From assembly GCA_907165135.1 (NCBI GenBank), contig OU015566.1, positions 372,001 through 436,000 on the forward strand: a DNA stretch of 64,000 bases. Reading direction: 5' to 3'. The number at the start of each line of letters is the position of its first letter. Position 1 is the first letter of the stretch. This DNA is from Oikopleura dioica (lineage: Eukaryota > Animalia > Chordata). This document shows, one piece after another, positions 1 to 64,000 of the stretch. A program made the translations under genes and the position numbers. The notes below the pieces were generated by a model. The model searched no databases, was not told the DNA's origin, and saw nothing but the letters and a program-made list of their open reading frames with translations.

Positions 1-2854
1 TAATTCAACTGGCCTTGGCATGATTTTTCCATCAATTTTATGCTAAGTAAATAAAAAAGTCCGTAATTCTTAATTTTTACTGTATTTATGACTCTGTGAA
101 AATATTTTAGTTGATATGGACGAGATTTGGAGCTCTCAAGACTGTTTCTTTTATCAAAAAATGAGCACTTATGAAAAAACGACATTTGTTGACATTTGAC
201 ATTTGATATTTGAAATTTGATTTTGTCCAGAAGATAGCTCAGTCTTTAATCTTTCCATCCGTGTCTTTTAAAAATTTTATCACGACCGAAAGACCCTAAA
301 AAGGCACGACCTACGCGTAGGTCGATATGCGGGCATCGTTTTTTGACCTGTAGAATCCATTTCCAGGGTCAAAATTATGAAATTACGAAAATAGATTTTT
401 CGAAAATTGTTGACGGGGGTCCTTAAATTCAAACAACTTATTAAAATCTGACAAAAATTAAAACTCATAATCGGTTTTTCTTCGACGCTAATAAGTCACT
501 ACCTGGTGCTAGATATGAGAATATATGGCTCATTCTGATGAATTCTTTAACTAAATGTAAATGCGAAAAAACATACACGATAACGACATGTTCTAGAAAG
601 AACATTCTGTTTATAAATCATCTGTGCTTACTTAATAAAATCATCGGATTTGTTATGATTTTTTTGACATTTTTTAACTTCGTTTTCTATGAGAATGTCG
701 AGAGATATCTTTGACTTCAGCTAGAAATGTCCTTTATGATCAGGGCCGACGCGTAAAAAATCAACCCCAAGAAAGCATCAACGAAGAGAGCTGAAACTTC
801 GGGAAGTAATGTAGTTCGACCAAACTAAAAGAATTGCTATAAGAAGGCACCAGAAAACACCGCTCTATTAAACCGATACAAGAATCTTCATTACTACCAA
901 GGCTTAAATACTTCCTACTACGTACTGCAACGACTAAAGAAAATTTTGTATGAAGAAATCAGTTGACCTTCAGTTCTCTGTAGTAATAGCTAGTTAACTA
1001 CTATCTACTACCAGTAAAATAACTTGAAATTGAAATTTTACAAATCAAACTAGATTCGCTGTATTCAAATTAACATTTTTAAACATAGAGAAGAGACGAA
1101 AATACTGCTTAAAAAATTCGGACGTCTCTTTATCATAAATAATAGCAAATAAGGCTAGTTTTCAAAAATTAATTAATCCCTTGAACCGGATGATAAAAGA
1201 GAATACCTTCATTACAACAAATTTCTGAGAACGCTTCTATCTACAATTTCTGCCACTCGATATGCAAAAGGAAGTAATTTACTATATTACTACATTGCTA
1301 TCCGACTCCATCTCTAATTCTGCTGGAGCTGATGGTTAGCTCTGCTCCCCTTATGCAGTAGAATATTCAGTTTTCCGTTGACGTTTATTAATATTCGCTT
1401 TATGCTTTAAATCTGGCCTTTGCATTAAAGCTTATTTCTGTGCTTAATAAGTCGAATCAAGAAGCATTCGGAAAAAAATATCAAACACGCTTAGCTTCAG
1501 AATATTTTCCTGTTTTTAATTTTAATTTCTAGAAAAATTTTTGCTTGTATTTAACCCAACGAGTCAAAGTCGACATTTTTATCGAAATCCGGTTTTAATC
1601 AGCTGCCCTAATTAGCCAAATCACCACAACAAGCCAAAAATTGTAATGTGTGTTTGCATACGCCTTAGGCACCATGTGACCAAAAATTGAGGTGATAAGT
1701 ACAATTGTATTAACCTGGTGCTCTGTACCTGTTTATTTCCGCTCAGCTCGAACAAAATCAGAACGTGATCACTGCAAAAAAACAAATTTCCGATTATTTG
1801 AGGAGTTTTACCGGAAAAAAACAATATATTGGTTTTCGAATGTGGAGAATTCTAACTAGGATGTTAAAACCAATCATGAGTGAATTTTACTTTGAAATAA
1901 AATGAGCTATTGATATGCAAGAGAAAAACAATTAACACCATCAAAAAGTGCTTATTTTAATAAATGTTAGAACAAAGTTTCAGGAGAGTATGAGAGCATT
2001 TCGACAAAAAATGTCGAATTAGACTCGTGGGATTACGCTCATCGCATCGACTCGTGAATTTTACTCCCTTTGTTCAGATTTCAAAATTTTTTCTAAATTT
2101 TTTTTGTTTATAAATAAACTTCCATTGACAACACCATCGTTGTCTGGATATTATATGGGACGATTAAGAAAGTATTAACAGCCGCGCTCATTACAACGCT
2201 CATAATCTGAGATAAATAAATTCCTTTTAAATTATTTAAATCAAACTAGACGAAATTTTGACTTTTTGTATATAAAAAGTTTTAAAAGAAACCTTTGAAA
2301 ATATATCGAGTCGAATAAACGTCTCTTCTAAGAAAGTGACGACTAAAGACCTCCCCTATGGTTTTTGCCGAAAGGGGTGTCGCACGGACCAAAATTTTGC
2401 GTAACCAAGATTAAGGTAGGTCATCAGTATACTTAAATATCAAAATTACATCCTTAATCTATGGACATACAATGTATGTTACATACATGTATGGCCTTCT
2501 TTCTGTTTGGTTCTGTTTCCTATTTCTGTTTTGAACTAAGTTTGATTAAACAGATTTTTATAAATACAGTCAAAATCGGCAGCTTTTTGCATTCACTTCG
2601 CAGCTGCCGACTTTGGCAGTCACTTTGCAGTGGCAGTTGCAAATTTAAAAAGTCTGGTAGACGCCATTTTCTTTCAGATTTTGATCTCCGATTTGGGTAT
2701 TGTGCAGAATGTATGCATAAAGCACTTCCTAGGAACTTATAAAACAATGAAATAGGGATAATTAAAAGATTTTTCACATCGCAAATTATTTTACTCAAAA
2801 TCTCTAGATATCAATAGTATATTTTTCTCAATTTATTTTCTTTCTCAGTTTCAA

Positions 2855-3363
2855 ATGTCGTATTTCAATACGGATCGTTCAATAAACAATCCACCGGGGT
2901 CAAAGGAAAACGCTCCCTCTTCTCCTGATGGAGACCTGCCTGCGTTACCATATCCAGCTCAAAATCAAGGTCTTCCGGCATATCCACCAGGACAGAATTC
3001 ACCCTATCCACCACCGACTTTCAATCCGTCTCCCTCTTCGCCGCAACCTGTACCTCAACCTGCTCCGCAACCAGTGGTGATCAATGTGGTGCAAAAAACT
3101 TTCAGTGAGTCTGTTATATTTAAAATTGATAGCAAAATAGGAGTGCAGCCATTTCGAAAATTGTGTTTTTTTCAGCTCAGCCTGTTCAAGCCTCTCCAAT
3201 CGAAAGTAATGACCATCATCTTAGTCAGAGCAAAGAAAAACCTAAAAAGCGTAGTTTCTTTGGAACTCTTATTGCTATTACGATTCTTGTTTTCATCGTT
3301 ACCAAAGTTCGAAATTTGAAGGAAAAGAATTTTGAATATTTTGGAAAAACTTTCTTTAAATAA
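2855..3363 (+). CDS. Proline-rich protein with C-terminal hydrophobic (TM-like) segment, two exons (2855-3104, 3176-about 3363)
   Basis: The Pro/Gln/Tyr-rich ORF is joined in frame (phase 1) by a GT-AG intron at 3105-3175 to AQPVQASPIES...FFGTLIAITILVFIVTK. The 3' end is uncertain. Confidence 0.55.
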
Positions 3364-3504
3364 CTCTTTCACGGTTTTAGCCGTAAAAGGCCTCGCGGGG
3401 ACCAAAATTCTAGAAAAATACGATTCAGTGTGGTCCTTCTTGTACTAATATAGTTTGAATTTTTTTTTATACACATATCTTTATTAATAGTCATAGCATA
3501 AAGT

Positions 3505-3723
3505 TGTAGAGGTTTACTCTCTATATAATAAACTATCAAACTTTCATAGTATTGTAATTTATTTGGTCAGTGGCTAATTTGGAAAAATAGCTGCTCGTGG
3601 ACTAGTGACAGCCGGTTATATAGTGAGCTCAAGTGCTCTTGAAAAGCGCCGCGCCCAGCTCGGGCGACTTCCTTCAAGTGCCAACTTGATTCATCGGGAA
3701 AATAAAGACAGTAAATCCCTATA
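3505..3723 (-). mobile_element. 3' LTR (219 bp) of a Ty3/gypsy-type LTR element
   Basis: Reverse complement of 15898-16116 with one mismatch seen. On the minus strand it is preceded by the polypurine tract GAAGGAGGGAGATAG and followed by ACTT (TSD). Confidence 0.9.
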
Positions 3724-4492
3724 CTATCTCCCTCCTTCGTCAGAAAATAGCAGATTTGGGAGGAAGTGTTGTAGGATAAGGCCAGAGCGGCTTTGAACAG
3801 GCGAAAATCGAAACAGAAACGAAGGTATTAGGAGCTGGTTGAAGCCGAGCAATTGGCTCTAGACGCCAGGTCAATCAAAGTCAGGCCGAATTCGAGATAG
3901 AGCAACGCAGTAAGTGTCCAGTTGGGTTTGATTTAGTCGCATCGAGGCGATTTCCGCTCGATTGATTTCAAAATTTTCTTGGTTCTGGTGAAATGTTCTT
4001 GGTGGCATGTTATCCTTGCTTGCCAAAGCAATGTCGGATTATTTTCAACCCTTTCTTTCCCTCTCCTCTGGGGTTTTCTATTTTACGTCGTATGAATTCA
4101 CGACTTCCCCTTCGATCAAAGTTAGTCTCGTGGCGGTCCGAGCTGATTATGTATTACGAGGTTTCGCCGTTGATCTAAACGCATTTTTGTTCTTTTATTC
4201 GAGTTCTTTTCGCTCGTGAATTTTTTTTTCAAAAACATATTATGGTCAACTCAGCCTTTCGTTGCCGACAATTTTCGTCATAAAATCAAATATAAATTTC
4301 GTGGAATCTGTCAATCAATTTAACATTACTCCTTGTTATATCGATGGAGCCTTGTTAAGTTCGACCATGGTAGAGTTGGTGTTTCAAACGCAGCTCAACC
4401 AAAGTTCGCATTTCATTTACCGGTTATGCTCATTTTTCTGTGGAAGTCGTCAACTGCCAGTTGATGAGTGTCGGAAGCATTGAATGCTCCAG
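3724..4492 (-). mobile_element. 3' internal segment of the same LTR element, separated from its 5' part by the inversion
   Basis: Lies between the PPT/LTR and the hAT left end. It joins 19231 through the shared 8-mer TGCTCCAG/CTGGAGCA. Coding capacity is decayed. Confidence 0.8.
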
Positions 4493-5077
4493 CAGGGTGT
4501 CAAATCGCGGGGGATTTTGAAGGGATTGCGCGCCACAGCGCCGTTTCGATCCCACGGTGTAAGGGATCGCCTCGCAACGAGAGGCAACGAAAAGGGAGCG
4601 CTCACAGAAACAAAGGGATCGCGCCGATCCCTTCGCGCGTGGGATATCCCTTCGCGCAAGGGATCTAAAATTTCTGAAAACGAGCGATCATGTAAAAATT
4701 CAACAACGATCATTTTTTAATGCGAAAATTGACCAACATATAATAATTCTTATCCTTTCAACGAAAAAACTAACCAAAATCATGGCATAATCAATCCGAC
4801 TTTAGGTTTTTTTGTTTAAAATTTATTTTATTCATGTAAAAATTCACCATCCTTTTGTCTTCATCACAGATGGTTGGTACCTCGAGTTTTTTTCCGTCTT
4901 CCCTGTGATATCATCTCCAGCTGTTTGGATATAAACCCTTCATATCTGATTCTCGCAGCGGGGTATTACTAAGATACTATACTAATGATCGGAAATCAGC
5001 CCATCTGCAGAAGGACACCATCTATCCAGATGTATTGTCAATATAAAGTCCTCCAAAAATGAAATTTTTTCGTAAAT

Positions 5078-8000
5078 ATGAGTCAAAAACGACCATTTGA
5101 TGAAGGTCCTTTGCTTTCTCCACCATCAACTCCGTTTGAGAAAAAGAAAAAAACCAAGGATGAGTTCAAGAAAATTGTAGAGATTCTAGAAGAAGATGAG
5201 AAGCTCATTTGCACTTCGGAGATCCATCATAATTACAAAGCAGATTTCAAACTAGAGAAGATCACGAAGTCAGACCAGACGCCGACGCCATATGTCATTT
5301 GCCGGAGCCAATTTTGCACTAATGCTGAATACAAACATAAGGTAAGAAAAAATTGACCAGATTTGAATTTAAATTAACCTTATCATGTAAAAATTAACCG
5401 GTAAAATTAAACCCTTTCAATTTAAAAATTCGATTTTAATTTTTCATGCAGAAATAAACCTTGCTCAAGTAAAAAAACTTTTTTCAAGAAAAAATCGACC
5501 CTTTTTATGTAAATATTGACCCTTTTAATGTAAAAATTGACCCTTTTAATGTAAAAATTGACCGTTTCCATGTAAGAATTGACCCTTTTCATGCAAAAAT
5601 TGACCCTTTTCATGTAAACATTAACCCTTTCAATGTAAAAATTGACCCTTTTCATGTAAAAATTGTTCCTTCCCATGTAAAAATTGACCCTTCCCATGTA
5701 AAAATTGACCATTTCATGTAAAAATTGACCCTTCCCATGTAAAAATTGACCCTTTCCATGTAAGAATTTACCCTTTTCATGTAAAAATTGACCCTTTTCA
5801 TGTGAAACTTGCCCTGGCTTGAGAATAAATAAGCCCTCTTCATTTTTGACCAGTCGAAAAAATTAACTCTTTTATAGGTTTTCTTTGGCATTCGAGGCAA
5901 TTTGGCGAAAGCGAACCATGCGACTGACTACTACGTGAAACGTCACATCCAAGAACACCATCATTCAACCGCAACCGACGCCGAAGAGCTTGAGGAAATC
6001 GCCGCAGAAGTTGTTGCAAACGATGGTCTCTCGATTGGTGCTTTTGAAACCGAAACGATGAAGAAATTTTGCGCAAGGGCTCATCAGGCAATAGCGAATG
6101 GAATAAGCAGTCACAAAATTGTGAAGATTCTCAGGTAAAAATTGACCGTTTAATTTAGATAAATAAATTTTTAAGGCGCAAAAGTACCGTTTCCAATGGT
6201 ATCGTCAAGTCAAAGCTGCCTGGTCTTATCCAGGAAAACAGATGCTGCTTGGTCCTTGATGGGTTCGATTGCCCTCGGCTAACGAAAGAAAGAAGTAGCA
6301 AATACCTCGGGGTCTTCATCGGGTTCTACGATTCGAACCTGCGAAAGACTCGATTTTTTCTTCTTCACTACGGGGTCATCTTCAAAGCAACTGATGCGAA
6401 TGTACGTCGACAACTAGAAAACGTCCTCTCGGATTGGAATATCCTCGACTTTTTTCACGCAAAACGACTTCCAGTTGTCGGAGATGCGCCGATGGCTCAG
6501 GCCTTCTCTGACTATTTTGCCGTTGTCTGTGCAAGCCACACGATTTCGAATCAGTTAAAAAGGTAAATACATCATTCTTCTTTCATCAAATAACGTCTTT
6601 ACTTTAGATATATTACCCTTGTCCAGAGCGATGCAATCGTCGGCGATAGCTGTGTCGAAATCGAGAAAGCTGTCTCAGCATGCAATCATCGAGCTGAACG
6701 AGACGACTGCTCCGAGAAATCCTTCAATGATCTAGTGAAAAGCTACACTCCAACTGAAGATGAGCTCAAGCACATCAGGCAATTCTACCCGAATTACGAC
6801 AAATTCGTTACGATCGACAGGATCTACTACATCAGATTCAGGTTCGTTCTTCATCATTTCATGTAAAAATTGACTTTTTCATGTAAAAATTGACCCTTTC
6901 CATGTAAGAATTGACCCTTTTAATGTAAAAATTGACCCTTTTCATGTAAAAATTGACCCTTTTCATGTAAAAATTAACCCTTTCCATGTAAAAATTGACC
7001 CTTTCCATGTAAAAATTGACCCTTTCCATGTAAAAATTGACCCTTTTCATGTAAAAATTAACCCTTTCCATGTAAAAATTGACCCTTTCCATGTAAAAAT
7101 TGACCCTTTCCATGTAAAAATTAATCATTCCATGACAAAATTAACCGAAGTCATGTAAAAATTAACCGTTATTATGTAATAATTGACTTTATCTTTCAGA
7201 TCTTTCATCACGACGTACAAGCAGCTCATGGCAAACGAGCCTCTTCTTCGTCGTCATCAGAAGTACCTGACCGACTCAAAGTCGATCACACACGAAATCG
7301 ACTGGAAGCTTGTTCATTACCTCTACTCAGTCTCTCAAGTCTTCGAGCCTGCTCTGGCGTCCACCGACTCGGATCACTTCTCGGTTGGAGACACCCTGGC
7401 AAAACTGTTCGACTTGCTGAAATTTTTGCTTCAAGTTGATCCGGCTGACTTCAAGGAAATCCACCAGGAGCTGATTCTGACCGTAGCAGACTACATTTTC
7501 GGTGCAAACATCACTGGAAGGAAGCCATCGAGAGGATCCTACATCAAATCGAGAGCAAATCCAGCTGCTTTGGTCGGGCTCTCCCTTGACTTCTTCAGCC
7601 GCCACTTCGAATTCACCTTGATCCGTAACCGACTTGACGACGCCTTTGAGAAGGATTCGTTCATCACCCAGTCTACATACAACACCCTCAACACTTGCTT
7701 TGATACTGCAGTTCCTGTCTGGAAGGAGACAGTGCGCAAAACCTTCTTTGACCTCGCCGAGCAAACCAAGCCAAGCGAAGAAATCTTTATTCTTGTAAGT
7801 AAAGGTTTATTATTTCCCGGATCTGGTTAATTTTTTCCCGCAAAGGGGTAATTCTTATCAAGTTTCGATTAGTTTCTGCATCTAGCGGTTAATTTTTACA
7901 TGACATCGGATTACTCTTTCATAAAAAAGGTCAATTCTTACTCAGAGCTGGTCAATTTTTACATAAAAAAGCATAAATTATAAACATTATTTTAGGTTCC

Positions 8001-8529
8001 TGTTGAAAACCAGCAACAGACGACACCATCGGCAGCTACTTCATCACAGCCAAAGACGTTGACTCCTCCAAGCTCGCAGGAGCGCGCTCCGCCGACTCCT
8101 CCATCTTCTCAAGCAAAGTCGACTTTCGAGGAAGAAATGGAGCAATATTCAAGCGACGAGGATGAATGCGAAAAATCATCAACTGATGAGTTCTCTGCAT
8201 GGTTCAAAAAGGAGAACAAGACGGAGCGCAAAGAAAGCGTCAAAAGATACAAGCAATGGTTGAACCAGCTCGATCCCCAGTTCAAGACCTCCGCCAGTAC
8301 CGCTGAACGAAGTTTGATGTATTTCACACATCACGCTGGAACTTACCCGACATTCGCCAGAATCGCACAACTCGTACGCTCAACTCCTGGCTCAAGCGGC
8401 AGCATCGAACGTCTCTTCTCAAAAGCGAACGATATCATGTCTTCAAAACGCAACTGCTTGAACACCAGTACTGTTGAACTCATTCTACAAGTGTCTTCTT
8501 ATCCAAATGTACAGAATCTATTTGAATAA
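5078..8529 (+). CDS. hAT transposase, 6 exons (5078-5341, 5878-6134, 6176-6562, 6608-6841, 7200-7794, 7996-8529), 756 aa
   Basis: All five introns are GT-AG and the phases join to 2271 nt with no stop. Motifs: BED-like C..C/H..H split by intron 1, LVLDG (D1), VVGDA (D2), CASH (CxxH), IRFRS (equivalent to TRWNS) and C-terminal PGSSGSIERLFS (hAT dimerisation domain with catalytic E). Confidence 0.92.
5380..5810 (+). repeat. 21-bp minisatellite (CATGTAAAAATTGACCCTTTT) in transposase intron 1
   Basis: Tandem units are directly visible and produce the spurious MKRVNFY antisense ORFs. Confidence 0.9.
6855..7170 (+). repeat. Same 21-bp minisatellite in transposase intron 4
   Basis: About 13 near-perfect tandem units. 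Confidence 0.9.
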
Positions 8530-8914
8530 ATGTTTTTCGCTAAAAATTATGCGTCGAAATCCTGCATTTATGACCCCTTTGCATGCAAAAATTAACCGAA
8601 TTCATGAAAAAATTAACCTTGATCATGCAAAAATTAACCCTTTCTTAGAATAAATTGACCGAGGTCATGTAAATATTAACCGAATTTATGAAAAAATTAA
8701 CCTTTATCATGCTAAAATTAACCCTTTCTTAGTATAAATTCACCGAGGTCATGCAAATATAAACCGAACTCATGAAAAAATTGACCTTTATCATGCATAA
8801 ATTAACCCATTCTAAGCATTAATTGACCGAGGTCATGCCAATATTAACCATTTTCATGGACAAATTTACCTTAGTCGCGTAAAAATCGACCAAAATCGGA
8901 TAAATCAGGCTTTT

Positions 8915-9265
8915 AGCCGATCAAAACGCTCTTAAATGGCCCTTAGCCAATCAAAACGATCTAAAATGGCTCTCAGCCAATCAAAACGAGCGAAAACGTC
9001 TATCAGCCAATCAAAACGAGCGAAAACGTCTATCAGCCAATCAAAACGCTCGAAAATGCCCCTTAGCAAATCAAAACGCTCGAAAATGTATATGAGCCAA
9101 TCAAAACGCTCGAAAATGTCTATCAGCCAATCAAAAATCTAAATGCTCAAAAAATGGTTTCGGCCAATCTTAATGCTGCAAATAGGCTTTCCGCCAATCA
9201 AAAAGCTTAAAAAATGATTCCAGCCAATCAGAATGCCCAAAAAAAAAAAATTTGGGCCAATCAAA
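8915..9265 (+). promoter_or_regulatory. Array of CCAAT boxes (AGCCAATCA) at about 30-bp spacing upstream of the cargo gene
   Basis: CCAAT at about 8947, 8977, 9007, 9037, 9097, 9127, 9164, 9194, 9224 and 9257, plus variants at 8917 and 9067. Matches the NF-Y consensus RRCCAATSR. Function is inferred. Confidence 0.6.
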
Positions 9266-9409
9266 ATGCTCGAAATTTCCTCTTTGGGAAAAAGTTCTTA
9301 AATGTTGACTTTTAAAAGTTAAACATTCGCCTTCCATAGAATTGCACAAAAAATCTCTAGAACAAATGTTGATTTTTGTGTAAATTAATAATAATCGTCA
9401 GTTATAAGT

Positions 9410-10107
9410 ATGCCCAGGAAGAAAGAAGAGTTCCCTATTTGCTGCACACTCTGCTTGCGCAGTTTAAAAATGTCAACTCTCGACTTTCATTTTAAACGTT
9501 ATCACAAAGAAATAGAGCCAAGTCAACGACGAAATTACATTACAAAATGTATTATTAAAAAAAAAGTCGCAATTTCTTTCAGGAAATTTAAAAAAAAGAT
9601 AAGAGTGATTCTTAATTTGATTTTTTTTAAATAAAATAGAAATCTTGAAGTAAATCAAGATTGTTTCCTCGATTCTACTGTGCGGGAAACATATCGAGAC
9701 GATCTGGGAAGAGTCAAGAGTCACCAAGTTACCATTCGCTCAATAAAGGCGAAAGAAGATAAGAAAAAGTTCAAGAAATTCGTAGAAACGGCGCGTGAGA
9801 GAGCAGCGGCGAAGAAAGAAAGGGGTCGGTTATCCTTATATAACCTTTTTTGTGAAAATCTTTATTCGGTTTGTTCAATAAGTCAAAAAATATATTTAAC
9901 TATTTTTAGTCACCACCGATTATTCTTCCTGCTCCAGTGACATTAACTAAAGACAGTCAATACGAATGTCCACTCATGACAGACAATTGTTCATCTTCAT
10001 ATGCAGCATCATCCTGTGAAAAATGTCCGGAAATTTGCACGAATTGTTACCAACAAGCATGGCACCCAGGCTACAAGTGCATTTTTTGCATGAAAAAATT
10101 GTATTAA
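9410..10107 (+). CDS. Cargo gene in hAT-A: N-terminal C2H2/BED-like finger, basic middle, C-terminal RING-like Cys8 cluster (probably 3 exons)
   Basis: CTLC-x11-H-x4-H at 9410 onward. Open frame 9640-9823. Frame 9910-10107 reads ECPLMTDNC...CEKCPEICTNC...KCIFC. Joining the frames needs non-canonical GA/GG donors, so the junctions are uncertain. Confidence 0.55.
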
Positions 10108-10432
10108 GTTTTTCAACTTTCTGTTTCATTCGAAATTGTCCAATTCTAGAGTAAAAGTTTTGTGAAAATTGAGTACACTATGTTTTTCCGTGAGAATCCC
10201 TTATTATATCTGTTCAAGATTCCCCAATACATTTCGAATCAATTATTAAGTTTGAAAATCACTGTCTTAGAGCGCAGGCTCCGCTGGCGCCAGAAGCGCT
10301 CGATTTGGCGCTCTGGCTCCCGCGATCCCTTCGCGTTCAAAATGGCGCGCGAGCGATCCCTTCACTCTTGGGATCGAGCGTAGGCGAGTAAGCGCGATCC
10401 CTTCTCGATCCCCCGCGATTTGACACCCTGAA

Positions 10433-13400
10433 CAGGGATGTAAATCACCACAGCCACCCCACCACTGTGGTGGGGTGATTTTTCACCATCCCCTTTTTTC
10501 CGTGGTGGTGGTGGGGTGATTTTTCACCATCACCTTTTTTCAGTGGTGGTGGTGGGGTGATTTTTCACCAACACCTTTTTTAGTGGTGGTGGTGGGGTGA
10601 TTTTTCACTAACACCTTTTTTAAGTGGTGGTGGTGGGGTGATTTTGCACCATTTTTTTTCGAGAAGTGGTGGTGGGATGATTTTTTACAATGGCCATTTA
10701 CATTTTATCTGATAGAAAAATATCATTTATTAAGATAAATAGATATAACTTGCGACATAAAAACTACTGTTTATTATAAAATTTTTTAATTTCTTCTCCA
10801 AGCTCCTTGAAATTGCCAGCGAATTCGTTTTGCAAATTTCTTTCGATCGTAGCCATCTTCTGGCGATTTCGACTCGGATCTCTTGTTTTGCTGGAGACGA
10901 TGCTGAACAATCGCTCGATTTCTGATGACGACGAATTTATTGAGAGAAGCTTAAATTTATATTAACGAAAATAATAAGAATCAATCGACTTACATAACCA
11001 GTAATTTTATACAATCTTGGATAATCCATTTTGTTGGTCTCCCAAAAAGATCGAATAAGTGACGTTACTGATTGACTCTCGCCTGGGGAGTATTTTCCAT
11101 TGATCTTCAAGAATAGCTTCCAGTCCGGTAGATCCATTATTGATTTCATCTAAGATGCTATAAGGCCAATAACCGTTATTTTTACTTGCCATTTATTCCC
11201 TTCGCGGGTGCTGAACGAGAAGCTGAGGCGACTAGCGAAGGATCAACATCAACTTCTTGGTCATCCGAATTTTGAGCAGGCATTTCACACAAGGTCGGCT
11301 CACCGCTTATTTTTCCCCAAAGATCTTTTATGTACTGCTTTGCGTCGTTTTGCCAGTTGGCAATTTCTTTTTTTAGAATTTCGGAATTTTTCCGAAAAAA
11401 TAATCCGATGATTTCTCCATATGCCCGATGAGTTTATATAAATTGCACTTGTGTGTCGGCCAATAGACAAAAACCGCGGCTATAAAATATAATGAAGTAA
11501 CTTTGAAACATGAAAATTTATACCTTTAGTAGCGCCCAAGACGCGAGAACTCTCTTTTCCCTCGACTTCTCCAATCGATTCACTAACATAAGCTTTTCCA
11601 GCCATGAAAAACATGAGTTTTATGAAACAGCTGCGAGCGAAAATTTCCTTGTATTCTCTTATTTCGAAATCTTCTTCAAACTCTCCATCCTCATTTTTCT
11701 TGGGAACTGCAAGTTTTTCAAGTTCGATACCAACTTGTTCAAAGGTCGGCAAATTCTCGGTGATCTTAATTTCATATGCAAAAATGATAATTAATTAATA
11801 ATAATTAATAATAATAATTAATGATAATTGTTCATACTTTTGCATCTGTTCTTTCCATCCTCTTGATATATTTCATAATGCAGCTCAAAATGGAGTGAAG
11901 AGCCGCGCATTTTTCGAACGCAGGAATTCCATGGGACAAATTCTTTAGAACAGGTGAAAATTGGGTCATTTTAAGACTAGAGAGGTCATTTTCAGACTAG
12001 GAAAGGTCACATACGACTATTTTCACCCATTTCCTGTATCAAATATCGCTCATTAGATGTTGCAGAGTCCATCGTAAGAAGTTGATTTGACCAGGAGAGA
12101 ATCAAGCGCAAATGCGTCGTTAAGGATGTAAATCGTATCAGATGCAACGGGCCGGGTAAGGGATATGATGTTTTGATCTTGTGTGCACTTTCCTCTGACA
12201 ATGTAGAGTCAGGCTGCTCCAGTTTGATCATTTTTAATGAATCCGCGGGGGTCGGGACCAAATCGTAAAAATAGTCTCCAAGGGATGGGGGGCTTCCTTT
12301 TGGTTTGTTGAGGGCGTCTATATGTATGGAATTAAGAGAAAATATGTTAAAAACATACCGAGAGTAGCTTTGGAAATGCCTTTTTTTGCTTCTTGGATGA
12401 AAGATTTGATCGAGTCGAAAAATAATGAATCTAGATGAAAAAACTTTTCAGCTTGTTCTATCGCTGCATTTGCAATAAGACTAAAACAAGAGTTCGTTAA
12501 CAATAAATTTTGTTCAAAATTTCATTTCTATGCGTAAAAAGCCCTTTTGCTATGCGAAAAAAGTCCTTTTTCTATGAGACAAAGACCCGCATATTGATTT
12601 GAACTCGACCTTAAAGAGTGACACATGCAGATATTACTTAGCATGCTTATGTTTCTAACCGACCAGTGACACTGCAAATCTGATGTAATCGCAATTTTTG
12701 CGGCGTCCAATGAGAATTTCTAATTGAAAAATATTATAAGACTTTCTTTCATTTTTACCTCGAGAGTTTGCTCGAAAATTGGAATTGATTCTTCGCTACT
12801 AGTTGAATCGACAGCTTCAAAAATTAGAGGATAAACCACCGTTACAGATCCAAGAGTCAGAGTAAGGGCAATGCAGTACGCTTGATCTTGAAAGTCACTT
12901 GTTTTGTTTATCATCGCTTTGTGATCAACTTGTAGCCCACAGTGACCCTTTTCAATAAAAAATGGCACATTTTCCGAAATATAGACCACCATTTCTTCTG
13001 CGGCGATATTGGCTTCTTTGGCGATAAAGTACCGAGATGATTTGAGTTTGATTGCCTCTTGTGGATCAAATCCAAGTGATTCAAGAAGAATTTCATCTCT
13101 TTTTGACACGATGTCACTTAATTTTTCATGAAGATAAAATCTTATCATCACAAGTCTTACCAATCAAAATAGCTCTGGCTGAGATTTTTAGCGCTAACAA
13201 GATAGGAATTGTATTTTTTTATTCTTGTAACAGCGGCCTCGGGAATCTGTTTCGTATTTTTCTTCGTCTTGGCGGCGGTGAAAGGATCCGAAAAGACCAA
13301 TTCATGGTTACGCGTGATATGAATTTTTACTAAAAAGTTTTTGTTCGAAAAATACGCAGTTTACATTTATCGCGGCTTACTAGGGTTCCTCCACCTTCGC

Positions 13401-13915
13401 ATATGAACTCTGAGCTCTTAGATTTACAGTCACCTTCGCAGCGGGCGTATCCACTGTAATCGCCATTTTCTTTGAAGCCGAAAAGGAAACCTTTAATATT
13501 CCAACCTTCGTATTCGTCGAGTACTTTCTGTACTCGGAGAAGAGTCTTTTGATCTTTCGCCTTGGCGAATTGAACTGACAAATTCTCTAATCTTTTGCGT
13601 TTTGCCATATTTAGCTCTAAAGAACTCGCCCGCGGCAAAAACAAAAAAGTGATATCTAGAATAATTTTGACTAAATTGATCTCGAAACTTTTTCACCTTT
13701 TCAATGGTGGTGGTGGGGTGATTTTTTCACCATCACTTTTTTCAGTGGTGGTGGTGGGGTGATTTTTCACCATCACTTTTTTCAGTGGTGGTGGTGGGGT
13801 GATTTTTCACCATCACCCTTTTTCGGTGGTGGTGGTGGGGTGATTTTTTCCACCACGGATCACCCCACCATTTTGCTGTGGTGGGGTGAAAATGGTGTGG
13901 TGATTTACATCCCTG
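10433..13915 (-). mobile_element. hAT DNA transposon family B, full-length copy (3483 bp)
   Basis: TIRs CAGGGATGTAAATCACCAC and subterminal GTGGTGGTGGGGTGATTTTTCACC repeats. TSD ATTAGAAA (13916-13923) has its partner TTTCTAAT displaced to 25177-25184. Confidence 0.92.
10764..13608 (-). pseudogene. hAT-B transposase, multi-exon, frameshifted
   Basis: Fragments LQVDH (D1), ITSD (D2), CMCH (CxxH) and SINSSSSEIERLFS (dimerisation motif). It has an 11-nt shortfall near 11135 relative to the copy at 56.8 kb, which shifts the frame. Confidence 0.75.
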
Positions 13916-14174
13916 ATTAGAAAGAGCTCAAAAGTTATTCTGATAGAGCTAATAATATTTTTGGTGGTGCAATCACGTGACGCAGAAGAGCTCGTTGAAA
14001 CGTCCAAAAAAGCTGTTTTTGACACCAATTTTGACTAAATGAACCCATGAAAGCTTGATTTGTCCATATTTTTACCCGTTATTTGGGGTTTTTGTCCCTT
14101 CTACCGCCTCACTTGATTGCGCCACCAAAAATATAATTTACTCTATAAGAATAACTTTTTGAGTTCTTTCTTCT

Positions 14175-14381
14175 GAAGTATGAGCCGATCGACCTTGATC
14201 AGGCGTTCAAGGTCGTCAAGCTTTTTTAGGTTTTCGGAGGCCTGTATCACGTGACCACGCGACCAGACCAAAAAATTTTTAATAGCAATTTTTTTAGTTG
14301 GATCAAACTACATTATATCCCGAAGTTTCAGCTCTCTACGTTGATGCTTTCTTGGGGTTGATTTTTTGCGCGTCGGCCCTG
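14175..14381. mobile_element. One arm of a long-TIR MITE (terminus CAGGGCCGACGCG), partner arm at 25185-25390
   Basis: The two approximately 205-bp arms are now direct repeats and become inverted once 10431-19231 is flipped back. The same terminus occurs at 741. Confidence 0.75.
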
Positions 14382-15575
14382 AGTCATGAGCACACAAATA
14401 GAACGGCGGTTGTTAAGCATTTCAATGCTATTTTATGTTGTCTTTTTCTCAAAAGAAACGATTATCATTATAAAATTATTATTGTTATAAATATATAATT
14501 GTCATTTATTAATTAAAAGACAAAACGGACAATTCCGGAAGTTTTTCTTCGGGAAAAAACGCCGAATCTTCGGAATTGTCCGAACTCGACTTGAAATTTT
14601 TTTTGCGTCAAAAGTGCCCTTTTGAAGGGTGTCAACCAGAAAATTGGCTTTTAAGTGCTGCGCAAGGCTTTTTTGACCCTTTCTGATTTATTTTTAATTT
14701 GGAAAAAGGTGGCCCTTAATTATTATTATTAGAGAATAGGCCTCTCAGTTGAATTTTAGTCTAAACTTTTCGGAATCGTGCGCTTTCAAAATTTTTCTCA
14801 TTTTCCTCAAATTCCTGAATTTTCCGTTTTGTCTGTACATTAAATGTCTTGGTTTTTGAAAAGAATTCTGCTATTTTGGATCTAAAAACACAAAAGTCTG
14901 TAAACCTCACCAAGAGCGCACCGTTGTTACTAGGACAGCCCTAAAACTGTTCATTTATTCATATGATATAAGGGACCTCATCTTTTACAAATTTTTGGTG
15001 ATCAGGCCCGCTCTGTATTTATTTTCGAGAATAAGTCGTTTTTGACGAAATAATTTTTGACGAAGAAATCTGCGCAATATAAGTTCAAGTGTTAAAAGAC
15101 ATATGATAATTTTAAGATCAAAAAACGTCTCTTCTGAAAAGTTTTGGCCTTTTATGGACCCCCTCCCCCCACGGTTTGGGTGTTTGATGAATTTCTTGAA
15201 GATAGGCAAAAATAGGGGTTTGCTCATCCAATTTATAAATTTTTAGATGAAGACACTCTTAACCCATCAAATAAAAGCTAAGGGTATGTTCTTTCAAAAT
15301 CAGGAAGATCAAGGATAATTTCAAACTTAAGGTCTTCTCATTGTTACGTCAGAAAAGGACTTATGATCACCTTGAATTCGTTAGAGTTGAGGTCCCTTAG
15401 AAGGATATATGCACAGTTTTAGGGCTGCCCTATAAAAAATACATGCTAATAAGGGTGTAGCTAAGATAAGTGATCTTAATTTTTGATCCGCGCAAATCCG
15501 ATTAACGGATAATTGCAAAATGAGGACGCTTTAACAGCCTGTATCTCTTGACGTGTAGATGGTAGACTTCGTTAA

Positions 15576-15874
15576 TAATCACAAGTTTGATTGTAGAACG
15601 TTTTCGATTTTATTTCAAATCATCATCAGTACAAATTAAGCTTAAGATAAGGAAGAACATTTGTAAAATACCTCTGTTTATTTAGGGCAGATCTTGGCGC
15701 TCGATAAAATCAACTTGTTTTCGTCTTCTCGCGTTTTTGATTTCAGTTAGCGTAAGTTTGCTTTCTCATTAAACAGAGGTATTTTACAAATGTTCTTCCT
15801 TATCTTAAGCTTAATTTGTACTGATGATGATTTGAAATAAAATCGAAAACGTTCTACAATCAAACTTGTGATTA
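15576..15874. mobile_element. Penelope-like pseudo-LTR foldback (105-bp inverted arms, 90-bp spacer)
   Basis: Arms 15576-15680 and 15770-15874, each with a hammerhead motif. The spacer shares TTGGCGCTCGA with the 27-kb Penelope-like element. AGCCTGTATCTC is duplicated at 15536 and 15874. Confidence 0.7.
15816..15859 (+). ncRNA. Minimal type I hammerhead ribozyme (mirror copy 15591-15634, minus strand)
   Basis: TTGTA-CTGATGA-T-GATTT(GAAATA)AAATC-GAAA-ACGTT-C-TACAA: stem I, conserved core, stem II, palindromic stem III and a UC cleavage site. Confidence 0.75.
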
Positions 15875-16117
15875 GCCTGTATCTCCTTAAATTACTTTAT
15901 AGGGATTTACTGTCTTTATTTTCCCGATGAATCAAGTTGGCACTTGAAGGAAGTCGCCCGAGCTGGGCGCGGCGCTTTTCAAGAGCACTTGAGCTCACTA
16001 TATAACCGGCTGTCACTAGTCAACGAGCAGCTATTTTTCCAAATTAGCCACTGACCAAATAAATTACAATACTATGAAAGTTTGATAGTTTATTATATAG
16101 AGAGTAAACCTCTACAA

Positions 16118-16131
16118 TGGTGTCAGAAGTG
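16118..16131 (+). other. Primer-binding site, tRNA-Leu type
   Basis: TGGTGTCAGAAGTG lies 1 nt after the LTR and is complementary to the ...CACTTCTGACACCA 3' end of eukaryotic tRNA-Leu(CAG/CAA). Confidence 0.85.
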
Positions 16132-16138
16132 TTAAAGA

Positions 16139-16850
16139 ACAGCGACTCTAAAAACTGCTGCGCATAAACGACGCAGACAGGTAAGCACAATAGGTGCCCG
16201 ATTAAAAATCGAAAGAAACGACCAGCACAAGCAAGACTGGCACGGAAACCAACTAGTCCGCATTGTCGTGATCACCATACGACCAGCCAAATGCTGAGCA
16301 AGCGCATTAATATGCCGATATCGGTGCGAGAGTTAAGTCTTTGCAACTGACACTCAAACCGTAGAAACAACAACAGCGACTCTATACACTGCTGCGCACA
16401 AACCGACGCAGACAGGTGAGCACAATAGGTGCCCGATTAAAAACAAAATCGAAAGAAATGACCAGCATAAACAAGATTGGCACGGAAACCAACTAGTCCG
16501 CATTGTCGCGATCACCCAACGAACAGCCAAATGCTGAGCAAGCGCATTATTATGCCGATATCGGTGCGAGAGTTAAGTCTTTGAAACTGACACTCAAACC
16601 GTTGAAACAACAATAGCGACTCTATAAACTGCTGCGCACAAACGACGCAGACAGGTGAGCACATAGGTGCCCGATTAAAAACAAAATCGAAAGAAAAGAC
16701 CAGCATAAGCAAGACTGGCACGGAAACCAACTAGTCCGCATTGTCGTGATCACCTAACGACCAGCCAAATGCTGAGCAAGCGCACTATTATGCCGATATT
16801 AGTGCGAGAGTTAAGTCTTTGAAACTGACACTCAAACCATACAAACAACA
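16139..16850 (+). repeat. Three tandem units of about 235-240 bp in the LTR element leader
   Basis: Units start at about 16139, 16373 and 16613 (ACAGCGACTCTA...GCTGCGCA). Confidence 0.85.
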
Positions 16851-17008
16851 ATTAACCACAGCGATGCGTTAAAAAGAAAATCTCCGCCCAAAATGAAGCG
16901 AAATGCGAACATGTGTTAGTCCGTGAAAAGAACTGGAAAATATTGAACGACTGAAATAAGAATATCAAAGTTGAACAAATAACAAATATCAAGGATTTTA
17001 AACTAAAA

Positions 17009-17347
17009 ATGGAAACAGAAGACGTCAAATCTGAAAAAAGAAAAGAGAGAAGCGATTCGCTCCGAGTTAAGCTACCCAACGAAAAAGTCGTCAATATACA
17101 CACGGGTCCAGAGGAAACAGCAGTTACACTACGGGCAAAAATAATTGGCAAACTCGCTCTCGAAAACCTGAAAAAAGAGGAAGTTGCCTTACCCTCAGGG
17201 GTCCGTCTCTATTGCGCAGGAAAAGAAGTCCGCACTGACGCAGAAGTCTCGTCTTTGCCAAAGATACCCACAAACTATAATCGCGCTACCAACGGAAACA
17301 GTAGTACCAATGCAAAACACCTATTATCATCGGGCTGCCGGCATTAA
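17009..17347 (+). pseudogene. Ubiquitin-like domain in the first (gag-position) ORF of the LTR element
   Basis: LRVKLPNEKVVNIHTGPEETAVTLRAKI...VRLYCAGKEV aligns by eye with ubiquitin [28 protein letters not shown]...QRLIFAGKQL. The ORF is flanked by a stop and a frameshift. Confidence 0.55.
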
Positions 17348-17621
17348 CGAACAGAACGATCAAAATCTCGCAGAGCAAGATACAAATCGACGGAGAAAGC
17401 ATTAGGCTCCTCCGTAAGAAATTAACCAGACTATTCGAAGTAAAGAAAGCTGAACGAGTAATGGACGGGACAATATTAGAAGTCCAGGCACCAGTCGACA
17501 AGACGGAGGACCGAGCGTTACGGGAGCAGCTTACCTTTACTGTCCCCACAGCTTCCGGTCCCCTGGACGTCTCTGTATGGCTAAACAACCGCAGTGAATT
17601 GAAAGCTGCAACCGATTTACC

Positions 17622-18083
17622 ATGCCTCTCCCACTTGCCTTGGAAAAAGTTCCTAGGACTATCCCGGCCAGGTTGTCCACTGGAATTTTCGAAGTCAGAA
17701 GCGTACTCAAGGATACGAAAGATGTACCTGAAAACAACGCTGTTTTCATAGCCAAGGCAGGTCGGGCGATGATCCGCGCGCTGTCACTTCAGACAGCCCA
17801 GACAGCGGAGGAGACGCGGGACGTACGACCCGAAGACAAAACTGTTCTCCGTCCTCGGACAACTGTGCTGATGAAACGCCAAAGGGACCCCGGGGAGTCA
17901 AAGCTCTTTCGAAACTGGAAAGGGCGGCTCACAGTCTCGAAGCGTTTAGACGTTTACACTTACCTTCTTGCGTCTGATCTCTACCCAAGACGACAATTTA
18001 TTGCGCACAGGAGCAACATTCGGCCTGTCGCAACTCCTCAAATCGTCGAAGAAAAGGAAGGATGCGCATCCGAGGTACGTTAA
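17622..18083 (+). pseudogene. Pol remnant: integrase C-terminal (GPY/F, SH3-like) region
   Basis: KLFRNWKGRLTVSKRLDVYTYLL...FIAHRSNIRP matches the KL..W.GP..V......Y.L....H...++P pattern of Ty3/gypsy integrases. Confidence 0.65.
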
Positions 18084-19554
18084 ATTCACTTAAACGGAAT
18101 GAAACGTAAAATTACCGGCACGACAGGCAGAGGAACCACGCCAGAACCGGCGGTCAGGCCTTCGTGAGAGAAAACGCATCAACTATAGGTAAGATCCAAT
18201 GCATCTCTTTGGGGAAAGAGCGCACCGACGGTATTCGCATTGGAAAACGTATTGACATCTATTTAGGGAATAAACGCCCTGAAAGAGAACAACTGAAAAA
18301 AATACACACTGAAACTATTGAAATATCGCCCCTTAAGTAGATAAGCAAAACCGTTCCGTTCCTCGAAAACAAAATTATTTCAAGATGAGATTCGGACCTA
18401 AAGATATTTTGGAACGGCTGGTGTTGAACCACCAGCAATCCCTGATGGGCCAATTCGCCATGATGAAATGGCTCTTTGTAATATTCCTTCTCGGAATCCT
18501 TATCCTCGGCTTGAGCCTCGGACTGTTACGCAGCAATCGCTCAGAAATTTGCGCGTATGATTTGCTACTGCTGCCGTCAAAAGCAAGAAGTGCAGCTTAA
18601 AGTTCTTCCGGCTCAGCAAAAGGAGACCCGGCGATGAAAATACGGGCAAAATCTTGGCAGAGCCTCATTCTCTTAAAAAAAAAACTCACGACCACTTCAG
18701 GGTACTAAAATAAGTACAAGATATCTGATTTGCGAAAATCAATTCAATTTTAAAAAGCCCCTTGATAAATTTTTGAAATAATATCTCCGAAACGAGAGCA
18801 GCTCCCTTTCTGAATTTCAATTTCCGACTTGTCAAGTTATTCCAAAACTCAACAACAAGTTGCTCGAGGCCGCCCCTGCCGGCTCAAAATTTTAGCTCGT
18901 CTAAAAACTTTTCGAATCGCCTTTTCGAATTGCTTGCCAAAACCGCGAGTAAATCAAGTTTCCTTCACATCCCATGACACCACCCTTATATACAGTGAAA
19001 ACCCGAAATCTGCGCCTCCAGGGGCCAGCCAAGTTCAAATATTGCCTACCAACAGGCTCCCGCCGAGAAACAATAGGCTCACCTGGCAAGCGATAAAGAT
19101 CGATAATGACCCTAGAATAACCTGCAAGTCACCGAGCAAATACAACGGTTTGCTTCACTCCTTAGGGTCCTGGCACAATTGAACCCGAAATTAAGAAAAA
19201 AAATACAGTCGACACGGAAAAGACTGGAGCACAGGGTGTCAAATCGCGGGGGATCGAGAAGGGATCGCGCTTACTCGCCTACGCTCGATCCCAAGAGTGA
19301 AGGGATCGCTCGCGCGCCATTTTGAACGCGAAGGGATCGCGGGAGCCAGAGCGCCAAATCGAGCGCTTCTGGCGCCAGCGGAGCCTGCGCTCTAAGACAG
19401 TGATTTTCAAACTTAATAATTGATTCGAAATGTATTGGGGAATCTTGAACAGATATAATAAGGGATTCTCACGGAAAAACATAGTGTACTCAATTTTCAC
19501 AAAACTTTTACTCTAGAATTGGACAATTTCGAATGAAACAGAAAGTTGAAAAAC

Positions 19555-20252
19555 TTAATACAATTTTTTCATGCAAAAAATGCACTTGTAGCCTGGGTGC
19601 CATGCTTGTTGGTAACAATTCGTGCAAATTTCCGGACATTTTTCACAGGATGATGCTGCATATGAAGATGAACAATTGTCTGTCATGAGTGGACATTCGT
19701 ATTGACTGTCTTTAGTTAATGTCACTGGAGCAGGAAGAATAATCGGTGGTGACTAAAAATAGTTAAATATATTTTTTGACTTATTGAACAAACCGAATAA
19801 AGATTTTCACAAAAAAGGTTATATAAGGATAACCGACCCCTTTCTTTCTTCGCCGCTGCTCTCTCACGCGCCGTTTCTACGAATTTCTTGAACTTTTTCT
19901 TATCTTCTTTCGCCTTTATTGAGCGAATGGTAACTTGGTGACTCTTGACTCTTCCCAGATCGTCTCGATATGTTTCCCGCACAGTAGAATCGAGGAAACA
20001 ATCTTGATTTACTTCAAGATTTCTATTTTATTTAAAAAAAATCAAATTAAGAATCACTCTTATCTTTTTTTTAAATTTCCTGAAAGAAATTGCGACTTTT
20101 TTTTTAATAATACATTTTGTAATGTAATTTCGTCGTTGACTTGGCTCTATTTCTTTGTGATAACGTTTAAAATGAAAGTCGAGAGTTGACATTTTTAAAC
20201 TGCGCAAGCAGAGTGTGCAGCAAATAGGGAACTCTTCTTTCTTCCTGGGCAT
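19555..20252 (-). CDS. Cargo Zn-finger/RING-like gene, copy 2
   Basis: Mirror of 9410-10107. Confidence 0.55.
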
Positions 20253-21132
20253 ACTTATAACTGACGATTATTATTAATTTACACAAAAATCAACATTTGT
20301 TCTAGAGATTTTTTGTGCAATTCTATGGAAGGCGAATGTTTAACTTTTAAAAGTCAACATTTAAGAACTTTTTCCCAAAGAGGAAATTTCGAGCATTTTG
20401 ATTGGCCCAAATTTTTTTTTTTTGGGCATTCTGATTGGCTGGAATCATTTTTTAAGCTTTTTGATTGGCGGAAAGCCTATTTGCAGCATTAAGATTGGCC
20501 GAAACCATTTTTTGAGCATTTAGATTTTTGATTGGCTGATAGACATTTTCGAGCGTTTTGATTGGCTCATATACATTTTCGAGCGTTTTGATTTGCTAAG
20601 GGGCATTTTCGAGCGTTTTGATTGGCTGATAGACGTTTTCGCTCGTTTTGATTGGCTGATAGACGTTTTCGCTCGTTTTGATTGGCTGAGAGCCATTTTA
20701 GATCGTTTTGATTGGCTAAGGGCCATTTAAGAGCGTTTTGATCGGCTAAAAGCCTGATTTATCCGATTTTGGTCGATTTTTACGCGACTAAGGTAAATTT
20801 GTCCATGAAAATGGTTAATATTGGCATGACCTCGGTCAATTAATGCTTAGAATGGGTTAATTTATGCATGATAAAGGTCAATTTTTTCATGAGTTCGGTT
20901 TATATTTGCATGACCTCGGTGAATTTATACTAAGAAAGGGTTAATTTTAGCATGATAAAGGTTAATTTTTTCATAAATTCGGTTAATATTTACATGACCT
21001 CGGTCAATTTATTCTAAGAAAGGGTTAATTTTTGCATGATCAAGGTTAATTTTTTCATGAATTCGGTTAATTTTTGCATGCAAAGGGGTCATAAATGCAG
21101 GATTTCGACGCATAATTTTTAGCGAAAAACAT

Positions 21133-24100
21133 TTATTCAAATAGATTCTGTACATTTGGATAAGAAGACACTTGTAGAATGAGTTCAACAGTACTGGTGT
21201 TCAAGCAGTTGCGTTTTGAAGACATGATATCGTTCGCTTTTGAGAAGAGACGTTCGATGCTGCCGCTTGAGCCAGGAGTTGAGCGTACGAGTTGTGCGAT
21301 TCTGGCGAATGTCGGGTAAGTTCCAGCGTGATGTGTGAAATACATCAAACTTCGTTCAGCGGTACTGGCGGAGGTCTTGAACTGGGGATCGAGCTGGTTC
21401 AACCATTGCTTGTATCTTTTGACGCTTTCTTTGCGCTCCGTCTTGTTCTCCTTTTTGAACCATGCAGAGAACTCATCAGTTGATGATTTTTCGCATTCAT
21501 CCTCGTCGCTTGAATATTGCTCCATTTCTTCCTCGAAAGTCGACTTTGCTTGAGAAGATGGAGGAGTCGGCGGAGCGCGCTCCTGCGAGCTTGGAGGAGT
21601 CAACGTCTTTGGCTGTGATGAAGTAGCTGCCGATGGTGTCGTCTGTTGCTGGTTTTCAACAGGAACCTAAAATAATGTTTATAATTTATGCTTTTTTATG
21701 TAAAAATTGACCAGCTCTGAGTAAGAATTGACCTTTTTTTATGAAAGAGTAATCCGATGTCATGTAAAAATTAACCGCTAGATGCAGAAACTAATCGAAA
21801 CTTGATAAGAATTACCCCTTTGCGGGAAAAAATTAACCAGATCCGGGAAATAATAAACCTTTACTTACAAGAATAAAGATTTCTTCGCTTGGCTTGGTTT
21901 GCTCGGCGAGGTCAAAGAAGGTTTTGCGCACTGTCTCCTTCCAGACAGGAACTGCAGTATCAAAGCAAGTGTTGAGGGTGTTGTATGTAGACTGGGTGAT
22001 GAACGAATCCTTCTCAAAGGCGTCGTCAAGTCGGTTACGGATCAAGGTGAATTCGAAGTGGCGGCTGAAGAAGTCAAGGGAGAGCCCGACCAAAGCAGCT
22101 GGATTTGCTCTCGATTTGATGTAGGATCCTCTCGATGGCTTCCTTCCAGTGATGTTTGCACCGAAAATGTAGTCTGCTACGGTCAGAATCAGCTCCTGGT
22201 GGATTTCCTTGAAGTCAGCCGGATCAACTTGAAGCAAAAATTTCAGCAAGTCGAACAGTTTTGCCAGGGTGTCTCCAACCGAGAAGTGATCCGAGTCGGT
22301 GGACGCCAGAGCAGGCTCGAAGACTTGAGAGACTGAGTAGAGGTAATGAACAAGCTTCCAGTCGATTTCGTGTGTGATCGACTTTGAGTCGGTCAGGTAC
22401 TTCTGATGACGACGAAGAAGAGGCTCGTTTGCCATGAGCTGCTTGTACGTCGTGATGAAAGATCTGAAAGATAAAGTCAATTATTACATAATAACGGTTA
22501 ATTTTTACATGACTTCGGTTAATTTTGTCATGGAATGATTAATTTTTACATGGAAAGGGTCAATTTTTACATGGAAAGGGTCAATTTTTACATGGAAAGG
22601 GTTAATTTTTACATGAAAAGGGTCAATTTTTACATGGAAAGGGTCAATTTTTACATGGAAAGGGTCAATTTTTACATGGAAAGGGTTAATTTTTACATGA
22701 AAAGGGTCAATTTTTACATGAAAAGGGTCAATTTTTACATTAAAAGGGTCAATTCTTACATGGAAAGGGTCAATTTTTACATGAAAAAGTCAATTTTTAC
22801 ATGAAATGATGAAGAACGAACCTGAATCTGATGTAGTAGATCCTGTCGATCGTAACGAATTTGTCGTAATTCGGGTAGAATTGCCTGATGTGCTTGAGCT
22901 CATCTTCAGTTGGAGTGTAGCTTTTCACTAGATCATTGAAGGATTTCTCGGAGCAGTCGTCTCGTTCAGCTCGATGATTGCATGCTGAGACAGCTTTCTC
23001 GATTTCGACACAGCTATCGCCGACGATTGCATCGCTCTGGACAAGGGTAATATATCTAAAGTAAAGACGTTATTTGATGAAAGAAGAATGATGTATTTAC
23101 CTTTTTAACTGATTCGAAATCGTGTGGCTTGCACAGACAACGGCAAAATAGTCAGAGAAGGCCTGAGCCATCGGCGCATCTCCGACAACTGGAAGTCGTT
23201 TTGCGTGAAAAAAGTCGAGGATATTCCAATCCGAGAGGACGTTTTCTAGTTGTCGACGTACATTCGCATCAGTTGCTTTGAAGATGACCCCGTAGTGAAG
23301 AAGAAAAAATCGAGTCTTTCGCAGGTTCGAATCGTAGAACCCGATGAAGACCCCGAGGTATTTGCTACTTCTTTCTTTCGTTAGCCGAGGGCAATCGAAC
23401 CCATCAAGGACCAAGCAGCATCTGTTTTCCTGGATAAGACCAGGCAGCTTTGACTTGACGATACCATTGGAAACGGTACTTTTGCGCCTTAAAAATTTAT
23501 TTATCTAAATTAAACGGTCAATTTTTACCTGAGAATCTTCACAATTTTGTGACTGCTTATTCCATTCGCTATTGCCTGATGAGCCCTTGCGCAAAATTTC
23601 TTCATCGTTTCGGTTTCAAAAGCACCAATCGAGAGACCATCGTTTGCAACAACTTCTGCGGCGATTTCCTCAAGCTCTTCGGCGTCGGTTGCGGTTGAAT
23701 GATGGTGTTCTTGGATGTGACGTTTCACGTAGTAGTCAGTCGCATGGTTCGCTTTCGCCAAATTGCCTCGAATGCCAAAGAAAACCTATAAAAGAGTTAA
23801 TTTTTTCGACTGGTCAAAAATGAAGAGGGCTTATTTATTCTCAAGCCAGGGCAAGTTTCACATGAAAAGGGTCAATTTTTACATGAAAAGGGTAAATTCT
23901 TACATGGAAAGGGTCAATTTTTACATGGGAAGGGTCAATTTTTACATGAAATGGTCAATTTTTACATGGGAAGGGTCAATTTTTACATGGGAAGGAACAA
24001 TTTTTACATGAAAAGGGTCAATTTTTACATTGAAAGGGTTAATGTTTACATGAAAAGGGTCAATTTTTGCATGAAAAGGGTCAATTCTTACATGGAAACG

Positions 24101-24585
24101 GTCAATTTTTACATTAAAAGGGTCAATTTTTACATTAAAAGGGTCAATATTTACATAAAAAGGGTCGATTTTTTCTTGAAAAAAGTTTTTTTACTTGAGC
24201 AAGGTTTATTTCTGCATGAAAAATTAAAATCGAATTTTTAAATTGAAAGGGTTTAATTTTACCGGTTAATTTTTACATGATAAGGTTAATTTAAATTCAA
24301 ATCTGGTCAATTTTTTCTTACCTTATGTTTGTATTCAGCATTAGTGCAAAATTGGCTCCGGCAAATGACATATGGCGTCGGCGTCTGGTCTGACTTCGTG
24401 ATCTTCTCTAGTTTGAAATCTGCTTTGTAATTATGATGGATCTCCGAAGTGCAAATGAGCTTCTCATCTTCTTCTAGAATCTCTACAATTTTCTTGAACT
24501 CATCCTTGGTTTTTTTCTTTTTCTCAAACGGAGTTGATGGTGGAGAAAGCAAAGGACCTTCATCAAATGGTCGTTTTTGACTCAT
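21133..24585 (-). CDS. hAT transposase, copy 2
   Basis: Mirror of 5078-8529 with identical exon translations. Confidence 0.92.
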
Positions 24586-25184
24586 ATTTACGAAAAAATT
24601 TCATTTTTGGAGGACTTTATATTGACAATACATCTGGATAGATGGTGTCCTTCTGCAGATGGGCTGATTTCCGATCATTAGTATAGTATCTTAGTAATAC
24701 CCCGCTGCGAGAATCAGATATGAAGGGTTTATATCCAAACAGCTGGAGATGATATCACAGGGAAGACGGAAAAAAACTCGAGGTACCAACCATCTGTGAT
24801 GAAGACAAAAGGATGGTGAATTTTTACATGAATAAAATAAATTTTAAACAAAAAAACCTAAAGTCGGATTGATTATGCCATGATTTTGGTTAGTTTTTTC
24901 GTTGAAAGGATAAGAATTATTATATGTTGGTCAATTTTCGCATTAAAAAATGATCGTTGTTGAATTTTTACATGATCGCTCGTTTTCAGAAATTTTAGAT
25001 CCCTTGCGCGAAGGGATATCCCACGCGCGAAGGGATCGGCGCGATCCCTTTGTTTCTGTGAGCGCTCCCTTTTCGTTGCCTCTCGTTGCGAGGCGATCCC
25101 TTACACCGTGGGATCGAAACGGCGCTGTGGCGCGCAATCCCTTCAAAATCCCCCGCGATTTGACACCCTGTCCCTGTTTCTAAT

Positions 25185-25390
25185 GAAGTATGAGCTGATG
25201 GACCTTGATCAGGCGTTCAAGGTCGTCAAGCTTTTTTAGCTTTTCGGAGGCTTGTATCACGTGACCACGTGACCAGACCAAAAAATTTTCAATGACAATT
25301 TTTTTAGTTGGCTCGACCTACATTATGTCCCGAAGTTTCAGCTCTCTACCTTGATGCTTTCTTGGGGTTGATTTTTTGCGCGTCGGCCCT
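25185..25390. mobile_element. Second arm of the CAGGGCCGACGCG MITE
   Basis: High identity to 14175-14381. It begins immediately after the displaced hAT-B TSD. Confidence 0.75.
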
Positions 25391-25763
25391 CATGAGGGGA
25401 GGGCGCTGGGGCGCAATACCGATGGGAAGATTCGCTTTCGGAGTTTTCAAACTCCCTTCCGGGGCGCAAAATTGCTTTAGGGTGGCGCGCTTATTCCTTC
25501 AAAGAAATCCAAAACACACATTTTACAGCTTATGAATTATTGAATAGCAAACTCTCAAATTATCAAATAAAATATAAAACTGTTAAAAGAAGTGCAAGAA
25601 AAAAGAGTCACTTTTTTGTGACAGGCTGGATTCTTGTCACAGATATGAGAGTTTACTCACTCAAAATATATCGGCGGTAGTTTCTTTTTTGTTTTTTTTA
25701 TTCTGAGAATATAGACACACTTTATGAAAGCCTACCTAATTTGCAGCTGCTCTTAAGCGTTAA

Positions 25764-26522
25764 GGGTAAAACATCAAATCAGCCCGGCGCGCCACGCTGG
25801 ATCAGCGGCCCGCTGTGACCTACTTTTCAAAAGGCCGTTACTTATGAACGGATAAACTTTTTTCAAAACTTTCTTTTGGCTTATATTGATTAAAGCCTTC
25901 TCTTTTTGCATACTGAAAATGAGCGAAATCGTACACTAAAAAGTAGGGGAAACTGACATGAGTTGATTAAAATCTATCTCTTCTCACAATTTTCATCCGA
26001 TTTTTTTGAAACAAAAACCAGTCAGTAAAGCTCAGTTAGATCTAAAATTTGGTTTTCTCAGATCAAATTTTGAAGGTCTCTAGAATTTTATATGATCCTT
26101 TGAAATAAGCGCTGAACCGCGCCGCTACTTTCGCAGGAGCGCAGCGTGAGAGATAGGCGGGCGAAGCGTGAGAGCGCACATTTCAAAGGATCATATAAAA
26201 TTCTAGAGACCTTCGAAATTCGATCTGAGAAAACCAAATTTTAGATCTAACGGAGCTCTACTGACTGGTTTTTGTTTCAAAAAAATCGGATGAAAATTGT
26301 GAAAGGAGATAGATTTTAACCAACTCATGTCAGTTTCCCCTACTTTTTAATGTACGATTTCGCTCATTTTCAATATGCAAAGAGAGAAGGCTTTAATCAA
26401 TATAAGCCAAAAGAAAGTTTTGAAAAAAGTTTATCCGTTCATAAGTAACGGCCTTTTGAAAAATAGGTCACGGCGGGGCGCTGATCCAGTGTGGCGCGCC
26501 GCTCCGATTTGATGTTTTACCC
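25764..26522. mobile_element. Foldback MITE with TTAA TSD and GG termini (Kolobok-type ends), arms of about 340 bp
   Basis: TTAA|GGGTAAAACATCAAATC...GATTTGATGTTTTACCC|TTAA. Almost the whole element is an inverted repeat around a 70-bp GC-rich core. Confidence 0.85.
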
Positions 26523-27048
26523 TTAAGTCAAAAATAAAATTCAACCTCAAATGACTGCATAAATTGATAAGGCCATCAAATTTCGAACTTTTGTCGTCAT
26601 TAAAATGAACGAAACTACGATTTATATATCAGATCACGGAGTTTATTGCGGCGCTGTTTCAAGCTTTGGTTTTAGATTCATTTTTTTTTTGTGAATCTCC
26701 GGAATCTCACTTTCTATAAGCTCTATTAGAGCCTATAAGCAATAAGCTATCAATTCTAATCTAAAAGAAATTTTACACCGAAAAAAATCCAGTGCACCCC
26801 TTATTTTGTTGGTGTCAATTTCGATTTTTCTTCAAAACATCGAGTGGTTCACTTATTCTTCAACTATATTTCTTAATAAAAATAAGAATTAATCTTTGAT
26901 AATTTTGAAACGGGCTCAACAAAGACAATTTGTCTGCCACGATAAAAGCTAGTCCTCCGTAGCATATTAAATCAAAATGTAAGACAATAAAAATATAATC
27001 GTTTACGAAGTACAAATTTCTTTATAAATAGATAGATCATATGATTTT

Positions 27049-27091
27049 GTATCGAACGTTTTCGTTTATTGGATAAACTTCATCAGGATAC
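27049..27091 (-). ncRNA. Minimal type I hammerhead ribozyme in the 3' pseudo-LTR (mirror copy 28065-28107, plus strand)
   Basis: GTATC-CTGATGA-A-GTTTA(TCCAA)TAAAC-GAAA-ACGTT-C-GATAC. The mirror copy has a G>A change at the base of stem II. Confidence 0.75.
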
Positions 27092-27445
27092 TAAACTTAA
27101 GATGAACGAAAAAGAAACAGAGGAAAAAGAATACTTTTATGTTGAGAGAGCAGTGTGAAATTGCTAACTGAGGAAAACAGAAAAACAAGATCAAAAAATG
27201 GCTGTTTTTAGTCGAGCGCCAAAGTGGCCCAAAACAGTGCTCGACTAAATTAAAAAGTTTTGAACTGTTTGAAATCAGATTGTTCATTTAGGGAGGGTCG
27301 ATGCAGTAAAATAAGAAATTGTTCAGCGCTTCTCCTTTGACTCTCATTAGTTAGATTAGTTTGCAGAACATCAAAGTATTTTAAAGCATAGTCATTTTTT
27401 GAAAATTTGTATCGAATTTTCGGAGGATTTTAGAGTGAAAGGACT

Positions 27446-27703
27446 CTAGAGCAAGTTTCGATTGGGCGATTTTAGTCTTGTATTGACTGGTGAGATTTTT
27501 GTGCTTGGCTCACTAATGTAAGTTTCATAGCTTTTTTGAAAGGTCTTACAAGTGGAAAAATGTTTGAAGATGGAAGAAGACGCATTTTTATTCTGGTTGT
27601 TAGAATTAACATGTTCAGTCCAACGAATACCAGCTCTTCGTTTGGACTGACCAATGTATTGCGCTTTACAGTCACATTTCCAGGAATAAATGAGATCACA
27701 CAA
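27446..27703 (-). pseudogene. GIY-YIG endonuclease fragment (Penelope-like)
   Basis: IYSWKCDCKAQYIGQSKRRAGIRWTEH...SSIFKH. Confidence 0.85.
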
Positions 27704-28149
27704 ATCGTATTTATCAGGGACTCTTTTGAGAAATTTGCCTAAGGCTCTTTCGAGTCGTATGGTTTTCCAACTAACGACTAGGCAAAAGAAGGTGTTACTT
27801 TTCGGAAGAGTTTTTGAAGACTAAGTCCAATAGAGTAGCATCTTTCACTAGTAAAATCGAGGCACAAGTTGAACTTTTTCACAATTTTAGAATCATCACG
27901 TTTCAGTGGCTCGAAATTATTGTTTTGGGCCACCTTGGCGCTCGACTAAAAACAGCCATTTTTGATCTTGTTTTTCTGTTTTCCTCAGTTAGCAATTTCA
28001 CACTGCTCTCTCAACATAAAAGTATTCTTTTTCCTCTGTTTCTTTTTCGTTCATCTTAAGTTTAGTATCCTGATGAAATTTATCCAATAAACGAAAACGT
28101 TCGATACAAAATCATATGATCTATTAACGAAGTCAACCCGAAAAGATAT

Positions 28150-28741
28150 ATATTCTTTATAAATTTCAAAAACCATCAAAAAAGTCAATCATGCGAGAAT
28201 GCCGTCGCTCCAACAACTATCGATTTTGCAACGAGTTTTTCAAATGGAGGTTCTATCGATGGAGACACAAGAACAATAACTGGTGATTCTTATGAGTCTC
28301 CAACAGAATACTCTGTTTCGACATCGGGCAATTTAAAGTAAGAAATCAAATTCAACTATAATTGATTTTTTTAGATCTTATTTATATGGCATCGACGGAC
28401 ATGGAACAGGTTCCTATTCTCCAAATACTGAAGCAACTCATCGATTCACCTCTTCATCTGATGGAATTACTTTCGACTTTACTTTTTGTGAAATTGATAC
28501 TGGCGGCGACTTCTTGATCTTCCGCAAACAAGATGGTCAGAAGTATTTTTTCACTGGCGACTTGACGGTAATGAAGAATTTTGATAATTTACCAAAATAT
28601 TTCAAGGGAACTCGATTTTCGCTCTCATCGCCATTTGTGGACGTGCATTTCACGACCAATGGAGTTGATCAATCGATCGGTTTTGATCTTGAAGTAATTG
28701 ATGGATATGAAGCATTCTTTGACGTAACAAGTCTTCGTTAA
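28150..28741 (+). CDS. 3' exons of a CUB-like domain protein
   Basis: GT-AG intron 28338-28374 joins in frame. GSYSPNTEATHRF...GITFDFTFCEIDTGGDFLIF...SSPFVDVHFTTNGVDQSIGFDLEV follows the CUB pattern without the usual Cys set. The 5' start is uncertain. Confidence 0.55.
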
Positions 28742-29345
28742 CAATATCAGAAAAAAAAAATCTTATGTACATTCGCTTCGCTTTTCATTTGCGATTTTTT
28801 AGAAATGAATTGAATAAAACAAAAAATTATTAAAGATCCATTCAGTACTGAAAATGTCATGAATGTCACAAATTTTACGAGAGTCACGATTGTCACGACT
28901 TTGCTGAAAATGTCCAGAAAACAGAGATTACGCTGTAGTAAAGATTCTATAGAGAACACCGTCTGAGCTTACTTGTGGTGGTTTTTGTTTGGTTGTTGGT
29001 CATAGCTGTTTCAAGTAATTCGACCAAATGTCCAAATTCTTGGTATTTTTCCGAAAAAATTGCGATTTTACCATCAAAAATTTTTTTCAAAACATTTTTG
29101 GTGCATTTTTGGGAAAATGGCCCCACTTTGACGGGATTTTTGACCGTTTTCTCCAGCCAAAATTTATGCTACTTTTGCTTACTGCATTTTCGGTCACGGA
29201 AATCCCGATTTTCGTTGACCCCCTCCTTAAAGTCAAACTTAATTAAGAAATATCTCTTCTTTAGTTTCACGTTTAACAGAAACGCGACCTGAAAAAATTG
29301 TTTCTTTGGAGGAAAAAAAATACATTCTGGACACATCTCATTTAA

Positions 29346-29709
29346 GGGGCGTCTACGAGAATCGGGATTTCCGTGATCGAAAATGCGGGAAAACCTGACT
29401 AGAGAGGAAAAATCTGATTTTACTGGTGGATAGAAAAAGGTTGAAACAATTAGACGGCGATTAACTAGATATAAAAATTTTGCAAGAAAAAATCGGTCAA
29501 AAATCCCCTCAAAGAACGGCCATTTATGCACCAAAAATGATAATTTTTTTTTTACAATTTTGTTAATTTCGACCCCTAAATCTCAAATGATTTTTGACTC
29601 AACAGATTCGGGAAAATCTGTAGATTCCAAAAATATAAATTTCTTATGCATACTACGTGTAAATGCGAAATTACGATCAACCCTGAAAAAATTCTCGTCG
29701 ACTCCTCCC
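29346..29709. mobile_element. MITE, TTAA-GGGG..GTC(G/T)ACGAGAAT family (Kolobok-type ends)
   Basis: TIR-like ends with TTAA/TTCA flanks. Related copies or ends at 29226, 42176, 43598-43987, 55317-55973 and 59226. Confidence 0.65.
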
Positions 29710-31105
29710 TTCACCCGTTAACAGGCGCGTTTCTTAACACAGACAGGCAGAAGCGTAGGCAAAATTGACCACCCTGTTATCGAGAATAAAATTTTGTTAA
29801 GAATTTGCTTTGAAATTTTGAACATCACAATGAAGGATTTTATCTTTGAGTTTGATTCGAAATTACGCTTCTTTATTCGAGATGATCCGCGCCGAAATCC
29901 TTGCGGAAAGAACCGGGCAAAAGAAAAAGATACGCGAAAATTAAGCTCGCTTGATTGGCTTGCTCATTTCACTGGGTAGCCTGGGCAAATGAAGATCTTG
30001 GAGAAATGAAGCTCTTGGGCTAATGAAGCTCAAATTTTGAATTGGCTCGAACGCGGAAGATCCGCGCCCGCGAATAAAAACAGACGATCGGAGGATCGGA
30101 GATCAGCGCGAATAAATCGGCGGATTAACCGCCAAAAAATCACGGAGAATCACAAGCGCTCCGAGATTGACAGCTCTTGCTATAAAGTATATTCTTTTAA
30201 GTTTGTTTAAAATTCTTCCAAAAATTTACTTAATGTTCTGTAATTGTCTTTTTAGAGCCATAAAGGGTTTTGGAGGGAGCGATTTTTATTCTCTTTACTT
30301 TTTCATGCTCCGCTTTGATTTTTTTCTAGAATTAACTGTTATGAAAGGAGATTTTACTTGCTTGCAACTCAGTTTTGAAATTTCGAGATGGCCGATCAAA
30401 AGGAGCCTGTTATCTCACAACCGACTGCTTCGTTATCGTGCCAGAATCAGGATTAGTTCTTGCTTACCATAAAAAACTCGTAAATATTAAACAGAAGAGA
30501 CGCTTTGTTTTCTTTTCGTATTATTAGAAATTTCTTTTTGTGGTTAAGAATTGCAGAACAGAATGAATAATATATACCAAAATGTAAAAAAAAAGTATAC
30601 CTTGAGTTTATTCTTGAAGCTAGAACGACAAGAATTTTTTTTTATCGCTTACAAACTCGGTCCACAAACATAGGGTCGGAATTGTAGCTAGAGACAATTC
30701 GCTAGAGACTATTTGAGTCTTTGAACTCTCGATTGGTCAATGCGAGCAAAAATAAACTTATATTTCAGACTAGTAGAATTACGAGCAGAGTTGGCAGAAC
30801 TGCCACGACTGTTACTGGGAGCTGCCAATTTTGGCAGTAATTTGGCAGTGGCAGTTTCATTTTTCAAGGACTGGTAGCTGCCAACCTACTGCCGCTTCGA
30901 AAGATATTAATTTATATATGAAGTTTTCTTTCTAAAACCACAAAAAAAACAACGCTTACAATCAAATTTCATTCCCGAGGCCTATTTTATTTAATCTTAG
31001 TTTTATCAAGAGAAACATTTTCATCTCGGATAACGTTTCTTTTTTATGTTGCATTTGTCATAAAGACTGCTTTGAAATAAGTTTGACTATAAAACTTCTT
31101 ATAAA

Positions 31106-31880
31106 CAGTGAAAACCCATTTTAAGGCCCCTTTTTGGATGACAGCGAATTTCAAAAGTGGCCTTAAAATGGATATTTTTTGCTTTTCGTCGGATGACAAC
31201 AAATTTTCCCATATTTTTGGGACAAAAATGAATCATAAGGGCTTATAGGGGAAGGCCCGAGTCTACCGCATGTTTCTATCGCCCGAACCAAGTATGATTC
31301 AAAATGTGTTCTTTAAATTGGACTCTTGATGATTCTTTCTTTCATTCTTTCAAAAATATTTTTCTGTCAACAAATCAGAGAAATTGATCAAAAATCCCCA
31401 TCGAAATCTTCATGCACTTGAACCCAGCAATCTTCAAGCGATCATGGATCAACAAAGGACTACTTCAAAAGAATTATTTTCGAGAAGAAATCGAGCAGTT
31501 TGAAGATCTCGATGTTGCAGAAAATATTCTGGACAAACAAGAATTAGTCAAGCATTTTCTGGCGCTTCAAATGGAAGAGCTACGACTCGGCGAGTCGTAG
31601 CTCCCCGCTTCAAATTGATGAAACACGTCCTTGGACTCCGATGGAGATGGAAGAAATGCTTCAAGTTCAAGTGACAAACAATGCTGACACTGAATTTTTA
31701 GCCATCGACTTCAAAATGGCCGAAGACACAGTCGATGATAACTAGCTTTTACAAGCGAAACTGTAACTTTCGGATTAAAAAAAAAGTGGCCTTAAAAGGG
31801 ATTTTTTTAGGATGACAGATTTTGGAGATTTTCAGAAAAAGTGGCCTTAAAAGGATGGGCCTTAAAATGGGTTTTCACTG
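31106..31880. mobile_element. Tc1/mariner-type MITE (CAGTGAAAACCCATTTTAAGGCC TIR) with an internal coding-like fragment
   Basis: 24-bp TIRs. A related TA-flanked copy lies at 61651-63075. Confidence 0.7.
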
Positions 31881-32500
31881 AATATAGTAAGGGCTTGCAA
31901 TTTCACTGATTTTTTTTCTGGGATTTTCTCTTAAATCCATGTATTTGCAAGCCCTAAAATGCACTAAATAGTGCAAATTGATTCCGGGTTTTCGCCGAAA
32001 AACGTGCATTTGCAAGGCCACAAATTGCAAGCCCTGACTGTAGTATCGAAGTTTACATCTTTAGGCAGGCACAATTTGTGACTCAAAAGGCAGCTGCCGA
32101 TTTAGGCAGTCACTTGGCCATGGCAGTTGCAATTTTAAAAAGGCTGGCAGTGACTTGACAGTGGCAGCCGCCATTTTTTTCAGATTTCGAACTCTGATTA
32201 CGAGTATTTCGCGAAGTCTCCGAAAAATTGCTCGAAATTTTCACAGTTTGTTCAAGCATTCTTATAAGTAAAAGTGTATTACAGTTTGAAGCACTTTTAA
32301 GGCCGACCCTTTTAAGGCCACTTTTTCGAAAAATTCCGAAAATCTGTCGTCCTAAAAAAATCCACTTTAAGGCCACTTTCCCTTCAATTTCAGTTCAAAA
32401 TCCGAAAGTTACAGTGTCACTTGAAAAAGCTTTTTATTGTGGGAGAAGGTCCCCTCCTCTTAGGCATCGTAACTGGCTCAAATGGCGGACAAAGTCCCCA

Positions 32501-32572
32501 GGAGAAGTAGTGCAGTGGTAGCACACCGGTTCATGAACACGGAGGTCCCTGGTTCGACCCCAGGCTTCTTCA
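32501..32572 (+). ncRNA. tRNA-like Pol III unit in LTR1
   Basis: 72-nt cloverleaf: acceptor GGAGAAG/CTTCTTC, D arm GTGC/GCAC, T arm CCTGG-TTCGACC-CCAGG, A and B boxes and TTTT 5 nt downstream. The anticodon arm is non-canonical. Confidence 0.8.
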
Positions 32573-32875
32573 ATACTTTTCACTCGCCTTTGCCTGATCC
32601 TACAAACTGGTGAAGACAGTGGGTTGTCTAGGTAGCCAAAACAAACCCTAAGCTGAGATTGACGAGGGTCACTCAGTAGCTCAGGAGAAGCTGAAGGTTG
32701 GGAGGGTTGGTAGGCTTGTAACGGTTGCACGGGGACCGTGGCACCAGACAAAGAACCAAAACCTATGGCGGCATATGTAAGACGAGTGATTTGAGCAGTT
32801 ACTAGGGGGAGTTGTGGGAGAAGGTCCCCTCCTCTTAGGCATCGTAACTGGCTCAAATGGCGGACAAAGTCCCCA

Positions 32876-32947
32876 GGAGAAGTAGTGCAGTGGTAGCACA
32901 CCGGTTCATGAACACGGAGGTCCCTGGTTCGACCCCAGGCTTCTTCA
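32876..32947 (+). ncRNA. tRNA-like Pol III unit in LTR2
   Basis: Identical to 32501-32572. Confidence 0.8.
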
Positions 32948-33795
32948 ATACTTTTCACTCGCCTTTGCCTGATCCTACATTATCCTCGACTGCGTGATGC
33001 CTTCTGTTTTTATCTTTATTTTTCTTTTTGGTATTTTTCGATGTTTTTTTCTCGACTTTTTCAATTAACGATGATTTCTTACGGTCTTGTTTGAATTTAC
33101 ACTTCGATTTTGATTCCAATTGTTTCAATCTATAATCATTATATAGCCGTGTAAAAATACGCAGAGGAATGTCTTAACCCTAGCCGGTCAAGGTACTCCA
33201 AATATGGAGCAGGTTTTTACTCATTACCAATATTTAACGTATAATTTCCAGGGTTTAATGATTAAACTTTAATCTATTTCCCCAAGACCATATAATTTGA
33301 GATTTATCATTTGTATAGTCTTATTTGCAGGTAAATCCCTGGCGCCAAATATGGAGGTACCCGAGAAAAACCATTTTTGGCCGGCTAGGGTTAACCATTT
33401 TTCTTTCGAAAAAGCTCAGCAATTGTCTTCTTCACGTCACTATTCTTTGACGTCTTCACTAGAATCTCTTCATATCTTTTTTCTAAGCATTTGCCATGTT
33501 GATTCTTTTTTAAGACATGCTTTAAGAATATAATATTTTTAAAAAAAAGGAAAGAAAGAATCAGAATTGAGTTCAATTTAAAGGACATATTCTGAAAAAG
33601 GCTGCAATTCATACTTTGTTCGGGCGAGAAAAATAACACTTTTTCTATTCTTTAGGAAATAAGTTGAAAGTATATTCCAAGAACAGTGAAAGAAAGTAAA
33701 GTTCCAAATAATTTTATTAACCCTCATTTATCTTTTTCCCAAGAAACGAAAAAATTTGTTGTCATCCGACTCGAGACAAAAAATATCCATTTTAA

Positions 33796-34476
33796 GGGTA
33801 CTACCGTCGATTACCCCTATGACCGGTTATGTTAAATTTTTCATCGGAAATGAATTCCTCATAAAATTTTGACCAAAAAAGGTCCGAAGGTTTCATTCAT
33901 AACGTCAAGCGTTTTCATAATAATTAGAGTTTTAATTGATTTCTGTACTAGAAAGAATTTTTTCCGAAAAAATTTTTGGTGTCCGATTCTTTCAAATAAG
34001 GGCTCGTTTTGAAGCTCAGAACAAGATGATGATTATGGTGAGTTCATTAATTCTTGAACTAAGATATTTTAGCTTCTAGAGACAAAAATGCGTCGCCAAA
34101 TTTTGAAAAATGCTCAATTGTAGCAAAATCATAGAGACACGATTTTCAAAAAATTAATTTTGGTATTTTTCCTTTTTCAATCAAGAAAACCTTCTGTCAT
34201 TTTTAAGATGAAGGTTCAATTCACACATAAAAAATAAAATCAGGCTGAGTTTTCAAGCTACTTTTCGAGCTATTTCGCCGTTTATTCAGTCTATTTTTGC
34301 AACAATGATATTTTTAAGCTAGAAATTAGCTGACTTTTCAGTGAGCTATTCAAAAACGCCTCTGACAGAATAATGATCTAAGATAGCTTAACTTTTAGAG
34401 ACCATATGATACCCGCTATCCATGCCATGTTAAGGGTTATTCAAGGCTAAAGTTGGGGAAATCGAAGGTAGTACCC
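33796..34476. mobile_element. TTAA-flanked MITE (GGGTACTACC TIR) nested in a CAGTG-family MITE
   Basis: TTAA|GGGTACTACC...GGTAGTACCC|TTAA. The flanks continue the TAAGGCC subterminal repeats of the host MITE. Confidence 0.75.
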
Positions 34477-35346
34477 TTAAGGCCACTTTTGAAATTCGCT
34501 GTCATCCGAAAATCGGCCTTAAAAGTGCTTCACACTGTACTGTATCCGGTTTGAGAGACATCTTCACTTTTGTAAATTCGGCATTTTTGCCTTTTTTTCT
34601 AAATAAGAGGCATCAAAGACTCTTTTCGCGCTATAGTTCACAAAACATGGCCGCCCACACGCTAAAGGGTCGAATTTTACCTCTCAATACGTTTTATTGA
34701 GAATAAATGACAAGAGGATGAAGTTTTTAAGATCAAAAGATGGGACGCGAAAGTAGAGAAAGTTGGCCTCCTGCAAAAGTGAGTTTCCTACCAGATTTTG
34801 CGCGCAAGGGCCACAGGCCCGCAGCGTGCTTAACAGCGTTGATAATATTTTTTGGTTAGTGAAATCATCAGATACAATCTCGCTAGAAGAGAAGCAGAGT
34901 ACATGAAACAGAAGAAATGTATTATTATTCGATTAAAAATTTATGAATTTTGATAATTTATCCAGTGTCTTTTTACTAAAAGCGTTGAAAACTCGTATTT
35001 GCTGTTGGTTCCCCGCATCTTTTTTCCTGACTGAGCCAAAAAAACGCAGGATAATTCATTAAAAACATATCTAGAGACGCGCTTTCAAAAGAACAACAAC
35101 AACTTACAATGCATAATCGGCCCAAATCCTCAAAACCTGAAAATGGCAACAAGGGCAACATGCTGCCTTTTTTCAGGTTTTACCTAAAATCGGTATAGAC
35201 TTTACGGTATAGTCTATACCGTTTAGTCAATTTCTGACATGTCATGTCGTCGAATTCGACGAATAAAATTTCAAAAACGATATCAATAGTCAATTTATCA
35301 GATTTCTCAACATCAGAAATTATTTATAATTATCAACAAGAACAAA

Positions 35347-36367
35347 ATGAAGCCAATATTGATAACGAGACCAGAATTTACAAGTCCGCTGTTTCACTGC
35401 GATCCAATTCTATGTCTCGCAACTTGCTGTTTTCCCTGTTTGACTTTTCACTCGACACAGATGGCGCTTGACAGGTCAAAAGTTGGTTCCCGTTCTGGAT
35501 TATTTACCTTTGTTGAAACTGCTCTACAACTGAGTAGCTTTTGGGTACCGGTTATTGTGGAGACTTACGCTGCTACAATTCCAGCCGTCCTCTACTTTAT
35601 CGAAGCTGCACTGTGCATTGGATCATGTGTAAGTTTTCTTTGCAGAAGAATAACAATGTTATTTTTCTACGTCAAATTAAGTCGGGTTTTTGTTCTTTTG
35701 TCGAAATTTCAAAAAATTAACTTTTTATCGAAATACCATAGCAAATTCGGAAATCTAGGGTGTAGGGCGCCTAGGTTCACAATTGTAAACCCGGTTAATA
35801 AAATTATTCAAAAGAGTGAAATCAGGGGTTTTTATGCGCTTCGCGTCTGATTTATAGAGAAACTCATTGTGACGTTATGTGCCTTGACATAAACCACGCC
35901 TTCAGTAAATTTGAGTCACCTTTTTGACCGAAATTGTGAATCGGGTTCACAAAATTGTTAACCAACCGATTGTGAACCTGGGCGCCCGCCACCCCAAATC
36001 TTGCTTGTCGCTTCGGAATTCTTCGGCGATTCGAGCCGCCAGCCCGATCTACGGGGACAGCTCCAACATCTTAATTTTGAAGAAAAAATGTAAATACAGC
36101 GTTTTGTTAGCTCAAAAATTATGCTCATATATCAATTAAGATCACGTTCATGCTTATCTACGATCAGAGACAAGAAATCCGTGGAAAATATGGACTTATG
36201 GAAGAACCTCTCATGTAAGGTCAAAAAAAAATCATAACAAATATATTTTTAGGGATTGTCTTGCAATCGCCTTCTGCAGAGTTTGCGTCATGATCCAGCA
36301 CGAGAAACAAACTCACCCAACCACCATGATTGTTTCAACTCAAAATCCTGTTGTTGTTCAACCCTAA
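35347..36367 (+). CDS. PLAC8/cornifelin-family Cys-rich protein, exons 35347-35628, 36141-36214, 36253-36367
   Basis: EFTSPLFHCDPILCLATCCFPC...QRQEIRGKYGLMEEPLMDCLAIAFCRVCVMIQHEKQ. GT-AG introns are in consistent phases. Confidence 0.85.
35759..35994. mobile_element. Mutator-type MITE (GGTGTAGGGCG terminus) in the PLAC8 intron
   Basis: Imperfect TIRs and 9-bp flanks matching at 7/9. Same terminus as 46259. Confidence 0.55.
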
Positions 36368-36837
36368 GAAAAAATGAGATATTTACTGTTGATTATAATA
36401 ACGAAAATATAATCTTTTGTGGTTTCTAAAATAACTTGATCTATCAATCGAAAAGAAATGGAATGCGTGAAAGCGAGATTTTTGTATTTTAACGCCATAG
36501 GCACACTCTTAATTTTACATATTTTTGACAGGTACGGGATGATATGGATACGTTTAAATAAAAAAATTTTACTGCAGCCAGATTTGGATTCCTTATGGAA
36601 ACACGCTCCATTCATAGTGGTTCATTTTTTTGTGCAAAAGAAAAATTGAGTTACGTGGGTGATAACATTGAAGTTGAGCTCAGACGTTACAGAGAATCTT
36701 CTCCGTGCCGGATTCTGTAGAGAAAGCGCGCCACTTGTGTCTGACGGGCACCTTCAAATTTGTAACTGAGTAAAAAATTCGAAATCAAAACTATTGAACG
36801 AGTGTGCGCTTTGCGCTTCAATTGATGAAAACGGGGT

Positions 36838-37000
36838 TTCCTTACTTGGTAAAATTCCTTACTTGGTAAAATTCCTTACATGGTAAAATTCCTTACTTGG
36901 TAAAATTTTTTCTTTACCAAGTAAGGAATTTTACCAAGTAAGGAATTTTACCAAGTAAGGAATTTTACCAAGTAAGGAATTTTACCAAGTAAGGAATTTT
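36838..37000. repeat. Head-to-head array of a 17-bp unit (TTCCTTACTTGGTAAAA)
   Basis: Four forward copies followed by five reverse copies. Confidence 0.9.
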
Positions 37001-37255
37001 GAAGCGAAAAATATTCGAAAACAAAAATTGACCATATTGACATGAAAAGTATTCTCTGCGAACCCCCTCCGAGACAATTTTTCAGATTTAAATTTTTCTC
37101 AAATTTATGTTTCGGTATAATTTTTTTTATACCGCCAAGCGAATTCGCTTTCGCTTCGCTTCGTACTGGAGAGCAGAATTCGCTTCGCAAAAATTCCCAA
37201 ATTTTCGCTTAAATTTTTGTAAAGCAAGCGGCTTTGAAATTCGGAGGCTTCTTAA

Positions 37256-37789
37256 CCTTACGCCGCCAAGTGTGCCATATATGGCACCAAGACTTTAAAC
37301 CGCCTGTAATTTATTTTTTACTTGGAGTAAGAATTTCGCCGACCCCCCTTTATACCCTTATTTTTCGCTAAACTTTCACGTGGTAGGCATTTGGTTGGCT
37401 TAGCTTCGCTACAAATGCGTCAAAATAGCGAATTTAGCTTCGCTACTCGTGTGCCATATATGACACAAGAATGCATTGTGATGTGCCATATTTGGCACAT
37501 TTGGCGGCGGTGGGACTTTTTTCCGCCGAAAATGCATTGTAAGGAATTTTCCCTTATATGAGGAAGATAAACATTGCCGACATCAATCTGATGTCATTTG
37601 ATGTCGTCTGATGTCCTATAATGTCAAATGTCTAACATTTGGAAGCATGACAAAAAAAAAATTATTTTAAACATCTCCAGCCGACTTTTTAAGACTTGTG
37701 CCATATTTGGCATATCGAATACACTGCAATGTGCCATATATGGCACATTTGGCGGCGGGGGGGTGAAATTCGAGTTTGGCGGCGTAAGG
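37256..37789. mobile_element. piggyBac-type MITE (TTAA|CCTTACGCCGCCAA), 534 bp
   Basis: TIRs, TTAA TSD and internal GTGCCATATATGGCAC palindromes. Near-identical inverted copy at 58534-59066. Confidence 0.85.
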
Positions 37790-37983
37790 TTAATAAATGA
37801 TCAATTTTATGTAACGCCTTGAATGGCTGGAATTAAACCCGAAAATGGATAACCTGGTTATGCAATAACCTCGGCGCCCGACACCTAGCAGTCCCAATTT
37901 GTTAAAAATTCAATCAGAGTAGATTTAAATTTTTTTACTGATATTAATATCAATCTTTACTCGTCGTGCTCAAAAACGTTTAA

Positions 37984-38418
37984 CTTCTCAATACACGGGC
38001 GCGCGACTAAGCGCTCAAAACACGGGGTCGGGTGAGGGGACCACAATGCATTATTCGGCCCCGCGCGGCGCGCAAAATTCGGAGTGTAATAAAGAGCGCT
38101 CAAGACTTTTAGCTCTAACTTGCGTTTCCGGCGAGCAAAAAAGTCACAATACATATCGCTGGAAAGCTTGAACACTCACCTATCAAGATTTACAATTAAT
38201 TTTGCATAAAACTTTTTGGATTTACGGCTGGAGAGTGAAAGATAAATCCGGTGCAAAATGCCACCACTTTTGAGAAAACTTCCAAAATTTCACAAAGTGG
38301 TTCGTTTTAGTCATCTTAGCTCACATATCAAAAATCAGGTCAAATGGATTATCACAACAGAAATGACGGCGGCTCAAAGTCGCCGTGGTCGGTTGAACCG
38401 ACCACGTGTATTGAGAAG
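37984..38418. mobile_element. TTAA-flanked MITE (CTTCTCAATACACG TIR)
   Basis: TIRs with TTAA on both sides. A related end lies at 42600-42746. Confidence 0.7.
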
Positions 38419-38544
38419 TTAAAGTTAATGTTAGCGCATTGGTTCATTTATGTACAAAGTAAAAAAAAGTATTCCGGTTACTTTTACCATTTCTAGAACA
38501 TACCTGTTTTCCACGTTGATAGAGCATAATTTTGCCAGTTTAAA

Positions 38545-41500
38545 ATGAGCCAATATCTTTCCCAAAAGGACAAATATGATATTGTCGAAGAGATCTACAA
38601 GCACGGTCAAGCTGCTGAAAAGCAAAGATTCAAAGAATTTGTCTCCGCTACAAGAATGCAGAGATGGTGGCGAGGGAGGATAGCCAGGATAAGACTGACA
38701 AACGCCGTCGAAGCGGCCTCTACTGTCAGTCGATTCATGGGAGCCGTCAAGGCAAAAAAGATTCTGATGCGATGTATAAAAAAGAGGGTTCTTCTTGATC
38801 AACGCGAGTTCTTTGACCAGAAGATTGTTAAATTTCAAGCTCTATGGCGTGGATATGCAAGTCGAAAAAACAAATTCTCATATTATCAGTGGAAACGTGA
38901 TTTAGCGGTAAGTAAACTCAATCATTGAACCCTAAGAAATCATATGTTACAATTCTTTGAAACCGACGTTAATATTATTATTTTTTATACGGCTTATATT
39001 AAAGACCTTATCATTCCATTTTTATTTATAAAAAATTTGAAATTTGAAATACTTTTTGCGACCGACAACCATTTTTGATTAAGTGTATTAAGAATATTAA
39101 GTTATGATTCAATTTTGGTTTTTTTTCAACAGGAATTATTGATATTTATCGCAATAAAACTAGTTATTCTTCATTTTAAAACCCAAAAGAATCGTTATCT
39201 TAGTTCTAATCGTCTCTTTTGGGGAAAAGATAATGTATATAATCTTCGAAAAATTGTTTTTAATCGCCATGCCTGTTTTGAATAATTTTCCAAACAGTTG
39301 TTTGTCGCAAAATTTCTATATTGAGACCTTAATTTAAGATCTTCACCAGAAAGTCCATCAAATTTTAGGCCCATAACGTCCTGGTCTCGTTACTATCTGA
39401 CAATGATTACAGGGAGTTAGAGGAGTCGAAAGGTGCTCCATGTCCAAAATGGATATTAATCATATCAATGATAATATGATATTATGGCCGTTGGAGGTTC
39501 GCCGACATAGTTTCATGAACTCCGAATCAATCACTCTTTCTCAATGTTTATGGACTGAATTATTTATTTAGAAACTTGAAATCATAAACGAAATAACACT
39601 ACGAAATCTCAAGCAGTATAAAATCATGAAACAACTCGAAGAAGCTCAACAAAAGAACGAAAAAGAAAACAAATTAGGTTAGAGTTTCAACAGAATGATC
39701 TTTTGTGTGTGAAGAAATGGATTTGGCTCAAAATCATTAATAGGAGATCAATGAAAAAATAATTAATAGGCCATATTTAGGGTTTATCACGGGAAAATTG
39801 AAGTTATCATTTTTTCCTGAAATTTTCTCAAAATACCGAAATAAGAGGCGGCGCTCGACGTTTTGGTGGTGCTGCGCGCACTGTCTCGGCGCACTTGGTG
39901 CAATGATAATTTACCTCCCAAATTGTTTGAAATTAGTTTTCTATGAGTTTTAAAATATGCTGAATGCGGTAACGATGTAATTTATTGCTTGATCGATTAT
40001 TGCATAATCGAAATTCAGCCAATAAAGAAAAAAAATCCATGTCAAAAGGCTTTTTATTTATCTGCCTTTGTCCATTCTAAACTCTTAATCAGAAAAAAAT
40101 CGACCAAACTACGAACCTATTAATTATCTGACTTGCACTTCGACTCAAATCGTGGACAGAAGCAAGGTTATTCATAAAAAAAAGCGTTCCGAAATCATCC
40201 CTTCCTGCATGATAAACGTCTTTGAGGAAAAGAAACCGCCAGTTCAGCTAAATCCGATAAAATCTCGTGGAAGACCAAAAGGACCATTTCGATCTGAGGC
40301 AGCTGTCAATAAGCAGAAAATGCGAGCGCCGAGTCCGACTTTGAGAGTGGCAACTCCCTATGATTTTCATAAAAATAAAAAGCAATACGAAAATAAACTT
40401 TGGTGGATAAGAAGAATTCAAGATCCAATGGTAAGCTAATCGTCAATATGCTCCATACAAATCTAGCTGTTATAGAAATCCTGGGTCAGCACATGCCACA
40501 GAAATCTTGCTGGCAAGGCAAAGAAAGTTAATCAGAATTTTTTTTTTGTCAAATCAACACCAAATCCACTCACCCTTATTAAAAATGTTGCTCGAACTCT
40601 GACAAAAATTTTTTTATTAAGCACCCCCCCGTCAACAATTTTCCTCAAAAAATCGAAAATTTCAAAAAAGCCATATTTTGGCTTCTAAGCGAGCCTGGAA
40701 GTTCAATTTATAATCAAAACTTGTTGGGAGCACTTCTTGACCAATAAAAATCTGAAATTTTAGCAAAATTTGGACTTTTTCATCATTTTTCGTCAAAAAG
40801 TCCGATTTTCAAACGCGATTTTGAGGGTGTTAGAATCGAGATAGACTCCCAATAAATGAAGCCTCAAAATCGTTTTTTGACCTGTAGATTCCATTTCAGG
40901 GGTCAAAATTTCAAATTTCCGAAAATAGATTTTTCGAAAATTGTTGACGGGGGTCCTTAAATCTTAGGGTCAAACTTTAGTTTAATCTAGCTAGAAATAA
41001 TTTTTAAAATTCGAATAAGACGTTCTGATATATATCCGAGGAGAAAATCGTCTCAATTAGAGTATAAACCAGGGCTGTCGATTTCGAGTCCCGAGACGTT
41101 TTTCCGGATAATCCGCAAGCTTTTAAGCGTTTTTACGCTTTACAATAATTACTCGGGCTGTCTTTTACTAGGTGAAAATATTTTTGTGAAATAAAGACAC
41201 CTAAATGGCTTTTTTAGTCGCGGGTAATCCGAAAGAAGCCCTGGTACGTTTTAAAAATATAATTTTTTTTTCATTTTGAGACAATATAGATAACTTGAAT
41301 AATTCAGTTGACTGGAAAATCTTTAACCCTCTGCGTGACGATCAGAACTACTCCTATGCGTGACGCGGGTGCATTTAGTGCACCCGGCCCATCTATGGAA
41401 GATAAAATATCTTTTGAGACGGCCAAACGGGGACGCTGGGCGTGTTTCCCATTTTCTCGCCTAACGCTTTTTCCTTCAAATTTTATAATGCAACTTACTG

Positions 41501-41700
41501 TCTTTTTTTAGAAGTTCGAAAAGGTGTCGAAACCATCATACGAACGTACTCTTTGGGGACTAACGAAATTCTATCCTGGTGAATTGACGACATTCAATTT
41601 ACGCGACGAGTACGAAGACCCAAACAGACCAAAGTTTAGATCTCAAGTGAGAAGCATACCACTCTTTGATCAATTTGGGCGAACCTATAATGAAAGATAG
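38545..41700 (+). CDS. SPATA17: Spermatogenesis-associated protein 17 (IQ motifs), exons 38545-38907, 39572-39677, 40093-40430, 41512-41700
   Basis: IQ motifs (RMQRWWRG, KFQALWRG), FSYYQWKRDL, KGPFRS...PSPTLRVATP and C-terminal LFDQFGRTY are recognisably colinear with SPATA17. Splice phases are consistent. Confidence 0.8.
40621..40956. mobile_element. TTAA-flanked MITE (G.ACCCCC.GTCAACAATTTT TIR) in a SPATA17 intron
   Basis: TIRs and TTAA flanks. Related right ends near 423 and 63350. Confidence 0.7.
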
Positions 41701-42939
41701 AAAGATGCAGCTTGACCAAAATAAATTATTTTATAGTCAATTTGTTATTTTTTATTTATTCTTGATTCGAGCTAAAACGAGAGAAGTTACAAAGATTACG
41801 AATAAAATATTTTCAAGGTTAAACGCAGATCGTACCAATTAATTGGTATGTCCCTTTTCCTATCATTTAACAATGAAACTATCAAGTTTACTGTATAAAT
41901 GATTGAAATATATGATTCTTAGACGCTAAGCTTCAATTTTTTCTCCTTATTATACCCATATCATTTTGAAAATATGAGTATATATGCAAATTTCAAAATG
42001 TGTCGAAAGACGACGTGAATAAAAATATCCTTTCAAAAGGGAAAAATATCCGAGTTCAAAATCTTGTTCAATAGCTAAGATCAAAAATTTTCGAAAAAAA
42101 TTATTTTTTGACACCGGAATCGAATTCCTCGATAAAAAGTTACTCCATATGTCCATAATATTTTTCATACGTTAAGGAGGGGGTCGACGAGAATCGGGAT
42201 TTCCGTGACCAGTGTTTGAAATAATGGTCAAAACTCTTGTGAGCGAGTGAGCGCGAGCTGAGGCCCTCAGAATTTTAACACGAGTGAGCGAGCGCGAGCA
42301 GACTCTTTTGACTTTTTCGTGAGCGAGCGAGCGCGAGCGCAGATACCAGGATTTTTCTATGAGTGAGCAAGCGTGAGCGCTCGCTCGCTCGCTCGCGCTC
42401 GCTCGCAGCTTTTTAACAACGTTTTCATTGAGTGATTTCTTGAAAAATTCTAATACTTTTAAATTTGAACAACTTTTAACTATCATAAATTAATGATGTG
42501 TATTCTTACGAGATTAAAAGATAGATTTCATAAATATGAAATGATTATAGAAGAGGGTTCAAGCTTTCTAGCAATACATTTACGAGCTTTTTTACCCGCC
42601 GGAAACGTCAATTAGAGCCAAAAGTCCTGAGCGCTGTTTTTCACACTCTGAATTTGGCGCGCCGCGCGGGACTGGATAATGCATTGTGGTCCAATAATTG
42701 GACCCCGTGTTTTGAGCGCTTAGTCGCGCGCCCGTGTATTGAGAAGTTAAAGTTGAGTTATGAAGAATTAAAGGGCCTTATACCAATTAATTTGTCGCTG
42801 TGCGTTTCGGCGTTAATTTGAATGAAGCGAAATAGAAAAAATCAAGAAATTGATTATGGAATACAATCGATCAAATCCTGGGTCTCAAAATCTTGAAAAA
42901 ATGAGTTTTTTATTTCCTTTATAAGTTATGAGTCATGAA

Positions 42940-43214
42940 TCAAATTGTCTTTTTGATCACCGACTTACGATCACGGACTGGATTAGTTGGTTTTGGATCC
43001 CGAAGGGGAGTAGCTTGCGGTGCAACAGGTGGAAGAGCGTAAGATGGTGCAGGCTCGGCGTAAGACGGAGTTAACGGAGCTTGCCATGAAGGAGACCCTG
43101 CTACCGGATCTTCAGTAGGATATATAGATTGTTCTCCGAAGAAATATGAAGAAGCACTTCCATATGAAGATGCCCCCAAGGATCTTGAGATCCCTGATTT
43201 CCGGGATAAGACAT
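42940..43214 (-). CDS. Pro/Ser/Tyr-rich ORF with an apparent 1-bp frameshift
   Basis: MSYPGNQGSQDPWG continues into ASSYGSASSY...PAPSYALPPVAP only if the C5 run at 43173-43177 were C6. Confidence 0.4.
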
Positions 43215-43415
43215 TTTTATTTCGAGTTTATTTCGAGCGTGATCCAAACTGCATTCTTTTCGACGATCTTGCAAATAAAACACCTACTGGCGGTGATGCC
43301 TGAAATCACCAAAGAGAATCCACTGTTTTATATTTTCAATAAATTTTCGAAATATTTGGAAAAAAATGATGATTAACAAAGTTTATTGATATATTATGAG
43401 CTTTAGCAAAATAAT

Positions 43416-44980
43416 TCAAGATGAGAATATTTTGTCCTTGTTAATATACGCATTCAATTGTTCCATAATGCTGCCAAAGATACCGCTGAGCAAAAAGAAT
43501 AGAATAATGTAGCAGAATATTGATTTACATCTTTGATCCGAGTAATTTTCATTCACTATAAAAACCATTAGTAATGGTCCACTATGGTAAGGCTTAAGGG
43601 GGTTCGACGATAATCGGGATTTTTAGGAACAAAATTCCGAGAAAACCTGATTGGCCGGAAAAATTTGGACTTTTAAGGTTATAAGAAAAGGGTTGAAAAA
43701 ATCTATCGGCGAAAAGAAAAAAAATTTTGACCAGAAAAAATGGTCGAAAACTTGGTCTAAAAGTGGACCCCAAATTGCCATTTTGGCAATTTTTTGATTT
43801 TTTCGTCATTTTTCTTCGGACACTTTTTGTAAAGAAGTGCACAAAATTTCTGCGAAGACTCGCGAAACTCTTTGCCGATAGATTCTTAATACCCTTCTTT
43901 TCCCAACCGAGAACTCAAAATAAACTTACGCAATCGGGTTTTTAGGGAAATTTGTTTTTAAAATTCTTATTTTCGTCGACCTCCCCCTTCAGTTAAGGTT
44001 AAAACTCTTTAGTACTAAAGTTATATTAATACTGAAAAGATAATTTTATCTCTCAGAAAAACATAATTTTTTGATAATGTCGGTTTTTTGAATAATGTCT
44101 TATTAAAAAAAGCGTACCTTTTACTTGTACCCAAATCATTGCTTGATAAAGATCACTATGATTCCATCCAGTCTTCAAAAACCGTTATTTAAAATTCGTA
44201 CATAATAACCTAAGCATTGGATAAGCATAGTATCTTCTTCTGAAAGTGAGCGCATCTCCGGATTCCAGCCGGATTTCACACCACATTGATTTGGAATAGT
44301 TGGAAACTGATACAATCGGTCATCGAATGATTTTCTTGTGCATGGCAGAATAGCGGTGGTGTTTTTTGGTTCACCTGGAATGCTAATAATAATTATTTTT
44401 TTTGAAGTAGTGATTTACCTGGAAGCACCTCAGTGATAAAAAAATGAATAAATTCGGGACCACCTCGAACGAAATTAGCTTTGGTCAGCGGAATCCTGCG
44501 CAGAGTTCGAAATTTTCAAAAAGTCGCAGCTCTCAATTTTGCCCCCAAAGATTTCAAAGTCTTCCATTCCCAAAAAAATGGGAGCCAATGAGAGTTAATG
44601 GCTGCCAGCTCCCAAAAATTTCGAACTCTGATCCTGGGAGGCTTCCAGACTGTTTTAGTACCACCATGAGAATTATTACTGTCTACTCGAACACTCACAA
44701 GTATTCTATTACTGGTCAAAATATTTATATATTGACGGAGAATCGCTTTTCGTAAATTGATATCGGCATTCTTCGGTGATCTTGATCTGGTTACTTACTT
44801 TGGAAAGGGATCAAGAAATGAGCTTTTCATTTAATTATGAAACCAATAAGACCTGAAAAGGGCTTTGAGATCTTCTAAATCGTGACATTCTTTGTCAGGA
44901 ACATGAACAGGGTCGTGGATTTGAACAACGTGGCTCATTTGAGAACTGCCTTTGTAACTGACCATTTTTACTGTTTCCAT
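43416..44980 (-). CDS. Multi-exon gene of an unrecognised family with C-terminal TM segment (likely extends 5' to about 47.4 kb)
   Basis: Exons give SPKNADINLRKAILRQYINIL...KPPRIPLTKANF...FFITEVLPGEPKNT...FDDRLYQFP...SGWN...TGWNHSDLY...IFCYIILFFLLSGIFG. The paralogue at 63431-63951 has the same intron positions. Confidence 0.7.
44501..44630. mobile_element. 130-bp hAT-type MITE inserted in a coding exon
   Basis: 16-bp TIR CAGAGTTCGAAATTTT and 8-bp TSD ATCCTGCG/ATCCTGGG. The same terminus occurs near 52477 and 60716. Confidence 0.88.
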
Positions 44981-45186
44981 AACATTCAAAAATAAGTTCT
45001 AGAAATTCAAAAATACTTTTTTGATCAATTTTTCATATAAAAATTGTTATTCCGTCGCCAAAAGAATTCCAACAGCAACAAACTCTCAGTTAACCACCTG
45101 CATAATAGAGCGAAGCAGCTCTTGCAAAACTTGCTCAATCGACGGCTTGTTTATCAGTTTTTGCGGTAATGTTAAAAAAGAGAATA

Positions 45187-45574
45187 CAGTCGGAGTCCAA
45201 AATAAGGGACTTTTCTTGCTCCAAAATTTTCGAAAAAAAGTCCCTTAAATTGGGTCATCAAAGCAAAAAATATGTCGCTGAGAAGTTTTTTCGAAGTATA
45301 TTTTTTACGGCAAAATAAGCTGAAGTTATTGTTTTTGTGACTTAGAAGACATTTTTGAAAGAGGAAAACATATTCTGAAAGGCAAATCACTTCAGTTTGG
45401 GGCAAAGCTGGTTGAAATTAAGGTAATTGATACCCTTTATCAGCTCTCAACTAACTGAAGAAGCTTACTGATCTCGGAAAGTCCCTTAAATTGGATTTTT
45501 TTCTGCCGCTGATTTTCGGCATTTTGAGCAAAAAAGTCCCTTATCTTGGTGTCCCTTATTTTGGACTCCGACTG
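45187..45574. mobile_element. Tc1/mariner-type MITE
   Basis: TA|CAGTCGGAGTCCAAAATAAGGGAC perfect 24-bp TIR|TA. Confidence 0.9.
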
Positions 45575-45703
45575 TATATAAATCAGTATCTTCCAAAGAA
45601 GGTGGCAAAGATTCTAGTTTTATTGGACATACAAGGAAAGAAATAAATTCTTGCTTATTTTATCTAGAAACAAAAATTTAAATTCGAGTTGACTTTTCCT
45701 TAA

Positions 45704-45959
45704 CGCGCGAGCGCACGGCGCCCCTTTTTCGGGGCAGAGCCCGTTTATCCTCGATTTTTTCAAGTTTTCATGATCGAAAATTTTCGTTACCCCACCTTGC
45801 TGGGGCTAAATTTTGTCGACAGTGTGTCTATTATGTCTTGTAGAAGACTTTTTTTGACCTAAGAATTTACTGGTTTTGCGCTAAAATGTTTAAATGGGGT
45901 TTGCCCCGAAAAAGGGGCGCCGTGCGCTCACCGGGAAAAAAATTTTGTGCGCTCCCGCG
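45704..45959. mobile_element. TTAA-flanked MITE with GC-rich TIRs
   Basis: TTAA|CGCG.GAGCGCAC...GTGCGCTC.CGCG|TTAA, with internal inverted GAGCGCACGGCGCCCCTTTT arms. Confidence 0.7.
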
Positions 45960-46258
45960 TTAATTGTTCGGGGCAACAACAAGGGGGACTTCTGTTACGA
46001 TTGGGCGGTCGTTTACGGAAAGAACGACATAATCAGGAATTGACACAAATTTACTCAGGTCGGAAGCGCCGGAGAATGAGCATGTTGCTTCTCTCTTTCA
46101 ACAAAATCCGGTAGATTTTTAGTTCTTTCCCTGTTGAGCCCATTTTTTGGAAATAACCCATCAAAAGATGGAAAATGATGGGAAACGGGCGAGGATAGGT
46201 TAAACAGAAGAGGACTTCGGGGATGGTAAACGGGAGTCCCGTTACGGGACCGGGGCAG

Positions 46259-46500
46259 GGTGTAGGGCGGCTACGTTCAAAACGCCGTTCAAAAAATTTC
46301 CAAAAATCCTTATAAAAATGAGCTCATATGCGCTCCGCGCCTGATTTGCAAGAAAACTCTTCAAATATGATGCCAACTTCCTCTACTTACACGCAGTTAA
46401 CCATTTGAGTCAATTCTCTCAACAAGATTTTTCGAAAATTTTGAACGCCGTTCAAAAAATAGGCCAAAAAAACGATTTTGAACGGGGCCGCCCGCCAACC
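46259..46500. mobile_element. Mutator-type MITE
   Basis: Perfect 9-bp TSD CCGGGGCAG and G-rich imperfect TIRs. Confidence 0.75.
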
Positions 46501-47670
46501 CCGGGGCAGGACAATAGTTTATTGCCAATAGAACTACTACCCCGTCTTGGAAGAGTGACCCTCCTTTTGCCAGGAAAATAAGTCAAATCCCGGCAAAAGG
46601 AAGTAACGTCTTGAAGTCGCCAACATTCTTTAAAATCGATGGTAACGTACAGCTAACACACTATTCAATAAAAAATTGGACATTATAATTTCAAACAAAC
46701 ATTATAAATCAATTTCTGTCAAACCCTTAACAAAAAGAAAGAAAAACAAATAATAAAAAAGATAATTTAGATTGGAAAATCCAAGAAAACTTCAAATTTG
46801 AATTTTTGGATTATGACAAGTCTTCGCTCTTACCTCTTAGACTGAAAATGTTTCGGGAACTAACCCTAGCCCTTTTAGAAGAAAAATTTTCATGAGCACG
46901 AAAGGAGAATTCGCACAGGTTTTCGGGGCTAGGAGCTCGCAATTAACTCCCGATTTGCTCCCAATTTTACAAATCTTTTTAAAATCAATAAATATTAGTC
47001 TAGGAACTAATCTGCGCACGCAAAATTGGCAACACTCACTAAAAGTGAGTCACTTTATCGTATTCTTCTAGAAGAGACGTTTTTCTGACTCAATGTATCT
47101 TTAAACGTCTCTTTTGAAATTCAATAAGTATGTATAGCCAAAATTACATCTAGTATGATTTTAATAATCTTTGAAAAATACCTAAATTTAAGATTATGAG
47201 CATTTTATGAATAAAAGTACCGCATGTGCGCGTATTTTTATAAAAAGATACGTTTTTTTGACTCAACATATTTAAAATTGTCTCTTTTGAAATCTTTTTC
47301 AAATCAGAATTTGCTCGATAATAGTAAATCATTGTAAATTGTGATATCCCTCCATTCACCCGATTTTACCACTCCTGATGTTCCTCTCTCGTATAAATTT
47401 TCAGGTCTCCTTACTTTTTCATGGATGAAGACTTTATCTTTGATCCGTTTCGCAAATTCTAGTTAGCGACTGCACCATTAAATTAACCGCAAAAAATAAA
47501 AACGAGAAGATTTTCGCAGCAGGTTTCACAATTCTTCTTTGGGACGATGGAGATTATGTAGATATTTGGGAGATTACAGGAATCGATATGACCTTTTTTG
47601 CCCAAACAGAAAAGTTGCATCCGCCCTCTTGATTTTGAAACCCAACTGTAATTTTTTGAAAGATTTATAA

Positions 47671-47897
47671 TAAACTGGCGTTGCCTCACCTTCGGGTCGG
47701 CTTCGCCCTGTCCCTGACTGAATTGAATAAACAGGCGTTGCCTCTCCTTTGGGTCGGCTTCGCCCTTTCCTTCACTTAATTGAATATACTGGCGTTGCCT
47801 CCCCTTCGGGTCGGCTTCGCCCTGTCCCTGACTGAATCGAATAAAATGGCATTGCCGCTCCTTCGGGTCGGCTTCGCTCTGTCCCTGACTGAATTGA
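47671..47897. repeat. 57-bp tandem repeat x4 (GGCGTTGCC...CCTTCGGGTCGGCTTCGCCC), partial copy near 48060
   Basis: Unit starts at 47677, 47734, 47791 and 47848. Confidence 0.85.
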
Positions 47898-48639
47898 CTT
47901 TTAGTTGGTTGCCGTTCTGTTATTGCAGCTTTGGTTGCCCCTTTACCCGCGCTTTTTCTATTGTTCCTTTCTTGACTCGCTCAAAGTGATTCCAGGATGC
48001 TGCCCCTTCGCCCGCTCTTTGGGGGGCATTTATCTGCGCAATCCACTGTAACAGGCATCTTTGGGTCAGCTTCGCCCTATCTCCAACTGAATTAAAGGTC
48101 TTCCAGCAATAGTTTTCAAGTTAAAAAGTCCTCCGGACTTTTACTTATACTTATACTTTTTATAATTCAAGTAAAGTCACGTGATTAATTTAAGGCAATG
48201 TAATGAGAAAAAACGGAATGAAAAAAAAGTGTCATCATCAGGATTCGAACACCCCAATAAGTCCCACTCCAGAAGTTTGTACAAAGAATTAGCTCTAGAA
48301 TTTTTTGCACAAAAGTGCACAAAGAGGTTGAATAAGATTCTGAAAGCGTTTTTTCTGTAGATTCAGATTATTCTTGATCTAGCTTTAAAAGAGATTAAAA
48401 TAAAAAGTTATCGAGAAAAAACTGTAATCTGTATTAGAAAATTGACATTTTTGATGGAAAACAACGTTGAATCAATTTTCAATAATGAAATGAAATGTTC
48501 CTTATGACTTGTTTTATACATAAACATCGATTAGGAATGGTTTTTTAAACTTTGAATTATGCTCATTTTATCACCGTTCACTCCCTATTTATAACAGACA
48601 TTTAATTTATACCTTATCAGGTTGACTTCGTTTAGACAA

Positions 48640-48801
48640 GGTGGCCCAAAACAGCAATATTTTGATCTTGTTTTTCTGTTTTACTCAGTTCGAAATTTCA
48701 CACTGCTCTCTCAATATAAAAGTATTCTTTTTCCTCTGTTCCTTTTTTGTTCATCTTAAGTTTAGTATCCTGATGAAGTTTATTCAATAAACGAAAACGT
48801 T
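48640..48801 (+). mobile_element. Solo Penelope-like pseudo-LTR remnant with hammerhead core
   Basis: Homologous to 27921-28101. Similarity stops at GAAAACGTT. Confidence 0.75.
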
Positions 48802-48913
48802 ATATTTCGATCCACCATAGAGGATGATCTTCGTCCAAGAAATAATTTCGAACTTACTGCTTAAGATATATCATATATGCGAAATTTCCGTATCTCTTTT
48901 CTGTATCTACATA

Positions 48914-49519
48914 CCGTGGTTTTCCATTTTAAGAGCGCCCAATTTAAGAGCGTTTTTGTCAAGATTTGGCGAATTTTGTCATCCGTTGAAATTCCAGTTT
49001 AAGAGCGTTTCTGGATATTTTTCATGAAAATGATAAAAAATAAAGATGTTTGGTAAATCATATGCCAAAAAAGGCTTGGTTTTTCCTTCATTATTTAAAA
49101 CTCTCCTCAATAGTCTTCCATAATTGATTCGGGTCTTTTGAACGAGAATCAACTCCTGATAAGAAAATGTTAATCATGTTCTTGCAAAATGAATATCAGT
49201 TATTTTGAAAGCGTTAAATCTGGGTATGGTCGCCCTTCAGCATATGCAAATATAGACTGAATACGGGTATAATTTTGCAAGATTATGAAAATAAATTCTA
49301 GAACACATCTGCCTTTCCAAAAAAGCCCAAAAAATTCGAAATCATAGATCTTTTTCGAAATTCCATACTTCTTTCTTCAAGGTCCATTCTGGCGCAAAGG
49401 TTTGAAATTTCTGACGAAAAAATAACTGTCATCCGGCCTTGATAGAAAAATTTCCAATTTAAGAGCGATTTGAGCGACCCGTGTCATCTGAAAAACGCTC
49501 TTAAAATGGAAAACCACTG
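48914..49519. mobile_element. Tc1/mariner-type MITE
   Basis: TA|C(C/A)GTGGTTTTCCATTTTAAGAGCG TIR|TA. Confidence 0.75.
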
Positions 49520-52500
49520 TATTTGTGAAATCGTTTGACAGTAAAAAGCGAGTCAACTTGACTCAGTTTTTAATTTTAACTAGTCGAACACTACTGCCAC
49601 CACAACAACAAACAATACTAGTGAAGGGTTTTCAAATATAAATAGCCAAAATAATATAAATAAGATGATAGAAACACACCATTCTGGTTTATATATTTTA
49701 TTTTCTAGAAATTTTCGTCTCCTTTCATGACGTTTGACTCTTTTGGGATCTTTTCAGTTTTCTTTTCAGTTTTCTCCCGATCGGAAAAAAACTGATTAAA
49801 TAGAAAAGAATCAAATCTTCACAAGAAAATAAAAGACCTTACAAAATCTATCGGATCGAAAATATTTCGACAAGAAAAAATTACAGTTTTACAGTTTTTA
49901 CAATTTGGACCCGCAAAATTTGGCCCTTTTTCGAATTTCGCGAAAATTAATAAAATTCGCTCAATAAGCCATCCAGTGTTTGAATAAACCCGCCCGCGAA
50001 TCCCGCGGGGGCCGTCTATAACTTATAGACTATAAGTTATAGACTATAACAAGGATCTTATTGGATAATATTCTCTAAAATGATTGAGAATTGACTGAGA
50101 ATTTTTGTAATTATGTAGTGCTTGTTTTCTAATGACTTTTGCAACATTTTACTGTAATAAGCGAGCTTGCCCCTGGCGCGCTAAGTGCGCACGTGACTTA
50201 GGAGCGGCAAGCGAGCGCACGTGACGCAGCGCGCAGAAAACCAAAAATTTCGTTTTCAACGAAATTGATGAAAAATAACCGCGCTCTTGGAAATTCGCCG
50301 AATCCGTCGTTTACAACGAAATTCTTGGAAAATATCGAAATGCACGGAAATCAACGAAATTGGCGGATAAGTATATAAACTGTTCACTGTTCAAACTTTT
50401 CACTTACACTCACAGAGATAACTAGAGTGCCAATAAACAACAAAATACAAATTTTTGTTTCCCTTTTTCTTTTGTCACTTGCGTAATAGAAGCAAGCAGT
50501 ACAATTATTTTTTTCAAAAACCTCAGTTGGATTCAAACAAGCCGAGGCTCACATTTTCCTGCACAATCAATCAAATCAAGCCTAGATTTTTGTTATTATA
50601 ATAAACTCAAATGATTGTTAACACATTGGTATCGCATTTCATTTCATTGATTTTAAAGCTTTGTGTTCTATCTCGTAACAAAAATTATCTCGAGAAATAT
50701 AAATTATTAAAACAATTTGTAGTGTTATGATTCTTCAATGAACGTCACTTACCACTAGAAAAATTTTTAGTGGAACCCTGCTCAATTGATTATTGAAGAA
50801 TTTCTATCTTGTATTTAGGGGGTCTCCAACGATTTTTCTCAAATTGGCCATTTTCGACCGGCGCTCACGCCGACACGGACTTATATTTTTAAAAAAAATT
50901 TATGTTGATCAAACCTAGATCTAGTGAAGCGTGTCTCAGATTTTTTAAAATCCAACCACATCTGGCGCTACGGCGCCGAGAAGGAGAGCATCTCGCGGAA
51001 AATCGCGTTTTTGGACACTTTTTCACCTGAGATTACTCCAAAATATTTGGTTACAAAAATTTTTTTTCCTCCTGTTTCTGAAAGTTCTAACACTAATTAA
51101 GTGAAGCGTCTCTCAGTTTTTTCAATTTCTAAAAAATGATTATGTAACAAAGACGATCAAAAAAATGTACGATTTTGGAAATTTCAACCCTTTGAATTGC
51201 CTTTTGGGCATCACCTAAACACTTATTTTCGGGCATAAATAGAAAGATGAGCTCATAGGCTATGAGTCATAGCCTTCCTAAAAATGTGCCATAAGAGACC
51301 CTTTAACAACTGTAAGCAAGAGTTTATTTTTTGATTTCGTCAAAATTGGCCACTTCAGCATCAATTTTAGACACTTTTTTCTACAACAATCGAAAAAAGC
51401 TTAACCTTTTTTCAGTTTTTTGCATGAGGAATTCAAATCTGAAGAGAAAATATTCTAATTCGTAATATCGAAAAATCTTGTTAATAACAAGTTTGAAAAG
51501 GACAAAGGTTTTTCAATCTCATCAAAAATATACAAGTAAGGAGTCTTTTGAAAGCTTTGAATGTATTGAGAACGAATATTATACCCACACAAGAATTTTT
51601 GGGGAAGCGAATCCAGACCCCTGGAAAGACATAGAGAAATAATATTTTCTGGTTTCCGATTGGTGAACAGAAACGTTAACTAGATTTTGTGATTTTTACC
51701 GAAGTGGCCTTAGATTTTAAAAAATTTTGTTAAGCGAAGTCAATTAAACGGTCGACTATTATCATAGTCTAAGATTCATAGAGAAAAAAAAATCATCTTT
51801 GAGCCCAATTTAACCCCGATTCCCATATCCATTCAAAAATCCATATCCCCAAAATTTTCATATTATCTAACCCTAACATTCTTTCGTTCAGACCAAAACC
51901 AAGTTCAGTTCTATCTTAACAATTTTACCAGAAGATTAAAACTTATGTCTCTTCTTTATTTTTATGATATCAGATAAGGGCGTCAGAACGTTTGACCAAA
52001 AAGAAAACTCAGTAGTAATGTTCTGGTTCAAAAAAGTCCTCCGATATGGTGCTTCCTGAGTTGTTTCCTTAATTTTTTCGGATCGTGGACTTGCTCGATC
52101 GCTACTCCTTGCACAGTTAAAAATTCGCCGAAAACGCCTGTTCACTGTTCGCTTTAGATTGAACAGCGATAAAAAAAAATCCTGTTCATTGTTCACTTTG
52201 CCCGAAATCGGAAATTTTTTCGCGAAGCTTTTTGAGTCAAACTAGATTTTTTAGAATCTAATGAGTATTAAAAAAGACGTTTTGCGTAGTTAGAGGACGA
52301 GTAATCTTCTCTTCCGATTGATCTTAGATTTTAATGTTTTCTCGTCATGCTTTTTTTTGCAATATTGCATTCTGGAACAAAGTTGTTGCTTTTTCACAAC
52401 AATTCTCTGCTTAGTTTAAGAGTCGATAATAACAATTTTGGCTCTCGACAGAACACGTTGATTGAACCAGAGTTCGAAATTTGTTAGCAGTACTGCCACG

Positions 52501-55316
52501 ACTGCCACTGGCAGCTGTCAATATCGGCAGTCACTTAGCAGTGGCAGTTTAATTTTTCAAGGGCTGGCAGTGACGCAAATTTTCAGACAAGAGCTCTTTC
52601 CAGAACCCTGATTCTAAACCAAGTCGAATCCGTTGGATTTAATCCGAGCCCAAATGCGACTTTGAACTCAACCCTAACAGCATTCCTGAATGAATGATTG
52701 GGAATGACTTGATAAACTCAAAAACGATAGAAAAACAAAATAATGAAAACCGGTCTCCAGTGCTTCCAAAAGTGCGTCCAAGGTTTGGCCTTATGGCACG
52801 CTTGCCGTTGGCAGGCTTAATTAAACTATATAATAAAAAATCGATAAAAATATGCTCGGAGGGGGGTCGACTAAATTATTTCATAAGCCAATAAGCTCAT
52901 TTTATGTTTTGACTTATTTGACATTTCAAAAAATCTGTTAAAAATCCCTTCCTGGTAAAACTTCTTTTCTTTACCAGGAAAACAGTTACCTTCAGTAACT
53001 CTTACTAACTCTTGCCTATCCCCCTCGTGCTAGTTTGTTCCGTGATTTTCGCAGGTGTCCCCTAACACTTACCTTAATTAAAGTAAACTAGACTTCTTAT
53101 CAATTATTCATATGAGTTAATTATTTTTTCTTCTAACAACACTCATCTCCTAATTTTTGGACCCAGGCGTCACTTCTAAGAGGGTATCCTGGGTCTGAGA
53201 CCGAGGCGTCACTTTTGAAATGAGTCCTGGGCCTGAGACCCAGGCTTATTGCATCGTTTCTCTTAGCTTTCTAAAACTTATGAATAAATGATTAATGATT
53301 GTACTGTTAAACTGACTCCTAAAAATGCTATACTTATATTATCAATTGCCCTCTTTCGGAAAAATGAATATTTACAGATATTTTTTGTCCTTTATGGTGC
53401 TCGTTTAAGTATTTTTCCTAGAAATAACAAAACAGCTCTAGAGATTTTCCTTTTTTTAATTGTTGGTAATAAAGTTAGAAATAACGATAGAGATAGATCA
53501 AGGTTGTATCCAGGTGGTATGGCATCATTTTAAAGAAGGCTTCATTATAAAGAAGTCGTCATTATAAAAATGGCTTCATTATAAAGAAGGCTTTATCATA
53601 AAACTGTTTATAATGAATCATTATTAATGATGCTTTTTTTTGATAAAAAACTAAATCAAAACGAATTTTGATTACTAGGATCATGATTTATTATTGAGCA
53701 TTATTGATTGTACTGTTAAACTGACTCCTAAAAAGGCTGTGCTTGATTTATCGATATGCATATTTCTGAAAAATACTTATTTACGGATAATTAATGGCAT
53801 TTATGGTGAATATTTCAATATTCTCTATCACTGATAGACTATCAGAAAACGATTAAACAGCTCTAGAGATTTTCCTAAGAATTTTTATTTTTGGAAATAA
53901 GAAAAGAAGAAGGTTCTTTTTTTTCAGAAGAAGGGGGAGTCACTTAATAGCGCCGCCTTGCGCCGCCCTGCGCCGCCCAGTCCCGCTTGATATTGCTCTT
54001 CTCAAAGATATTCGGTGTTTCAATGCTAATTTTTTTATGTTTTCTTATTTAAACTTTTATTCTTATACAGTTTTTTATGAAATTTGTTGACAAATTTTCT
54101 TGGGACACATTCAAAAATATAGGATATCAAATTTGTAGACATTTTTTGTCAAATTATATCTTTTCTTTCTCCAAAAAAATTTAAGCAAGTTTGTTGGGAC
54201 ATTTTTTTCGAGGCTCTGTATCAAATTTGTGGACATTTTTCAGAAAACAAGGGGAGAAAAAATGTCCACAATTCCATAAATAACGCATGAACGCACGAAA
54301 TTTCTTTCCTGCTGAACGCATATTGCGCAGATTTCTGCGCAGCACCATTAGAGCGCTCTAGCGACAATTATGGTCGAGATTTGAAAAAATCAAAGCTACC
54401 AAAATGAAGCTCAGACGCTTGCGAACGAGCTCATTATAGTTTAAAATCCTAACCGTAACCCGAACTTTGCTAAAAACGGTTATTTCTAAAATTACTCGAA
54501 AATGAACCAGTATTTTTTCAATTTTTTTCTATTTCATTGATCTCAAAAACAAATGTACAAAATATAAATTTATGATAAAATTTATATTAAATTTGATGTA
54601 AGAATGCGATTAAACGTGGAAAAAATAATTTTCAACCACAGAAAAAATAATGCAGAACTGTTGAAAAGCTAAAAAGCATGATTCGAAAAAATCGGAAATT
54701 TTCGTTCTGAAGCCAAATTTTCATCCTGAAGTCAAAAATTTTTTCGATGCCAGATTCGGATTCCTCATCGAAAAAGAGCTCCTAAAGTAGGGGTCCAATT
54801 AATATTTTGGTCAAGCAAAGTATGAGATATTGAGCTTTAAAGGGGCTCTGCGCAGAAATCTGCGCAATATGCGTTCAAGCGATAACTCCATATTTAAATA
54901 GTCTGATCACCAGAAGAAAGAATACTAATAATTTAGGATGTCAGTTGGGGGAGTCCAAATAATCTCCATTAAATCATTTTGCCATTAAATCATCAATTTA
55001 TTAAGCACCTGACGCCAAGGGCCCTTACGCGCGCATTATCTGGTAGAGAACTCATGGGGTAAGCGGGGCCCCATTCTCGCTCTCGATCCAAACACTTATT
55101 TTTGTCAGGATTTGATCAGATGAGACCCGGTTTGAACCGAACCGGGCGGCGCTATTCAGTACCCCCTCGAAGAAAGGAATGATTTGAAAGACCTTTTTGA
55201 TTCTGAGAGACAAAACAACGCGTTTCTTATGCAATTTTTTTAGTCAATGACTCTTGCTTTGAAATAAATGAATCAAGATGGAACTCAGAAAAATGAAGCC
55301 TCAAAATCATTCTTAA

Positions 55317-55973
55317 GGGGGAGGTCGACGAGAATCGGGATTTCTGTGACCAAAAATGCGGAAAGACCTGCTTAGATAGACAAATTCTGACTATCTACGT
55401 GGAAAGAAAAGGGTCTGAAAATACGGCGGCGAAAACGTGAAAAAAAATTTTTTCCAAAAAATTTTGTAAAATTTAGGTCAAAGTGGGGGTGTCTCGTGAC
55501 CAAAAAATCTCAATAACGTGAATTTTTTTTCTTAATCAAATATTTTTAAAAGTAAGTTTAAACCTTTAAAAATACAGCGGCGACAATGAAAAAAGGGATG
55601 CTTATCGTGAAAATTTTTTGACTGTTGATTAAAAATATCCGATTTTCCTAAAAATCGTCATTTTTGCTCATTTCATAGGGAGTTTTACCAAAGTCGCGGA
55701 GACTCAGAATTTTTTACTGATAATTATTAAAAAATCATCAAAAAACAATATCTAGCACATGAAAATTTGATGGGAATTATTTTTGGGTGATATGACCAAT
55801 TTTTAAATTTCGTAAAATCTCGGAATCCAGACACAAAATCGAAAATTTTGTTAAAAAAAGTTAATAAATCCGCGAAAAGCTGGAGACCAAAAATTCTCCT
55901 TTTTTAGTAAGGAATCCAAAAATATAACCAAAATTTTGAAAAAACGAAAAAATTTTTCTCGTCGACCCCCTCC
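55317..55973. mobile_element. MITE with TTAA TSD and GG termini (Kolobok-type ends)
   Basis: TTAA|GGGGGAGGTCGACGAGAA...TTCTCGTCGACCCCCTCC|TTAA. Confidence 0.8.
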
Positions 55974-56078
55974 TTAACGCTTTGAATCCATTTTTTGGAT
56001 CAATTTAATATTGACAATATTATTAAACTCAAAATTTAATTGTTTAAAAAAACAACCTTTCGAGTCATTAGTAAAGAC

Positions 56079-58082
56079 CAGGGATGTAAATCACCACAGC
56101 CACCCCACCACTGTGGTGGGGTGATTTTTCACCATCCCCTTTTTTCCGTGGTGGTGGTGGGGTGATTTTTCACCATCACCTTTTTTCAGTGGTGGTGGTG
56201 GGGTGATTTTTCACCAACACCTTTTTTAGTGGTGGTGGTGGGGTGATTTTTCACCAACACCTTTTTTAAGTGGTGGTGGTGGGGTGATTTTTCACCATTT
56301 TTTTTCGAGAAGTGGTGGTGGGATGATTTTTTACAATGGCCATTTACATTTTATCTGATAGAAAAATATCATTTATTAAGATAAATAGATATAACTTGCG
56401 ACATAAAAACTACTGTTTATTATAAAATTTTTTAATTTCTTCTCCAAGCTCCTTGAAATTGCCAGCGAATTCGTTTTGCAAATTTCTTTCGATTGTAGCC
56501 ATCTTCTGGCGATTTCGACTCGGATCTCTTGTTTTGCTGGAGACGATGCTGAACAATCGCTCGATTTCTGATGACGACGAATTTATTGAGAGAAGCTTAA
56601 ATTTACATTAACGAAAATAATAAGACTTCCATCGACTTACATAACCAGTAATTTTATACAATCTTGGATAATCCATTTTGTTGGTCTCCCAAAAAGATCG
56701 AATAAGTGACGTTACTGATTGACTCTCGCCTGGGGAGTATTTTCCATTGATCTTCAAGAATAGCTTCCAGTCCGGTAGATCCAATTTAGTATACTTATTT
56801 ATTTCATCTAAGATGCTATAAGGACAATAACCGTTATTTTTACTTGTCATTTATTCCCTTCGCGGGTGCTGAACGAGAAGCTGAGGCGACTAAAGAAGGA
56901 TCAACATCAACTTCTTGGTCATCCGAATTTTGAGCAGGCATTTCACACAAGGTCGGCTCATCGCTTATTTTTCCCCAAAGATCTTTTATGTACTGCTTTG
57001 CGTCGTTTTGCCAGTTGGCAATTTCTTTTTTTAGAATTTCGGAATTTTTCCGAAAAAAATAATCCGATGATTTCTCCATATGCCCGATGAGTTTATATAA
57101 ATTGCACTTGTGTGTCGGCCAATAGACAAAAACCGCGGCTATAAAATATAATGAAGTAACTTTGAAACATGAAAATTTATACCTTTAGTAGCGCCCAAGA
57201 CGCGAGAACTCTCTTTTCCCTCGACTTCTCCAATCGATTCACTAACATAAGCTTTTCCAGCCATGAAAAACATGAGTTTTATGAAACAGCTGCGAGCGAA
57301 AATTTCCTTGTATTCGTTTATTTCGAAATCTTCTTCAAACTCTCCATCCTCATTTTTCTTGGGAACTGCAAGTTTTTCAAGTTCGATACCAACTTGTTCA
57401 AAGGTCGGCAAATTCTCGGTGATCTTAATTTCATATGCAAAAATGATAATTAATTAATAATAATTAATAATAATAATTAATGATAATTGTTCATACTTTT
57501 GCATCTGTTCTTTCCATCCTCTTGATATATTTCATAATGCAGCTCAAAATGGAGTGAAGAGCCGCGCATTTTTCGAACGCAGGAATTCCATGGGACAAAT
57601 TCTTTAGAACAGGTGAATATTGGGTCATTTTAAGACTAGAGAGGTCATTTTCAGACTAGGAAAGGTCACATACGACTATTTTCACCCATTTCCTGTATCA
57701 AATATCGCTCATTTGATGTTGCAGAGTCCATCGTCTTTTGCCATCGTCTAATCTTTTGCGTTTTGCCATATTTAGCTCTAAAGAACTCGCCCGCGGCAAA
57801 AAAAAAAACAAAAAAGTGATATCTAGAATAACTTTGACTAAATTGATCTCGAAACTTTTTTCACCTTTTCAATGGTGGTGGTGGGGTGATTTTTTCACCA
57901 TCACTTTTCTCAGTGGTGGTGGTGGGGTGATTTTCACCATCACTTTTTTCAGTGGTGGTGGTGGGGTGATTTTTCACCATCACCCTTTTTCGGTGGTGGT
58001 GGTGGGGTGATTTTTTCCACCACGGATCACCCCACCATTTTGCTGTGGTGGAATGAAAATGGTGTGGTGATTTACATCCCTG
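56079..58082 (-). mobile_element. hAT family B internal-deletion derivative (2004 bp)
   Basis: Same TIRs as 10433-13915 and a perfect 8-bp TSD GTAAAGAC. It lacks about 1.5 kb corresponding to about 12077-13586. Confidence 0.95.
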
Positions 58083-58533
58083 GTAAAGACTCAAAAAAAG
58101 ATATCATTATTTTCTTTGATTTCCCGATTTTTCTTCTTAAACTTCTTTAATTTTTTGCTATTAAATAAGAAACACCGCGGATATTATGAGCTTTTTTATC
58201 AGAACTTTGCAAGATCTTTTATATTAGTGGTTGAAAGAGCTAAAAAGATTGCTTGCCGCGACGAAGATCGAATAAGAAACCTTTTAAAAACTATCTTTCG
58301 ACTTGAATTAAAAAGAATGGGAGAAACCCGAACTAAAGGAAAGCAGCAAAACTGAAAAAAATCTCCATAAGAGAAACAGGAAGTATTTTTGTTCTGACCC
58401 TTTCAGTTCTGACCCTTTATAAAACCTCTGGCAACCTCTGGCAAGACAAGATTGTATATATATCAAAATAAAACCAATCGAAAAGTTCAATTTTATCTTT
58501 GCTTTTCTACAGACGTATCTATTATTTTGTTAA

Positions 58534-59066
58534 CCTTACGCCGCCAAACTCGAATTTCACCCCCCGCCGCCAAATGTGCCATATATGGCACATTGCAGTG
58601 TATTCGATATGCCAAATATGGCACAAGTCTTAAAAAGTCGGCTGGAGATGTTTAAAATAATTTTTTTTTTGTCATGCTTCCAAATGTTAGACATTTGACA
58701 TTATAGGACATCAGACGACATCAAATGACATCAGATTGATGTCGGCAATGTTTATCTTCCTCATATAAGGGAAAATTCCTTACAATGCATTTTCGGCGGA
58801 AAAAAGTCCCACCGCCGCCAAATGTGCCAAATATGGCACATCACAATGCATTCTTGTGTCATATATGGCACACGAGTAGCGAAGCTAAATTCGCTATTTT
58901 GACGCATTTGTAGCGAAGCTAAGCCAACCAAATGCCTACCACGTGAAAGTTTAGCGAAAAATAAGGGTATAAAGGGGGGTCGGCGAAATTCTTACTCCAA
59001 GTAAAAAATAAATTACAGGCGGTTTAAAGTCTTGGTGCCATATATGGCACACTTGGCGGCGTAAGG
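58534..59066. mobile_element. piggyBac-type MITE, second copy
   Basis: Reverse complement of 37256-37789 with TTAA TSD. Confidence 0.85.
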
Positions 59067-60366
59067 TTAATTTCACCCCCTAAATCTCATTTTTATCCAA
59101 TAATTTTAGACTCGACAGATTCGGGATGATCTGAGGATTCAGTAAATATATGATTCATGAGCAGACTATGAGTATAAGAGAAATTACGATCACCCCTGAG
59201 AAAATTCTCGTCGACCCCCCCCCCCTTAAAAAAATTTTTCAATAATTTCTAGTCTGGAAACTTATCAACGCACGAAAAATTGGGAGAATTCCCTTTTTCG
59301 TTTTTTTTCAAAAAAGAGACGTTTTTTGGGCTTGTAAAAAGAATGCTTCTCCTTTGTTCTAATTATCAATAAAAAGATTAACTTGATTCCAGTTCTTGGT
59401 TCAATCATTCATCGACGATCTCATTTACAAAATCTTATCAATAACAATACAAATGGGTTCTGTTATAACCAAGTATTTTCAATAGTTAGTTGGATTATAT
59501 CATTTCAAATTGAACCGAAAATTTTAAAAATCCATCCTAATTTTCGGCATTTATGGCCCTCAAAAAAGAGAGTAAACTTTCTGTAGTCTTGCTTCTAGAA
59601 TTTCGACTGAATTTATCTGAAATTAAATAATTGTAGGCTGTCAACTTTCAAATCACTGGTGAGACTCAGTTTTTTTATTTGTTGCCTTACCAAGCCCGTC
59701 AAACAGGGCAGGCATATAAATTTCGTTTAAAAACTCAGAGCGAACGCGAAGCGAAAGCGAAAATTTTTTCCAGCCAAAAAGCGAAGCGAAAGCGAAGCGA
59801 ACGCCTGTCTTGTACAGCGAAGCGAAAGCGAATTCGCCCAACGAAAAATTCACCAAAAGCTTAAATTCGCCAAAAACAAAGAATCGCCGAAAGCGAAAAT
59901 TCGCCAAAAGCGAAAATTCACCGAAAGTGGATCATAGTCCCCTCATCATAGTCTATGGTTCATAGAGGCTCTATCATAGAGCTACACTTCAGTGTTTTCT
60001 TTTTTTGAGAATCTTCAAGTGAAAATCCAGAAATACATTCTTTCGAAATTATAAGAAATAATCTCGATGAATTTCAATTTTTTATTTGAACTAAGGCGGA
60101 CTGCGCCGGAATTTATCCAATAATGAGTAAAAATATTGATTTTCACCAAAATCGCATATTTTTTAATCAGCGAAATTCGGGTACAAGCGCCTTACGCACC
60201 AAAGGTACTCTTTTCTAGAATTTGTTGTGATTTTTCATTTCTCTTAAGAAAGTTGTCAGTTTTATTTTTTAATTTATGGTCAACCTTCGGTCATCAAAAT
60301 ATGGAGAATAATCAGTGGTCTCCAGGCAGAGTTGAATTTATTATATTGTCTTGAAAACTTACAGTG

Positions 60367-60485
60367 CAGGGGTGGATATTTTGATTTCAAACTTCATTTC
60401 AAACCCCGAAATTCCCGCTCTCGACCAATCAGGATGGTCAAATTGGGGTTGAAATGAGGAGTTGAAATCAAAATATCCACCCCTG
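60367..60485. mobile_element. 119-bp hAT-type MITE
   Basis: 22-bp TIR CAGGGGTGGATATTTTGATTTC and TSD TTACAGTG/ATACAGTG. Confidence 0.85.
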
Positions 60486-61215
60486 ATACAGTGACACATC
60501 CTTAACTTGTCACTTTATCCAGGCGCGGCCGTCTTTTGAAAATGGTTAAGAGATCGAAATTTGCTGGCAGTACTGCAAGGACTGAACCCTATTTTCAAGC
60601 AACATAGACAAAATTGGTCGCTATTAATTGCTGACCAAAAGAAAGCAAAGAAGAGTCAAACAGATGCGAACTTTCAAGAGATTTTCAAAGAACGAATTAG
60701 ATTTCTGCTTTCGGCCCAGAGTTCGAAATTTCAAGTTTTTTGGGGAGTTTCCGATCCCCTCCCGCGTCTTCAAAGTCAGCAGACTTCTGTATTCTTGGGG
60801 AATTTTGAGATCGCTTTCTCAAAATCTACTCGGTCAAATTTCAAATTTCGAAACAAATTTTGAGCTTAACTTAAGGACTGTTCCCCTTTAAATTTTTCTC
60901 CGAATTTTAATGTTTCAACATTTTAGGTCTCCAAAATTGATCTTTTTTGAAGTAACAGCAAATTAACTCGAATTTCGGACCCGCACAATTCGGCCCTTTT
61001 TCGAGAAATATGCCAAACAAAAAAGGTCTAAATTTTGCGAGTAAACTGTAAAAAAAAAATTTGGGTCACCGAATAAATCATTCTCGGCCTCGATCATTGG
61101 GGAGACGCTTAATAGTGACTTTCTTGGCACTTGATTCTCTTGGCATTCATATCAACGTTGTCTTACTGAGAATTTTTTAGTAAGCATTTTTAATTTCTCA
61201 AGTATTTTGTAAAAG

Positions 61216-61530
61216 ATAAATGATAATTCAACTCAGTCACCAGGTTTTCAATCTGCTTATAATGCAGATGGTCAATCATCATGCACAAACCAGCAATGGG
61301 GGTTTCCTTCTGGTAATGCGTATCCTGATTCCAACATTCCATACCCAGGGCAACCTATTCTGCCAGTTTATCAAACTGAAGGTTCTGCCGGTCCGTTCCC
61401 GTATCAAGACAATAATCAATGGAGCTCAAGTGGTAATGCTTACGAAGCTATTCAAGTTCCTCCTGAAGAACATGTTTTACAAAATCTTCAAGAGTTGTTC
61501 AGGCCAATTGGTTTAATTTATAAATAATTA
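61216..61530 (+). CDS. Pro/Gln/Tyr-rich exon, possibly the 5' part of the 63.4-kb gene
   Basis: Open frame DNSTQSPGFQSAY...NIPYPGQPILPVYQ...VLQNLQELF with no ATG, so it is absent from the ORF track. Confidence 0.45.
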
Positions 61531-61650
61531 AACATTGTGCACGGGAATGTTTTTGACAATGAAATCTTAACGAGCGTCGAAACATTTTCAATAAATAAAG
61601 AAATTATTGATAAATGATCAATTTGAAATTAATTTAAAAATGCATATTTA

Positions 61651-63075
61651 CAGTGATAACCCATTTAAAGGCCCACCATTTTAAGGCCACTTTTTTGAAA
61701 AATTCCCAAAATTTGTCATCCTCAAAATATCCATTATAAGGCCACTTTTGATCATCTTAAATTACAGTTAAGCGACCCTACCCTAACGGTTAGGGCCTAA
61801 CCCTGAACTTACGCCGCTGAAATTTAGCGAAAAGAAGGGGTTTTTATCCGCCATCTGGAGTTAATTTAGTCCGGAATGATCTGAGCGATATATCCTCGAT
61901 TGATTCGAGAATCTAGCGTGACGCTTTAAGTTCTTGTAATATCTTTAAAGTGAAGCCGATCTAAACAGAATCTAAAATTGAAATTTTCGTTCTTCTGTGG
62001 AGAGGCAGTTGGAACTTCCTTAACTTGAGAGAGCAAAATTCAGTCAAGGATTCGTCTTTGACCGAAGAGATTCTCACTTATCAAAGTTTAATTTGTACCC
62101 TTTCCAGAACACCAAAAATCAATGTTTCAAATTAAATTGAATTTTTTGATTAAGTGATCAAAGCTGATCTTCGGATGAAAAATCTTTATATGTTTTTCTT
62201 AGTTCCTTATTCCTGTTTTTTCACGAAAAAGGCAGGCAAGAGACGACAATTTTCGGCAAATGCCTGTTGTATGCACAAAAAAAAGGAAAAAAATCATTGT
62301 CATCCGGCTCAACATGAAAAATGTGCATTTTAAGGGACCCCCGATTTCTCAAGTCTTAATGACGGGTGTCTATGCGGCATTTTTAGAATCCTCGTGTTCT
62401 GAGGATCATTTTGATATATTATATGTTCCCCTTACGAGCATTTTTACCCAAAATTTTGAGCCTCGAAAATCGTAAAAATGCATGTAATTTGTACTCAGCG
62501 TGGAAATCACATTTTTTTCGACTTTTCGATGTCATCGAAAATAGACGTGTAAGGAGTCTTTCGAACGTTTACAGTGCACTGAGTAAGAATATGATAACCG
62601 CATTCGGATTTTCGGCCATATATCGGCGCTAGAGAGCAATTTAGAGCCAGAAAAGGGCCAAAATGGCATCAAAAAGTTTTTGTTAAGAAAAAATTTCTCT
62701 TACTTGACCAAACGATGTCTCTGTACTAGAGATTGTTGATAAGGGATCAAGAAAGAAAATAAAAATTGATTTAAGTCTCTATATAAGAGCAAAAAAAAAC
62801 TAGTTCGACTTTGAAAAAGGCCCAAAACGGGGGTTTTCGCGAGTATCTATGTATTCAGCCCGCTTTTTCGAGGTGTTTGCCCTTATGAAAATTTTTTTCT
62901 GTACTAGAGTTTGTTCACTGAGAAACGGGCTTCAAAATGAGCCATTAACCATTTAAAAAGCTTAGCCCAGAAAAAAGTAGTTCGACGTCAAAGTTGGCGA
63001 AATCGGGGGATCCCTAAAGGCCACTTTTGAAATTTGCTGTCATCCAAAAATCGGCCTTAAAATGGGTTTTCACTG
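61651..63075. mobile_element. Tc1/mariner-type CAGTG element with a nested TTAA-type insertion (about 62334-63014)
   Basis: TA|CAGTGA.AACCCATTT...AAATGGGTTTTCACTG|TA and TAAGGCC subterminal repeats. Confidence 0.65.
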
Positions 63076-63430
63076 TAAGTCAAAAATTTATACTTTTTAT
63101 AAAGAACTACTGTCGTGGATTTTTATCCGACGCCAATGACTCATTAAAAAAGAGGAAAGTCAAGGCCACGTTGCAGGCATTATGAGTCATATGCGCCGAA
63201 AAAGATCAAAGAATGTAGTCGCAACAAGAATCTGACTCTTTCGACAATTTATAGCGGCAATAATTATCGGTCATATTATAATTTTCGATCGAGCAGAAAA
63301 AGATTATTCTCGATTTTTTGAGGAAAATTGTTGACGGGAGGGGGGTGGTCCTTAAACAAATTAATTTCCTACGTCGATTTAAACTATCGGGGTTATTTTC
63401 AGTGTGGTTTCTTAATTGAACCAAAATCAG

Positions 63431-63951
63431 TTCGCCAGAAGGAGCCGATATAAATCTTCGAAAAGCAATGTTTCACCAATACATAAAAATATTAAAAAGC
63501 CGTCCAATACTCGTAAGACATGAACATGAAAGTGGATCTGGCGAGTCAAGACGTACTTACACAACATATGAGCCTCCGAAATTTGCTATGGTCGAATCAA
63601 ATTTTTCTGAACCTTCGCCGGATTTTGTTTGCTTTTTCATTACCGAAATTCTTCCCGGTAACATGCGTTTTATGCGGGCAAAATTTATTAAATTATTAAG
63701 GAAAACCGAGGAATACTGAAGCTTGTTGCTGTTGCTCAAATCCGTTTGACGACCGATTGTATCAATTTCCAGTGAAAACAGATATTTGCGGCTATAAATC
63801 TGGCTGGAATGAGCTGATGCCTATTTCAGAAGAAGACATGATGATAATGGAATGCGTGAGTGTTTGCTACTCAAAAATATTTTTAATAATTTTCAGACTG
63901 GCTGGAATCAACAACAACTTTGGGCCGGAATGAAGGAAGTTCAACGCGCTT
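63431..63951 (+). CDS. Paralogue of the 43.4-45 kb gene, three exons visible, continuing beyond the window
   Basis: SPEGADINLRKAMFHQYIKIL...EPPKFAMVESNF...FFITEILPGKPRNT...FDDRLYQFP...SGWN...TGWNQQQLW. Confidence 0.7.
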
Positions 63952-64000
63952 GTAAGTAGGATAATAAAATCAAAAAAACCAAAAGTGGATATAAAACAAT

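What the first reader, a model, noticed from the sequence alone, without database searches (positions are those of the whole stretch)
4485..25184. hAT-mediated inversion with swapped target-site duplications, the footprint expected from sister-chromatid (hybrid-end) transposition
Seen: TGCTCCAG precedes copy 1 (4485-4492) and its complement CTGGAGCA precedes copy 2 (19224-19231). AACAGGGA follows copy 1 (10431-10438) and its complement TCCCTGTT follows copy 2 (25171-25178). Each TSD pair is therefore split across the two copies. Flipping 10431-19231 also restores (i) direct LTRs of the retroelement, (ii) the hAT-B TSD TTTCTAAT on both sides and (iii) inverted arms of the 14175/25185 MITE. Established: alternative transposition of Ac/Ds and P elements gives this A-element-B'-inverted segment-A'-element-B structure in one step. 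Inference: a single event both duplicated the element and inverted 8.8 kb. Ectopic recombination between two prior inserts is an alternative.
Basis: partly seen in the sequence, partly recalled or inferred. Interest (0 to 1): 0.8.

Follow-up and report, generated by a model that had tools for sequence, protein, structure and literature searches.

The report
Transposon-bounded 8.8-kb inversion, swapped duplications
Two identical copies of a jumping gene (a hAT transposon), the only two in this small animal genome, sit head to head around an 8.8-kb stretch that has been flipped; this base-exact rearrangement was made either in one faulty jump or by a jump followed by recombination, a known kind of event.

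Summary
Copy 1 (4493-10430) and copy 2 (19232-25170, inverted) differ by one A in a homopolymer. Each 8-base target duplication is split between the two copies.

Three independent nested elements show that 10431-19231 is inverted relative to its ancestral state:
- an LTR retroelement, with paralogous empty sites;
- a second hAT ("hAT-B");
- a MITE.

The element is a hAT: 23-base inverted ends, 8-base duplications, a hAT dimerisation domain, and collinear matches to Hermes transposase.

By its exact length, the genome is the Oikopleura dioica OKI2018_I69 assembly. In it these are the only two copies of the element; the next relatives are 86-92% identical and carry ordinary matched duplications.

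The sequence alone cannot separate one-step hybrid-end (sister-chromatid) transposition from a local jump followed by recombination between the inverted copies. Published criteria separate them only by identical versus chimeric copies, and identical copies are uninformative when the second derives from the first. My odds:
- one-step about 0.45;
- two-step about 0.40;
- assembly flip about 0.07, because the read lengths make it unlikely.

This is a new member of a known kind. It is of moderate interest as a base-resolved rearrangement in a species known for unexplained genome scrambling. Two look-ups in the scan's earlier notes showed no same-kind finding (swapped duplications) on other DNA.

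The parts
3504..3723 (-). 3' LTR of the host LTR retroelement (outside the inversion)
   Evidence: 220 nt, 1 mismatch to 15898-16117 in inverted orientation. A purine-rich tract lies next to it on the minus strand at 3724-3743.
3724..4492 (-). 3' internal part of the retroelement, ending at insertion site A
   Evidence: Aligns at 94-99% to paralogous copies on C3, directly downstream of the sequence now at 19231.
4485..4492 (+). Target-site duplication A, first copy (TGCTCCAG)
   Evidence: Present once in three paralogous empty sites.
4493..10430 (+). hAT-A copy 1, 5938 bases, with 23-base perfect terminal inverted repeats
8059..8529 (+). Last transposase exon, with the hAT dimerisation domain
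   Evidence: PF05699 at E 1.1e-9. Matches Hermes transposase residues 544-603 at E 7e-5. An upstream ORF at 6249-6566 weakly matches Hermes 190-275 at E 0.06.
10431..19231 (.). Inverted segment, 8801 bases
   Evidence: Orientation relative to the ancestral state is shown by the LTR pair, the hAT-B duplication and the MITE paralogs.
10431..10438 (+). Target-site duplication B, reverse-complement copy (AACAGGGA)
10433..13915 (-). hAT-B, an older unrelated hAT whose terminal 6 bases plus 2 bases of its own duplication formed target B
   Evidence: 20-base inverted ends. A 98% copy at 56079-58082 carries the matched duplication GTAAAGAC.
13916..13923 (+). hAT-B target duplication (ATTAGAAA), the partner of 25176-25183
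13924..14380 (-). Left part of the MITE into which hAT-B had inserted
   Evidence: Intact paralogs continue from this sequence into the arm found at 25184 onward.
15898..16117 (+). 5' LTR of the retroelement (inside the inversion), followed by TGG at 16118, which looks like a primer-binding site
16118..19231 (+). 5' internal part of the retroelement, ending at insertion site A
   Evidence: 98.4% to the paralog at C3:2651496-2654853
19224..19231 (+). Target-site duplication A, reverse-complement copy (CTGGAGCA)
19232..25170 (-). hAT-A copy 2, 5939 bases
25171..25178 (+). Target-site duplication B (TCCCTGTT)
25176..25183 (+). hAT-B target duplication (TTTCTAAT)
25184..25390 (+). Right arm of the MITE
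   Evidence: 93% to 14175-14380, direct now and inverted after the flip

Best explanation
One resident hAT-A element, at site A inside the retroelement or at site B at the tip of hAT-B, had just been replicated. Its transposase paired the left end of the copy on one sister chromatid with the right end of the copy on the other. It then inserted this 'hybrid element' into a target 8.8 kb away on the same chromosome. That single reaction leaves one chromatid with two complete, identical copies in opposite orientation, the stretch between donor and target inverted, the old 8-base duplication split between the copies, and the new 8-base duplication split likewise. Shown: the structure, the derived orientation, exact 8-base duplications at both sites, no loss or gain, and the identity and uniqueness of the two copies. 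Inferred: that duplication and inversion were one event.
For: The structure is exactly the outcome of hybrid element insertion when both ends come from one site (PMC2775673 Figure S1A and discussion). The copies are identical, as that model requires: 0 substitutions in 5938 bases. They are the only two in 64.3 Mb, and the next relatives are 86-92% identical, so the second copy came from the first by a local event. One event suffices. Whatever the rate of later flipping, the swapped state is at least as probable after a one-step origin as after two ordinary insertions (my reasoning). Eight other members of the family have ordinary matched 8-base duplications, so the swap is specific to this pair. 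A related element on C1 has the form 'left end to position 4863, then a full element' with one outer duplication; this is the product predicted when a hybrid end inserts into the sister copy. Alternative transposition is established for hAT elements (Ac/Ds: PMC8225341, PMC3744419).
Against: A single haplotype cannot separate this model from a local jump followed by homologous recombination; the final sequences are identical. Identity of the copies is also expected if copy 2 is a fresh jump of copy 1. Perfect 5.9-kb inverted repeats 8.8 kb apart are good recombination substrates. Hybrid-end events from a single simple hAT element are less well documented than those from paired or fractured Ac/Ds ends (my knowledge). 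The C1 composite also has a two-step explanation: nested insertion, then recombination.
Confidence: 0.45

Rival explanations
1. Two steps. hAT-A made an ordinary local jump with copy gain, either through donor repair from the sister chromatid or by jumping from replicated to unreplicated DNA. It landed 8.8 kb away in inverted orientation. Homologous (ectopic) recombination between the two 5.9-kb copies then inverted the segment between them and exchanged the duplications.
For: Exchanged duplications flanking inverted copies are the classic mark of ectopic recombination (PMC2775673). Each step is common. hAT elements prefer linked targets (my knowledge). The family makes local jumps: two copies of the 10.9-kb composite lie 96 kb apart on C1 with different duplications. 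The species lacks canonical end joining (PMC11067885), so donor gaps may often be repaired from the sister, which restores the element and gives copy gain (inference).
Against: It needs two events within the short time in which 5.9 kb gathered no substitution. No chimerism can be shown because the copies do not differ. An inverted pair of 548-base hAT-B elements 17 kb apart nearby has kept its own duplications, although its homology is much shorter.
Confidence: 0.4
2. Assembly artefact. The real chromosome has two ordinary insertions in inverted orientation, and the assembler placed the middle segment the wrong way round between the two identical repeats.
For: Junction sequences are the same in both orientations, so only reads longer than 5.9 kb plus anchors can decide. 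The assembly went through haplotype merging and Hi-C correction, and heterozygosity is about 3.6% (PMC8008620).
Against: The assembly used 221x Nanopore coverage. One percent of 8.2 million reads exceed 42.8 kb, which is more than 50x coverage in reads longer than the whole 20.7-kb structure (my arithmetic). The window has no gap or N. A haplotype mis-stitch would also duplicate unique flanks, whereas only the element is duplicated, exactly end to end.
Confidence: 0.07
3. The locus flip-flops. Whatever its origin, the inverted pair recombines often, so both orientations coexist in the population and the assembled orientation says nothing about origin.
For: The inverted repeats are long, perfect and closely spaced. 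Large inverted repeats in other systems isomerise recurrently (my knowledge).
Against: No data here. The copies are very young, so there has been little time for repeated flips.
Confidence: 0.08

Closest known systems
Hybrid element insertion of P elements (Gray, Tanaka and Sved 1996), as summarised in PMC2775673
   Same: The ends of sister copies at one site act together. An insertion nearby gives an inversion flanked by two identical inverted copies with exchanged duplications.
   Different: That case is a P element in Drosophila, shown by genetics with known parents. Here it is a hAT in a tunicate, inferred from one assembled haplotype.
Alternative transposition of maize Ac/Ds (sister-chromatid and reversed-ends transposition; PMC8225341, PMC3744419)
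   Same: Same superfamily and the same 8-base duplication at the new junctions. Inversions are made in one transposition reaction.
   Different: The maize cases use ends of two different neighbouring elements (Ac plus fractured Ac) and do not duplicate a whole element. Here a single complete element would supply both ends from sister chromatids.
Galileo-mediated inversions 2j, 2q7 and 2z3 of Drosophila buzzatii (PMC2775673)
   Same: A natural inversion bounded by inverted transposon copies with exchanged duplications, and single-copy targets in the uninverted state.
   Different: The Galileo copies are chimeric, which proved ectopic recombination. Here the copies are identical, so that test is silent.
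Tam3-induced rearrangements at nivea in Antirrhinum (Martin et al. 1988; Lister et al. 1993; cited in PMC3744419)
   Same: A hAT element that produces flanking rearrangements, including an inversion, possibly by alternative transposition.
   Different: I could not read these papers. The comparison rests on the citation and on my memory.
Replicative intramolecular transposition of bacterial IS26 or Tn3
   Same: Identical final topology: a second inverted copy, an inverted segment, and split duplications (PMC10501869 is listed).
   Different: The chemistry differs (replicative cointegrate pathway). hAT elements cut and paste.

Membership tests
hAT superfamily transposon | 8-base target-site duplication | tested here: met
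   Sites A and B here. Eight relatives have matched 8-base duplications. Paralogs show a single copy of A at the empty site.
hAT superfamily transposon | Short terminal inverted repeats starting CAG/TAG | tested here: met
   23 perfect bases starting CAGGGTG
hAT superfamily transposon | Transposase with the C-terminal hAT dimerisation domain | tested here: met
   PF05699 at E 1.1e-9, 38.4 bits against a cut-off of 21.4. Hermes residues 544-603 at E 7e-5.
hAT superfamily transposon | RNase-H-like DDE catalytic core | tested here: inconclusive
   The ORF 6249-6566 matches only Hermes (residues 190-275), but at E 0.06. The ORF 7183-7830 has no informative match.
Hybrid-end (sister-chromatid) transposition product | Two inverted copies bound an inverted segment; both duplications are exchanged; no deletion or duplication at the breakpoints | tested here: met
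Hybrid-end (sister-chromatid) transposition product | The two copies are identical, not chimeric | tested here: met
   0 substitutions and one homopolymer indel. The result is weakly informative, because a fresh ordinary jump also gives identical copies.
Hybrid-end (sister-chromatid) transposition product | The progenitor carried one copy, and no two-copy uninverted intermediate existed | not testable with these tools
Ectopic (non-allelic homologous) recombination inversion | Inverted homologous copies with exchanged duplications | tested here: met
Ectopic (non-allelic homologous) recombination inversion | Chimeric copies that reveal a crossover point | tested here: inconclusive
   The copies have no differences that could show chimerism.
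Ectopic (non-allelic homologous) recombination inversion | A parental chromosome that carries both insertions uninverted | not testable with these tools
   Only one haplotype of one individual is available.

The most novel reading that the evidence does not exclude
Hybrid-end transposition by resident hAT elements is a recurrent, one-step source of small inversions and element duplications in Oikopleura dioica. It would be favoured in a genome that lacks canonical end joining, and it would contribute to the unexplained genome scrambling of this species complex. This locus and the 'partial plus full' composite on C1 would be two of its products.
Probability: 0.12. Interest if true: 0.75.

Novelty: new member of a known kind. 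Interest (0 to 1): 0.45.

Why it matters
O. dioica lineages differ by thousands of rearrangements. The authors who described this stated that they could not find precise molecular breakpoints that a simple mechanism would explain, and they called for within-lineage comparisons (PMC11067885). This locus is a very recent inversion resolved to the base, with both breakpoints, both target sites and the agent identified. It lies on a repeat-rich short chromosome arm (inferred), the class of region that paper found richest in breakpoints (PMC11067885). It is directly testable in existing data: the raw reads, the second individual, the allelic sub-assembly and the Kume assembly. It would also be one of few natural cases where identical copies, unique in the genome, make the one-step route a serious candidate.

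Tried and rejected
A scan of metagenome contigs for the 23-base end found nothing.
I stitched loci already held instead.
- Target-site preference: the relatives' duplications often have T at position 2 or A at position 7. With ten sites and an AT-rich genome this gives no usable signal, and it does not separate the models.
- Retroelement duplication after the flip: only a 3-base match (AAG) flanks the LTRs, too weak to count.
- Haplotype mis-stitch: rejected, because only the element is duplicated, exactly end to end, and not the unique flanks.
- Chimeric walk through two haplotypes that each carry one insertion: judged unlikely, because it would need three switches that reads over 40 kb should contradict (reasoning from read lengths, not checked against reads).
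- A general habit of swapped duplications in this genome: not seen. All complete hAT-B elements have matched duplications, including an inverted pair 17 kb apart, and so do the hAT-A relatives.
- Tam3 papers: not held.
Its two parts were compared separately with paralogs.
Full report
**What is there.** A self-comparison of the first 30 kb finds one large inverted repeat: 4493-10430 against 19232-25170. The copies are 5938 and 5939 bases. They have no substitutions. The single difference is a run of six versus seven A at 7923-7929, a kind of difference that Nanopore-based assemblies often get wrong (my knowledge). Each copy ends in 23 perfect inverted bases starting CAGGGTG.

- TGCTCCAG left of copy 1 and its complement left of copy 2;
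- AACAGGGA right of copy 1 and its complement right of copy 2.

Identity between the copies stops exactly at the element ends, so the boundaries are not a matter of choice. At this base composition the chance of both matches is about 6e-10.

**What the element is.** The last long ORF (8059-8529) carries the hAT dimerisation domain (PF05699, E 1.1e-9). It matches the C-terminus of Hermes transposase (E 7e-5). An upstream ORF (6249-6566) matches only Hermes, in the region of the catalytic core and in the right order, but weakly (E 0.06). With the 8-base duplications and CAG-type ends, this is a hAT element with an interrupted, intron-bearing transposase gene. I did not build a spliced model.

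**Which genome.** The window's assembly has 64,281,565 bases in 19 pieces. That is exactly the length listed for Oikopleura dioica OKI2018_I69_1.0 (PMC11067885 Table 1; 19 scaffolds in PMC8008620). Piece C3 is 2,916,375 bases, which fits the Y-specific region. C4 reaches at least 14.4 Mb, which fits chromosome 1 at 14.53 Mb. If so, the window lies about 0.4 Mb from the start of its short arm. That placement is an inference.

**The middle segment is inverted relative to its ancestral state.** Three nested older elements show this independently.

- *LTR retroelement.* The LTRs at 3504-3723 and 15898-16117 differ at one base and are now inverted. A TGG primer-binding-like start follows the second LTR at 16118, and a purine-rich tract lies beside the first on the other strand. 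The element therefore runs from 15898 rightwards to 19231 and continues in the reverse complement of 4492-3504. Three paralogous copies on C3 read straight through this join with a single TGCTCCAG. That proves both the ancestral contiguity and that the 8-mer is a true target duplication.
- *hAT-B.* This older hAT at 10433-13915 has ATTAGAAA on one side (13916-13923) and TTTCTAAT on the far side of copy 2 (25176-25183). Target B (TCCCTGTT) is the last six bases of hAT-B plus the first two of its own duplication.
- *MITE.* Intact paralogs of the MITE that hAT-B had entered read continuously from the sequence now at 13924-14380 (reverse complement) into the arm now at 25184.

Nothing is lost or gained at either breakpoint.

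**The family in this genome.**
- The two copies are the only ones of their kind. All other matches are 86-92% identical.
- Six of those relatives are single elements, full-length or short derivatives, each with an ordinary matched 8-base duplication.
- Two more are 10.9-kb composites on C1, 96 kb apart, with different outer duplications, so the composite moved as a unit.
- The composite consists of the element from its left end to position 4863, followed directly by a complete element. The two parts are 99.75% alike.
- All complete hAT-B elements also have matched duplications, including an inverted pair of 548-base copies 17 kb apart just upstream of the window.

Exchanged duplications are therefore not a general feature of the assembly.

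**How it arose.** Hybrid-end transposition, in which the left and right ends are taken from the two sister copies of one element and inserted nearby, gives exactly this structure in one step. Ectopic recombination between two earlier inverted insertions gives it in two.

Here the copies are identical, which meets the one-step criterion. But the test has no power, because a second copy freshly derived from the first would also be identical.

Three points lean towards one step:
- It needs one event rather than two, within the short time in which 5.9 kb gained no substitution.
- If the pair later flips at some rate, the swapped state is always at least as probable after a one-step origin as after two ordinary insertions (my reasoning).
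- The C1 composite is another structure that hybrid-end insertion predicts, this time into the sister copy. It too has a two-step alternative: nested insertion, then recombination between the duplicated right-hand parts.

Two points lean towards two steps:
- Local jumps with copy gain are common for hAT elements (my knowledge).
- Perfect 5.9-kb inverted repeats 8.8 kb apart recombine readily (my knowledge).

I put one step at 0.45 and two steps at 0.40.

**Assembly artefact.** Junction reads cannot decide, because both ends of the middle segment abut the same (right) end of the element in either orientation.

The published data make an error unlikely. Coverage was 221x Nanopore, and one percent of 8.2 million reads were longer than 42.8 kb. 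That is more than 50x in reads longer than the whole 20.7-kb structure. The window has no gaps. A haplotype mis-stitch would duplicate unique flanks, which is not seen. I give the artefact 0.07. I could not look at reads.

**Comparison with what is known.** The mechanism class is known: P-element hybrid element insertion, Ac/Ds alternative transposition (PMC8225341, PMC3744419), and Tam3 rearrangements (cited in PMC3744419, not read). Natural inversions with exchanged duplications are also known (Galileo). Full-text searches found no paper that links hAT elements and inversions in Oikopleura. So this is a new member of a known kind.

Its value is in the context. The study of genome scrambling in this species could not find precise breakpoints with a simple mechanism, and it speculated on roles for the loss of canonical end joining and for cut-and-paste transposons (PMC11067885).

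**Limits.**
- The metagenome scan was blank.
- Two Tam3 papers were not held.

Noticed in passing
window 4470-4492 (left flank of copy 1), against L043:4440-4545, L044:4515-4620 and L045:4240-4345: The host retroelement copy lacks 15 bases that all three paralogs have. The deletion lies between two TGAATG repeats, and its edge abuts target duplication A. Only one other indel of 10 bases or more occurs in about 4.1 kb aligned to the closest paralog. It may be chance, or a microhomology slip during gap repair at the insertion junction, in a species that relies on microhomology-mediated joining.
   Followed up: partly
G000:C1:634560-645435 and C1:730273-741147 (loci L004-L017, L029, L030): These are two 10.9-kb composite hAT elements: left end to position 4863, then a complete element, with parts 99.75% alike. 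Their outer duplications differ (GTAATGAT and GTATATTT), so the composite transposed as a unit. The structure is the predicted product of a hybrid end inserting into the sister copy, or of a nested insertion followed by recombination.
   Followed up: partly
window 5400-5815, 6857-7187, 8571-8872 and 8908-9136: Three arrays of a 21-base tandem repeat and one of a 30-base repeat sit between the transposase ORFs of hAT-A, apparently in its introns.
   Followed up: no
window 37252-37797 and 58526-59070: An inverted pair of a 546-base element, 99.6% alike, with TTAA at both ends and piggyBac-like termini. The TTAA duplications cannot show whether the 21 kb between them has been flipped.
   Followed up: partly
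window 12076-13585: The hAT-B copy inside the inversion carries about 1.5 kb that the 2-kb copy at 56079-58082 lacks. I did not characterise it.
   Followed up: no
window 25760-26526: A foldback structure with 354-base arms, 95% complementary and 59 bases apart, lies just right of the MITE arm.
   Followed up: no
G000:C4:319885-320432 and C4:337249-337796: An inverted pair of 548-base hAT-B derivatives lies 17 kb apart, about 35-52 kb upstream of the window. Each has its own matched duplication, so there has been no inversion there.
   Followed up: yes
G000:C5:13914109-13914218 (L027): A solitary right end of a hAT-A relative lies about 64 kb from the full-length relative at C5:13843992-13850064. 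It may be a fractured element.
   Followed up: no

What the first reader, a model, noticed from the sequence alone, without database searches (positions are those of the whole stretch)
32438..32979. Mini LTR retrotransposon that may encode its own primer tRNA
Seen: each identical LTR holds a complete 72-nt tRNA-like gene (acceptor, D and T arms intact, A and B boxes, TTTT terminator) whose anticodon arm is broken. Its 3' end plus CCA (...CTTCTTCA-CCA) is complementary to the first 9 nt of the element's PBS (TGGTGAAGA), with a further TGGG match one base out of register. Established: TRIMs with small-RNA genes in their LTRs exist (Cassandra with 5S; Helenus with tRNA-like sequence and 4-bp TSDs in animals). 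Inference: the unit is both Pol III promoter and a translation-dead, self-supplied RT primer, freeing the element from host tRNAs. The 4-bp TSD and CTACA end match the LTR element at 15.9 kb, a candidate helper lineage.
Basis: partly seen in the sequence, partly recalled or inferred. Interest (0 to 1): 0.85.

Follow-up and report, generated by a model that had tools for sequence, protein, structure and literature searches.

The report
tRNA-bearing miniature LTR retrotransposon (Helenus type)
This is a real, recently mobile, protein-less 542-base LTR retrotransposon of the Helenus type, described in 2024, with a tRNA-like gene in each terminal repeat. Its primer site pairs with the end of its own tRNA-like RNA over 9 bases, which no host tRNA gene that I could test matches, so a self-supplied primer is possible but unproven.

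Summary
Window 32438-32979 is a 542-bp TRIM with two identical 167-bp LTRs and a TTAT target duplication. Each LTR carries a 72-nt tRNA-like unit (Rfam tRNA 50.5 bits) with A and B boxes, intact acceptor, D and T arms, and a degraded anticodon arm. TTTT follows 4 nt downstream. [quoted passage not shown]

The genome fits Oikopleura dioica OKI2018_I69. It holds 13 matches spanning the full element at 10 sites (one a tandem array) and three solo LTRs. Nearly all have 4-bp duplications.

This is the Helenus/TRIMp3 kind (Kojima 2024), here in a tunicate, a lineage not listed there. The scan reported this family before at other loci of this genome.

The self-primer idea is neither shown nor refuted.
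- For: the tRNA-like 3' end plus CCA pairs with PBS bases 1-9, and no canonical host tRNA gene ends in CTTCA.
- Against: PBS bases 11-18 look like a tRNA-Leu site. Five host Leu-like tRNA types match 12-14 of 18 bases with nearly equal predicted duplex energy.
- No covariation or RNA data could be obtained.

I put self-priming at about 0.35. The 15.9-kb LTR shows no helper features: its PBS differs and it has no RT or IN.

The parts
32434..32437 (+). left copy of the 4-bp target-site duplication (TTAT)
32438..32604 (+). 5' LTR (167 bp, TG...CA)
   Evidence: 100% identical to 32813-32979
32438..32500 (+). inferred U3, the variable part of the LTR among copies
   Evidence: 20 of 63 alignment columns vary among 11 copies
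32501..32572 (+). tRNA-like unit in the 5' LTR. Inferred Pol III promoter (A box 32508-32518, B box 32551-32561) and R region. The acceptor 3' strand plus discriminator, CTTCTTCA, lies at 32565-32572.
   Evidence: ARAGORN; Rfam tRNA 50.5 bits; 0 of 72 columns vary among copies
32577..32580 (+). TTTT, candidate Pol III terminator. It must be read through in the 5' LTR.
   Evidence: apart from its twin at 32952, the only T4 on the sense strand of the element; the window averages 15 T4 per 542 nt
32581..32604 (+). inferred U5, ending CCTACA
   Evidence: 1 of 32 columns downstream of the tRNA-like unit (trailer + T4 + U5) varies among copies
32608..32625 (+). primer-binding site TGGTGAAGACAGTGGGTT. 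Bases 1-9 (32608-32616) are complementary to the tRNA-like 3' end plus CCA. Bases 11-18 are tRNA-Leu-like.
   Evidence: invariant in the 11 aligned copies; the PBS complement is exact in 12 places, and one array unit carries a single substitution
32626..32803 (+). non-coding internal region
   Evidence: no real ORF; the 174-aa antisense ORF has no homologue
32804..32811 (+). short polypurine tract AGGGGGAG, one base before the 3' LTR
   Evidence: kept in all copies, with 1-2 G lost in three of them
32813..32979 (+). 3' LTR, with the second tRNA-like unit at 32876-32947 and TTTT at 32952-32955
32980..32983 (+). right copy of the target-site duplication (TTAT)

Best explanation
The element is a non-autonomous miniature LTR retrotransposon (TRIM) of the Helenus/TRIMp3 kind, in a genome that fits Oikopleura dioica.

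Shown:
- Two identical LTRs, a PBS, a polypurine tract and a 4-bp TSD.
- A tRNA-derived unit with A and B boxes in each LTR.
- Many recent insertions elsewhere in the genome.

Inferred:
- RNA polymerase III starts at the tRNA-like unit of the 5' LTR.
- It reads through the weak T4 there and stops at the T4 of the 3' LTR.
- The tRNA-like unit plus trailer is therefore R, the 63 nt upstream are U3, and the 24 nt downstream are U5.
- Reverse transcription and integration are supplied in trans by Ty3/gypsy-type Tor elements of the host, which make 4- or 5-bp TSDs.

The primer is not settled. Two candidates give near-equal predicted duplex energies with the PBS.
- The element's own RNase Z-cut, CCA-tailed tRNA-like RNA: 9 contiguous pairs at the primer end.
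- Host Leu-like tRNAs: 5-6 pairs at the primer end, plus the T-stem stretch further in.
I give self-priming about 0.35. The confidence below is for the element's identity and general mechanism, not for the primer.
For: Structure.

Copies: one search lists 13 matches spanning the full element, at 10 sites because one is a tandem array, plus three solo LTRs. The 11 elements checked (10 single copies plus the array) all start TG and end CA, and 10 have a perfect 4-bp TSD. All three solo LTRs have one too. In 8 of the 11 the two LTRs are identical.

Constraint: 2 of 230 alignment columns vary in tRNA-like unit, U5, spacer and PBS. In U3, internal region and PPT, 60 of 315 vary (Fisher p = 3e-13).

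Pol III: T4 occurs only directly after each tRNA-like unit, while the window averages 15 T4 per 542 nt.

Coding: the element encodes no recognisable protein.

Known kind: Helenus is defined by exactly these features, with 4-bp TSDs in animals (PMC10886601). Tor elements make 4- or 5-bp TSDs (PMC4402516).

Organism: 64,281,565 bases in 19 contigs fits the 64.3 Mbp in 19 scaffolds of OKI2018_I69 (PMC8008620).

RNA: a 247-nt contig from a marine metatranscriptome spans the T arm, T4, U5, PBS and part of the internal region at 97% identity. That would fit read-through of the T4, but DNA carry-over is not excluded.
Against: - Pol III transcription is inferred, not observed. Three oligo-dT RNA-seq runs laid no read on the element or its flanks, so they are no test.
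- No autonomous partner was identified. The PBS complement occurs only in copies of this family, and the whole-element search found no other repeat family.
- An intact acceptor and T arm should expose a full-length transcript to RNase P and RNase Z (general knowledge). Only transcripts that escape processing could serve as genomic RNA.
- Sequence relationship to any described Helenus family could not be tested, because Repbase was not available.
Confidence: 0.85

Rival explanations
1. Self-supplied primer. Short Pol III transcripts that stop at the first T4 are trimmed by RNase P and RNase Z and receive CCA. The resulting 75-nt tRNA-like RNA anneals through its last 9 nt to the PBS of full-length transcripts and primes minus-strand synthesis. 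The element then needs no host tRNA.
For: - There are 9 contiguous Watson-Crick pairs at the primer end plus 4 more out of register. The predicted duplex energy is -19.6 kcal/mol, the best of the real candidates tested.
- No host tRNA gene matches the PBS. The 15-nt PBS complement occurs only in copies of this family.
- No site in the genome combines a T loop, the CCCAC T-stem strand and an end in CTTCA.
- All 62 sites with a canonical T loop and an end in CTTCA are either TRIM LTRs or sites where ARAGORN finds no tRNA. A few AT-rich sites were judged by eye only.
- The wobble-tolerant pattern gave 123 hits against 110 for the control, and about 30 of the hits are TRIM LTRs.
- Acceptor, D and T arms, the parts needed for end processing and CCA addition, are intact, while the decoding arm is not.
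- The acceptor 3' strand and the PBS are both invariant in all copies.
- Another LTR in this window has a perfect 14-nt PBS. A poor host match is therefore not the rule here.
- A second repeat family carries the same 9-mer in a similar left context and diverges at base 10. This is a weak lead.
Against: - Only 9 nt match, and about four of them are informative.
- PBS bases 11-18 (AGTGGGTT) are complementary to the T arm of Leu-like tRNAs, not to the element's own T arm. The site therefore looks like a modified Leu PBS.
- Host Leu-like tRNAs match 12-14 of 18 bases with duplex energies of -16.9 to -18.8 kcal/mol.
- If the primer's 18 nt were copied into progeny as in retroviruses (established for retroviruses; Ty1 does not do this), some copies should read TGGTGAAGAAGCCTGGGG. 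None does.
- Kojima looked for such complementarity in all described Helenus families and found none (PMC10886601).
- There is no covariation, because both partners are invariant.
- No RNA evidence could be obtained.
- The one PBS variant seen (C>A at 32617, in a contig of depth 3.3) lengthens the self match to 10 nt. It equally improves the match to two Leu types.
Confidence: 0.35
2. A host Leu-like tRNA is the primer and pairs imperfectly in two parts: the last 5-6 nt (TGGTGA) plus the T-stem segment. The 9-nt self match is a coincidence. It is made easier because a Leu-type PBS already shares TGGTGA and A9 with the complement of the tRNA-like end.
For: - 35 genes have the T arm GGGTTCRANNCCCAC. 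Their 3' ends include TTCAGTCA (12 genes), TCCTGTCA (7), TTCTGACA (4), TCTTGTCA (3) and CTTTGTCA (2).
- These five types match 12-14 of the 18 PBS bases. Their predicted duplex energies are within 3 kcal/mol of the self duplex, and four of them within about 1 kcal/mol.
- The LTR at 15.9 kb in this window uses an exact Leu-type PBS.
- Short functional PBSs are known: 8 nt in Ty3 (general knowledge).
Against: - Only 5-6 contiguous pairs lie at the priming end, followed by 2-5 mismatches.
- Such a poor site is unexpected in a family that inserted at least 13 times recently and keeps the site invariant.
- The mismatched bases 7 and 8 are exactly those that complete the self match.
Confidence: 0.4
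3. A perfectly matching tRNA (3' end ...AACCCACTGTCTTCA-CCA, a Leu-like species with acceptor strand GAAGACA) exists in the animal. It would be missing from this haplotype-merged assembly, or polymorphic.
For: - The full 18-nt site has the layout of a tRNA 3' end complement: discriminator, 7-nt acceptor strand, CCCAC T-stem strand, then two T-loop bases.
- It is invariant in the 11 aligned copies, as expected if the primer sequence is copied into progeny.
- The assembly merges haplotypes (PMC8008620).
Against: - No such gene was found with up to one mismatch, or with relaxed patterns, in a near-complete chromosome-scale assembly.
- tRNA genes are usually multi-copy.
- The 9-nt self match would then be an unassisted coincidence of about 1/250.
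Confidence: 0.08
4. The tRNA-like unit is only a passenger, such as a SINE or tRNA pseudogene caught in an LTR. The element would then be transcribed by Pol II from U3 or by read-through, and the unit would have no role in transposition.
For: - Kojima proposes that Helenus arose by SINE insertion into a TRIM LTR (PMC10886601).
- No transcription data are available.
Against: - The unit is the least variable part of the element, with one variable column across both LTR units, against 41 of 126 columns in U3.
- U3 is only 63 nt, and I saw no TATA box in it.
- T4 is absent from the whole sense strand except directly after each unit.
Confidence: 0.1

Closest known systems
Helenus (TRIMp3) elements, Kojima 2024, Biology 13:119 (PMC10886601)
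   Same: TRIM size, a tRNA-like sequence with A and B boxes in each LTR, PBS and PPT, no coding capacity, and 4-bp TSDs as in animal Helenus. The tRNA-like unit is unlikely to decode.
   Different: The host is a tunicate. The paper lists Arthropoda, Brachiopoda, Chordata (fishes only), Ctenophora, Mollusca and Nemertea, and does not mention Oikopleura or tunicates. The paper states that no Helenus shows complementarity between its tRNA-like sequence and its PBS. Here 9 nt are complementary, and I found no host tRNA with a good match. Sequence homology to any described family was not tested.
Cassandra TRIMs of plants (5S rRNA in the LTR) and Ajax of nemerteans
   Same: A Pol III small-RNA gene inside each LTR of a TRIM. 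Tandem LTR-internal-LTR arrays also occur here (L025).
   Different: The small RNA here is tRNA-derived, not 5S. Rfam finds only tRNA. The host is an animal.
Self-priming Tf1/sushi-group LTR retrotransposons (general knowledge)
   Same: The primer would be encoded by the element itself instead of by a host tRNA gene.
   Different: In Tf1 the 5' end of the same transcript folds back on the PBS and is cut by RNase H. Here the genome-encoded match is only 6 nt (TCTTCA). Nine pairs need post-transcriptional CCA, so priming would be in trans by a processed small RNA.
Tor (Ty3/gypsy Oikopleura retrotransposons), PMC4402516
   Same: They are the dominant LTR elements of this host, make TSDs of 4 or 5 bp, and have inserted recently. 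They are the likely source of RT and IN.
   Different: Tor elements encode gag, pol and often env. No Tor with the same LTRs or PBS was identified.
tRNA-derived SINEs
   Same: A tRNA-derived Pol III promoter drives a non-coding retroelement.
   Different: SINEs have no LTRs, PBS or PPT and are copied by LINE machinery. This element has the full LTR-element anatomy.

Membership tests
Helenus / TRIMp3 | Two LTRs flanking a short non-coding internal region (TRIM architecture, total up to about 1.3 kb) | tested here: met
   167-bp LTRs and a 208-bp internal part, 542 bp in total. No real ORF.
Helenus / TRIMp3 | A tRNA-derived sequence with A and B boxes inside each LTR | tested here: met
   Rfam tRNA 50.5 bits in both LTRs. 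TAGTGCAGTGG and GGTTCGACCCC read directly.
Helenus / TRIMp3 | PBS just after the 5' LTR and PPT just before the 3' LTR | tested here: met
   TGGTGAAGACAGTGGGTT starts 3 nt after the LTR. AGGGGGAG ends 1 nt before the 3' LTR.
Helenus / TRIMp3 | 4-bp TSD (animal Helenus) | tested here: met
   10 of the 11 full-length elements checked and all three solo LTRs have perfect 4-bp TSDs.
Helenus / TRIMp3 | PBS shared with an autonomous Gypsy partner | tested here: inconclusive
   The 15-nt PBS complement occurs only in this family. A second repeat family shares only the first 9 nt, and its nature could not be read.
Helenus / TRIMp3 | Sequence relationship to a described Helenus family | not testable with these tools
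Helenus / TRIMp3 | Transcription by RNA polymerase III from the LTR | not testable with these tools
   Indirect support only: box A and B, T4 only after the unit. The RNA runs gave no reads.
Functional tRNA gene | Intact anticodon stem-loop with U33 and an isotype consistent with the body | tested here: not met
   3 of 5 stem pairs, an 11-nt loop and C33. A nominal anticodon ATG on a non-His body.
Cassandra / Ajax | 5S rRNA-derived sequence in the LTR | tested here: not met
   The Rfam scan of the whole window finds only the two tRNA hits.
Tf1-type self-priming element | The 5' end of the element's own transcript is complementary to the PBS (about 11 nt, genome-encoded) | tested here: not met
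   The inferred transcript start GGAGAAGTAGTG has no complement near the PBS. The encoded match of the acceptor 3' strand is 6 nt without CCA.
tRNA-derived SINE | No LTRs; LINE-type tail and variable TSDs | tested here: not met
   LTRs, PBS, PPT and fixed 4-bp TSDs.

The most novel reading that the evidence does not exclude
The element makes its own reverse-transcription primer. The Pol III unit in the LTR yields a translation-dead, CCA-tailed tRNA-like RNA whose last 9 nt anneal to the element's PBS. The PBS would be a former tRNA-Leu site whose primer-proximal half has shifted to the self-encoded RNA. If the second repeat family with the same 9-mer proves to be a Tor-type LTR/PBS junction, an autonomous element may use the same element-encoded primer.
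Probability: 0.35. Interest if true: 0.8.

Novelty: new member of a known kind. Interest (0 to 1): 0.5.

Why it matters
As it stands, the finding extends Helenus/TRIMp3 elements to tunicates. It shows a young, active family in one of the most compact animal genomes. It also means that about 30 'tRNA genes' predicted in this genome are LTR parts.

If the self-primer reading is right, it would be the first LTR retroelement known to encode a trans-acting tRNA-like primer. That mechanism was explicitly looked for and not found in all described Helenus families. It would show how a PBS can move from a host tRNA to an element-encoded RNA.

The case is directly testable, because the candidate primer, its PBS and the competing host Leu-like tRNAs are all defined.

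Tried and rejected
1. Host tRNA with the full PBS complement: none. Every exact hit of AACCCACTGTCTTCA is a copy of this family, and the three 1-mismatch hits outside the family are not tRNAs.
2. T loop plus TGTCTTCA: 20 exact hits. The first 10 were checked with ARAGORN and held no tRNA. The rest have no T-stem look.
3. T loop plus the CCCAC strand plus an end in CTTCA: 0 hits.
4. Canonical T loop plus an end in CTTCA: 62 hits, consisting of TRIM LTRs and non-tRNA sites.
5. Wobble-tolerant version of that pattern: no excess over the control. Its last 23 rows were not listed.
6. A complete host tRNA set could not be built.
7. RNA evidence: three oligo-dT runs gave zero reads even on the flanks, so they are no test. 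They may come from another lineage. Only one low-depth metatranscriptome contig matched.
8. Relatives for a covariation test: two metagenome scans gave nothing or 21 prokaryotic tRNAs. A protein search with the spurious 174-aa antisense ORF gave no hit.
9. Route to Tor LTR/PBS junctions through a Gag fragment beside a solo LTR (L031): one marine-metagenome homologue, with no LTR on its contig.
10. The 15.9-kb LTR as helper: rejected. Its PBS differs and the six ORFs scanned there have no Pfam domain.
11. L068, a site whose sequence resembles the T arm and end of the tRNA-like unit, lies in sequence with no tRNA shape and is not tRNA-like.
I did not pursue it further.
Full report
**1. What is there**

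Window 32438-32979 is a 542-bp element bounded by two 167-bp direct repeats that are 100% identical, at 32438-32604 and 32813-32979. The repeats begin TG and end CA. The element is flanked by TTAT on both sides.

- Three bases after the 5' repeat lies TGGTGAAGACAGTGGGTT, a primer-binding site (PBS).
- One base before the 3' repeat lies AGGGGGAG, a short polypurine tract.
- Each repeat holds a 72-nt tRNA-like unit, at 32501-32572 and 32876-32947. ARAGORN finds it, and Rfam's tRNA model scores it at 50.5 bits against a threshold of 29.
- The acceptor stem, D arm, T arm and both Pol III boxes are intact.
- The anticodon arm keeps 3 of 5 pairs around an 11-nt loop and has C at position 33, so the RNA is unlikely to decode.
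- TTTT follows 4 nt after the discriminator base.

**2. It is a mobile family**

The genome has 64,281,565 bases in 19 contigs. This fits the Okinawan Oikopleura dioica assembly OKI2018_I69 (64.3 Mbp, 19 scaffolds; PMC8008620).

- It holds 13 matches that span the full element at 93-100% identity. They lie at 10 sites, because one site is a tandem array of four LTRs and three internal parts under a single TSD. There are also three solo LTRs.
- Ten of the 11 full-length elements checked and all three solo LTRs have perfect 4-bp duplications of different sequence.
- In 8 of the 11 the two LTRs are identical.
- The element has no real ORF. A 174-aa antisense ORF has no homologue.

**3. Where selection acts**

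- Among the 11 aligned copies, only 2 of 230 columns vary in the tRNA-like units, U5, spacer and PBS together.
- In U3, the internal region and the PPT, 60 of 315 columns vary (p = 3e-13).
- The sense strand has T4 only directly after each tRNA-like unit, while the surrounding window averages 15 T4 per 542 nt.

From this I infer the following, without having shown it. Pol III starts at the tRNA-like unit in the 5' LTR. It leaks through the first T4 and ends at the T4 in the 3' LTR. R is then the tRNA-like unit plus its trailer, U3 the 63 nt upstream, and U5 the 24 nt downstream.

**4. What it is called**

These are the defining features of Helenus, a TRIM group with tRNA-like LTRs described by Kojima in 2024 (PMC10886601). 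Animal members make 4-bp TSDs and are thought to be mobilised by Gypsy elements.

The paper lists no tunicate. The host's dominant LTR elements, the Ty3/gypsy-type Tor family, make 4- or 5-bp TSDs (PMC4402516) and are the likely helpers. The element is therefore a new member of a known kind. Earlier notes of this scan reached the same reading for other copies of this family.

**5. The self-primer idea: in favour**

- The tRNA-like 3' end plus CCA (...CTTCTTCA-CCA) pairs with PBS bases 1-9. Four more pairs lie out of register.
The 15-nt complement occurs only in copies of this family.
- No site combines a T loop, the CCCAC strand and an end in CTTCA.
- All 62 sites with a canonical T loop and an end in CTTCA are TRIM LTRs or places where ARAGORN finds no tRNA.
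- A wobble-tolerant version of that pattern gives no excess over its control.

Among canonical tRNA-shaped genes of this genome, the element's own unit is therefore the only one that offers more than 7 contiguous pairs at the priming end. Kojima explicitly reports no such complementarity in any described Helenus. The match is thus unusual for the group.

**6. The self-primer idea: against**

- The PBS is not a plain complement of the self RNA. Bases 11-18 (AGTGGGTT) match the T arm of the host's Leu-like tRNAs.
- 35 genes share the T arm GGGTTCRANNCCCAC. Five of their 3'-end types, covering 28 genes, match 12-14 of the 18 PBS bases. They have 5-6 contiguous pairs at the primer end.
- Their predicted duplex energies are -16.9 to -18.8 kcal/mol. 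The self RNA gives -19.6 and a perfect partner -33.6.
- A Leu-type site already shares TGGTGA and A9 with the self complement. Two specific substitutions are then enough to create the 9-nt match, so chance is not negligible (about 1 in 10 on that assumption).
- If Tor reverse transcription copied 18 nt of the primer into progeny, as retroviruses do, copies with a fully self-complementary or a fully Leu-complementary PBS should exist. None does. Either this inheritance does not operate, as in Ty1, or the primer matches perfectly and is missing from the assembly.

**7. Tests that gave no answer**

- Both pairing partners are invariant in the aligned copies, so there is no covariation.
- Relatives could not be obtained from metagenomes or protein-based look-ups.
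- Three oligo-dT RNA-seq runs laid no read even on the flanks.
- One low-depth marine metatranscriptome contig (247 nt, 97% identical) runs from the T arm across the T4, U5 and PBS into the internal part. It has C>A at PBS base 10 (32617). That lengthens the self match to 10 nt, but it improves the match to two Leu types as well, so it does not discriminate.

**8. A lead I could not finish**

A second dispersed repeat, at 13 or more sites, carries CAAAA-TGGTGAAGA-TACAAAAA....

- It has the same 9-mer as the PBS core.
- It is 13 of 14 identical to the TRIM junction CAAAC-TGGTGAAGA.
- It diverges from the TRIM PBS and from the self complement exactly at base 10.
- In this window the LTR at 15.9 kb reads CTACA-A-TGGTG..., so that the A plus TGG form an ATG. 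Earlier first-reader notes of the scan say that Tor gag start codons are built this way. I confirmed this only for that one LTR.

The second family may therefore be a Tor-type LTR/PBS junction that uses the same primer end. It may equally be chance, because the search pattern fixes only 11 bases.

**9. The proposed helper**

The LTR at about 15912-16117 shares the CTACA end. Its PBS, TGGTGTCAGAAGTG, is an exact 14-nt complement of the host Leu-like tRNA type that ends TTCTGACA. Its internal part holds tandem repeats and minisatellites. It has no ORF of 220 aa or more, and the six ORFs I scanned gave no Pfam hit. Nothing marks it as the helper.

**10. Verdict**

- The element is certainly real and almost certainly a Helenus-type TRIM.
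- Self-priming is a live hypothesis at about 0.35.
- Imperfect priming by a host Leu-like tRNA stands at about 0.4.
- A missing, perfectly matching tRNA stands at about 0.08.

The deciding data are a complete tRNA set, CCA-end tRNA sequencing, primer-cDNA junctions, and related families from other Oikopleura lineages.

Noticed in passing
G000 C1:10812098 and 10812371 (+, 273 nt apart), C1:1312908, 3461544, 8269181, 10052055, 11309229, 11752407, 13732773, C2:6180774, C4:11393793, C5:8369904, 9927129: A second dispersed repeat carries CAAAA-TGGTGAAGA-TACAAAAA(A)TACATATAAAAA. It has the same 9-mer as the TRIM PBS core and diverges at base 10. It may be an LTR/PBS/gag-start junction of a Tor-type family that uses the same primer end, or the match may be chance. 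Its flanks could not be read.
   Followed up: partly
L025:1501-2767 (G000 C1:2724384-2725650): A tandem array of four TRIM LTRs and three internal regions under a single 4-bp TSD (GGTC), like the tandem arrays known for Cassandra.
   Followed up: partly
L033:1501-1572 (G000 C1:10853572-10853643): A stand-alone tRNA-like gene (Rfam 51.1 bits), 80% identical to the TRIM unit. It has a weak anticodon stem, the loop CUUGAAG and a T7 terminator, and no repeats around it. It may be a relative or the source of the LTR unit. The D-stem differences from the TRIM unit are compensatory.
   Followed up: partly
window 15912-16117 (+) and about 3480-3690 (-): Two copies of another LTR in inverted orientation. 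The + copy is followed by a PBS that is an exact 14-nt complement of a host Leu-like tRNA end. An ATG is formed by one A plus the TGG of the PBS. After that come three 240-nt tandem repeats (16205-16881) and 21- and 30-nt minisatellites (20.4-24.3 kb, mirrored at 5.4-9.2 kb). No RT or IN was found.
   Followed up: partly
window 10455-10698, 13698-13861, 56101-56344, 57866-58028: Arrays of 40-41-nt units, each a small hairpin GGTGGTGGTGGGGTGATTTTTCACCATCAC. The units contain TGGTG and CACCA motifs that resemble a PBS and a tRNA end. They lie within two large direct repeats of the window, about 45.6 kb apart.
   Followed up: no
L031:1501-1666 and L032:1501-1666 (G000 C5:16057306 and 16038752): A solo TRIM LTR (TSD GTAC) sits inside a Tor-like gag/protease region and is present twice, apparently through a duplication. 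The flanking 452-aa frame has a weak gag aspartyl-protease hit.
   Followed up: partly
window 32543-32772: A contig from a marine metatranscriptome (depth 3.3) carries a 97%-identical variant of the element. It has C>A at PBS base 10 and a different sequence in the anticodon-arm region upstream of 32543.
   Followed up: partly
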